Shown here in pieces: positions 1 through 64,000 of a DNA stretch of 64,000 nt. Within the stretch, counting starts at the first letter, position 1. Each line of letters opens with the position of its first letter. Position numbers and translations under genes: made by a program. The notes beneath the pieces were generated by a model. The model saw nothing but the letters and a program-made list of their open reading frames with translations, did no database searches and was not told the origin of the DNA. Source of the DNA: Chrysomallon squamiferum (lineage: Eukaryota > Animalia > Mollusca); assembly GCA_012295275.1 (NCBI GenBank), contig CM022671.1, positions 35,588,001 through 35,652,000 on the forward strand, read 5' to 3'.

Positions 1-133
1 TTCTAAATACAAATGGCTTCAGATATTTGTTAAAGACACATACTTGCATTCTTTCACATCATTCATTCATTCATTTATTCATTTATTCATTTACACTCTC
101 TAATGGCATAAATTTTTTTTTTTTTTTTTCCAG

Positions 134-1730
134 GCAACCAAGACATTTTCAGCTCGAATCTTCCAGACGTGGGTAAAAGATTGTCTCACACAGAATCCAT
201 TTGGAGTGTCGGCCTGCATTGCTACTGGTGTCAGACTGTCTTGGCCATTTGCAGGTAGAGAGAAATATCAGTTACTTGTAGTTCTGTACTGTCAGAGATA
301 CCAGTTTCTTATTCCTTTCTGTGTGAGAACGTCCAGGCTTGTTTTTTATCATTGTTTTGAAATGGTATATATGTTTAAATAGACAAATATACTGATATTT
401 AATCAGTGGAATAAGAAATACAAAGTCTGTTGCCAGTATCAAGCAGTAATTCAATTTATTACTAAGGAGCTGGTTGGTTAGACAGACTGAGAGATCCCAA
501 GATAAAACCATTTGAGAGATATTTTATATAAAATGAAAATAAATTGCTTATTTCATGTTTCTTTTTGTCATTTTTAGTACATTTATTATTTAAAAAAACT
601 ACATATATTTATTATTATATTTTTACAGTTAATTTTGATAATTTATTGACTGATAAAATTACTTCTTTAATAGTTAGATTGTAAAAAAACATTTAAATAA
701 ATTTGTAGGTGATGAGTCTAAGACTGAGATAAGCTCTACTAAACGAGGAAAAATAGCAACGAATGCAAACATTGTACCAAAAGCCAACATCAAAGGGTAA
801 GCAATATCATCATTATTATGTTATGATTATAATTTTGGTAACCAGGAGAAGAAAACATTCATCAGTTTACGTAGGATTTTTTATTTAATGCTCTGAATAA
901 CCTCACAGACATCTGTGAAAATTTAAATGTATATTGAATAAAAGATTTAGTGATACTGAATATTTTTCAGAGGAGTTTGATAGGAGTGCACTTTTAACAC
1001 TACTTGTTCTGAAGTTTGTAGTTTAGCTGTTTTATTTTTGAATTTTAAAAAAAAAGTTTATATTTCTATTTCAGTAACAAGATGATTATAATGAGTCAAG
1101 TTGGCAAGCAGACAGTAGCACGGGTGAGCATGTCAAATGTAAAGAAATAAATAATAAAAGAAGTACAGAAGTTAACATTAAATTACAAACTGCTTGTGTT
1201 TGTGTGTGTGTCTCAGTGTATGTATGTGAGTGTGTGTGTGTGTAATATTAATATATAAATTTAATTGTAATTTATACAGATACATCAAGAAAATAAGTAA
1301 TTTTAAGTTTGACATGTAATAAGAGTTAATATTGGATGAGATGTTATTAAACAAATAAACTATTGTTTGTTTGTTTGTTTGTTTGTTTGTTTATTTACTG
1401 GTTTGTTTATTTATTTCAGAGTTCTGGCACTCTAGAAATGAGTTGTGTAAAGATACACAGGTGTCACTACTCCTTTCTCTACCTGTTATCTCCTCTCAGG
1501 TAACTTCGTAATTTTATTATTTATTTTTAAAATATTCTATTTATTCTTATTTATTAATTAATTTTTTTTATTATTTTATTTTATTTTTTTTGTGAGAGCT
1601 CTTTTTTTTTTCTTTTTTTTTAGTTTTGTTTTAGTTTTATTATTTTTATTTATATATTTATTTTTTTTTTTTTTTTTCATTTCATTTCATTCATTTATTT
1701 ATTTATTTTTTTTTTTTAATTTTATTTCAT

Positions 1731-1765
<35 letters not shown>

Positions 1766-4575
1766 TTTTTTTTTTTTTTTTATTTCAGGTCTGTGACAAT
1801 AGATAAATGTAGGTATTCTACTGTTGTGTTGGGTCCTGTTGAGACGTGTGTACATCTGAGTAACTGTGAGAATGTGACACTGATCACCTGTTGTAGAAAC
1901 GTCATGGTCAGGTACATTGTTTTTCCCATTCAAACCAGTGTCTAAAACCTCTTGTCTCCAAAGCATGATAATTTCTTTATTCTGAAAATTGTTAATATCT
2001 AACATTTGTAGTAATAATTATAATATTACTGCTGCTTTTAATATTAATTACATTTTTACCAGTTTAATCAGTGTTATTGTCTTACTGGATCTTTCATGGT
2101 TGTTATTATTGCTTGAATATTTACTGTATATATTATTATCATTATTTTATTAATTATATATTTAATTTTTTTAATGAAAAACTCTGGACTCTTGTTTTGC
2201 TCTTTGAATGATATAATTTTTTATAACATTTTTGTTAATTGTTATTTTTAGTTTTTCTTTCTTTATTTATTTTTCAGTGGTTGTACATTGTGTACATTGC
2301 ATCTGTTGACTCCATCACGTCCGCTCCTACTGAGTGGTAATGACTCCCTGTTACTAGCCCCATACCACACCCACTACCCCCTGCTAGAAGAACACATGGC
2401 CAGGGTGGGGATCAGTGCAGCCCTCAACATGTGGGATCAGCCACTCTGTGTGGGTAGGTGATGTCTTTCGATTTCTTTACTCAAACTGTTTTATTTTATA
2501 TTTTATTTTATTTTATTTTATTTTATTTTATTTATAATTTATTTATTTTTTATTTTTTGTTTATTTTTTTAAAAATATTATTTCTTTCTTTTTTTTAGTT
2601 ATTATTGTTATTGTTTGTTTGTTTGTTTTGTATTTTTTTGTATTTATTATTTAATCTTGATATTTTATATTGTTTGTTTATTGTTTAGTATTCCAATTCA
2701 TTTGACATATTTTCCTAAATTTTTTCATTACACAATTTCTGAATTTTTTCATGTTAAATTTTTTCATTTCTTATATTCTTTTCTACTTTAATTTAGATAT
2801 AATTTGCGCTTTTTGATTTTTTATATTTAGATAAACAACCATATAATTACCTTTTATTTTTTCTTTCTTACTTTGTATGTATTTAAAAAAAAAAAAAATT
2901 AAAAAAAACGACAAAACTTTGTATGTTTATTGTTGTTTTTTCAGTGTAGATAAATTCCATTTTCGTCCAGAAATACAATTTTTAATGTGTTCTCTTTATT
3001 ATGAATAATTTCTATTTTTAATATTTTTTTATTAAAATAATCAGTGCATCCAGTAATTTTATTTTCATTTCATAAGTATTTAAAAAATATATGAATCTTT
3101 TCTTTGTGATAAAACTGAGATTTGAGAGGAAGCAAATGTTTGGTAAGAAGTCTCAGAAAATGTAGAAATGTTTCTGTATGGGAAGGTTAAGGTGTAAATC
3201 TAATGATGAGTTACAAGTAACACTTGAATTGTACACGCAGGTCCTGATCATCGAGATGAGACACCTGTGTGGGAGTTGCTTGCTGTTCAAGATTTCTTCA
3301 CTTTCGTCATTCCCTTTGAGATGTCAGGACCTACAAAAGTAGGCTCAGTTTGTTCTTATTTTTTTCTCTTTTTTATACGTATTTGTCCATGTCATCCATT
3401 AATTAATATAGTAAAGTCCCAAATGAAGATATATATAACAAGTAAAATAAAATCTTTTATAAAAACGATCAGAATGTTGTAGCCGTTGTTTTTAGTTCTT
3501 ATCTTTAATTTTTATATGAAGGATTTTTCAATTAATTTTTTTTTCTTTTTTTTCTGGTATATGTTTATGGGTTTGATATCTATTTTTTATTTATTTTTTA
3601 AATAACATTTTAAAAATAAATTATTTTAAATTTGAATTTCTCTGATTAGTGTAACAAAAATAGTTTATAACTTGTATTTCAGACAAATTTTCCAAGTTAT
3701 ATCTATTTTCAGTGTTAATGGTTTGTTCTAATAAAATACAGTGTTATAAATCTGAACTGAGATATCTGCTAGTTAAATTCGTGAGATGTGTGTTGTGTTT
3801 CTCACAGACTATACCTGGTGGCCTGCCCAGTCGGTACCAGCGAGCAGTGACACAGAGACAGAAGACAATAGATCGGTGGCAGAGAATGGTGAAAGACGCA
3901 GGTCTGAGTCATGATCAGAGGAATGAATTTCAGAGTCTTGTTGAGATGAGATTTCACGTAAGTCACTATTTCAGTGTCAAATTAAAAATTATTGGGGTTA
4001 ATAATAAAATGTATATCCACATATTAAAAACCTCTTACAGATGCAGAAAGACAAATGTCAGGTTAGCAAGTAAAATTGTTTAAAATATTTTTTATCATTT
4101 TTAATCGGACATCAACATGACTCAAGTGTAATTCCTCCTAGATGTTCTTTGTACTTCTTCCTCTTCTCAGTTTGCACCTAGTTGCTCCTTTAAGTTGTAT
4201 TTACAGATTTGTGTGTTTAACACCTAGTAACAGTTAATATTATTTTATTTACATATCTGTACATTTAACACCTAGTAACAGTTAATATTATTTTATTTAC
4301 ATATCTGTACATTTAACACCTAGTAACAGTTAATATTATTTTATTTACAGATCTGTACATTTAACACCTAGTAACAATCAATTTTATTTTATTTACAGAT
4401 CTGTACATTTAACACCTAGTAACAATCAATTTTATTTTATTTACAGATCTGTACATTTAACACCTAGTAACAGTTAATTTTATTTTATTTACAGATCTGG
4501 TTGTCAGAAAGTGGACACAAACGGGAAGTCGACACTCTCGTTATTCCTCTTCAGTCTTCCAGTGCCAGGCAGTGA
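134..4575 (+). CDS. TBCCD1: TBCC domain-containing protein 1, 3' part (5' exons lie upstream of the window)
   Basis: GT-AG exons with consistent phases: 134-254, 709-796, 1075-1123, 1420-1499, 1789-1911, 2278-2453, 3241-3338, 3808-3957, 4495-4575 (TGA). Translation includes WVKDCLTQNPFGVSACI, KIHRCHYSFLYLLSPLRSVTIDKC, LTPSRPLLLSGN, APYHTHYPLLEEHMAR, FVIPFEMSG, IPGGLPSRYQRA. These match vertebrate TBCCD1 motifs as I recall them. Confidence 0.93.
4199..4499 (+). repeat. 48-bp tandem repeat (about 6 copies) containing the 3' splice site of the last TBCCD1 exon
   Basis: Unit TTAACACCTAGTAACAGTTAATATTATTTTATTTACA(G/T)ATCTGTACAT. CACCTAG recurs at 4221, 4269, 4317 and onward at 48-nt spacing. The last copy runs into the exon at 4495. 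Confidence 0.95.
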
Positions 4576-6580
4576 CAAGATTTGTAAATTGTTGCCTTAA
4601 AATGTTCCCAGACACACCAACTGACTGAATCAGTGGAAATACTATACTTTTATCTTGAAAATGGTCAACAAAAATATTTATTAGTTGTTAAATTTGTTAC
4701 TGAAACTTTGGAAAGCATTTAATATCCTGTGTTCTGAATCCTGTTTAGCTCGTGTTTTAATATTTTATTTTCCGATTATTTTACGAATTAAAACATTCCT
4801 GTTAGATAAAAGAGGTGTAAATAAAATGCTATTGCTAGTCCGTCCATTTATTTTATTTATTTGTTGACAAATTTTGTAATAAAAAAAGATTTATTAACTT
4901 TTCTATATCTTAGTTTTTGTTTATCTTTAATATATCTTACACTTTATTTATTTATTTTTTATTATTTATCTTTTCATAACTACTGGTATGTTTTGACTTG
5001 TGATAAAGCTCTTAGATGAGGACTTCATTCAAAATAATTATGTGTAGTTAAACCATATTCATGGCAGTAAATACATCTAGCACAAATATATTTTCTTGTA
5101 TAGATGTTAGTGGTTACTTATTTAGCACCCAACCTCTGCTAATAATAAAGCATTACAGTAACACAATATCAGTAAATCACCTTTTCTTTTTCTTTTGTAG
5201 TTTTAGCTTTAAAAGTTATAAACAAATTAAATTTTTCTAAGAACAAAAGCTCATTAAATTTAGTAGAAATGAACAGATTAAGCCATATATAACCATAAAA
5301 ATTAAATTTAATTGTTCAACAAAGTTTAATTCATGCTTGGTTTAAAGATACAAAACTTAGTAAAGTTATCTTTTTACATTTTATTCACAGCTTGTTTTGT
5401 TGATAACCTGATTAAGAAAGATTTTAAAGATGAAACAAATACTGACAGGTAATAAAGGTTGTGGAAATTTTTTCAAACAAAACAAAAGTGTTTCCAAAAA
5501 TCTTTATTAGAAATTTAATAAGAATATATATTCTGTACAGCTAAACAAGATAAAATAAAACAACAAAGATTACTGTGGATTAGCTTTCTGTTCAGTTACC
5601 TCTCCCTCAAACATGATACATTTAAATGCACACAATTAATTCAACATTTCAAACACTTAGCAACAACCTTGGAATATTTTCTGCTGACTTCAACCCATGT
5701 AGTAAAAATAGTGTTCGTCATTTGTTAAATTTTGCTGTTTCAGTATTCTAACTGATACAGCCACTTCAGATCTCAGACTGGTGATCCAAGTACATAATAC
5801 AATTTGTTGCAGTGGTCAGATTTCGTTTTGAATTTTACTTCATACAAAAAATCAGTCAGTGTAAATTTTGGTTGATGATGCATAATATTCAACTGTAATT
5901 TTTAAAAACTGAAATGATTATAGGTAACAGGGAAAAAATCTTTACATTACAAACATTCTTTTATTTTGAATAAATCGGTGGTTTTCTTTAATTTTGAGAA
6001 AATATTATGTTTGTATATGATAAACTGTATTTACTCCATTCAGTTTTGATTTCAGTGGTTTAGAAACTGTTCTAAGAATATATATATAAATTTTAACATA
6101 TAAATAAAACAAAAATATTAGCCAAACAACTTAAAATATGCACTGTAAAAATGTAAATAGAAATTAAATGCAAAAGGTAGATAATTATATCATGAATACT
6201 GAATATAAACTTATATATGGATAGTACCCTTAAAATTCATGAAAAAGTATTGCAACAAAATATCTTATTTTATCAATAAGCAAATACAATGTGGTGAATT
6301 TAAATTTGCCTTATTTTGACATCAACAATAAAATACAGCAAAATCATCTACTGACAGTACTGGGTACAATAATTTCTGTTCTCCTGATTCACTGATACAA
6401 TTCTGTCAGCTGATCAAGTCCAAAGTTTAAGATTTTAATCCTATGATTTATCTTTCTAATTATCTCATTTTATGCGTAGTGTGACTACATTAAAAAAATA
6501 AAAACAAAAGAAAACAGAAAATAAAACCAACAAAGAAAACACTTCATTTGTCAATGACACTAAACTGAGTAATCTAAAAT

Positions 6581-6614
<34 letters not shown>

Positions 6615-6851
6615 CTTCTAACAATAAGCATCTTCAAATATATTATTTTTTGCACCTTGTACCATGATCTACAGAGTGAAACAAAAACAAACAAAAAACA
6701 TAGAGTAAAACTACATCTAGCTAACAACAAACAGGCTATTTCTCTTTGCCTTTGTGATAAAGTATCCAGATTATTAATAAATCTTTTAAACAAACACAAT
6801 CTTGTCTTTCTCTTCAATAAAAATTTTGTGCTGTGAGTATCAAGCTGCAGA

Positions 6852-8893
6852 CTATAATCTGCTCACCCATGATTTTGGATCATCTCTGGAATGTAAGAAA
6901 TTCAAAATTTATATTAGTGTATTTCTGAAAAAGAAAAAACTTAAAGAAATGCAAAAATATTAATTAGGAAGAAATTAAACAAGATATACATGAATAATGT
7001 GTTACAGTATTTAATGTTAAATTAAAAAATTAACTGCTGTAACTATTTCTTTTCTTAAACATTTATTATCAACTTACTTGATTTCTGATTTCTTAATAAC
7101 TTGTTCCTTATTCATCAGCTCTGCAGCCTGGGATACCAGAGGATCCATTCCCATCGTTGCCACAGCAACAACATTATCTCCCCTGTTAGAAAATAATAAA
7201 TTAAATGTTGTTGTTTCTTTGACTTTCTTCTTTTAACAGCATTAATACAGTTATAAATTTGTTTTACAGTGATAATCACCCCTCCCCACCAAAATGATTT
7301 TTAAATTTGAAAGAAAAAAAATAAACACTGCTGACAAAATGAATAAATAACCCCCAAAATTAATAATATCATAATTAATCATTTATTTTCATAATCACTA
7401 AAATGAAAGAAAAGTATACATTTACAGTCTGTAACTTTTTCAGATCTTTATATTTGCATTTAATTTTTAGATTGTTTATATAAGATGTTTTACTTAACAT
7501 TAAATGAGAAACAGATAAAACATATTACAAATTATCTTTATATGTTATAAAATAATTTAATAGTTTGTTTTTAGACATTTTTTTAAAATTATTTTTCTTC
7601 ATCTAGTCCTATTTTTCAATGTATGACAATAAAAATAATGATGTGTAAATGACAAACTTTGTGTAAAAAGCAGCAAACTTGAAAGCATCCAGATCTCCAT
7701 GAATAACAACATCGTCAAAACCTGCACCATACCCTGAAATAAATAAAAATATAAAATATATAAAAGAAATGTATATATATAAATAAATAAATACATGTAA
7801 ATGAACAAATTAAAAAGTAAATAAACTAACTAATGAATTAAAAAAACAGACAATAGTTCTAATAATAATAATAATGTTAAATAATCATATTTAATAATTA
7901 ATAAATAAATAAATATATAATGTTTAATAATAACAACAATAATAATAATATTTCGTCTAAAACAATTTAACACATTACCTGCATAACGTATACTTTTTCC
8001 ATACTGCTGAGTCCAGAAATAAGGCACACTGTGCAGTTCACACTTTTTACCTGCCATGTTGAATGCTGCAACACGACCTGTAAAATAAAACTCAGTCAGT
8101 GAACATTATGAAAAATACTAGATACCTAAGTGTAGTAAATTAATCAAAAGACAAAAACTTTAGATTTATTTAACTTAACAACGAGTAGCAAGAAATAATG
8201 TGATTTTGATGTAAAATTATTTTGTGTAACAATAACACTTTTATAATAAACAGTTTAAAAAAAATATAGATAGATGGATAGATAGATAGCTAGAAATCAG
8301 AAAGATAGATAATGATATAAACAGTTTAAAAAAAATATAGATAGATGGATAGATAGATAGATAGAAATCAGAAAGATAGATAATGATAGAAATAAATAGA
8401 TCAAATAAAATAAATAAATAAATTAAATATACATTCAAATAAATAAATAAACAAACAGAAATCAATAATTAAAATAAAACAAATAAATAAATAAAAATAA
8501 ATAAAACAAACAAAAAAATAAATAATAAACAAATAAAAGAATAAATAAAAAAGCAAGTAAACACCATAAAACAAATAAACAAATATATAAATAACAGTAT
8601 TATTCAATCATCCATTCTGAAAAGTCTCTCACCATGTTGATGTGCCATCTGCCAGTGTTGTACGTTTGAAGCTGAGTTTCCAGTGATAAAGAGAGGAAAC
8701 TCTACAATGTCACCAGCAGCAAACACACCCGACACATTTGTTTTCAAACTCTGAAACCAGAAAATTTAAATTACAATTAATACTTACAGCAACATTCTGT
8801 CAGTTTCTTAAAGGCAGTTTTAAATAATATTTTTTTTTTTTAATTTTTTTTTTATTTATATTTTCAAAAATTATTTTATTATTATTATTATTA

Positions 8894-8979
<86 letters not shown>

Positions 8980-9276
8980 ATTTTTTGGATGATAATGAAA
9001 ATTATGTTTTACCTTGTCTACAGTAACAAATCCTCGAGAAGTCAAATTTATTCCTGAGTCTTTGAGAAAATCTGTTGATGGGACAACTCCTACAAACAAA
9101 TTATAAAATTTAAAATATCTGTTAATGTAACTTACTACAACATAGACAGAAAATAATTTATAAAGATAAATAAGCATACAAATAAATTTAATATTGTTAC
9201 TAGTAATGGTATCAATAGTTATAACATTATTTTATATTTTCTTTTAATTATTATTATTATATGATTATTATTGTTT

Positions 9277-9319
<43 letters not shown>

Positions 9320-9603
9320 TGTTGCTTTTTTGCAGTTCTGTTTTGCAAATTGTTTTTTAAACTGAAAGAGTATCCATTGATTACTGATCTTTGCCAACTA
9401 AAAATGTAAAAAATAAAAATGTACAAAAACAAAGATATAAAACTTACCTGTTCCAAGAATACAGATATCTGCAGGAAGTTTTGTTCCATCGTTCAGAATC
9501 ACTTCTTTCACTTTGCCATTCTCACCAACAAACTCCTTGATACTGTTTTCAAAATAAAACTTGACACCTTTCTCTTCATGCATCTTTAAAAATAAATAAA
9601 TAA

Positions 9604-9702
<99 letters not shown>

Positions 9703-12700
9703 AATTTCTATAAATTGTAATTTAAATTATAAAACAAATTTACTTATTTTGTTTTTATCTTTATTAATTGATTAATTATTATTAGATAATCTTTAAACTT
9801 TAGATATATATATATATATATATAAATATAATTATTTTTAACATTTTAAGTGGATAAAATCTTGTTTAAAATATTTTACAGAAACATTTACATTAAAAGA
9901 GAGAAGAAAGAAAAATCCCTGCAAAACAAACTATATGGTCTTTTGTTTTTTGACTTCATAATTTTTATTATTTTTTTTTTTATTATTTGAACAAGAACAG
10001 TGCATACAAATTATAAATTTTAAAACCAACACCAAACACCACAACATTTTCTGAGACAAAAATTAACTGTATTAGAATAATGAAAAAATACAGTGAACCC
10101 TTCAGACTCAGTGAACCAAGACAAGGTGGTCATTCCCACTGGACACTGTTGGAACATCAACATTAAAGTATAATAATACTGACCAATCGGACTTCAGAGT
10201 TCAATGACTCAAGAATAATAGTTAATATATAATACAATTTAATCATAAAAGAGTAACATTTTTCACAATAGTAAAAGATAAATTAAACTAAAGTATTTTT
10301 ATTTTTTTCCCAGCTTCTGACATTAGTTTTCAGTGTTTGTTATGTCTCTGCATCAGGTTTAGACTAATGTAGACTATTTTCTCTGTATTTTTACACAGTT
10401 TTTGTTTTATCATTAAGGCCAGTGTTACTTTTGCACACTGTCATTCTGTTAACAGATGGGTTCTCTGTATTTAAAAAAATTCTAATGCTCAATCATAAAG
10501 CCATTTCCAAGCATGAGTAAAACAAATATCTTTGACTATGCACAAAAGAAAATAAAGAAAAATATTTTAAATTATATTTCATCCTAAGTAGCTTACACTA
10601 CTGGAATAGGAATGTGGGTTTAATAAAAAATAAAAAAAAATAAAAAACAAACCCAGAATTACAAAAGTAAATGTAAAATAATTAATACAATTAGTAAAAT
10701 GAAATTTTAGTATCCAAGAAAAATGCAACCATTAATTTCATTAAAAAAAAGAAAGAAAATAATAATAAATAAAAAAATATACACACAAATAATTTGTAAA
10801 AATAAAACAATGTGTTAAATATTAAGATAATAATAATAATTCTTTATTCTTGTAAACAAAAAGTACTTAAACAAATTAACAAAATAATGCATATATCACT
10901 TTTTTAATAACAGAAAATATATGCTTAAAACCAAAAATATCCATACTGAAATACAAAAACTACTTATTTCTCAAATTATTAAAACTACAGAAATATCACC
11001 TACTTATAAACTAAAAATATGTACAAAACTATACTTTTACTACATTCTAATAAACAAAAAATATGTACAAAACTATACAAATACTACTTTCTAATAAACA
11101 AAACATATGTACAACACAATACATATACTACTTTCTTATAAATTAAAAATATTTACAAAACTACAGAAACAATACTTTCTTATAAATTTAAAATATGTAT
11201 AGAACTATACAAATACTACTTTCTTATAAACTAAAAAAAATGTATAAAACTTCAGAAATGCTTCTTTCTTATAAACTAAAAACATGTATAAAACTACAGA
11301 AATACTACCTTCTTATAAACTGCTCCAATTTGTTTACCAAGAACAAGTTGCAGTGGAACAGAACTTCGGCCAATCACTGTGATGCTGTTTGCTTTTGCAT
11401 TTGTCATGAATGCAGCCACCTCAAGTCCTGTTTTTGAACATTTCATACTTGTACACCAGTGTTTTAATATACGTTATATAAACTACAATTCTTATCTAAG
11501 TCTAACAAAAAAAAAAGAAGTAGAAATAAAAATAATAATAAAAAAAATAAAGAAAGAAAAAAAAAGCATGAAAAAGAATGGATGTTTCTTCATAAAATAA
11601 CATGTTTTATTGTAGCCCACAGAGGGCATTTTGTCACTGACAGTTCTGTCAAAACCTTTTTCTTCTATTATAATAAGGGAATTTTGTACAGCAGAACTGT
11701 AACAAAAATATCACATAAAATTGACAAAAAGTCTTCTGACTTTGCAGTCAATTTTTTAATTTTTTTTTTTTTTTTTTTTTTTTATATCATCATCATCATC
11801 ATCATTATTTTACATTATCTTTCTGACAATTATTTGATTTTTCAACACCCAGTTCCTCCATTCCAGTAGTGGCTCCAAATGTTATCTCAATTCAAAGATA
11901 TTCTTTTCACCTTTTTTTTTATTTCTCTTTGGACATATTATAATATAATCTTACTTTATTATCTTCATAAATTGGTTTTCAACAAAATAATTATTCAGAA
12001 GTCTAGAAAATAATTAAGTAATTTACTGATATTATTTCAAAACTATTAAAATTATTTTTCTTTATTTCTCTGTTTTGAAAAATTTATGTAGATGATATAA
12101 GTATTTCTAAACTTTAGTAAAATGAAAATAATTTTAATGAGTTGTACGCTAATGAAATTTATTATTAATGGTGATGAGTTTTAAAATAATCATAAACAAC
12201 AGGTCTCTCACTGTGGACACTAATTAGATGCAGTACAGATGTGTTAATATAGAAGCAGGGGTAGTATGTTGTTACTGGTTTCAAACCTGGAACAGCTACA
12301 ACAATGTCAAAAGCAAATGTTCTCATTCTAATTCATTTTACATTTCTCAGTGATCTAAAATATCACTTGAATAATTATTTATTTATTTATTGTGATCTTG
12401 TAACTAAATTATTTATATTTATTTTGACTTTGTGTGAAACTGAAAATTTAAATTTACTGAATTAGACTGAGAATGAAATAAGGTAATCTTAACCCTTAGA
12501 GTTATATGTACAATATCAACATTCAAACAAAACATGTTAGTAAAGTTAATATCAAGACAAGAAATATCAAACAAACATTGCAGGCTGTGAACAGCAAATA
12601 TCAGACAACAAAATAATAATTATAGCTTCAAAGTCAGAGTCAAGGTAATGAAAAAAAAAAGAAAATGATGAAATCACCTTGCGCAGAGCAGAGCCTACTT

Positions 12701-14219
12701 TGTCTCCCAAGACAAGTTGGAATGGGATTTTGATAAGGTCAATGACCGATACACTAAGAGCTTTGCCAGCCAAAAATGAAGCCACTTCCATTCCTGAGAA
12801 AAACATTTTTTTTAAATGAATGAATAATGAATAACAATGGAATAAATGAATAAATAAATAATGAAAGGAAAAATAAATAATCACTGGATGAATGAATTAA
12901 TGAATAAAAGAATGAGTAATGAGTAAATGAGTGACTAAATATCTCAACAAAATTTTAATATAGCAGGTTTTTATTAATAGAGATGATATGAGAGATGAAG
13001 TCTACAACCACTATCCCACAGGATGAAAGGTATGTTTCTGTCACACGTTTGTGAAATTAAAACTTTGAATCAGAATAGTAGCATCCTCTGATAACCAAAG
13101 AGCTTTCTTAATATTGATTAATAACCTTCTACTAAACTACAGTTCAACACACCAAATAGCAAGCAAAATAACTAAATAGTTAAGGATGACAGAATGAACA
13201 TTTATAGGATACAAAACTAAGCTAATATAAAAGGAAAATACTGTAGGATAATAAAAGAACTAAGAGATACAAATTAATATACAAAGAAAGTAAAAGTAAT
13301 ATTAGAGATAATTGAATCTGTATTTAAGAGAATGTGAAAGCAATTCTGTATTTTATGAAGACATTGTGATTCAAATTAACAAAATCTAGATGGAGTGCTA
13401 GCTCAACACAAGAGGTAAATTAAGCTCATTGTAAATATCTTGGGCTAAAATTGTGAACAAACACAAATAAAACAAAATCAGAAAGCGAAATTACTACAGT
13501 AAGCCGAATTCCTTTGAATCAGCTACAACTATGGTGTAACAAACCAAATATTTTGTTTGCTACAAAATTAACAAAAATCTGATATTACGTATTTTAACTG
13601 ATAAAATGAATGCAGAAGGATGTTAACACTTGTTTGATCTCAACGGTGAATTGATACCTGTATTAAATCTGATTTGAAATGTAAACATACCTATGAATGA
13701 TGAGCCAAGAATGACGACATTTTTGCCTGCAGCCTCATTTCCAATCTTGTTGGCATCAGAGGGTGTCCTCAATTGACACACATTCTCTAGATCTATTCCA
13801 GGAATTGGTAGAATTCTTGGTCTGTAAGTAACAAAGAAGACTTAGAAACTTTTTCTTTTCACTTTGAAAAATGAAAAGATTAATATCTGCTTTGTCATAT
13901 CTTTATATATTTTCATATCTAACATAATCAAGTATTTTTATCTCTTTTTCTACTACATTCTTTTGCTGTATATTTGATTGTAATGTGCCCCTTTTTCCAA
14001 TATGCATGACTGAATGAATGAATGAATGAATGTTTAATGACACCCACATTACCAATATGCAGTCAAACAGCAGAATATCAGGTTGAAAGATGAATCACAT
14101 ACATATGGACTCTGAACAGAGTATATGTAGCTGAATTTACATTAAATATTTCACTTTTGTTTAATACTCAAGATCCTAACTTTTCTATATTTTTTCTTCT
14201 CCTATGCATGCTGTTTGTT

Positions 14220-14262
<43 letters not shown>

Positions 14263-17200
14263 CTCAGTGAATGAAGTACTTTCTCTGTTTCTAGTGTAAA
14301 CAACTTGTTTATGAGTTATTAAGAGATTATAGTTTCATCAATAAAACACTCACTTGCCCCCTGTAGCTATCAGAAGAGAATCATACTTTAGTGAGCTTCC
14401 ATCTTTGAAAGTAACAGATTTGTTTTTAGTATCCACAGACACCACCTGAAACCAAACAGAAAACATTTTAATTTGATAAATATTAAAATACACAGCTACA
14501 GTACACACGTAATTTAGTGTGCAGAGTAAACACAGATGTAAAATTATACAAGAAATTAATCAAACAATGTTAATATAAAAATATGATGGTTTCAAAATTA
14601 CTCCCAAAGCACCTTCCTGTTGTACACACTTATGTATAAACACAGAAATAACATGCATTATTACACACATACACACAAACTTTTCATTAATGAAATTATC
14701 TTTTATATCTGAACTCACCTCTTTTTCTGTCATAATTTCAATATCACCAGATTTGTAAAATTCTGCATTTTTCAAAGCAATGTCTTCAGGTTTAGTTGTC
14801 ATGGCCTATAGAAATGATAATTTATAAACAAATTTATAATTCCTATTTCATGTAATCAGTTACTAAACAAATATTTAATAACACCCAAATATTTTTTATT
14901 TTAAAAGTAACAATTAGGCTTATATTTTCAAGATATCATTAAGATAGTAGATTTACAATGCTTGATGATATATATTAAGAAATATATATATGTATGTTAA
15001 TTAAATACCTCTTTTGGTGTTTTCTATCTGTTTCTTTGTTTATTTTTGTTAAAGTTTTTCATATTTTAAATTTTTTTCATATTTTAAATATTGATTTGTT
15101 GTCAGACTAATCTGAACAACCCACACATTTACCTTGCTCAGTTTTGTTCTGTCATATGGCAGCCATTTTTCCTGTGTTACCACAACAACCTTTCCAGTAA
15201 ATCCTTCCTGTCTAAGTGTTTGTGCACATGTAACAGCAGCAGCTCCTGTGACAAATAATAATAAATATAATAACAGTAATAAATATGACAATAATTAATT
15301 ACAATAATAATAATAATCTCATAAAATAAAATAAATATAAATATAAAAAATAAATAAATAATGAAATAAAAATAAAAATAAAATAAAAAATAAATAAAAA
15401 ATAATTAAATAACTAATAAAACTGCTTTAAATTATACTCAAAAAATAAGTAAACAAACTGTCCAAACAGTTATTAAAAGAACATTTTCTGAACATTTTAC
15501 TGACAAAGTAAAACTTTAATCAGAATGGTATATGAAATATTCAAACTATCTGAGATGATTTTAAAACTAAAGATGAATTAACTTGGCTATTATAATCTTT
15601 TATTATATTATTCTAAAATAAATTACAATTTAACTTTAATTAACTAAAATAATAATTTTAAAAATGATATATATATTCAACAGTAAGAAAAACAAAGATG
15701 GTAGAATGTTTTTTACCTCCTCCAATGAGAACAAATGTTTGTTTGTTGTTTGGTGAAGATTTTACCATTGGTTTCTCCAGTTTGTTTCCTGTAATGTTTG
15801 GATTGTCAGTGACAACTACCTTTCCATTCTTGATGCAAACCTGAAAAATATAAATTCAAAAATCAGAATAATGTTATCTGGAGACTTTCAGACATGTCTG
15901 TTACTGTAAATACATAGAAAAAATAAAATAAATAAAATAAATAAAATAAATAAATAAAAGATGATGATGATGATGATGATAGTGACAGTAATAGTAATAA
16001 TATAGAACTGGAAAATGAAGAAAGAAACTTTTGGGTATATAAGCAAAATGTTTGGATACTTTATTTAGATGATACTTTAAGTAGTATAATGTATTAAAAA
16101 TAACTTACCATGATTTTCAAACATAACCTGCAGACTCAAACAATAATTTAACAGCCCTAAAAGGAATTTCCAGCTCATCATAACAGTTTTCACTTTTTAT
16201 ATTTTGGATTAGATGTTTTTAAAAAAATGCAATCAAAATTGAACTTTGACCCACCTCAAACTTGGGGATGCTGTCCAGACCAGGGTAATCCTCAATGTCT
16301 CCTGTTTTCACATTAAAACAAGCTCCATGCCACGGGCACCGCACACGCCCGGAACACAACACACCTGATTAAAAAAAATGTCATATAAACTTTGGTTTTA
16401 ATGACACGATTCTTTAAAATTAATTTGTTCTTCTCTTTCTCTCAGTTAACCTTCTTTCACTCTTGTTTACTCTTTCTGTCCATCTCTTAAACTGAACTTT
16501 TTTCACCTCCGTACTGTTTTTCCCATTCTCACTTATTTTTTCTTTCTCTCAGAAATAGTTCTTTTAGCTGCAGTTTATTTTTTTTAAAATAAAATTATGT
16601 AATTTTCAGTGATTATAAATATATTTAAAAAAAAAAATTTAAAAATATATTTCTTGATATTTTTATTTTTAAATATGTTTATTTAAATTTGAAGAGTAAT
16701 TTATTTAATTTCCAAATTTTTATTTATTTATTTATTTTATGGAAAAAATAAAAGGAAAAAAAAAGTTTACCATTAGCTAGCGAAGCTCCATAGTGAGAAC
16801 ATTTTGGACCAACTGCATAATATTTTCCTTCTTCACGAACCAGCAGAACTTTTCTGTTTCCTACTTCTACCTCTTTCATCCTGTTGATAAAATAAAACAA
16901 AATAAAAATAAAATATATATATATATATATACAGATAGTATTACCAAATCAGTAAATAAAAAATCATACTTAAGGTTAATGATAATGAAAACAATTTCTA
17001 AATTTTAACAAAATAAAAAAAAAAAAAAAAATAATAAAATAAAATAAAATAATATAAAATAAAAACTGGAGAAAAAACCCCATTCCAAAATGATTTAATG
17101 AAAGAACTGGTAAAACAAATGAAAAAAGTAAATATTTAAAAAAAAAAATAATAATAATAATAAATAAATAATGTATTTTAAAAAAAAAATTAAAAATTCT

Positions 17201-17634
17201 TGTTTAAACTAGTGTAATAATTTAATATAGACTGATTCTCACTCTCCATCTTTGAGATCATTTTCTGAACACACTGTGTACTCGTTGGCTGACATGTTTT
17301 CTGTTGTTTGTGTTTCACTTTCTGGTGACTCTTCCCTCGGATACAGACTCACAATTTTAACTGATCGAGCTGAAACAAACAACAAAAAACAACTTTTGTT
17401 TACATCTGCATGTATGTACCTATGTGTTTATATCTCTGACAAAATGTTTTGTGGGAACTCATTTGCAGTGACTGTGAGAAAACAAAAACTTGTTTGAGGC
17501 TGTCAGTGTGTATCTTTGTGTTTGTATAAGCATGTTGTGTGTACAAACAGAGAAAAGGAATGATGAAGTATAAGACTGACATTGTTAAATATCAGTATAT
17601 TCATAAATTTTGTTTGTTAAGTACTACAGACAAA

Positions 17635-17679
<45 letters not shown>

Positions 17680-20480
17680 TAAATAATAGAAGCTTCACAC
17701 TGATAAACCTTTTTTCTTTAATACTGAAATTTTACTTTTACTGTACACCACATCTAGCACACTTTCAGAGAAATAAGTATGATTATTGGTCAGCTGTATT
17801 TGTTTAGCAGGTGAATACAAATAAGTACACTGATATAAACCTGTGATGATAATGCACGCTTCAAGGAAATTAAGATAATGGTGTACTGTTATTGATAACT
17901 GTGTTCTTTACAAAGCTAAAAGTAGTTATAATTAGTTTGTTTCAGTGTTAAATTTATGTATTTTTGTTTTGTCAGTAGAGTTGTTAGCAAAGCTAAATAA
18001 AACATATATTTATCTGTTACCTGTCTTAAGAACCCAGAGAAAATTAAGAGCTAATATACCATTCTGATGGATGTGACAATAGTGAATTTAACAAATGTGA
18101 ATAAAGGTAAGTATATAGGCGCTTATCACTTGTGACAATAATACATTTAACATGTGTGAACAAGGCTAAATATACTGGTTTATTGCCTACTGCAATATAT
18201 TTGGTCAGGTAAGTATGCTTATCAAATAATATATTTAACACATTTAAAAGAAAAAAGTTTACAAGTCTATTATTACCAGTGTGAATAAAATATTTAGCAC
18301 TTTTGATAAAAAGAATTAAGTTTATTATTATTTGTATTACGTATGACATGAGTATATTTAACATCTGTGAATAAATGTAATTTTACAGATTTTTATTTGT
18401 GATAGTTGTAAAAAAAATTAAATTGCTGAAGGCAAATATATTGTAGTTTATTACATGTCACAAAAGTATATTTATGAGAGCTGAATAAAGGTAAGTATAC
18501 TGCTTATTACCTGTGACACCTGAGTAAAATACGCTGGTTTGTCACCTTCGACTTAAGTATTTAGCACGTCTGAGAAAACTGTGTGTATTAGCGTGTTTGC
18601 CTTCAGGTATATGGTAATAAATATAACGTAATAAATTACATAACATGACATCAATATCTACTTAGTGTTTCCTTGAAATCAATCAATATTTAATCAAACT
18701 GAATGTATTAGTTCATTTCTAGCTCTCTGTGTCTGCGTGCGTGCGTGCGTGCGTGCGTGCTTGTGAGGATGAACATTTTTTTTAGTAACAATAAAATTTA
18801 AACTGTGTGCATTGTTGCTTTTATTGTTAGTGTTAAATATTCTTGTAATTATTTATTTGTTTATCTATTAACTGTTGTTATAACAACTGTACAGACAACA
18901 GTCATCAGTCAGGTGGAACATGAACTTCAATACGTAACGGAATTAAAAACTGGTCGTTCTGCTTTGATTACCTCCATTAATGGATGTACCCTTGTTTTAT
19001 TATCTTTATGACCACGCCATATCTTTCAGGGAACAAGAACTATAATCAAATAATCGTCAGATATGTAGTTCCATCTACATTAAATTCAGTTACCGTCTTT
19101 TCTCGTATTTCGGAGCTCCTAATCATGTTTACATTCGTATCGCCACATACTGTAGCATATACTAAAACCTATAATGCCTGGGCATGTTCATGTATACGGC
19201 CGTAACTACATTGAAGCAAACGAGGTAAATGTCTCATACCCAAATTGACGTCTTTTTAAAATATATATAGAAACGATATTCACTGAATTAGTTTGTTTAT
19301 GTCTACTGTTACCGTTTGAAGTCTACCGGCATGGCGTGCAATGAATGACGTAACTGACTTCAAAGACATCAATTTTTGCCTGATTTGAAAAATAGTAATC
19401 CTTCTATTACAAAATTTGCAAAATATACCTTGAAGTAATCAATAATTGCGCACCGTGTTTTGTAAAGCTAGTAAACATGCGCAAATCATATACGTCATAT
19501 TTTCAATAAACTGAGAAGGAACTTGTATGCATCTCGTTGTTTAAAAGTGTGACTAAAATCATAAACAGGTTAGTAAACGGTGAAATATATATATAAATTA
19601 TTTCTGTTGTTATAAAATTCATAAAACAGTTTTCATTAATATCAAATAATAGTAATGACTTCTAAAGCGGAAATTACCGAACGCGTACATAACTAATCGA
19701 TATAATTATCATTATGTTGCACATCACACGGTACTGATCCAAAATGTGTTTGCAAATCAGATTTGTAGTGAAGATTAATCACAAATTGTAGACTGGTCAA
19801 AGCACAGAGAAAAACTTTGCTAACAAGAGACAGACCTAAACTCCAAGAGTATATCATAGTAATACTAAATAAGTAAAATAACAATAACACCAATAATAAT
19901 ATAAAGAATATAACAAGGGTAGAAACTGCAATATTAACAATATTATTTTAGAACCATTTTCAAATTTCCGGTTCTTTAATCGGTTAAATACGGTAATCTG
20001 ATAACCTAATCATGATTCATCAAAAATCTTCAGACGTCAAAATGCAAACAAGAAGAAGTTCAGCACCAAATAAATAATATCAGAGTAACTGACAAATAAC
20101 TCACACTGAAACTGCGTTCAAACAAGTCCGAATAACCGTGGCCTAAGACAAATAATTTTCGACAAACTTTTTATAGCTCATACATTCGATGTTTACAAAT
20201 TACAGTGGCCGCCTTGTTATGAGCTCCGATGGTCACGTGACCTTGGAAAACTAGCAGTCCCGTTTAAACACGATTTACAAACACAAGCCTTAGCAGTCGT
20301 GACACAAGTTGAATTTCCTTATTTTCTTAAACTTATTACAGTTAAAATAATGTATATAACAGAAATAATTACAACTGATAATGAAAATAATAGGCCTAGT
20401 GCAGAAATATAAGTGCTTCCTAAATTTATGAACTAAACTGATGGTACAAATAAAAATATAAAATTAAAATAAAGTGAATT

Positions 20481-20518
<38 letters not shown>

Positions 20519-20648
20519 GAAAAACAAAATTAATTTTTTATAGCAGTTAACATACAAGTAAGTCGTGAATTAAGAAATAACTCGCTTATCGACGTAAACA
20601 TCCAAACGGGACTTTTCATTAATTAAAAAAAAATAATAATAATAATAA

Positions 20649-20684
<36 letters not shown>

Positions 20685-21161
20685 TCAGTGTTGAATTTGT
20701 GTACAGTTAATTAATTAACTGTTGAAGTCTGAAATGTATACGAAAAAAAAAGAAACCACAAAGAAGCTGTCATAGCAGGTGCAATTAATGTGACGTTCAC
20801 AAATGTCGCCGAATCACCAGAAAAGATGTAACTGGACAACAGATAGATATGCAAATAAAAATATAATGTTAAATACAAGAACATGCAGCATTTTATAACA
20901 AATAAAACGAATTACTTAACAAATTATTTTACCTTTAATAATCTTTTAAAGCGAACAGCCTAAAATCAATAATTACTTCGTATATATAAATTATTTACTT
21001 CTGAAAATTAAAATCCAAAAGTACTAAATATTAATCTCAGTCGTAACCATGATGATGACAGCAACAACAACAGTAACGAAGAGGACGTCGAAATTGATGA
21101 TTAAATCAGAAATAAATGTACCTGATTTCGAAGGACTGAATTTAGACTGCCGTTTTCCCAT
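6852..21161 (-). CDS. AIFM3: Apoptosis-inducing factor 3-like: Rieske [2Fe-2S] domain plus pyridine nucleotide-disulfide oxidoreductase
   Basis: Exons 21161-21122, 17369-17243, 16880-16771, 16364-16255, 15840-15717, 15245-15133, 14805-14719, 14445-14354, 13821-13691, [12793-12678 OR 11427-11309], 9583-9448, 9089-9013, 8750-8633, 8077-7979, 7733-7658, 7182-7078, 6885-6852 (TAG). Motifs: Rieske CSHYGA...CPWHG; FAD-binding VLIGGGAAA; PYDRTKLSK; LIATG; NAD(P)-binding VVILGSSFIG; FAAGD; QHWQMAHQHG; VPYFWTQQYGKSIRYAG. Confidence 0.94.
9607..9700. repeat. (AG)n microsatellite, representative of many (AG)n, (AC)n, (AAT)n, (AAC)n, (AGT)n and (ATGT)n tracts (e.g. 29455-29510, 30776-30850, 33339-33408, 34774-34889, 49028-49125, 56304-56384)
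   Basis: Directly visible simple repeats in introns and intergenic DNA. Confidence 0.98.
10980..11320 (-). repeat. Degenerate tandem repeat of about 43-45 bp (about 8 copies) starting at the donor of AIFM3 exon B
   Basis: Minus-strand consensus approximately GTTTATAAGAA(G/A)GTAGTATTT(C/G)T(G/A)TAGTTTT(A/G)TACATATTTTTA. The first copy includes the last 12 exon nt and the GT donor. Confidence 0.85.
11309..11427 (-). CDS. AIFM3: AIFM3 mutually exclusive exon B (GLEVAAFMTNAKANSITVIGRSSVPLQLVLGKQIGAVYKK)
   Basis: Acceptor aaacag|GA, donor AAG|gtagta; 119 nt, same phases as exon A, no stop codon, clearly homologous to exon A. Absent from the ORF track. Confidence 0.85.
12678..12793 (-). CDS. AIFM3: AIFM3 mutually exclusive exon A (GMEVASFLAGKALSVSVIDLIKIPFQLVLGDKVGSALRK)
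   Basis: Acceptor tttttctcag|GA, donor AAG|gtgatt; 116 nt, phase 1 to phase 0; continues the GSSFIG motif. Confidence 0.92.
18080..18580. repeat. Highly degenerate repeat region with units of about 55-60 bp in an AIFM3 5' intron
   Basis: Recurring blocks TGAATAAAGGTAAGTATA (about 18098 and 18483), GCTTAT(C/T)AC(T/C)TGTGACA and ATATTTAACA. Confidence 0.5.
19313..19500 (-). promoter_or_regulatory. Proximal AIFM3 promoter and short first exon (about 19355-19313) with a uORF
   Basis: Inr-like TCAGTT at 19357-19352 (minus strand), donor CG|gtaaca at 19313/19312, CRE-like TGACGTAA at about 19346, NRF1-like CATGCGCA at about 19477. ATG at 19332 spliced to 17369 gives MPVDFKRSIS*. The main start would then be ATG at 17295. 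Confidence 0.55.
20105..20242 (-). promoter_or_regulatory. Candidate TATA-containing alternative AIFM3 promoter and first exon
   Basis: TATAAAAA at 20175-20168 (minus strand), donor AGT|gtgagt at 20105/20104, perfect palindrome GGTCACGTGACC (E-box/CLEAR type) at 20231-20242. Confidence 0.45.
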
Positions 21162-22389
21162 TTTGCCGTCACAACTCCAGCGAGCGCTCAAGTTCACGAT
21201 TTCTTATGGCTGAAAAAGAAAGTTAAAGGAAAAACATTATTTTTTTATTTAAAAAAAAAAATAAATAAAATAAAATGAATAAATAAATAAATAATATAAT
21301 GCAAATTTTAAAAATGATGCAAAAAAGAAGAAGAAAAGTAATAAATAACAATAATCGTAATAAATATAAAAAAAACAAACCAAAGAACAATTTTATATTA
21401 ATAGTATTTTCACATCATATGTTGAAATCTGATGCATGGCGATGAAAAACAGAACTTTAAAAAAAAAAAAAAAAATTCAACGGGGAAGAGAAGTATATTT
21501 ACATGAGAAATGCTAATGCACATATTGTTTTCAGATAACATATAAATATTAAAATATTGGTTTAGTGAATGATTTAAAATGAATAATCGGCTCTTTGTCA
21601 TTATGTAAATAGTTCAAAACAGAATAGAAGTTATCTCTATCTGGTTCACTCATTCTTTCATTCTCTCTCGTTCATATTTATCTTTCGTCCTCTCTGTCTG
21701 AAACTCTTTCTCACTCACTCAGTCTCTTTCTCTCCCTCTCCTCAACTCATATAAATCAAACTTACATTTCTCACCTGATGCAATCATAAAACAATCTGTG
21801 TTTTTGGACTGACCCACCACATAATGTCTTACTGCAACCTTAACTCCACATCTAAATTATCAAAACTCTAGCTTATTCTATTTGGCAAATCACAACTAAA
21901 TATACAATATTGACGATGTCAACAATGTAATCCGTCACTGATTTTGTACATGTGTATAGCATGACATTTATTTACAGTCTATTCTTTTTAACTGACATCT
22001 TACAAGGCAATGATTATTAAAACGTTGTAGGCATTTTGTTGTGAACGAAAAACATTTTTTTTTTTTTTTTTCACCCACGTTTCCACACTTTCGATATATT
22101 GTAACTGATATATGCTCACTGATTTAAGATTGAAATGCTTGAAGTTACTGTTAAACGCAGGATGGATGATTATTTAATAACTACTTATTTAATGATGAGA
22201 GTTAAACCAGGCATATCGTGTTGGTATGGTGATGATGATACCTTAGTGACAAAAACACGCTGTCGGCGTTCATGGAATGCTGCTTATAATTCATAAAAAA
22301 AGAAAAAAAAGAAAATACATAAGGCTCCGGAGAAGACCATAAGTGAAGATTTCTGTACAATAGATAGTGATAGTGTATTTCAGGTCACG

Positions 22390-22431
<42 letters not shown>

Positions 22432-22819
22432 GCATACATTTATATATATTTATATACAGTTTTTACATAATTAATAAAACTAACTACAGTGAGCTAATAC
22501 ACTGTTAACTATCATATGACTTTTTTTTATTATATATCTGCACTAGCAGCAAAACAAGTAGTGTCAAAATATTCACAACAACTCTGCTGACTGGACTCAG
22601 ACCCTAACTACATTATTATCCCATTATGTCCTGCTTTGATTTTGAAACAATCAGCGCGGAATCAACGACATTTGATGGCTGATAGTGAGCTCCCCTTAGA
22701 TCAGTTTACTACCGCCACATTTAAATAGCGAGTCTGATATTTTCTGTATGACAATAAACTGTTATTAATGTTAGAGTCACCATCATCATCACCATCATCA
22801 TCATCACCGTCATTATAAC

Positions 22820-22871
<52 letters not shown>

Positions 22872-22878
22872 GTCTTAC

Positions 22879-23050
22879 CTGTTCTTGGAATGAAAGCTTG
22901 TGTTACGTAGTCACAAACATGTTTTGACAATTAGAACATCATCGGTTTGCGTGGAGAGTATGTCTACATGATTTATGAGTCAATCAACTGAAGCTTCTAC
23001 AGCGTCGCGCCAAAAGTTTTGTTACTCGTCAGACTAAAGATCCATAGCAA
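22879..23050 (-). other. Candidate distal non-coding first exon of AIFM3 (5' end approximate)
   Basis: Strong donor CAG|gtaaga at 22879/22878. The ATG-containing exon 21209-21122 has its own acceptor (ttctttttcag), so an upstream exon is required. Confidence 0.45.
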
Positions 23051-23170
23051 AAACGTGAGGACACAAAAATCAAATTAAAAAAAACTTTTCGTTTTTATTG
23101 ACATAATGTTAAACTTTTATTTTACATCATAATCACTGCAATTAATACATAATTTTAATAATAATAATAA

Positions 23171-23221
<51 letters not shown>

Positions 23222-23745
23222 CAGTAGTAGTAAAATATTAGTAACATCAATAATTTCTATTTTATCACGATTTCCTTCTTTTTCTTCTCTCTCGTTTTTT
23301 TTGCTGTATGTTTTTTTCATCTGTCTCTATCTGAATTTGTGTCTGAATGACTATTTATATACATAAATGTACGTAAGTAATCACATAATATTATATGCAT
23401 GTTTTTTGTATGTAATATAGTTATGTGTCGTATAAGTTTGTGTGTGAGGTCAACTGTATTGTACGTGCGCGCGCGCGTGCGTATGTGTGTGTGTATACAT
23501 ACATACATATATGTGTGTGTGTGCGCATATATATATATTTATTTATTTATTTATGACAATATTTTGGAACCAGACTGTATTGCTGATCTCATTTGATGCA
23601 GTGGTATCACCGGTTAAGCTGCATTTTCACTATACGATTCATTTTATCAGTTTAGCACACAGCTTTCTAAATTTCAGTTAGTAATTAACGATTCATCAAC
23701 ACAGTTAATATTACAGTATTAGCGTTTCATGATCACTACACAAAA

Positions 23746-23818
23746 GAGGAAATCCGCTGTCAGTTCATAAGCTGTTCTTTTCAGTTAATGGCAAGGGTTC
23801 TTTTATGTGCCCGATCTC
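23746..23818 (+). mobile_element. Degraded fragment of a short interspersed repeat (related fragments possibly at about 27385-27445, 49441-49500 and 57368-57432)
   Basis: GAGGAAATCCGCTG...GGCAAGGGTTCTTTTATGTGC resembles my recollection of an abundant gastropod interspersed repeat. Not verified by any search. Confidence 0.35.
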
Positions 23819-24437
23819 TTATATCGGAAAGTTCACATCCCGGTTTTTAATGAAGCTAGCTGCTGTACTTGATTTCTCTCCTCGTATCATTATTATACAC
23901 AAAACTCAAATAATGTTTAATGAAGAAGAAGAAAGAAAGAAAGAAAAAGGGTTTCTGACCTTAAACGTATCATTTATTTGTAATATTAATACTGTGTATA
24001 AGTAGTATGTTACAAGCTGTTATTGTAAGTTGTATGGTAAGAACGTGGCTTAATGTTGTAGTCACGTTATTTGCCTGGGGGCGTCTGCATACCATTTGTT
24101 AGTTAGACGCAATGAACAAAAATATAAATAATAAAATAAAATAAAAAATAGACACGAACTATGTTGCATTATTAATGAAATAAGTTAAACGTGTCAGATA
24201 TACATTTTTCTATTTGTATGTGTGTGTTTGTTTGTCTGTCGCTATCTCTTCTCTTTCACGTGATTTATTTATTCATTTTAAAGTATACTTGTCGTGATAT
24301 GGCAAAATATAACAGTTTAAATACTTTATTTATTTATTTATTTATTTATTATTGCCATTAAAGACGGTTGAATATATTCTGCAATTTGAATGTGCATAAA
24401 CACATGCTGTTTAATGCGTCTACATTTGCAATGCAGC

Positions 24438-25529
24438 TCACTGTTGTGAGCACAGCGTCAACGGCAGACACAGCAGAGGAGAGGACGTCTTAGGATTTCC
24501 CACGTACACTTGAAGTTCTTTTTTCAACACGTCTATAATAGCAGTACAGAATGTCGCAGCCTTTCTGTAAATTGGGTATTCTTTTATTTCTGTATCTCCT
24601 AGAATATTCCTGACATCAGCTAGACACTTGGGCGGCGGAAGTGACATGATTCTCTGTGAGCGGAAGTCAGAACTGTATTTCGGCAGAAGTTCGTCTGCTT
24701 CGCGGTGTCTGAATTTATTCACGTGAAAATAGCTCGACTCCTCGATTCTGATCACGTGACAGCTCGCTTCCACGCCACTGGGACAAACTTCAATGACTGA
24801 AGGGTGCTCAGTATCCGACAAGGACCACACCAACACCGCCATACCGACTGCACATCCGAAATCTTTATTCGTCAAAAGTGTAACAACGTCATCAAGACTT
24901 CTTGCTGACATCATCGCTCGCAACACGACCTGACTTGGTGTCTTCGTTACCGTTTGTCTAACTCTGACGTTATCCATGGCGGTTACGAGGCCGTGGTGAT
25001 TAAAAGATATCGTGTTTCCGGGTAGTTTTCCCGGATAACACAATCCTGTGAAGTATTCCTTTTCCTCCCCTCCGTCGTTTAGGACGTGAACATCTACCAT
25101 GTAACCGTACTGACAAACCGTAGAGTTAGCGTCCTCGTTGTGACCTATGATCTTCACGTCAGGTCTGTTTACAACGACTGTCGTGCAGCCCATACCGTCG
25201 TCACGAAGAGTTCTAGCATGACCGTTGACAACGTCTCTCTCCATGTTAAGTAAAAACACGCGCTCAAAGGGTAACCCGGCACCCAGAGCCGTTCCTTTAA
25301 TCTCGTCAACATACTGTGGGAAATTCTTCAGTGTTTCAGCGAGTGTCTGATCAAAAACAGCACGACCTTCTGGAGAATCGTAAAACGGGACGAGCACTCG
25401 TTGAACGTCTTCGCATTCGTTGACGTACAGCTTTATCTGTTTGGTGTACGTGTCACCCGCACTGTACCCTACGTCGTAATGACTTCCTCTGGCGTATAAC
25501 ATTGGTAGTGATGTGCCTGATTTGGCCAT
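24438..25529 (-). CDS. Peptidase C45 family Ntn hydrolase (Tan-like beta-alanyl-amine hydrolase / acyl-CoA:6-APA acyltransferase-like), 363 aa, uninterrupted CDS
   Basis: N-terminal GSHYDVGY, FPQYVDEIKG.A.GAG...F..N, autocleavage site G|CTT (Cys115, codon 25187-25185), IIGHNEDA, YPGKLPG...FNHHGL, YFHVN, SSDFR, LGD....YPIYR, TFCTAIID. A likely 5'UTR intron has its donor AAG|gtaaga at about 25709/25708. Confidence 0.9.
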   Translation of the reverse strand: MAKSGTSLPMLYARGSHYDVGYSAGDTYTKQIKLYVNECEDVQRVLVPFYDSPEGRAVFDQTLAETLKNFPQYVDEIKGTALGAGLPFERVFLLNMERDVVNGHARTLRDDGMGCTTVVVNRPDVKIIGHNEDANSTVCQYGYMVDVHVLNDGGEEKEYFTGLCYPGKLPGNTISFNHHGLVTAMDNVRVRQTVTKTPSQVVLRAMMSARSLDDVVTLLTNKDFGCAVGMAVLVWSLSDTEHPSVIEVCPSGVEASCHVIRIEESSYFHVNKFRHREADELLPKYSSDFRSQRIMSLPPPKCLADVRNILGDTEIKEYPIYRKAATFCTAIIDVLKKELQVYVGNPKTSSPLLCLPLTLCSQQ

Positions 25530-26631
25530 ACTGTTAACCTATTTTTATGTAATAAGAAAAAAAAAAAAAGAAAAAAAAAAATTTCAGTAAATGTTTATAT
25601 TTTCCGTATAGCCATATAAATTATAATGAAATAGTTTTTAAGATAGGTCATCAGTAAATGAATAGTATATTATAAGCTATAAATGTGAAATCTGTTTAGA
25701 AATCTTACCTTAAAATGATTTCGTTAACAGATATTCTAAATTAACCTGTTTAATTCTGAAATGGTTTCTCGAAGTTCATTTAATGGATAATTAGTTTATG
25801 GTTTTAGTAGTAGTAGTAGTAGTGATAGTAGTGTTAGTACTGCCAGTGGTGGTAGTAGTAGTAGTACTAGTGATAGTAGTGTTAGTACGTCTAGTGGTGG
25901 TAACTGTAGTAAACCTGCACAGATTCAACAAATCTCTATGTGTTAGATATTTTACAGGTGTGTGTGTGTGTGTGTTTGTGTTCATGTTTATGTGTTTTAA
26001 GGAGATAATGTTAATGCTGAAGAATTGTTACCCTTCCGTTCAAGTTAGCAAGAAATGTTGTGAATGGCAAATTGTTTCGCTCTATAAAGTGGTCACGTGA
26101 TATAACAGAATTTCAGATCTTTCGTTTTTTTTTCTTCCAATTTGTGGTATCTAATAACCGCTGATATTAAAATATTAAATGGACGTCGACTTTCAGTTTT
26201 GTTGATTACATATTTTGGCGTAATATGGTAAATAAAACATTCCTTTCGATTCTGAGATTAAATCGTGCTGTCTTATCTTTGTACTGTGGTCGACATTAGT
26301 TCAGTGAGAACAACCAACTGGCACTGGCAAAATACACACCAGTCTCTGGACGTACAGATCTACAGATAAACCAACAGAGTAAGCTGTACTCAAGTAAACC
26401 AGTTAAGTTGTAACGTTATTGGGTTTTTTTTTGTTTTTTGTTTTTTAATAGCATTTAACTGACAGTATATCTTTTGTTGTAACGAGTATTCAGGAAGAAG
26501 GAAAAGGGGAAAAAAAAAACAAAAAAAAAAACATGGACATTTTAAAATTTAAGTTTGAATATTACTGTGATGCATTTATTTATTTATAGATTTATTTATT
26601 TATTTATTTATTTATTATTACATTTTAGCCA

Positions 26632-26815
26632 ATGATGAAGGCCATAGTAATTATCTTAATCTGCTGCAGGTAGGACAAAATTATATTTATATTATTTTTA
26701 TCAAAAATACAAAATTTATTTTTTGTTAAGTATAAAGTTAATGTTAATTGTTGTCTACTTAACGTTATGTTATCACACACACACACTACATGAACACATT
26801 CCAACACACACACAC

Positions 26816-26861
<46 letters not shown>

Positions 26862-27911
26862 CTCACACACATTTGCGGATATATGTAAAACGTAACTGGT
26901 TTGTTTTTACCGCTAGCGTGGCCGCCGCACGACACTGCTAAGGCAACCACCGCGGCCTGACAGAAGAAGACGTCATCCTTCTCGTCATGAACGACATTGA
27001 CAGAGATGACAATCAACAGATCACAAGCAACGAGTTTACGTACGAATTCATCACAAAATATGACCATGATCGTGAGTGACTCAGAATAAATGAATGTCAA
27101 CACATTTTTACTAATGACGGTTATTAAGAGGCAATTTGCGTTCTTGAGGATTTTTTCCTATTTTTAAAAAATATATATTATTTATTTATTTATTTAATTT
27201 TTTTTTTAAATTTAATTTAATTTAATTCTTTTCTATTCTGTTTATATATATTGATGATGATAATAATTATAGAAAGGGCAACCAACTGCAGCAATTCCTG
27301 TGGTTTTTTCTAGATAAAGATATTTTATGTTTATTACTGCGGATATGATACAGCACTGACACCAAGACTGTAGAAAACATACGTAGGGCAATGGGTGGAT
27401 CGGGAAACTGTCCACTGAGGAGAACAGATCCTGTTCTAACCATGGTATTTTTTTCTTCTTTTTTTTTCTAAGAAGGACGGAAATGTGACTTGGTGGTTAG
27501 AACTGCTGGCACAGAGCAGAAAATACGCAGTGGGCTGTTTCCCGTTGTACCCATTTCCCACAAAATGACATCAGCTTTTTCATGGGAAAAGTGTATAAAA
27601 CAAGATACCTTACTACAAATAAGTGGATTTATTACTATTTTTATTTTATTTTATTTTATTATATTTTTAAAGGTAGTTGTATATAAACTGTGTGTGTTTG
27701 TTTATTGTTGTTGTTGTTTTAAATTTATTTATTTGGTTTTTTTTTTTTTTTTTTTTCACATCCTAACATTTCTGAGTCGTAAATAACGAAAACTGCTGAG
27801 GTGTCACATATAATTTCATTGATTAATTCCAAAGCTAGGAAATATGTCACTAAAAAAACTACATTATTATTTCATTCTCAGCAACTACAAGTGTCACATG
27901 AATATTAAAGT

Positions 27912-27949
<38 letters not shown>

Positions 27950-28535
27950 GTTGCTTAAATTTAAATATGCATTCAAATGTATATGACTGTTTCAAATATA
28001 CACTTGTACGTACAATTATCGTACCTGCAGAGACAGAGAATATAATCACACAAACTCATACACAAACATACATGCGGACAGACACAGCCACATACAGATA
28101 CGCACACATACAGACACATTTATTTCCATAAATATTATTTATATAATTATTTATTATCTTCAGGAAATGGCCAAGTCGAGGAACACGAATTCGTACACGA
28201 ATGGCACAGACGTTACCATGACGACCACGAATTTCCAAAGAAATTATTCCATGTTCTAAGAGTAACAGAAAACCAATATTTGAGTACATCTAACGTCCAG
28301 GCAATGATGGATAAATTCGATGTTAATGGTAAGATTCGATTTGAAATCTTCTGCACATTCCACTCCCGTTTGAAAGTTTCTTAGAATTTCATTATTCGAA
28401 ATATTATTTCTTTAAAATTTCTTAAACATTCATGAACATATGTAAGAAAAAGGTGCCTGTCAAACGAATTAATTAAACGTAATTTTATGATTAAATCTAA
28501 GTTCTAGAATGATTTAATAATAATAATAATAATAA

Positions 28536-28566
<31 letters not shown>

Positions 28567-29285
28567 AAGAAGAAGAAGAAGAAGAAGAAACCAAGTACAT
28601 GTGCTTTCTGTGTCTGTAGTCAGCAACGAAAATTTGATCCTACAACCTAACGATATAAACAATTTAATAACATTTTCAGGAGATCAGCGTTTGTCATATG
28701 GAGAATTCCATGCGGCATTGATGAAGGTAAATTATAACTGTTTAAAGTATTTCTAACTTCAGGTATATCATAATTATTAAGTATCATATTTAGATTTACC
28801 TTCGTCAAGATAAGAACTCGCTTCCTAAAGGCTCTGCTTCCTCAGCACTGCACTTAGTGACTAAGAAATCCTTTTATTCTGTTCTCATTTACTAATTCGT
28901 TTAACCGAAGCTATAGTTATATTGAATACCTGAAAGATATATCAAAAGAAAAACTGAAGTCTGTTGCGAAAGTGAGAGAAATAAAATAAAATGTCCATAT
29001 CAACACAATTTTACAAAGTACTGTCAGCCATTTGTAATACGAACAGAAGCGAAGATAGCCGGCAATAGATTCGTTCTTTATCGGTATATTTCGGCAAATG
29101 ACGAATAATTTTGCGACTAACTTTATTGATAATATTTATATTATAAATTATTAGTGTTAGAAAAACACATATTTACTGAAACCAGTATAAAGCGAGGAAA
29201 ATAAAGTATTAACAAAACAAAAAGTTGTACATTTCATATTTGCACTTTCTATTTTCAGGTTTACAAAGACTGCTTGAACGAATGA
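26632..29285 (+). pseudogene. Secreted EF-hand Ca-binding protein, paralog A, with premature TAA (pseudogene, null allele or base error)
   Basis: Exons 26632-26669, 26917-27071, 28164-28328, 28680-28726, 29259-29285. Signal peptide MMKAIVIILICCSVAAA. TAA at 26939-26941 aligns to TAC (Tyr) in paralogs B and C; the rest of the gene is intact. Confidence 0.8.
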
Positions 29286-29452
29286 TGAAATTTTATGCTT
29301 TTAGAAATCACATTTCCGAGATGTATTTAATAAATGTAAAAAATTAAATAAAATTAAAAAAAAGAATTTATTAATTTGATGCCTTATTGTTTTATGTTCA
29401 TATTCATAAATTTGATTGTCCTCATAGTAAAAGTGATAATAGTATCAATTGG

Positions 29453-29517
<65 letters not shown>

Positions 29518-30260
29518 CAAACAAGCACATATCACGTATAATCCCACTGTACAGTTAATAAAACATTATCTATTTTTATTTTACATTCATAATATTTTGT
29601 TATCTCAGAAAACTGATATTTATACGTTTCTGTGAAAAACACCACGTGTTAACATTATACGCAGGAACCAGGCCGTAAAACAGACGCATAGATTTATTTC
29701 GAAAAAAGTAAGTTCCTTAAATTCAAAATATTCTTTTTAGCACAAAATGATTTTAAAGTATTCCGTGTTGATGCTATTCAATAGACAAAGTACTTGCTGT
29801 GTATTTTATATTCATGCAAACTATGCTTTGATAAAAATAAAGTAATATGGACAGAGTCGTGGATGCTGCCATTTTCCTTTTTGTACGTGTATTCTTAACG
29901 TCAGGTCTTTCGTGCTACTACTACAAATACTATGACTATAGTATTACTACTACTACTACCACTGCTACGACTACTACTACAAATGTTAATAATAATAATA
30001 ACAACAACAACAACAACAGTAATAATAATAACAACAACAGTAATAATAATAATAACAACAACAACAACAACAATATGTGTCCATCGTCAGACAATAAAAT
30101 AAGAATAATTTACAAAGATAGTAACTTGCCTTAAGTCCTGTCAGACTAGAATATTTACCACACGAGTCTGTCTGTGAAGTTTTTGTTTTATTTTAGTACA
30201 CGAAAAGGTTAAAACTGAATACTGTAATATCACTTTTTTTCTCTCTCTATTTTAGCTAAC

Positions 30261-30770
30261 ATGCAAGTCCTCGTCATCCTTCTGGTCTATTGTAGGTAAG
30301 AAAAACAATGTATTTTTAAAAAGTCATTGCTCAGTGAAAGGTTTATCAATAACTGTATGAAAAGATCCTTTGATGCTTATCACCGAGTAACTCATGCAGA
30401 GGCGGCAGAAGATTTGCTTTTACACATCATTGTCAAACGTCACACAGCTACACTGAATCTATTTCAAATGGAAAATAAGTAAATAGACAAACAGTCAGAC
30501 AGACAGACAGATGAAACAAAGTAATTATCAAATCATCTAATACTGATGGACTAAATTAAAAGATTACAATGAATGTAACTATTAATGTCTCTTTATTATT
30601 AGCATGGCAGCTGCACGACACTGCTACGGCAACTACCGCGGCCTGACGGAAGAAGACGTCATCCTTCTGGTCATGAACGACATCGACAGAGACAAAAATC
30701 AGCAGATAACAAAAAACGAGTTTACGTACGAATTCATCACCAGATATGACCATGATCGTGAGTGATAATA

Positions 30771-30853
<83 letters not shown>

Positions 30854-31975
30854 ATAAATAAATAAATAATTAAATAAATAAAATAACGATAAAGACATTG
30901 AGTAAAGACCAAAAGGTCAATAATATAAGTACTGTTTATGTGAATTTAATTCCAGGAAATGGTAGGGTAGATGAACATGAATTTGTAGAAGTCTGGCACA
31001 GGCGTTACCATGACGACCAAGAATTTCCTGTGAAGCTGTTTCTTGCTCTGAGAGTGACAGAAAATCAGTACCTGAGCGTTCCCTATGTGCAATCAATGAT
31101 GGACAAGTTCGATGTGAATGGTAAAATCGTGCTACTACTATAATGACAACAACAGCGACAACAACTACTTCTACTGTTGTTACTATTATTACAACAACCA
31201 TTACTATTACTACCACTGCAATTACTGTACTATCACTACCGCTGTTACTATTACTACTAGGACGACGACTATTTCTACCATTAATACCATTTTTAAACTA
31301 TTTTTATACTACTGCCATTGGTAACAGTTAAAGTAGTTGCTGCAATAAAACAAAATAATATTTATTGTTAAGAAATAAAAAGATACTCTTTGCACAGCAA
31401 AATGATTGTTATTTTTTATATCTAATAAATGTGAAAACATCTTTAAATTTCTAGATGAGTTGTTGTTGTAGTAAACGTGGATTTTGATTTTTTAAAAGAT
31501 AGTTGGGAGGTTCGTGTTATATTCTAAACAACTAACTCCGATTTTCAGGTGATCAGCGTCTGTCGTACGGAGAATTCCATGCTGCCCTGATGAAGGTAAA
31601 AACCAGTTACCTTTTATATGACATAAAATCAATGTTTTTTTATTTTCTAAAATTTAAACACTTGACAAAGGTATTATGATTTTTGTAAACTAATCTGCTA
31701 GTAACGTATTCCCGTATTCCGTCATCAGAAATCATTGGGCTACCAAAGTCTGCATGATCTACATTTTACAAACTTTCTATAGCATTCGTTTACAAGACTA
31801 AAAACTCTCCACATTCTGTCCATCACAAACTGACACTTGGCGTAAATGTAAAATTAAACTACAATGTGTAAATAAAATAATATAAATAAAACATAACAAA
31901 AGCCAGAAAGCGACTAGATTTAAAAATTGATTTCGTTTTGTTTTTCAGGTTTACAAAGACTGTCTCACAGATTGA
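30261..31975 (+). CDS. Secreted EF-hand Ca-binding protein, paralog B (about 140 aa)
   Basis: Exons 30261-30295, 30603-30757, 30956-31120, 31549-31595, 31949-31975. Signal peptide MQVLVILLVYCSMAAA; EF loops DRDKNQQITKNE, DHDRNGRVDEHE and DVNGDQRLSYGE; ends VYKDCLTD*. Confidence 0.9.
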
Positions 31976-33224
31976 TACAGTTACTGGTTTTTCTTAAAGA
32001 TTTAAATAGATCGGTGAAGACTTCTTTGTAAAAATATCGTTTCTGTTTTATGACTGTTGTCTGTCGCAGCAAATTATATCCATGTTGAAAATAAATATTA
32101 ATATTAAAATCAGGGTTTTGCAGCTTTTTGTGTGTGTTTCTTTTAACATTTGTATGTGTCTTCGTCAAGGTATGTTTCAATGCCTTTTTAAATACATTGT
32201 TGTATGCATATAATTTTCCGTTTTTAGTCATCGCAAAGGGTTATGGTATGTAATATCCTGTCGTTAGGAAGGATATAATAATACTGAAGATAATTTGTAA
32301 CAATTTTGTAACTCATATCATCATTAACAAAAGTTAACACTACAATTCGAGTAGAAAAATATATGTTTGATGCCATTTTCCTGTTATATATTATGAATAA
32401 AAAGAACAACAACAAATAAATAAACACACATATATATATATAAGCTACCTCCTGATCTTTCACTGATTTGTTAAATCACTGTCACACTTTATTATTGGTA
32501 AAAAAAGATTTTTTGAAAACAACACAGAACGTGGAATGTATATAATATTATCAGACGACCAGAATTTCTTTTGTTTTATCGTGCAGTTATTACAGTTTCA
32601 GTTCCATCTTTACAGTTACGATTTTCAGCATATATAATACATTTTTATCAAACACTTGTTTTAAACTATAAACTGACTGTTAGCTGTAATTATATTCAGT
32701 GTCTTACTGTATACATGTTCCAACCCAGTCCAATCTTTTAAGAAACAGTACACAAACAACTAGGAATGTTCTTAATCTTATCTTATTGTGTAATCATATC
32801 AAGTAATACTAAAAGAAAAACATCTGCTTGGTTGATAGACATCTGACAGTAGGACAGACAGACATAATCCAAAAAAATACACAGAAAGTAAGTACATGTA
32901 GGTTAAAATTAAATTAACAGACAATGAATTACAAATAATAGATATATTCTTCTTCAGAATTATAATTAGTTTAAGATGGGTAATAATAAATATATTACAA
33001 AATGGCTTGAAATAAATAAATAAACTATTTTTTTTTTTTGTGTAACCATTTTTTGCTCTTCCTCTTAATAGTGCTATTTATAATAATAATAATGATAATA
33101 ATAATAATAATAACAATAATAATAATAATAACAATAATAACAATAATAATAATAACAATCGTTGTCGTCGTTGTCGTCACTGTTATTTTTGTTCTTCTTA
33201 TTAGTATTTTTATTTCAGCTGATT

Positions 33225-35102
<1,878 letters not shown>

Positions 35103-35259
35103 TATAATCGATTTAAGATATATTTTATAAATTGCCAGTGAAATAAAAAAAAAAAAAAAAAAACGCTGATTTTGTAATCTGTTTTTTTTTTTCTGAGGGT
35201 TTGGCTGTTTGTATATTGTACGTCATGGTATAAGTATATGAAAGTCATCCAGATATATT

Positions 35260-35347
<88 letters not shown>

Positions 35348-36084
35348 AATAATCACAACGAAACAATGCCCATTATACAAATGTCTGAAACAATGACTGA
35401 AACAACGAAATTATAAAATATAAAAACTTTTATTATGTCAGTCGTACTTGAGATACACATTTCAAGTAGATATATAAAATAATATTATGTAAAAATCAGA
35501 CCATTGATAAGTCCATGGTTTATTGACTTTTTACATTTTGATTTGTAAGAAACAACATAAAATGAAAATACAGCTAAATGAAATTTATACACTTGCATTA
35601 TAAAACCTAATTAAATACATTCATCTCTCACAGAGATATACGTGGTTATGAGAAATCTGTACAATTTACATATCTTTACTTTCAAGCAGATAGTATTGTA
35701 AACAAAAATCAGATTTAATTTCATGGTAGAAAATCAGAAGTTCATTATAAAACAAACTTCCAGATTATACATTAATTATGTGTACTTGAACTTTTTTTTA
35801 GTACAGAAACGTGCTAAAACTATTTATAGTAAACACACATTCTTCAATCATGATTCAGTCAGTAACATACCCTTCAGCCAAAGATAAATGTTGCAGTTGA
35901 GATATTTGAGGTATTTAGTAGACATCTTCTAGTCACCCAAGTCACAGAACATGTAACTCATTTCTATATTAATCTTAATATGAATCTAACAGTAAGATTA
36001 ACTGCATACAACAAGTTTTTGTAAAAATTTGCCTTTAACGATAAAGCAGACGAAACAATGGCAGGGTTTTCGGTAAACTGATCT

Positions 36085-37041
36085 TTACTTGAAAGAAGAA
36101 TGTTTGATTTGGTTGTTATAAAACTGTGGAGTATTTCTGTCACAAAGAATTTGCTGACAGATTTTGGAAAATTCGATTCCGGGTGAAAACTTCGGATGCA
36201 GACTTCTGCTCAACAGGGGAAGCAACCTGTTTGCATTTCTGTTCTCTATCTGGAATTGAAAATGAAGAAAGATCGTGATAATAACATTATAACATTATGG
36301 CAGTATATTTTGTTCGAAAGAATAATTACAAAGTGAATATATCTTATAAATAAAATGATATTACTGTTATCCAATGTAAATTTTATCAACAAAAAAAAAA
36401 ATGAATTTGAAACTAATTTTAATGAAACAAAAATAATAATAATAATAAAAAAATAAAATAGTGTCACTTAATATCAAAACATATAATTATACATATATTT
36501 AATTTTGTGAAAAGTGTAGTAGTAGCTGGTGGTATTACTTTCAAAATGAAGACAGATAAATCATGAAAATAAAATTAAATTATGGACAAGTTATTTCTCC
36601 AAAATCTATACCCTGGTACTACACACAAAACTCAATTTCAAATAATAAAATAACCAACAAATGATACAAATGCTGTAGTGATGTGAATACAACTAGCAAT
36701 CTATTAAAGATGTGGTTTATTTTAACTCTACATGTAAAGTTTGTTAATAAAATAATAAACAATGACACAAATGATGTAATGATGTAAATAAACTAGCTAT
36801 CTATTAAAGACTTGGTTTATTTTAACTCTACATGTAAAGTTTGTTAAGCTAACCACCTGGAAGTCTGGGCAGGCTGGGATTGTGTTCAGTTCTAGACTCT
36901 GGATTAGATCACTGGACTCAGTTAACAGTCTCTGTAACTTGCTGGCTGGAGACACAGACAGACATGTCTACAGACAGAAACATAATAATAATAATAATAA
37001 TAATAGTAATAGTAATAGTAATAGTAATAATAGTAACAGTC

Positions 37042-37095
<54 letters not shown>

Positions 37096-40000
37096 GTCAT
37101 AATAATAACAACAGCAAAGAGAGCAGTAATAGTAGTAGCAATAATACTACTACTACCAGATGTGGTAGTAATATACTGAATATGATACACCAACAAAAAT
37201 AAGCTCAGTAACTTAATATTTATTTATTGGCATCGTATGTTTATATTAATAGTTATTAGGAATTAAAAAAATAGTACAATATTCTATGTAATGATATTAG
37301 AAAAATCACTAATGCATTAACACAACAACTGATGTTACATTTAAATTATTCACACACAATTCATGTTACATTTAAATTATTCACACACAACTCATGTTAC
37401 ATTTAAATTATTCACACACAACTCATGTTACATTTAAATTATTCACACACAACTCATGTTACATTTAAATTATTCACACACAACTCATGTTACATTTAAA
37501 TTATTCACACACAACTCATGTTACATTTAAATTATTCACACAACTCATGTTACATTTAAATTATTCACACACAACTCATGTTACATTTAAATTATTCACA
37601 CACAACTCATGTTACATTTAAATTATTCACACACAACTCATGTTACATTTAAATTATTCACACACAACTCATGTTACATTTAAATTATTCACACAACTCA
37701 TGTTACATTTAAATTATTCACACACAACTCATGTTACATTTAAATTATTCACACACAACTCATGTTACATTTAAATTATTCACACACAACTCATGTTACA
37801 TTTAAATTATTCACACAACTCATGTTATATTTAAATTATTCACACAACTCATGTTACATTTAAATTATTCACACACAACTCATGTTACATTTAAATTATT
37901 CACACACAACTCATATTACATTTAAATTATTCACACACAACTCATGTTACATTTAAATTATTCACACACAACTCATGTTATATTTAAATTATTCACACAA
38001 CTCATGTTACATTTAAATTATTCACACACAACTCATGTTACATTTAAATTATTCACACAACAACTCATGTTATATTTAAATTATTCACACACAACTCACG
38101 TCACTGTCTCTAAATGAATTTTCACTTTTGACGACACTGACATCAGTGTCAAGGAATGATGACAACTTGTCTTCAAATGACATCCTGCCAGCATGTGACC
38201 TGTCACCTCCATGTGACGTCATCGGGAATTCAGTATCACCCTGCTCACTAAATTCAGTCCCTGAAAATGTTCTGTTTACATCCATCCCACTAGTTGCACA
38301 TGTTCTGTTAATGTCAATAATACCATCAGAACATGACATCCTGTTAATATCAGTTCTATATACTGCTGAAGATCTCCTTTTAGCATTACTTGCAGAAGAT
38401 ATTCTTTTACTGTCTTTTTCCACTGACTGAAGTCCTCTGCAGTCTAGCTGTGTTCACTGCAGACTGTTCAGCTGTTCCATTAACCACTGGGTACTCCCCC
38501 CTCTCCGTACACCACTTTCTATTCATGCTGGAATCATCTGGAGACATTTCTGTGACATCTCTTTGAGGTGGGAAACTGTTAAAGAATTAAAGAATTAATG
38601 TTTATTTCCAACATTATTATTTTGTATTTAATAAAAAAAAATGACAAGAACTAAAAAAGTAATATAAAATATATATTCTGAAAACTTAAACTTTACTATC
38701 TAAATGTTATATATTTTAGTCAGTTTAAAACAGTTTTCAAGCTGTTTGTTTTTTTTGTTTTTTTAATTTATTTATAAAAACGATTTTTTCAGTATGTTCA
38801 GCATATTTATTATTATTTTTTTTCTTACCTGTTATGTTCATCTATAAAATGACTGGACTGCAAACTCTCTTTTGTACTGTCTAAATTTAACTGCAGTAGA
38901 GTTACCTCCCTTTGTTGTCTCTCGTACAGCTTAAATATCAGAATTTAATTTATTAAATACAAATATGAAACTATAAAAACAAAACAAAACAAAAAAAAAA
39001 ATAAAATAAAATATGTTTTTATTTTTAATAGGCTAGACAGTGGGATGTTTGGTATTTTATAGAAAGTGTATAAGCTTGTAGATAGACAGAGAAGGAAAAA
39101 TAAATAAATTTGAGTAAATGTCTTACTTCTCTGACTGTTTTTAATTCATCCCACATTCTCTCCTGTTTTGCCTTCAGTGAATCCACTAGCTGATCCTTCC
39201 ATCTTTCTCTCTCACCTGAACAAAATAATTAAATAAATAAATATATAAATAAATAATTGATTAATATTATAAATGAAATGAGTGGAAAAAAAGAAAATAA
39301 ATAATGATAATAACCATCTTTATGTTAACTGACCTTGACATCAAATGTTATGAAATTATTAAAAAAAACATAAATGCAACAGAATTATTTTAGTAGAGAC
39401 AGAATCTTCAAGAAAATATTTTCTTTAAAAATCTTAATTGAAATAATTTTAGTTCTCAAAAAAGTATTCTAATATTTAAAAAATAATAATAAACTAAAAA
39501 TATAAATAAATAAACTATAACAACAAAAATCTTTAAACATTAAAAAAAGCCAGCAATAAAAAACTTAAAAACTTACAAGTTGCTTCGTAAGACTGCTGTA
39601 TTTCTAACAGTCTGTTCTGGATCTCTGTTACCATGGCAGCACTTTGATTAGCTTCTTCTTCTTTCTTCTTCATCTCACCTACAATTATTATTCAAAATGT
39701 ATTTCATTCATTTTCACCTGCTTCACCATTTATCAGTATCTGTTAATGAATTAATCTGTTTTACAAACAACAGTCATTTAGTTAATACAACACCACTAAC
39801 CTTTCTTAATAATAAAATAAAATCTTGAAAGTTAGAGAGACTGAAGGTTTCCATGATGTCATAGAACAGCACACATATTAAAATGTTGTTAAATAATCTG
39901 CTAATTCTTACACCACAGTGTTTCCATGGTTTCCTGAGCCTGCAGATATTTCTGTTTCCACTGAGAGGCGTGATGGATGGCGTCTGCTTCTCTGTGCTGA

Positions 40001-41032
40001 AACTCCACACACCTGGAATTCATCTTCTGAAGTCTCATACACAGGTCATCTACACTCCTCCTGCTCCTCTGACCTCCCTCCACTTGATCCTCCTTCACAC
40101 AGAATTAAACATTTCCAATCAGCAATGTGTAACAGTATTTGAGAAGTTGAGGCTATAATTATTTTCTTTTTAAACTGAAACTGCTGTTTTTGTTATTTTA
40201 TTTTATTTTATTTTATTTATTGATCAGGATGTTTGTTTATTTCATTTATTTTTGCTTAAATATTAGGTGAAAGAGAAAGACTGAAAGTTAAACTCAACAG
40301 TTTATGTTGAAGGAGAATGCAAGATTTGTATTATTTCTATTTTTAAGAACACACTGTATGTTATATCTGATTTGAAAATACAAGAATACATCATGGAATT
40401 GTTTTATTTTTAGTCATCAAGACTCATCTGTTAAATTTAATCACCAAAACAAAAAGAATAAAGCCACAAAAATTTAACATCCATAAACAATGCACGTAAT
40501 GGTAATATAAATGATGATTTGTTTTAATAACTTACTCCATTAATTGTGTTTTTTTCTTTTCCATCTTGAACTGATTCCATTTTATCTTGTTCATCTAAAA
40601 ACAAACATAAACAAATTTTTAAAATCTCAAAACAACCACTGTGGAAGCTTAAACACTGAATTACATTTTAAAATATCTTCAATAAAAACATTCACAAAAT
40701 ATTTAAAAAAAACTAAATTAGCTGTTAACATAACAAGATAAGACCTAAATACCCTGTGAAATATTTCCAGAATATTCAAAATCTAAACCATCGATGAAAT
40801 TACTGGAGGAGAATTATTTCAGTTAAAACAAAACATGACGTATCTTCAACTCAAATGATTATTTCAAACTTACACAACAATTCAGAATTTTTATCCTGAG
40901 ATTTCTGCAACAGTAACTGATTTTGGTTGTCTGTTGCTATGGTAACACATTGACTCTCTGTTACCATGACTGCACTCTGGTTAGAATCTTCTTCCTTCTT
41001 CTTTACATCATCTAAGAATAGTAATAATAGTA

Positions 41033-41075
<43 letters not shown>

Positions 41076-42035
41076 TATAATAATTATAATAATTAAGGTG
41101 TTACCAATTCCCTACAGACATCATTAATTCATTCCTCGAGTTAGCAGTAGTTTAAAGAGATAACTAACACTTACACAACAGTTTGTCCAGTGTGTCCTGT
41201 GTCTGTGAGTATTTCTGTTTCCAGCGTGTGGCTCGTCGCACTGCCTCTGCTTCACGATGCTGACATTCCTGACATCGTGAACTGAGCTGTTTCACACGGG
41301 CAGACAACTCTTCAATAGTCTGACTTCTCTGACAAATATCATTCTCCTGTGATGCAAAAACAACCATTTGTTAAACTTATTTCTGTTTTGATCTTTTATT
41401 TACATGTTAAACACATATTTGTGGGGTTTTTATACGTTAAACATGACTGAATAAATAATCTTTTGTTTATTGATGCATAAAAATATCTACAATTAATTTT
41501 TATCACATAATACATAATGATTAATGCAATTTTGTTTTTAGCAATGTCTTAATTCATTTAAATAATAAATATAGGAAATCCCTTTTTTTACCCTTATTGT
41601 ATATAAAAGTGGTGTATTATGTTGAGATATCTCCCCACAGAGGTTTTCTAGCATGTCTAGATATTTTGCTAGTGGTAATATTCTGTTATGTTTGAAAACT
41701 ATGCAGATTTCATTTCACCATCATACAGTAACATTAATGAATATCTGCTGTGTGTTAACTGCTCTTTTTATTATTTTATTTTATTATTTTTTTACTTTTT
41801 TTGAAAATGGTGGTACATTCTATAAATATAATATGTGAATCTATACAGTATATTTCCTAAAATATAAAATATGGAGAAACCTTGAGTCTAAGTAGAGTGA
41901 CCAGCTCCTGTTCTCTGGCCTCCAACTGACCAACTTGACCAGACACTGCCCTCAGAGAGCTGTTTAGACTTGTATTCAGTGCCTGAAAGAAAGAAATATA
42001 ATGTAACGCATGTTAAATAAATAAATAATAAAAAA

Positions 42036-42105
<70 letters not shown>

Positions 42106-42730
42106 TAACAACCACTAAAAACAACTTCAACAAAAAGGTGAAATGTTTATTAATTAAATTTTTCTGTGATATAAAAATATTAAACTGATATATTGGATTA
42201 CCTTAGATTAATCAGATATTGTCAGTAGATTACAAAGACTAACATACATCTCCAAACATCATCAGATTATCATCTTACACAGCATTGAAATATGTTTAAA
42301 ATAAAACCTCTGTATTGTGCACAAATGTATGTAATCCATTTGAAGTCTTTGAACTTAATGTTTTATTTGCATAATACAAATATTTGAAAAGAAAACAGCA
42401 AAATAACAAGGTCAGTGGGAAACATGAAGACTAACAGTTTCCTTTTTTTATCATAATAAACAACAAAGTCTACATGTTAACGTTCTTTTTACAATAAAAG
42501 ATTTAATGTTTACATTTGTGAAAATGTAGCCTAAGACAAGTGTTTTACATCTCATACCTGTAAACTCTCCACTTTCCGAGACTGTTCCTCTTTTTCTTTT
42601 TTTATCTCTTCCAGTTCCGACTCATTGATGTCTGTGTTTGTAGCTTTTGTCTCCAACCTTGAGTCTTCCTGTTCAAACTGCACACTCTGCAGATCTTCAT
42701 TTCTTTGGTCAAGTTTTTCTTTTAAATAGA

Positions 42731-42800
<70 letters not shown>

Positions 42801-44640
42801 GTAATAATAATAATAATAATGATGATGATGATAATGTTATACAATAATAAAATTAACAATAACGATTATAATAAATACAATGATGATGATGATATTAATA
42901 ATAATAACAATTATAATAATAATATTAATAATAATGATGATGATGATGATGATGATAATGACAATAATAATAATAGATGAACAAGTGGGAAAAAATTAAA
43001 AACAAAAGAAGAAATGAGTAAGAAATCTTTATAAAATTAATTTAGATGCATTAACAAATGAGGCTATAACAACACAGCATCAGTGAATCTGTGACACTTC
43101 ACAACTACTCGTGTCTGTAAATAAAAACTGTGGTAAGCTTTACCTTCCAGCATGTGACATTTCTGTTCCAGTGTTAACAGTCTCTGGCGATCTCGTTCCC
43201 ATGACAACAACTGTTGCTGGTGGGCTGTCACCATGTTGGTCAACTCCTGGTCTCGATCCTGAAGCTCAGCAATGAGATGTCTGATCTCAGTTCTCTGTTT
43301 TTCTATCGTATTTTGTAACAAACTCGAACTCTTAGCTCCTGCTTCCTGAAAAAAAAACCCGTTAACACATTTATTTAAAATTAGTGACCGACTCATAAAA
43401 TATTTCAAAATAAATTTTGATTATTTTTCAGAACTGTTTTCTTGTTTTATCTTGACAAACATTTGCAGTAGCAGAAATAAATGGTTTAAATGCATCCAAT
43501 CAAAATTTCAAAAACCGACAGTTTAAGATTGACTAGGTAAAAGAGCTTAAACTTTACATCAATCATGTTTTTTTTGTTTTCTGTTTCTTTTTGAATTTTT
43601 CTTTTTTTGAATTTTTTTTACATTTTTATGCTTGAAAATGACGTTATGAAAAATGAGATGTAGCACTTAACAAAAATGTTTAATTTATTATTTTTATATC
43701 ATATTTTAATAACAGCAACCTATGATGTTATGACATACACACAAACACACACACACACACACACACAAAAGTAAATGTAAATAAGCTATAAAATAATTAA
43801 CAAACAAATGAAGAAAGATTAAAATTATATATTTTTGATGTTTTTTTCAAAACAGAACTTACACCTGCTTTCGTCTGTGAAAGAGGCCTGACTGTCCCTT
43901 CATTTAACAGCAGAGAATGATCACCAGAGGGCAGAGTTCTGACTGTCAAGGGAGACCACTGGGTTCTGTGGTCATTTGAAAGCCTGGTTTCATGTTTTGG
44001 ATTGGCCTGAATTGGAGAACTGAATACACGTCTTGGCCCATATCCCTGAAAAAATAAAAATAAATAAAAAAATAAAAAAAAGTTTAAAAATTTTCTTAAA
44101 ACAGAATAGTGATGCACATTGAAGTCAAAATAAAAACTTTTAGATGTATTTTTTTATATTTTCATTGACCCTGATATATTTAACAGAAATTTGTACAACT
44201 ACAAACTATATTTTATGTTTGCTACATTTGTCAGTAGACTATATGAAGAAAAAAAGTATATATAATTGAAGAACTGAAAGTTAGTTAAAAGGGAGTTAAT
44301 AGTCTGTGTAAATTAACTGATAAATACCTTTATAGGTGTGCTGTGCTGAGGTCCATCTGAAGGACAGAAATTTCCAGTAACTGGACAGATTTCTGAAATA
44401 CGTAATTTGTAAGAATTTAAATACAATAAATTTGAGAATAATGTATGAGTACAGTTTTGTTGACATTAACTGCCATGATGCATATTTATAATGAGAAAGA
44501 AAAATAATATCATTTATTATTATTATGATTATTTTTTCATTATTTGATCAAATATTAACATGTATTTAATGTAAGTGTTCTTGCTAAATGCTAATTTGAT
44601 AAAATATTATTTATATGTTACCTGATTCATCACCAAACAT
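36085..44640 (-). CDS. CCDC62: Coiled-coil domain-containing protein 62-like (apparent frameshift at about 38410-38454; last exon uncertain)
   Basis: Exons 44640-44622, 44392-44328, 44045-43863, 43345-43144, 42718-42558, 41982-41881, 41346-41175, 41011-40874, 40594-40536, 40092-39912, 39678-39577, 39215-39127, 38929-38829, 38575-38100, 36967-36857, 36249-36085. Motifs TIEKQRTEIRHLIAELQDRDQELTNMVTAHQQQLLSWERDRQ, GQVGQLEAREQEL..LLRLK, ERERWKDQL...KAKQER and SPASKLQRLLTES..LI.SLEL match CCDC62 as I recall it. Confidence 0.85.
36657..36847. repeat. Tandem duplication of about 100 bp (2 copies) next to a CCDC62 donor
   Basis: CTATTAAAGA..TGGTTTATTTTAACTCTACATGTAAAGTTTGTTAA occurs twice, ending at about 36747 and 36847. 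Confidence 0.85.
37321..38099. repeat. Minisatellite with a unit of about 30 bp (about 26 copies) adjoining a CCDC62 5' splice site
   Basis: Unit TTCACACACAACTCATGTTACATTTAAATTA; variant copies lack one CA; copies are nearly identical. Confidence 0.97.
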
Positions 44641-44683
44641 TGTCTGCTCTATAAGGAATCACTTTACATCTTCTGTTACAAAA

Positions 44684-44734
<51 letters not shown>

Positions 44735-45770
44735 TTTACAAATATTTGATGTTATTATATCGTATGTACAGAAATTTGATTTTGATTTGTTGATTTTTTA
44801 TTATTATTTTTTATTATTATTATTATATAACATAAGATCAAGAAATGAATATTATTGGCATTATTTATTTTAAAAATTAACAGAGATTTGTATTATATGC
44901 GAATTATGTATTTCATAGAATATCTGCAAAGCTGAAAGAAAATAATGGGGCGTATCTTAAAAATTTATCAAAGTGATCGAAAAATAAAACTAGCGAAAAC
45001 ACATTAAGCTTTCATAGAAACAAAATTTCAGAAAGTAATTTTTCTAAAATATGTTCAAGTATTTCTATTTGAATAAAATAAATGACCTTATGCAAGATAT
45101 TAGGAAACAAATGAGGTACTTGTCACTAATTTATAATGAAACAGTTTCAAGATGTAACACATTTTCTGCCTTCCATACAAGATCAATCACGTTCGAAATC
45201 ATCCAACGTTTAGCAAAACGTAAACATCCGGTCTTCCGAATCTGAATTTCCACCTTACATTTTAGCATGATTAACGATCAAATTTATTATTCGTTCGTAT
45301 TTATTCAACTATAGTACACACGCACGCAGATAAGCACACACATCTAGATATGCTGCATATACAAAATAAATAAAGAAAAGGATAAATAATTACAAAATAG
45401 ATAAATAAAATTAAAAGGTTGAATAATGTTTGATAACTTATTAAATACTTTTGATTAAAAAAATACAGATAAAAAAATATTCTGCAAATAAACTTTGAAA
45501 TTAAATAAATAAAAAAAAACTAAATGATATTAAAATTTACATTCGCACGTATATTGACTCATGTAAATCACTACAATCACAAGAACAACTACAATTAAAA
45601 TAACAACAATTGTAATCATAATCACAACAACAACAACAACATTTCTTTGGTGTTTACTTATGTCTTTATTTGTTTGATTTCTGTAAATAAACAAAAAGTT
45701 ACTAAATTGATTAAACTTTTCTTATAATTACAATCAGGAAATCTCTGTTATCTTAACTTTTCAACTTATT

Positions 45771-45832
<62 letters not shown>

Positions 45833-48276
45833 TTAATCCATTTGGTTATTTCCACCATTGTATATAACATATATAAAATATAATACGGTTTTAGAAGCGT
45901 GTATAGGAATTTAAATATACTTGTATTTTAAGACGATAATTTGTATGCGTTTTTCGTCTACAGCGCATATGTGTCTTTCAAGTGCCAAAACCGGTTATAC
46001 TGCATTACAAAATGTTAATCATTTTTTAATTCTGTATGATTCTGTTTAACTTTTCGTGTAAACAGATCCCTTCTTTCTTCTTCTTCGTCTTCATATTTAC
46101 TATTTATTCTTATTTATTTTAACTGTTAATATTTTTCTAATTTCTTAAACTCTTTTTTATTACTTACTATACATATACAAAATTAGCTACTGCGGTAGCT
46201 TCTGAATCTCTCGTAAACAGTAAGGAGTGATCTCCGTATATTAAGAATGTTTCTAATCCATTTAATTATATGCATGAATGGCTGTCAGATTTACGTATAA
46301 TAATGTCTGGATGAAACTTCTGTCTAATATCTGGTTGCCTGGAATCAAGCTGCAGAATTCACGTCTGTGAATTCCAATACCATATTAATTTTTTTGTTAT
46401 AAATTTCATTTTGATAATTATTTAAGTCTAATGTGGTTTAAGTGTTGGAAAATTCGATCATACTTCTATTAGAAAAGAAAAAAGCATATTAATTCATATT
46501 TCACTGCCTTTCATAGATCTGAAAGTAGGTTGAACAAATATTTGAAACCTGGTTGCGTGGATTCTGGTTCAGTCACGTGTGTGTAGCGCGCACATCCGAG
46601 GAGTGTGTGCTGTGCAGTGAAAACAGAGTTAGTGTGTTAGTTTGTTAGTGAAAAATGACATCATGATGTCTTACACCTCCCCAGTGAGATGTTAGTAAAA
46701 GTGAAGAAACAGATTTGATCCTAGAATCTACCAGTTTTAAACTGAAATCTTAACCATGAGGCCGGAGCTGTTTTTTTGGTAAGATTCATCTAATATACAA
46801 CGAGCGTTATTAAAAGTGAAAAGGTTATGCACGCTGTATAAAACCTGAAAATGACCTTTTGTTTTAGCCAATGAGATGTCGCTTCCGTATGCAGTCAACC
46901 GTGAACGCCATTTCTCAAGCATGTCACCTCAAGAAAACCAGCGAAGCGAAACAACACCTTATCTGTTGTGTCTGTCTATATGAAGTAATTTAATGTGGCA
47001 CAAATGAAACCAAACTCTTGGGATTAACGAGAGAAATTGTGTTAAAACAGTTTAAAGTCCCGTCAAAACCTGCTCCAACCAACTGTTCCGATAACAATGT
47101 AAGTATTTTGTTTTACTAATCATCGAAATGTTTATAATTATGTCAGGACATGGTGTGGTTCAGCATAAGAGACTTGTGGAAAAATTTGTTCGTGTTTTTA
47201 AAAAAATATAACGAAGAAAAATGAGAGCATCAAGGTAAAAGTAGGAGGAACGCGAATAATACAAGTAATAATATAATAACTGATATTAGCTGATATTAAA
47301 AAATAAAATAAAATAAAATAAAATAAATAGAAATTATAAAAAAATATGTATATTAACATAAAATATCTTGAAACAGATGCTGTTGCAGTTTATAGATATC
47401 TCTTATATCAGTTATTAGTTTTAATTGTTTGTGATATTCATAATTTAAAAAAAAATAAAAATAAAAATATAAAAAAATAATTAAATAGATAAAAAATATA
47501 AAAAATAAATAAATAAAAAAGAAGAAGAAGAAAAAATTAATAAATAATATTTGGTTAACAGTACCTCACCCATCTTACATAACAATGGTTATCTGATCTC
47601 AGATTTTTTGTAGGACAGAGTTGATTATGAGAAAGTAGATAGCATTCTGTTAGCAATAACGAATCTTTTTAACATGCTACACGACAATCTTAATACATAA
47701 CAGTGCGCAGTAAAATAAATGAATAAATTACTTTTTTTTTTTTTTTTAATGTTTTAAACGGTCACATTTGTATTGTTTTTAGAATAATTTGATCTGTATT
47801 TAACTTAACACAAAGACACATTCACTGAATCAGATGATCAGGTCTGTTTCAGCCGTGGGGCTGCAAACCGGAAGTGTAGGATTATGATTGCAGTCTTAGT
47901 CATAAGATTAACTGATTAATAAGTTTAATAACTCCATTAACTCTTAATTACAACTTTACTTAAACATTTTATTACACCTGAATCAAATCATATCAGTATT
48001 TCACTCGTTTGAGTGTGCCATTAAATCAATTTTAAAAAAAAAGAAGAAGAAGAAAAAAAACTCGTATGTTTCGAAAATATTAGATCGTTAAATAAACTGT
48101 TTTCCCAAGTCGACTGAAATGATTATATTTATGGATATACTTTGAAATAGAACTTGAAACAATTTTGCATTTAATTTACTTACAAATTTTTTAATATTTA
48201 ATATTAACAGTGACAATAAACAAATACAAATACATAAACAATAGCAGATACGCAAGTAAATAAATAGAAAGATAAA

Positions 48277-48338
<62 letters not shown>

Positions 48339-48646
48339 TAAATTAATAAATAAATGAATACATAATGATAATGATAATGATAATAAATGAATGTATAAAT
48401 ACATTTTGTCGATCGAGAAGTATTCACGAAAACAGAATAAAATAGATTAATGTTATTGGAAGTCACCTTATGCCATTCGTTCACCAAATTATTCTATTTT
48501 AGTCTCCATTCTAAAAATAACATTTTGTTTATAGGAACCTTGCTAAATGCTGAAATATCAGCTGCAAACAAAGAGACAGGAAACACGTTTTTGACAGAAC
48601 TATATGTCATCACTAGTGTCTTTAATATATCTTACTGTGTTAATGT

Positions 48647-48953
48647 ATTATTAATGTTTTCATTAATTCCGAATTATATCTTTCTCAGAATATATCTAAC
48701 TGTCTAGTTGATTATTAATGTTTTCATTAATTCCGAATTTTATCTTTCTCAGAATATATCTAACTGTCTAGTTGATTATTAATGTTTTCATTAATTCCGA
48801 ATTATATCTTTCCTCAGAATATATCTAACTGTGTTGATGTATTATTAATGTTTTCATTAATTCCGAATTTTATCTTTCTCAGAATAAATCTAACTGTCTA
48901 GTTGATTATTAGTATTTTCATTAATTCCGATCAGTATCTTTCTCAGACTATAT
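48647..48953. repeat. 64-bp tandem repeat (about 4.7 copies)
   Basis: Unit ATTATTAATGTTTTCATTAATTCCGAATTATATCTTTCTCAGAATATATCTAACTGTCTAGTTG starting at 48647, 48711, 48775, 48841 and 48905. Confidence 0.93.
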
Positions 48954-49024
48954 ACTGGAGAGCTTTTTTTTTTTTTTAAATTAACAACTAATGAAGTGTT
49001 TCAAATTAGTTTTCAAATTATATC

Positions 49025-49129
<105 letters not shown>

Positions 49130-49135
49130 TGTTAG

Positions 49136-49166
<31 letters not shown>

Positions 49167-52100
49167 TGATATATCTATATTATTTTTCTGTATTGGGTTT
49201 TTCCTTTAGGTAATTTAATGGTGTTTACTTTTTAAATTACAAATGTATTAATGTTGAAAGAAAATAATTTTTTTGAATTTTTTAAAATTAACTTTTAAAA
49301 TATTTTTGTAATTCTGATTATGATAAATAGTCGAGAAACTCTGTTACTGTCACTGGTTACAGTCTACTGATTACGGTTTTCATACTGCATATTTAATTTT
49401 TTTTCTTTTTTTTCTGCATATGTAAGTCGTTAAATGGAATATACCCCAGTGCGGAACCGATCCAACAACCAGTCGAGCCTCAGGCGTACAATCTATTATC
49501 CATAGTCAGCCTTAATCATTTATAATGACGAATGTAACATAATTTGACCTTCCACATTTCAAAAATAAATCTTCTGTCACATGTGTAAATTCGCATCATA
49601 ATCTGATTTATTCATCTAATTTGCATATCGCGTGAATGTTAACGACTAAATTTGAAATATCTGCGACTGTTTGTAACGTAATGGTTGATTTATAGCGGCC
49701 ATGTTAACAGAGCAGTGGAGTTTAAATCAGAGACCTACACACACATCTTCTTACACCCGACGGTCGAGAAAGTGAAATGTGACCAGGGGCGTATCGAGGC
49801 GTGGTCTTCGCTTGAAGGGTGGTTTTGTTACATAATAATAAATAAATAAACAAATAAAATGTGAAAAAAGAAGAAGAAAATAATGTAGAATCAACAGTTA
49901 CATAAATATAATTAAAAAAAAATAATGTATGGATACTCAGGCAACACATATAGGCATGTACCATCTTTATAAAGGCAGATCATAAATTCCCTAACATCCC
50001 TTCCTTTTGTTCGCTCTGGCATAATTAGAAAAATGCGTTAGAACAGTGGTAAACGATACAAAGCAAGCTACATTCTTTAACTTGTTAAAGTAATAATGAC
50101 AGATGAATTTGTTTTACATTCATGTACATACCAGTGAACTTAATGTCAACTTGACCAGCTGGATTTGAAACAAACAAAGATTCAGTTTGGGAACTGCCAG
50201 ATTAAATACGTTTTGTAGTAACTGATTTATTGCTTTCGTGCGAATGTGTAAGTTCCATAGAGCGTAGAAAATATATTTTGAATACTTTCATTTCAGTTAT
50301 TATTATTTCTAGTTTTAAAGTGTGGTTCTGGTAATTTGAGATTTGTCTAAATACATTGATCTATGCATTTGTTTGTGAATATATCCCCTCTTTCCTTTTG
50401 TGAAATCTGTCTAAATATATTCTGTCCTAAACATTTGCTTGTAAAAGTGCGCGCAACAAGCTAACAAAAAAAACATGCATATTGTCACAAGCTATTCATT
50501 TATTATATTATTTTATATATTATATCTAGAGTGATCCGTTTTGTAATTTGATGAATTATTGCTTTCATTATTCTTCACACAAACACACACACACACACAC
50601 ACACACATGCACACATCTGCATGTATGTATGTATGTATGTCTGTATGTATATTGTTACATTTACCTGAAATAATGAAAATAGAGAGCTTGAACGTAATTT
50701 TGTACATTTCTAGTTTATTGTCTGATTGGAATATACAAAATATATAATTCATCTGTACGTCATTGCACATACAGATTTACATACATACAGATATTTTTAT
50801 ACATTAATAAAATAGAGTGTGGAATTGCTTCCTAATTTTTAAAATTTTTATTCTATGACTTGTTTGAGAATTTAATGAAGTTTGTACAAGATGAATCAAC
50901 AGTAGCTATAATCTTCATTTATGTGTAGCAGTTTGAAATATACTATTATCTTACAAACATAAATTTTGTTATTTATGTGAAGCCCTGTGCACGATGATGT
51001 ATAGGAAGGAATTTTCAGATTTATGTATCTGAACTTCCAGTGTGACAAATCATGTATGACTCAAACTGCAGTCTGCCGTAGACGTTCTCGCTGCAGACGT
51101 CGTAAATTATTTCATAACTCCTATATAACTCGATGTAATGTTACTATCATCGCCGCTGCAGTAAATCATAAATAATTATTATTCACGAGGACTAGAACCA
51201 TGCTTGTGCGCAAGCGTCTAAGACAACGTCTCATTATGCCTATTGTAGAATTAGTCATACGTTGGTTTTATTGTTTTTTCTTACTTAACAAATTTATTAT
51301 CTCAAATAAGTTTTAATTTATTATCATCATCCTATACAGCAGATTCACATCTAGTCTTCTAAATTTTGTGTTGTTGGCGATACGTATGTACATAAGTATG
51401 TATGCATGTTTGTATGCATGTTCGTATGCATGTATGTATGTATGTATGTATGTATGTATGTATGTATGTATGTATGTGTGTATGTATGCATGCAGTTCAG
51501 TTTGTATTGTTTTCATAATAATTTATCGAATTTAGATATAATAATTATTTTAGAACTATTCTGACATGAATACTTTTTCAGTACATGAAGACTTGGCCAG
51601 TAAGTAACACTTGTTCTCATTTAACGTCATCAACAACTTCGACGTCCTCTCCGACCTCTGTCAGTCACATTACACGACAACTCAGAGTTCATGCTCTGAT
51701 AAACAATGGCTGCCTTAGAAGACTGTGTAATAAACGGTGAAATGAGCCGACAGTAAACGTCATGTCGTAGATTTTATGACGGTTCCTCGCTGGTCTCTCT
51801 GACTTAGTTCTGAGAGCATGTAACACCCACTGAATACACAAGACGTTGCGTGGGTTGTTATCAACGTCTTGGCACAGACCAACGATGACGTCTCGCCACC
51901 ACAGACTATCAAGTCGAATCTCTCACCTGTTACATGTTCACAACGAGAATCAGAGACGTTTATGTCACCTGAACAGTCAAATTCAGACATTAACGTTGTT
52001 ATTACTGTATTTTAGCCTCGAGTCCGAGGTTATTCAGAATCCACAGTCACACGCGCGCACACACACACACAAACACATACTCGCACGTACACACGTAACT

Positions 52101-54059
52101 TAATACACATTTTAAACAGATGAACATACTCTAAGACAGAGAGAGAAAAAAAAGACAAACACTTTTGGGATATATGAAACGCACAAATAAAATATAAATA
52201 GGCTAAAAAAAAAATCATGTATTTAAATAATGTAGTGTTTGTAGTGACTGATGATTGGGTAAATGTCGTATTGCTTCACACTGTTACTTAAAGTAACTTT
52301 GTTACGTCTAGACATGCAGGATTACAGGATTACTCCTGGGTGACCCTGTTACCTATAGAAGATACATTTCCTCCGCATCATCCTTGCTGTTTCTTATCTC
52401 CTTGTAATCTGGTCAATGTATTTGGTCAATGTTTTGGGTCTCGTTACTTCTGATCAACCCATTGTTTTCGGTCACTTTTTACTTGTAGTCATTATTTTCG
52501 TTATATAATTATTTCTTGTTATTGTTTTATGTGTATAATTGTTTGGAACCTCTTTATTTTACATACAGTGTGAATAAAAATATTTTATGTTACTGTTACA
52601 CAACCTTAGTGCTCTAGGTCAAGACATTTCAGCTTAGTAACAAACTGTCTGGAAGACCAGGCAGGTCAGTCCTAAAACCTTCTTACTCAGAAATTCTGGA
52701 AACGCAATTAACGATATAATTTATGATATACGTCAAATAAATCCTTATTCGAGGCAGAGTTTAATCCTGTAGACAAAAATTAGGATACGTATTTGCAGAC
52801 GGTCACTCTTCCACGCTGTAACTAACGCTCTTTATTTTGACTTCCGGAATGGCCGACACGGGTCATATTTGTCATTTTTGAATTTTGATGACTTGATTTG
52901 CCACGGGTCAGAGTGTAACAGATATGTCAGATATGCAGGTAAAAGTCTAAATCAGCGAGTTAACTAGTACAGAATTTGAAACATTATAATTAAATATATT
53001 TTTTTATAATGTGGATTTCATTAAATGATTGTAAATATTACAGTAGGATTAATCTCAAATAACATTCTGATTATTGACTGAAGAATTTTAAAAATATATT
53101 TAAAAACATTTAAAAACAAAACAATAAAATAAAATAAAATAGATAGATAGATAGATAAATACAAAATAATAATAATAAATAATAATAAAAATAACAATAG
53201 AAAATTACTGATAGAAAGAAAAAAGTTAGTTTAGATTTTACGTTTATTTAACTTCAACTGTTTCTAGACTAGAAAATTATGCATCAAGATTATGTATTTT
53301 TACTGCACAAGATGATTAACACGAACATCTTGTCTTACGAGTTCAGCTACGCTGCTTTTTTTATAATGTTAAAATTACGAGCTTAAAAACCCCCACAAAA
53401 AAACATAATGTTAGACACAGTAAACAAAATAAATGACATTACGTATACAAGTAACTTTTGAATAGAAAACTGAATGTCGTGAAAGTTGTATAAAAGCATT
53501 AATAAATGAAATATTTACGACTGTAATGTTGAAGTAACATAAAAATATACCGTTTGTGAAAAAGTTATGCACTCTTTGATTTTGTTTAAACAAACGACTG
53601 GGGAAAATGGCAAGGTCTCTTATCTCACTTTTTATTTCCTTTTTATTATTAAACCTTTCTTTTTAATACCTGTTATTTTCAGTTTTCTTTTACCTTAACT
53701 GTTTGGAATTAAAAGAAAGCACTTGTGTTCTGTATTGTTCATGATTTGTTTTGTGTTGCTTTTTTCCACTCTGTTTTATTGTTTATATTTTAAATTCTTT
53801 TCTACTTTATTTTTATTTTTATTTTATTTTATTTTTTTTTTTTTTATTTCTTTATTTATTGTTGTTCTCTTTATTGATATTATCGTTAACTTTATATGCA
53901 TTTTATTTTTCACATAATTGAAAAAATTATATCAAAAATATATTTTTAAAGTTTGTTTTGAAACTGACTTTTTCAGGATATACCTACTGCCGCCTTAACG
54001 GGATGATCAGGCATATTCTAAATACCGTGTGTTTCATATGGATTACAGGTAAGTCACAC

Positions 54060-54103
<44 letters not shown>

Positions 54104-54111
54104 CACACACA

Positions 54112-54152
<41 letters not shown>

Positions 54153-54241
54153 CACACCACACACACAAACACACAACAATTCTTATTAGTTTAATTAATA
54201 TTACTGTTTTCATAAACATCATTATCAATATAATTATCATG

Positions 54242-54283
<42 letters not shown>

Positions 54284-56296
54284 GTTATTATTATGATTAT
54301 TATTATTATTAGTGGAAGTAGTAATACTAGAAGTAGTAGTAGTGGTACTATAGTAGTAGTAGTATTAATAGTAGTATAGTTTTATTATTATTAGTTGTAG
54401 TAGAAGCAGTAGTGTAGTATAGTATTATTGTATTAGTATCATTATTTGAATTAGTATTAGTATTAATAGTAGTAGTAGTGGTAGTGGTAGTGGTGGTAGA
54501 AGATGTAGTATAAATAACAGAAACACTTAAAAAGGTGATTCCGCTGATTGTTTGGTACAAGAAGGTCACGGCACAGTCTATCAGTCACCAGTGACAAATT
54601 ACTGAATTTGTTGATCTATTTGTCAACGTAATGAGGTCATTTTAGTCGAAAGAACTTTTCACCATCTTTTGTCACTTTTTAACTGATCATTTCTCATTTT
54701 GCAGATATTTGGAATATTCGTCTAAGTATAAATTGTAAATAGTTGAGAAATTTCGATAATGAAAGGCTTCAGTCAAGGTACATCACTAAACTTAGAAATG
54801 GTAGATATTTGGAGGCAGATCAATACTCATTAGCGTACGTGATAAATTTTTCTCGTTCCAACCAATTTAAAAAAAGAAATTAAAATAAGAAAATAGTGTA
54901 ATAATGAAAGTTAAAATAAAATTAACTAAAATTTTAAAATAGAACTGAACTGAACTTAAAACATGATGAAATGTAATGAATTAAAATAAAAAATTAAAAA
55001 AGTATTTATTTAAAAAAAAAAAAAAAAAAATCAAATTTTTTATTCTCTTATCCTTTAACGGATTTTTATTTCATTTTTTTTTCTCTCTCTACGTTTCCTA
55101 TTTTCTTTCATTCAAAAAGTCGATCCATTTCGTCTGTCATGCATCCAATTTTAAAGCCTTACAAAACTTCGTTAATCAAAATTGTCACCTTTTGTCTTAT
55201 TGCTGCCATCAGGCCTTTGCTGTTGGCTTATTTGCCGGCCATAAAATGGCGTCCGCACACAATAGCCATTCTTACTGTGACATACATCACTTGTCACAGA
55301 AATATTAATAAATCATAGCCCACACCGGCCTATGATACGCCCTGAATAAAAAACACATAACTCATACATTATTAATTACAGAGTTTTTAAGTAAGATACT
55401 GACAAAAATCAAACAGTAATATGTTGATATAATTAGAGCATGGTGATGATTATGATGATGATGATGATGATGATAAAAATAATAAAGATAATAATGATTT
55501 AGCTATACACAGGAATATATGTGACGTTCAAAACTTGTGCTCTTCGATTGATTTGTCAAAATATGTAGAATGAGCGAGCTATTCTGTTTAAGGTTAATGT
55601 GCACAGTGTCAAAAGAATTTCGTTGGTGCTGGCAGAAAAGGAATAACCATCTTCTGACGACATCGGGTTTCTTTTCACTGTGTTTATGATTGTTATGATA
55701 TTTGCAAGATGCCATATAAGCCATCATCATCATCATCATCATCATCATCATGTCCCGCAGAGACTCGGACACCGGGGCGACGTAGCTATTCTGAAGATGT
55801 TGCACCAGCAAGTTCGATCTTCTACTAGTCTAAGCCATAGTCATGTGACTCTTATTACGTTTTATTTATGATTTAGTCTTTAAAAAAAAAAAAAGAAATA
55901 GGAAAACGATTATGGCTGTATTACTTTAATCTTACAGTAACAAAGATAAAAGAAAAAACAAATTTGTAATTTTTCTCGTTGTCACTAGTTAGCAACAACA
56001 TGATAAAGTACGCTCGCTTTTTTTTGTGTGTGCATCGTAACTCATGAATCACTGACGAGGTGGAAATGTCACAGCAGTGCTCTGGATGGCTTTAGGTAAA
56101 AATATTAACATTCTGCAATCAGCAGAGAACCTGTAAAAAAAAAAAACTGCGTATGTCGTTTAAACTTGAATGACTTGTTTTACTAAGACGATTAATGAAA
56201 ACTTTTCCAATAACCTTCAGACCTGCAGTATTTCTCTCTTAAAGCTGCACTCCAGATTACTTTCCAGATTATATCCTCTCTCTCTCAGTTTTATTA

Positions 56297-56387
<91 letters not shown>

Positions 56388-56471
56388 ATATATATATATA
56401 TATATATCACTCTTTCGACATTCCTCCTTTCTCCTCTCTTTCTCTGTAACATAAGCACGAAATAATAATAA

Positions 56472-56506
<35 letters not shown>

Positions 56507-56767
56507 AATCTCTCTCTAATAATAATAATAATAAAGTTACGTGTTATATACAGATTGGACATGCTGAAAATAATTACTATTTTACTTAACTTTTCTTTTT
56601 CTCTTTTTTTTTATTTTTTTTTATTTTTAATTCATAGAAAGGAAGTGCCTAACAAAAATGACATTTGTATTAAAAATAAAGATTTCTCTCCGCAGATTGT
56701 CATATTTTTGATGTGTTGGTTTTGTTTTATTGTCGTTTTGTGACAAACAGTTTGCAGTGTTTTTACT

Positions 56768-57053
56768 ATGGTGAATAAACGCCAGAACGAATACTTTGGT
56801 ATTTACTTATATTTCCTCGTAGCCGCAGGTTACGCTGTTTTAACTAGGTTTTACGTAACAGCGGAGAAAACAACAACAACAATGACATGAAAAAAAACCC
56901 AACAGAAGACATATCAATTTATGTGTTTATTATTGTACCTTGTTTACAAAAAACATTTTTAATATTTAATATAATTTTTAAATATCTAAAAAAAAAAAAA
57001 TAACAAGAAATAAAAACCCAATATCAAAGTAGTAGTAATAATAATAATAATAA

Positions 57054-57097
<44 letters not shown>

Positions 57098-58544
57098 GTA
57101 TATACAACGACAGTAAGGACAATAAAGACGAAAACAGCAATAACATTGACGACAACGACAATGAACACAAAAACAATAACTTATGAACATATAACCACGA
57201 TACTTTTGTCTACAGTGATGTTAATATTTTGAAAAATGAATGAACACTTTACAATTTGTTTCAAGGTATAAAAAATAATAAAATAATAAAAACAAAATAA
57301 GCAATAAAAACAAACAAACAAACAAACAAAATTAGATTGTACATGTATTATAATTCTCTTCTCATGACACCACAGACCATAGTCTTTGATAAATCAGTCG
57401 TAGGAATCTGGTTGGAACGGGAAATACTCAGTTAAGCTTACTCATTGGTATTGATCAAATTTCTAACCACTAAACTGTATAGCTTGTTTTACTTCTTTAC
57501 ATTAGTAAATATATTTTCTTTGTGTACTTCTTTGTGGATATTTTATCGTTTCACTAATATTATATTTTCACTCTGTTATTCAGTTGGCTTGGTGTTGGCT
57601 CAGCAACGAAATGAATTTCGTACACGTAAGCAAAACATCACAGCGGAAGAGGCGAGGGTGGAGCAGGTAGTCATGTCTGTTATGAAGCAGTACGTGATAT
57701 GTCCTCCCCAGTGGACGCCAGGGGTGGTTCCAGGGAGGGGTAATGTCTGCCTGAGACTTGAGACATCGAGAAGAGAATCTTGGGAAGACGCCCAAGAAGT
57801 CTGCAGACAGGACAGAGGATTTCTTGTAAACCTCCTGTCAGATTTTCGTGTAGGACCTTTTACCGTGAACAAGCGTATGAAAGATTTAGGTACGTTAAAA
57901 TACTGTCTTTAATCTATCTTTATGTACGTACGTATGTATGTATGCATGTATGTATGTATGTATGTGTTTATGTATGTATGTATGTTTAATCCATGTGTCT
58001 GTATGTCTTCATTTTCGACGATATGCTTATGTAGTTAGTAAATAGTTGTAATAAATATATTCCACTTCTAAACTATGCAACAACATACTGAATTAATAAT
58101 AGTAATAACAACAACAACAACAACAGCAACAACAACATCATTGCTGCTGTGTATACTTACTTATATATAACTGTGTGTACTTGTTTTCTAGGTGTTCGCA
58201 CATTCTGGACAGGAATGCATGTAGCTGATTCTAAGTTAGTTTGGGATGAAAGACGTCCTTCAGTTGTGCAGACGACAGCTCGGTATAATATTTAGTTTTA
58301 ATCTAAAGTTAAGAAAACAGATCAGAAGCAGAAATCACAGTTGATTTTTACGGTTCTAAAGTGTCGAACCTGAATTATTTTTTATCAACGGTTTGTGGTG
58401 TCGTGGATTATTGAAGCTTAAGTAGTCTTGTCAAACAAACGCGAGAAATGACGCATTCCTTCTATGGGAGATGCGTATACAACAACAACAACCACAACAG
58501 CAGCAACAACAACCACAACACAACAAAAAACAAAATAAATAAAT

Positions 58545-58576
<32 letters not shown>

Positions 58577-60942
58577 AAACAAACAAATATATATAACAAA
58601 AATCCCTTTCTGCTGCTGAAGTAACTTCTATGTATTTCGTCTCTCAGATATGTTTATTACATCAAACCTGCATGTCTAATAATTAATTATAAATCAGTGT
58701 CATATAAATTTTGAGTATATTGAAGGATTTATTAATAATTATTCTTTTCAATCCAACCCTGTTATCAAAAATTCTTTCAGACAGCTCGAAGGTTTGGAAA
58801 AGGTGAACGGAAAGTGGACGTGGAATATAACAACAGAAGATGTTGAAGATTCTTGCGGGATGGTTTTTCTGAAGGATAATAAACTGACAAGAAAGGAAAG
58901 ATCTGACGGTAATGCTCGACCTCTTCGAAGAAAACAGAACTTATTTGACGGAAACAGCCGAAAGATTGGCGAAAATAACCGAAGTTCTGACAGAAACAAG
59001 AAGAGATCTGAAAAAAAACCCCGAAGATTTGACGGAAAGAACCGAAGATTTAATGGAAGCAGGCAAAGAATTGTCGGGAACAGCCGAAGAGGAAGCGGAA
59101 ATAGACGACGATTTAACGGAAATAAACGACCATTTCGCGGGTCTGCAAAGTCTTCGGGTGGAAGGAGTCGATGGTGGAACCGAAGGAAACGGCGATCAGA
59201 CGGGTCGAAAATGTCGATGGTATTTCCTAACCTGGGGGACTTGGAAGATCACTTTAACAACCAAGGAGACCACGATCTACCCGAGACGACAAATCCAAAC
59301 TTGATGTTTTTACCACAGATGGGAAGTAACTCCAAGGCGACATACATTACTCAGTTCCTCAAACAACAGCTGGAAGCCAGGAAGGCAATCGGTAACCGTC
59401 AGATAATGAATGGCGTCAGAGTTTCCCCGACAGTCACCAGAGTTACAGTCACTACTACTACTGCTAAAACAAGTGCTGAAAATCTGAGTGGGATCACGAC
59501 ATCAGCGTCTTCAGTAAAGACTGATCAAACACGAACAGGCGAAACAACGACAGCGTTCAGAACAACGTCAGCCTCGGAAAATGCGACTTCAGATTCTGAT
59601 TCTGTTGAAATTAGTGATAACTCGACAAACAGCCAGGAAGGGTCTTTAGAAGACACAGATTCAGACAAGAATACAACATCAACATCCACAACAACTACAT
59701 CCGAAATATCTAAACCAGCTACGTCAGGATCCAAATCATCGACAACTGTTACATCGTTTACACCATCAACGTCAACATACAAAACATCAACACCTTCAAC
59801 GTCTGCATCCACAATGCCTGCGCCCATCACGTCTGTATCTACAACGTCTAAGCCCATCACGTCTCTATCTGAAACATCTCCATCAACTACGTCTACATCC
59901 AAAATATCGACATCAATTAAATCGTCTTCTCACAAAATATCTACATCAAAAATGTTGACAGGATCAAAAACGTCAGTACGATTCACACGTTCACATCGTA
60001 CAAGTCGTTCTGTAACGTACTCGTCTCCTTCGCCATCAGATAATACACCTACAGTCACGACGTCGCCTAGGGCTAAACCTGGACCTCCAACCACATCTTT
60101 TACACCATCTACACTGACAACAACAGCTTCCACGACATCGACTACAAAATTGACTAGTTTTCCAGATTCTGGAAATAAAGGAAAATCAGAATCAACAGTT
60201 AGTCGAACGAATCCAGAATTATCAACTCCAACAGCAACGTCATCAACAAAACAACACATCCAACGTGGCCCTTCCAGCACTGCTGTCGCAACAGATTCTG
60301 AATCTGCAGCTACAACGGACTACATCAAAGAATTAACAAAACGAATCGGGATCTCGAAATCACCATCCAGTGGAACGAACTCAAAAACAACGATCACAAC
60401 AACGACATCATCAAATAAGTACATCCAGCCCGGTTCGTTCACTACTCGTGTCCCCATAAACCACGTAACTGCAGCTACCACGATGGATTACCTCACAGAA
60501 CTGACAGAAAGACTCGCCTTCACGAGATTACCAGTTCTACCAGACGAGATGGAACCGATGATGACGCTTGAAGATTGCTCAGAAAAACACCCATTTGTCT
60601 GTTACAAACAACCAATCAGATCCCTGGGCGAAAGTTAGTTACGTTTTGAAAACTGTGATAATTGAGTAAAAATTAGTACATGTATAGGCAGCATATCGAA
60701 TCAGGTTTACAGAATTAAAAAAATATATATCGAAATCCTGACATATCATTCTTTAGTAATATGGTCATTATATCTTTATTATAATAATTTCAAACTGATT
60801 AAAACAGTATATTTAAATTTGTTTAAACTAGTTAATTAATATGTTTATTTATTATGAATATTTAAATAAAATAAAGTGAAAAATTATTTACAATTATATA
60901 AAACGACATCTTTAAGATACAATTTTTATTTTTTAAAAAACC

Positions 60943-60982
<40 letters not shown>

Positions 60983-63818
60983 GTATTACGATTATCAATA
61001 ATTTTGTAGTTATCTAAATATATATAAAGCTATATACCGGGTATAAAAATTCATTTAGAGATAGTATATGAAATATGTAAACTGTTTGAAATGATGTGTT
61101 TAAAACTGATTTATTTTGTGTGTTGCAGCTTCGCTGTGTGGGGAGCGGTGGATGGGACACACAGACATAGACAGGTGTTACATGGTGAACTCCCTACCCC
61201 TGCCTTTCCACCAAGCACGTGAACACTGCATCCAGGAGGGCGGGACAATGGCGAGAGTGGACTCGGACTTCTTCAAAAATATTTCAGCTCTGGCTTTGTT
61301 GTATTACAGAATTGCACAGAGACACGGTATCAGAAATTTGCGTAATTTGAGTAAATGTATATATATGTGTCTGGGTGTGTGTGTTTATGTTTGTAACAAT
61401 GTATGTGTGTGTATGTATCTATGTATATGTACATATTTATATATATGTATGTATTGTGTGCGCATTTTGTATACGTGTTTACGTCAGTCAAACTCAGCTA
61501 GGAATTGAAAAGAGTAGAATTACTCTCATTCTTTTAAAAATCTAGTAGCTGACCTCAATAACTATTAAATCAGTATTAAAATGTCAGAACCTATTTTAAT
61601 GAATTTATGTACAACTAATTTCTCTGTGTAATAATAGCCTACCTAGTAACTTAAATTTTAATTTTTGCACAATACAAGTGTTTTATGTTACGTCTTTATT
61701 TTTTTGTTTTTATGTGTGTATGTTATACGACATAATGTACAATTTCAGACACAGTCGCCTGGGTTGACTTGCAGTACACAGCTGGTATCATGTTAAACAA
61801 CTGTACGTATCTGGATCACTTCACGGTAAAGACGTCGTCATGTGACAATCTGCTGCCAGTAGTTTGTGAGAAAAATACGTTACGTAAGTATTTATCCTTG
61901 CGTTACTTCGCTTTGACTTTCTCTGTATGCATGCGTTCGTATTTATATGTGTAACTGCGTATTGATACGTATTTCTTGTCGTATTAGTTTATGTATGCAT
62001 ATACGTATTATTTGGTGTATTTGTATGATCGTATTTGTTTATGTACATACTTCTTTCAGTATTTTTTTTATGTCTTTCTGTTTATACGTATTTCGTTCTG
62101 TACGTGCGTATTTCTTTCTATTTATACATTTATATACAACTAACCTGAGAAAATGGTAGAGAGAGGCAAAATAATTAATTGTACAGATGAACACACAAAA
62201 AATTCGAAATTAATGAATCTTACTTTTTTTTTTTTATTTTTTTTTTTTACTTTCATTTGTAGCTAATCATGAACAAGATAAATTTGTTTCTCTGTTTGAC
62301 GACGACGACGACGATGTTGAAGTGAGAATGATGCAGTCAAAGAGACCGGAACCTCTCTCTTGTCCCTTTGTGATCAGTTCACCGGAATCGGAAATCACGT
62401 GGTATAAAGATGGCGTCGCAATTCCCCCGTCCCAAAATCGCTTTGGAGAAACAGTTAAAGACGGTGAGTTGCTCATTCATGTATTCTATTTACTTTTTGC
62501 TTTTATGTCATACAGTTATTTATTTTTGGCTTATTTTGAATTTATTTTTTTTTGAATTTGTTTTTATCAATTAAATTATTATTATTTTAATATCGGGACA
62601 AGTACGTGAAAATGTGCATACATAAAAGAAACCAAGAGACAGAAGGAGATATATAAAAAATAAGTAAGTTAAATAGAGAAAACATGTATATATATATACA
62701 TGAGTAGAGGATAGAGAGAGAGAGAAAGAAGACAGCGATACACAGTATTAACTAATCAAATTGGTGTATACGGGGGAAATTATTTAAACAATCACATTTT
62801 ATGTGTAGAAAAACTACAGCTGGATTCTGGTATGATGAAACGTCTTGAACAAAGTCACGGCGGAGTTTTCAAAATGGCGATGCTGCAGGGAGTCTACTGG
62901 TGTCAAATCTGGCTGAACGAAAGTTTCACTGCAGTCAAATCAAACAAATCTTTTGTTGTCTTTGATGGTATGTCCAAAAGTTTATATCGTTTTACGGTTG
63001 TTGTTTTTTATTATTATTTTTTCTTTTTTGTTTTTTTGTTTATTTTACGAATCAGGAACATGATTTATTTTCTTTCTTAAGCTATTCGAATAAATGATAA
63101 TAAATATTTTATAATGATGTTGTTAACAACCACATTGTTTGAAATCTTTTCCTCATTATTTTCTCTTTAAATAATTAACACAGACAGACAAACACACACT
63201 TACACACACACTCTTTAAATAATTAACACAGACAGACAAACACACACGTTATTTTTTTTACTGCAGATGTTGTTAGTCTATACGGCGTCGTTAAAACAAA
63301 AGGTATCTCACTGTACGACATCATCCTGCTCAACTACATGAACACCGTCACCGGCATACCACTGATAATTTCACATGGTATTGAATCCATCAACGACAAC
63401 GTCACCAGATCATTACAACAACAGTACCCTGCTTTGACTGAGATAGACAGTGTAGTTAAACGAATCGAGTAAGTCAGTTTACAAAATGCAATTTTAATCA
63501 TTTTACAACAAGTTAACATACATTTGCCCAAGCAAGGAGGCCGTTTGAAAACTAAATTGAGAATTCTATGTTGTATTTGTGTTATTTTAGACATGTTGCA
63601 ATATTGTTTTTATCTTTCTTGCAGACCTGATACACATGAGATAGTGTTTTACACGTACCTGACTCTGAAACAAGTGATTCCAGAAAACATGAAAACAAAA
63701 TTAATACAGTCTTACCTAAAGATGTTCCAGTCTGTTCTAAGTGTGAATGACTTCATGATCTCCCGAAAATGGAACGTAGAACAACCAGTTGTCAACAATA
63801 TAAACATCAGCAGAACAG
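56768..63818 (+). CDS. Large secreted or membrane protein, 5' part: signal peptide, C-type lectin domain (with Arg-rich and mucin-like insert), second C-type lectin domain, Ig-like domain, SEA-like region; continues beyond the window
   Basis: Exons 56768-56828, 57584-57889, 58192-58282, 58781-60633, 61129-61341, 61749-61883, 62263-62463, 62809-62967, 63267-63468, 63625-63818, all phase-compatible. CTLD1: CPPQW, WEDAQEVC, FWTG, SC...DC...FVC. CTLD2: CGERW, CY, FHQAREHC, AWVDL, NC...SC..LPVVCE. Ig: LSCP...ITWYKDG...QGVYWC. Confidence 0.85.
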
Positions 63819-64000
63819 GTATTTACCTATAAATATCATAATCATCATGATCATACACATCAATATTATCATGTTTTCAGTAACATAAACAATAGTACAT
63901 ATGTCATCATTACTTTGGGAAAACTTAACATCTTCATAGTATCCACTTGCGTGAGGCATCGTAATCAGTTCCTCTTAACAACGACAACAACAACATATAT

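Follow-up and report, generated by a model that had tools for sequence, protein, structure and literature searches.

Introduction

AIFM3 has the fold of BphA4, putidaredoxin reductase, TodA and plant MDHAR (Foldseek E down to 5e-40, rmsd about 2 Å), and unlike these enzymes it carries a Rieske ferredoxin fused in front; an AlphaFold2 model of one of the forms described below, from Haliotis, also matched ArR and PuR in the structure search. AIFM3 is poorly understood and its acceptor is not known. NADH and NADPH are drawn on for different purposes, and as a rule an enzyme is tied to one of the two pools by its gene. The engineered BphA4 mutant E175C/T176R/Q177G is reportedly NADPH-specific.

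In wild-type S. mutans Nox (Asp-Val-Val), a flavoprotein of the glutathione reductase family, the values are 580 for NADH and 0.09 for NADPH (cell-free extracts); D192A alone gives 140 and 15 (about 9-fold NADH-preferring), and D192A/V193R gives 130 and 960 (about 7-fold NADPH-preferring) (PMC3995211). In AIFM1, where the ratio of NADH to NADPH is 75, the change E336K brings it down to 0.0225 (PMC13217802); the reverse switch in E. coli glutathione reductase took V197E/R198M and five more changes (PMC5817062). Nox D192A/V193R, the glutathione reductase mutant, BphA4 E175C/T176R/Q177G and AIFM1 E336K were changed at loop positions, and in a direction, equivalent to those that set the two exons of the present study apart. 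These switches are laboratory or disease mutations, whereas in AIFM3 both states are natural and are encoded by one gene through splicing.

Tandem duplicated exons of which each transcript carries one, with a functional site altered, are known from PKM1/PKM2, ketohexokinase A/C and FGFR IIIb/IIIc; to our knowledge, none of these changes the pyridine-nucleotide pool. Among the 20 of 205 matches listed in our literature search, none described a splice-switched pyridine-nucleotide pool by its title or the start of its abstract, and none of the papers listed for AIFM3 dealt with its kinetics or cofactor use.

Here, a window of 64,000 nucleotides of the Chrysomallon squamiferum genome was analysed (GCA_012295275.1, contig CM022671.1, positions 35,588,001 to 35,652,000, forward strand; positions below are counted from the first nucleotide of this window). 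An earlier note, made from these letters alone, had proposed that two mutually exclusive exons of an AIFM3 gene exchange the determinant of NADH/NADPH specificity, and its author knew of no description for AIFM3. No account of the mollusc exon pair was found by us either, in a search by titles and abstract beginnings that covered mostly journals outside subscription; genome-wide exon catalogues in supplements could list the event.

The AIFM3 gene and its exon pair

The gene runs on the minus strand from 21161 to 6852. It was modelled by tblastn with two proteins, the best match and one from Haliotis; exon borders were then adjusted to GT/AG sites and to joints in RNA. Its 5' coding exons (14354..21161; 21161-21122, 17369-17243, 16880-16771, 16364-16255, 15840-15717, 15245-15133, 14805-14719 and 14445-14354, all minus strand) encode the Rieske domain and the first half of the FAD domain; the exon furthest 5', 21161-21122, gave a weak match only (E=0.014). 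The 3' coding exons (6852..9089, minus strand) lie at 9089-9013, 8750-8633, 8077-7979, 7733-7658, 7182-7078 and from 6885 to the stop at 6854. Exons 16880-16255 match the Rieske part of a relative (protein P0001) at 78-90%, and in this relative Pfam detects Rieske (E=1.9e-21) and Pyr_redox_2 (E=1.1e-64); the Rieske ligands C45, H47, C64 and H67 are invariant across 104 sequences. The closest named protein is that of the gastropod Gigantopelta aegis (78-81% identical). By sequence, the N-terminal Rieske domain, the Pyr_redox_2 domain and the resemblance to named AIFM3 proteins over the full length assign the gene to AIFM3.

Two alternative exons, here called A and B, stand between two constant ones, all on the minus strand. 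The upstream constant exon (13691..13821) encodes strand βA and ends on the motif GSSFI-G, its final Gly codon being split by the intron; the downstream one (9448..9583) measures 136 nt. Exon A (12678..12793; 116 nt, phase 1 to 0) has the loop D-L-I and would give an NADH-only form, and exon B (11309..11427; 119 nt, phase 1 to 0) has the loop G-R-S and would give an NADPH-accepting form. They are set apart by introns of 897 nt (12794..13690, constant exon to A), 1250 nt (11428..12677, A to B) and 1725 nt (9584..11308, B to constant exon), each GT-AG. The coordinates, lengths, translations, borders and phases in the earlier note agree with this model throughout.

The exons are homologous and in tandem, match in phase, are nearly equal in length and share 46% of their protein residues. 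In the gene model, exon A alone gives an AIFM3 of 564 aa and exon B alone one of 565 aa, both with the stop at 6854; model A is identical to Haliotis A at 364/527 positions and model B to Gigantopelta at 378/465. Inclusion of both exons leads to a stop at 11406 (357 aa) and skipping of both to one at 9578 (313 aa), so that the frame shift earlier predicted for these two products is borne out. To judge from its 40-aa translation, which as a query finds gastropod AIFM3 (E=1.8e-10, 80% identity), exon B is not a chance reading frame; the Gigantopelta AIFM3-like protein, the sole protein among 10 candidates found by that query, also has exon B's one-residue insertion.

Conservation in molluscs

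Annotated pairs of both forms were found in 13 mollusc species, gastropods and bivalves, known from proteins and mostly from automated annotation, which upholds the expectation that both exons are conserved in other molluscs. Isoforms of equal length occur in Haliotis asinina, H. rubra, H. rufescens, H. cracherodii, Pomacea, Littorina, Aplysia and Mya; the further species are Mytilus californianus, M. coruscus, Patella, Mizuhopecten and Crassostrea gigas. The RefSeq/GenBank pairs of AIFM3-like proteins show alternatives of 39 residues that match those of the window, with matching borders (Haliotis asinina, XP_067650692/XP_067650693; Aplysia, XP_035825044/XP_035825045; Mya, XP_052800271/XP_052800272); their names, X1 and X2, are automated, and the isoforms apparently have stood in the databases unremarked.

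Fifteen pairs, chosen as equal in length and opposite in type, were compared (12 mollusc species, with Littorina twice, and two loci of the hemichordate Ptychodera; C. gigas was omitted for unequal length). In all 15, there were 17-26 differences inside the 39 residues and none outside. The two members of each pair were taken to come from a single locus because their flanks are identical and their contigs equally long; in Littorina and Patella they also carry a common locus tag. In Gigantopelta, Lottia and the chiton Liolophura a single form was seen, and the cluster of each has no other member; no cephalopod was among the 120 matches listed.

Across 12 mollusc species, exon A of the window is 62-79% identical to A exons and 38-51% to B exons. 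Exon B of the window is closer to gastropod B than to gastropod A; in mussels and scallop there is no such sorting. With the loop left out, gastropod A and B still pair with bivalve A and B, respectively (four-point score 29.0, 18 of 20 comparisons, site sign-flip p=0.008). Since this pairing across the classes does not depend on the loop, a single duplication before gastropods and bivalves separated, over 500 million years ago, is its simplest reading. We hold it nearly certain that A and B, the exons for the cofactor loop in mollusc AIFM3, are a real, old and mutually exclusive pair.

The loop and its expected effect on cofactor use

Helix A, strand βB and, after them, the adenosine-ribose loop are encoded by the alternative exon. 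In the AlphaFold2 model of Haliotis A (alignment of 104 sequences, pLDDT 96.5) it comprises a helix (273-282), a strand (288-293) and a second helix (300-316), and the strand ends at Asp D293, 16 residues past a conserved Glu. The model supports the earlier assignment to helix A and strand βB, down to the Asp on which the strand stops. In BphA4, Glu175 binds both ribose hydroxyls and the spacing from Glu159 to Glu175 also equals 16 (PMC7397466). The Asp of exon A aligns with a Glu of TodA and an Asp of putidaredoxin reductase, and the x-R-G of B exons with the I-R-G of yeast glutathione reductase; exon A keeps the acid at the end of βB that is found in NADH-dependent ferredoxin reductases, enzymes which have one fixed loop each. 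In MDHAR, Glu196 corresponds to Glu178+18, by this count two places beyond the Asp of AIFM3 form A (PMC5031999). Glu336 of AIFM1 likely stands at +2 as well, for it precedes Lys342 by six residues just as MDHAR Glu196 precedes Arg202. With acids at +0 in BphA4 and at +2 in MDHAR and likely AIFM1, three loop positions are informative, namely +0 (the strand end), +1 and +2.

For a census of these positions, 114 rows of the mollusc clade were used; 11 unparsed rows were dropped (fragments, one mis-annotated start, and short Logan rows reading as type A) and the remainder gave 60 distinct exon sequences. Asp at +0 was found in 35 of the 60, none of which has a basic residue at +1. In the other 25, neither +0 nor +2 holds an acid; Arg occupies +1 in 16 of them (gastropods with G-R-S, bivalves with V/A/C-R-G) and is absent from 9, three of these being Elysia-type rows known without a partner exon. 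In three B exons of clams the loop is C-R-G, as in the engineered BphA4 E175C/T176R/Q177G named in structure titles. The acid is the only all-or-none difference between A and B (35/35 vs 0/25), and Arg occurs only where the acid is absent.

From these loops, form A is predicted to be strictly NADH-dependent, Arg-bearing B moderately NADPH-preferring and Arg-less B relaxed. In form A, the Asp would hydrogen-bond the adenosine ribose hydroxyls and repel a 2'-phosphate, leaving an NADH-only enzyme; form B would accept NADPH and, where Arg is present, prefer it. In both, electrons would pass from FAD to the Rieske cluster and on to the acceptor. The splice choice thus likely sets the reducing pool on which AIFM3 draws, and we consider it probable that it shifts the use of NADH and NADPH substantially.

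The clean swap between NADH and NADPH in the earlier note stands in its direction and is overstated in its extent: Arg is present in only 16/25 B exons, loss of the acid alone left Nox NADH-preferring, and exon B of the window, which has no acid and Arg at +1, has Gln at +7 and hence no equivalent of R204. E. coli glutathione reductase carries R204 and A179, and an Ala-ending glycine-rich motif, GxGxxA, is typical of NADP enzymes (PMC5817062). Exon B of the window shows neither a second basic residue at about +7 nor GxGxxA; in A as in B, Gly closes the glycine-rich motif, a point against an NADPH-type B. In rice MDHAR E196A, the phosphate of NADP was placed away from the former Glu position (PMC5031999), which also speaks against the prediction. 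Acid at +2 was also found in 90 of 146 aligned 50%-cluster representatives of the family (4 of 150 were gapped, and the rows are almost without names), so that absence of acid at the strand end does not by itself mean NADPH. Form B is more likely NADPH-accepting than NADPH-only, and the claim of one gene for an NADH-type and an NADPH-type reductase holds for the mutually exclusive homologous exons and has to be softened for B.

The most serious alternative, which we consider possible and clearly less probable than a shift in cofactor use, is that the exons are real and exclusive and both forms use mainly NADH; the swap would then tune affinity, turnover, charge-transfer stability or the partner surface, with B merely less strict. 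It draws on the Arg-less exons and on Nox, where the preference for NADH was retained on loss of the acid; it is also favoured by the many differing positions, which include the helix after the loop, and by the fast evolution of B, whose mean identity within molluscs (48.9%, vs 70.5% for A) is lower than that of the flanks (72.5% and 61.2%). About half of the exon differs, and other properties may be the target of selection. Against this alternative, the one difference that admits no exception is the acid, with Arg confined to exons without it, and exon B of the window combines both changes, the combination that reversed the preference of Nox.

Transcripts and exon choice

RNA of this animal was represented by four runs of one study, whose assembled contigs were placed on positions 1-18000 of the window. 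Constant junctions of AIFM3 are spliced: the upstream junction of exon 13691..13821 was found in 4/4 runs, junction 7181>7657 in 3/4, and five junctions within the 5' part (14354..21161) in RNA contigs. No junction of A or B was among the best 15 of 40 joints listed from the four runs, a silence that does not count as evidence against the use of either exon. The length of one X4 RNA contig fits inclusion of one alternative exon rather than both or none if the rows of depth 9.08 are one record, with A and B indistinguishable. Two Logan contigs with mussel-like sequence, 3257 and 3167 nt long, each carry a complete protein of 903 aa, of type A (P0185) and type B (P0206), respectively; whole proteins from contigs of about 3.2 kb require spliced RNA, which gives both types transcript-level support in mussels. 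All 10 parsed Logan proteins of oyster were type A, a hint from sequence that A could be the major form there.

The 1250-nt intron between A and B is far too long for steric hindrance to be the mechanism of exclusion, and incompatibility of U2 and U12 sites is ruled out by three GT-AG introns with ordinary donors. Among the best 25 of 164 inverted pairs, a search for docking-site hairpins of competing RNA pairing returned only A/T-rich low-complexity sequence. A transcript whose stop lies well upstream of later introns is, by the usual rule, a substrate of decay. The stops at 11406 and 9578 are far 5' of later introns, so transcripts with both exons or with neither would be such substrates, and nonsense-mediated decay may remove them.

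The acceptor of exon B is purine-rich, with 6 pyrimidines in 17 positions vs 8-13 in the acceptors of neighbouring exons, and a tandem repeat (10981..11321, no strand assigned; unit 44 nt, 7.7 copies) begins within its final 13 nt and adds six donor-like GT sites. These two features, a poor acceptor and repeats around the donor, would fit regulated and probably minor use of B, and the choice between the exons would be made by regulated use of this acceptor. The same features, the repeat having grown from the donor of B itself, could mark exon B as rarely used or as a decaying copy in this animal, with protein made from A only, and the missing B junction would agree. This we consider very unlikely, as the junction of A is likewise unseen among the same joints, and exon B is in frame, keeps AG and GT, and is 80% identical to the B of Gigantopelta, where NCBI annotates this form. 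That the two copies are an artefact of assembly or annotation, with haplotypes or paralogues merged, is scarcely credible, because A and B are only 46% identical to each other and other species have a matching counterpart for each of them, and because the flanks of the paired isoforms are identical in 15/15 pairs.

Occurrence beyond molluscs and origin

Among 20 named invertebrate representatives outside molluscs, all 20 are without acid at +0 and +2 and 13 have Arg at +1. The B-like loop is therefore the common invertebrate state and A an addition, which reverses the earlier framing of B as the divergent copy: B represents the widespread state and A is the newcomer. The "strong divergence" once ascribed to B holds for its rate within molluscs and fails for its loop motif, which is the common invertebrate one. 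On this evidence, a B-like exon would be the older state, and a duplication before the gastropod-bivalve split would have added an NADH-only option.

The hemichordate Ptychodera flava has an alternative pair of its own at this place (G-R-G in 6/11 and G-L-E in 5/11 cluster members, at two near-identical loci). For a common origin of this pair and that of molluscs, a comparison without the loop (columns 18-22 dropped) gave a four-point score of 0.0 (4/10 species positive, p=0.50); in a tree of the exon only (36 columns, 35/53 branches open) both Ptychodera exons fell on one branch (support 84). The acid stands at +0 in molluscs vs +2 in the hemichordate, which makes us lean towards separate origins. 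A second exon was not seen in Lingula (2/2 members), Lineus (2/2 full-length), Tachypleus (4/4) or Branchiostoma (15 listed of 25), in each of which annotation gaps could hide one.

Vertebrate AIFM3 has G-I-E in sharks and teleosts and E-L-E in tetrapods and human; the aifm4/AIFM3-like clade has G-S-S, G-R-S and G-K-S, with E-R-E in one row. In a tree without the exon these are sister clades (FastTree support 1.0 each). Without the loop, the vertebrate paralogues compared with mollusc A/B gave p=0.09-0.52 in four pairs. In the tree without the exon, four Asp-type proteins fall with those of the annelids Ridgeia and Paralvinella (support 0.94); for such proteins the test gave p=0.028 and 0.12, uncorrected, one of two.

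It is conceivable, and in our view rather unlikely, that an ancestral bilaterian AIFM3 already spliced an acidic against an Arg-type exon, that molluscs and hemichordates kept both, that most lineages lost one, and that vertebrates fixed the two states in paralogues, human AIFM3 being the NADH-only half. Without such an ancestral switch, the same device would have arisen independently three or four times, which would be hardly less remarkable.

Implications

For enzyme engineers, these exons are a natural set of loops, three of which equal the mutant BphA4 sequence seen in structure titles. The two forms, isogenic by nature and distinct only in the exon's loop region, make the cofactor question of AIFM3 directly testable. 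The prediction for vertebrates is that human AIFM3 is of the NADH type and that the fish and amphibian paralogue accepts NADPH. If the reading of A and B as a shift in cofactor use is true, molluscs would possess a cheap regulatory switch between NADH and NADPH, without precedent in the literature searched and kept since the gastropod-bivalve split.

Sequence context of AIFM3

A 44-nt tandem repeat (10981-11321) starts inside exon B of AIFM3 (11427-11309) and has duplicated the donor region of this exon six further times. Tail to tail with AIFM3 lies a spliced plus-strand gene (about 150-4870), for which six GT-AG joints were seen in RNA contigs; its frames are hydrophobic and Cys-rich. On the minus strand, an intronless frame of 366 codons (24441-25538) matches Pfam AAT (peptidase C45; E=1.9e-23); the genes around it are intron-rich, and the frame is possibly a retrocopy.

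Three mutually similar EF-hand-like gene copies are arranged in tandem on the plus strand (about 26900-34000), with weak Pfam EF-hand matches, under the cut-off, in two of the four pieces tested. Further along the same strand, a Ser/Thr-rich frame of 651 codons (58683-60635) is overlapped by a second long frame (58888-59301) and followed downstream by an Ig-like piece (62217-62552; match under the cut-off).

Variation among AIFM3 homologues

Loops are given as the residues at +0, +1 and +2 from the end of strand βB. The B exons of clam homologues P0010, P0189 and P0192 encode C-R-G, the identical three residues found in the engineered E175C/T176R/Q177G structures of BphA4, an NADH-dependent ferredoxin reductase. 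AIFM3 of mussels, oysters and pearl oyster (P0178, P0184, P0198, P0188) carries an N-terminal extension of ~300 residues, giving 818-922 aa versus about 530-600 aa otherwise.

The hemichordate Ptychodera flava has an alternative pair of its own, covering the same 39 residues as the mollusc exons (proteins P0439/P0219 and P0437/P0438), with G-L-E in one form and G-R-G in the other; the pair is present at two loci, between which 9 residues differ. In vertebrates, acidic and non-acidic loops are mostly divided between AIFM3 and its aifm4/AIFM3-like paralogues (P0276, P0227, P0244 versus P0011, P0014, P0260). Four proteins that cluster with annelid homologues (P0211, P0214, P0222 and P0238) have Asp-type loops; possibly the A exon originated before the molluscs.
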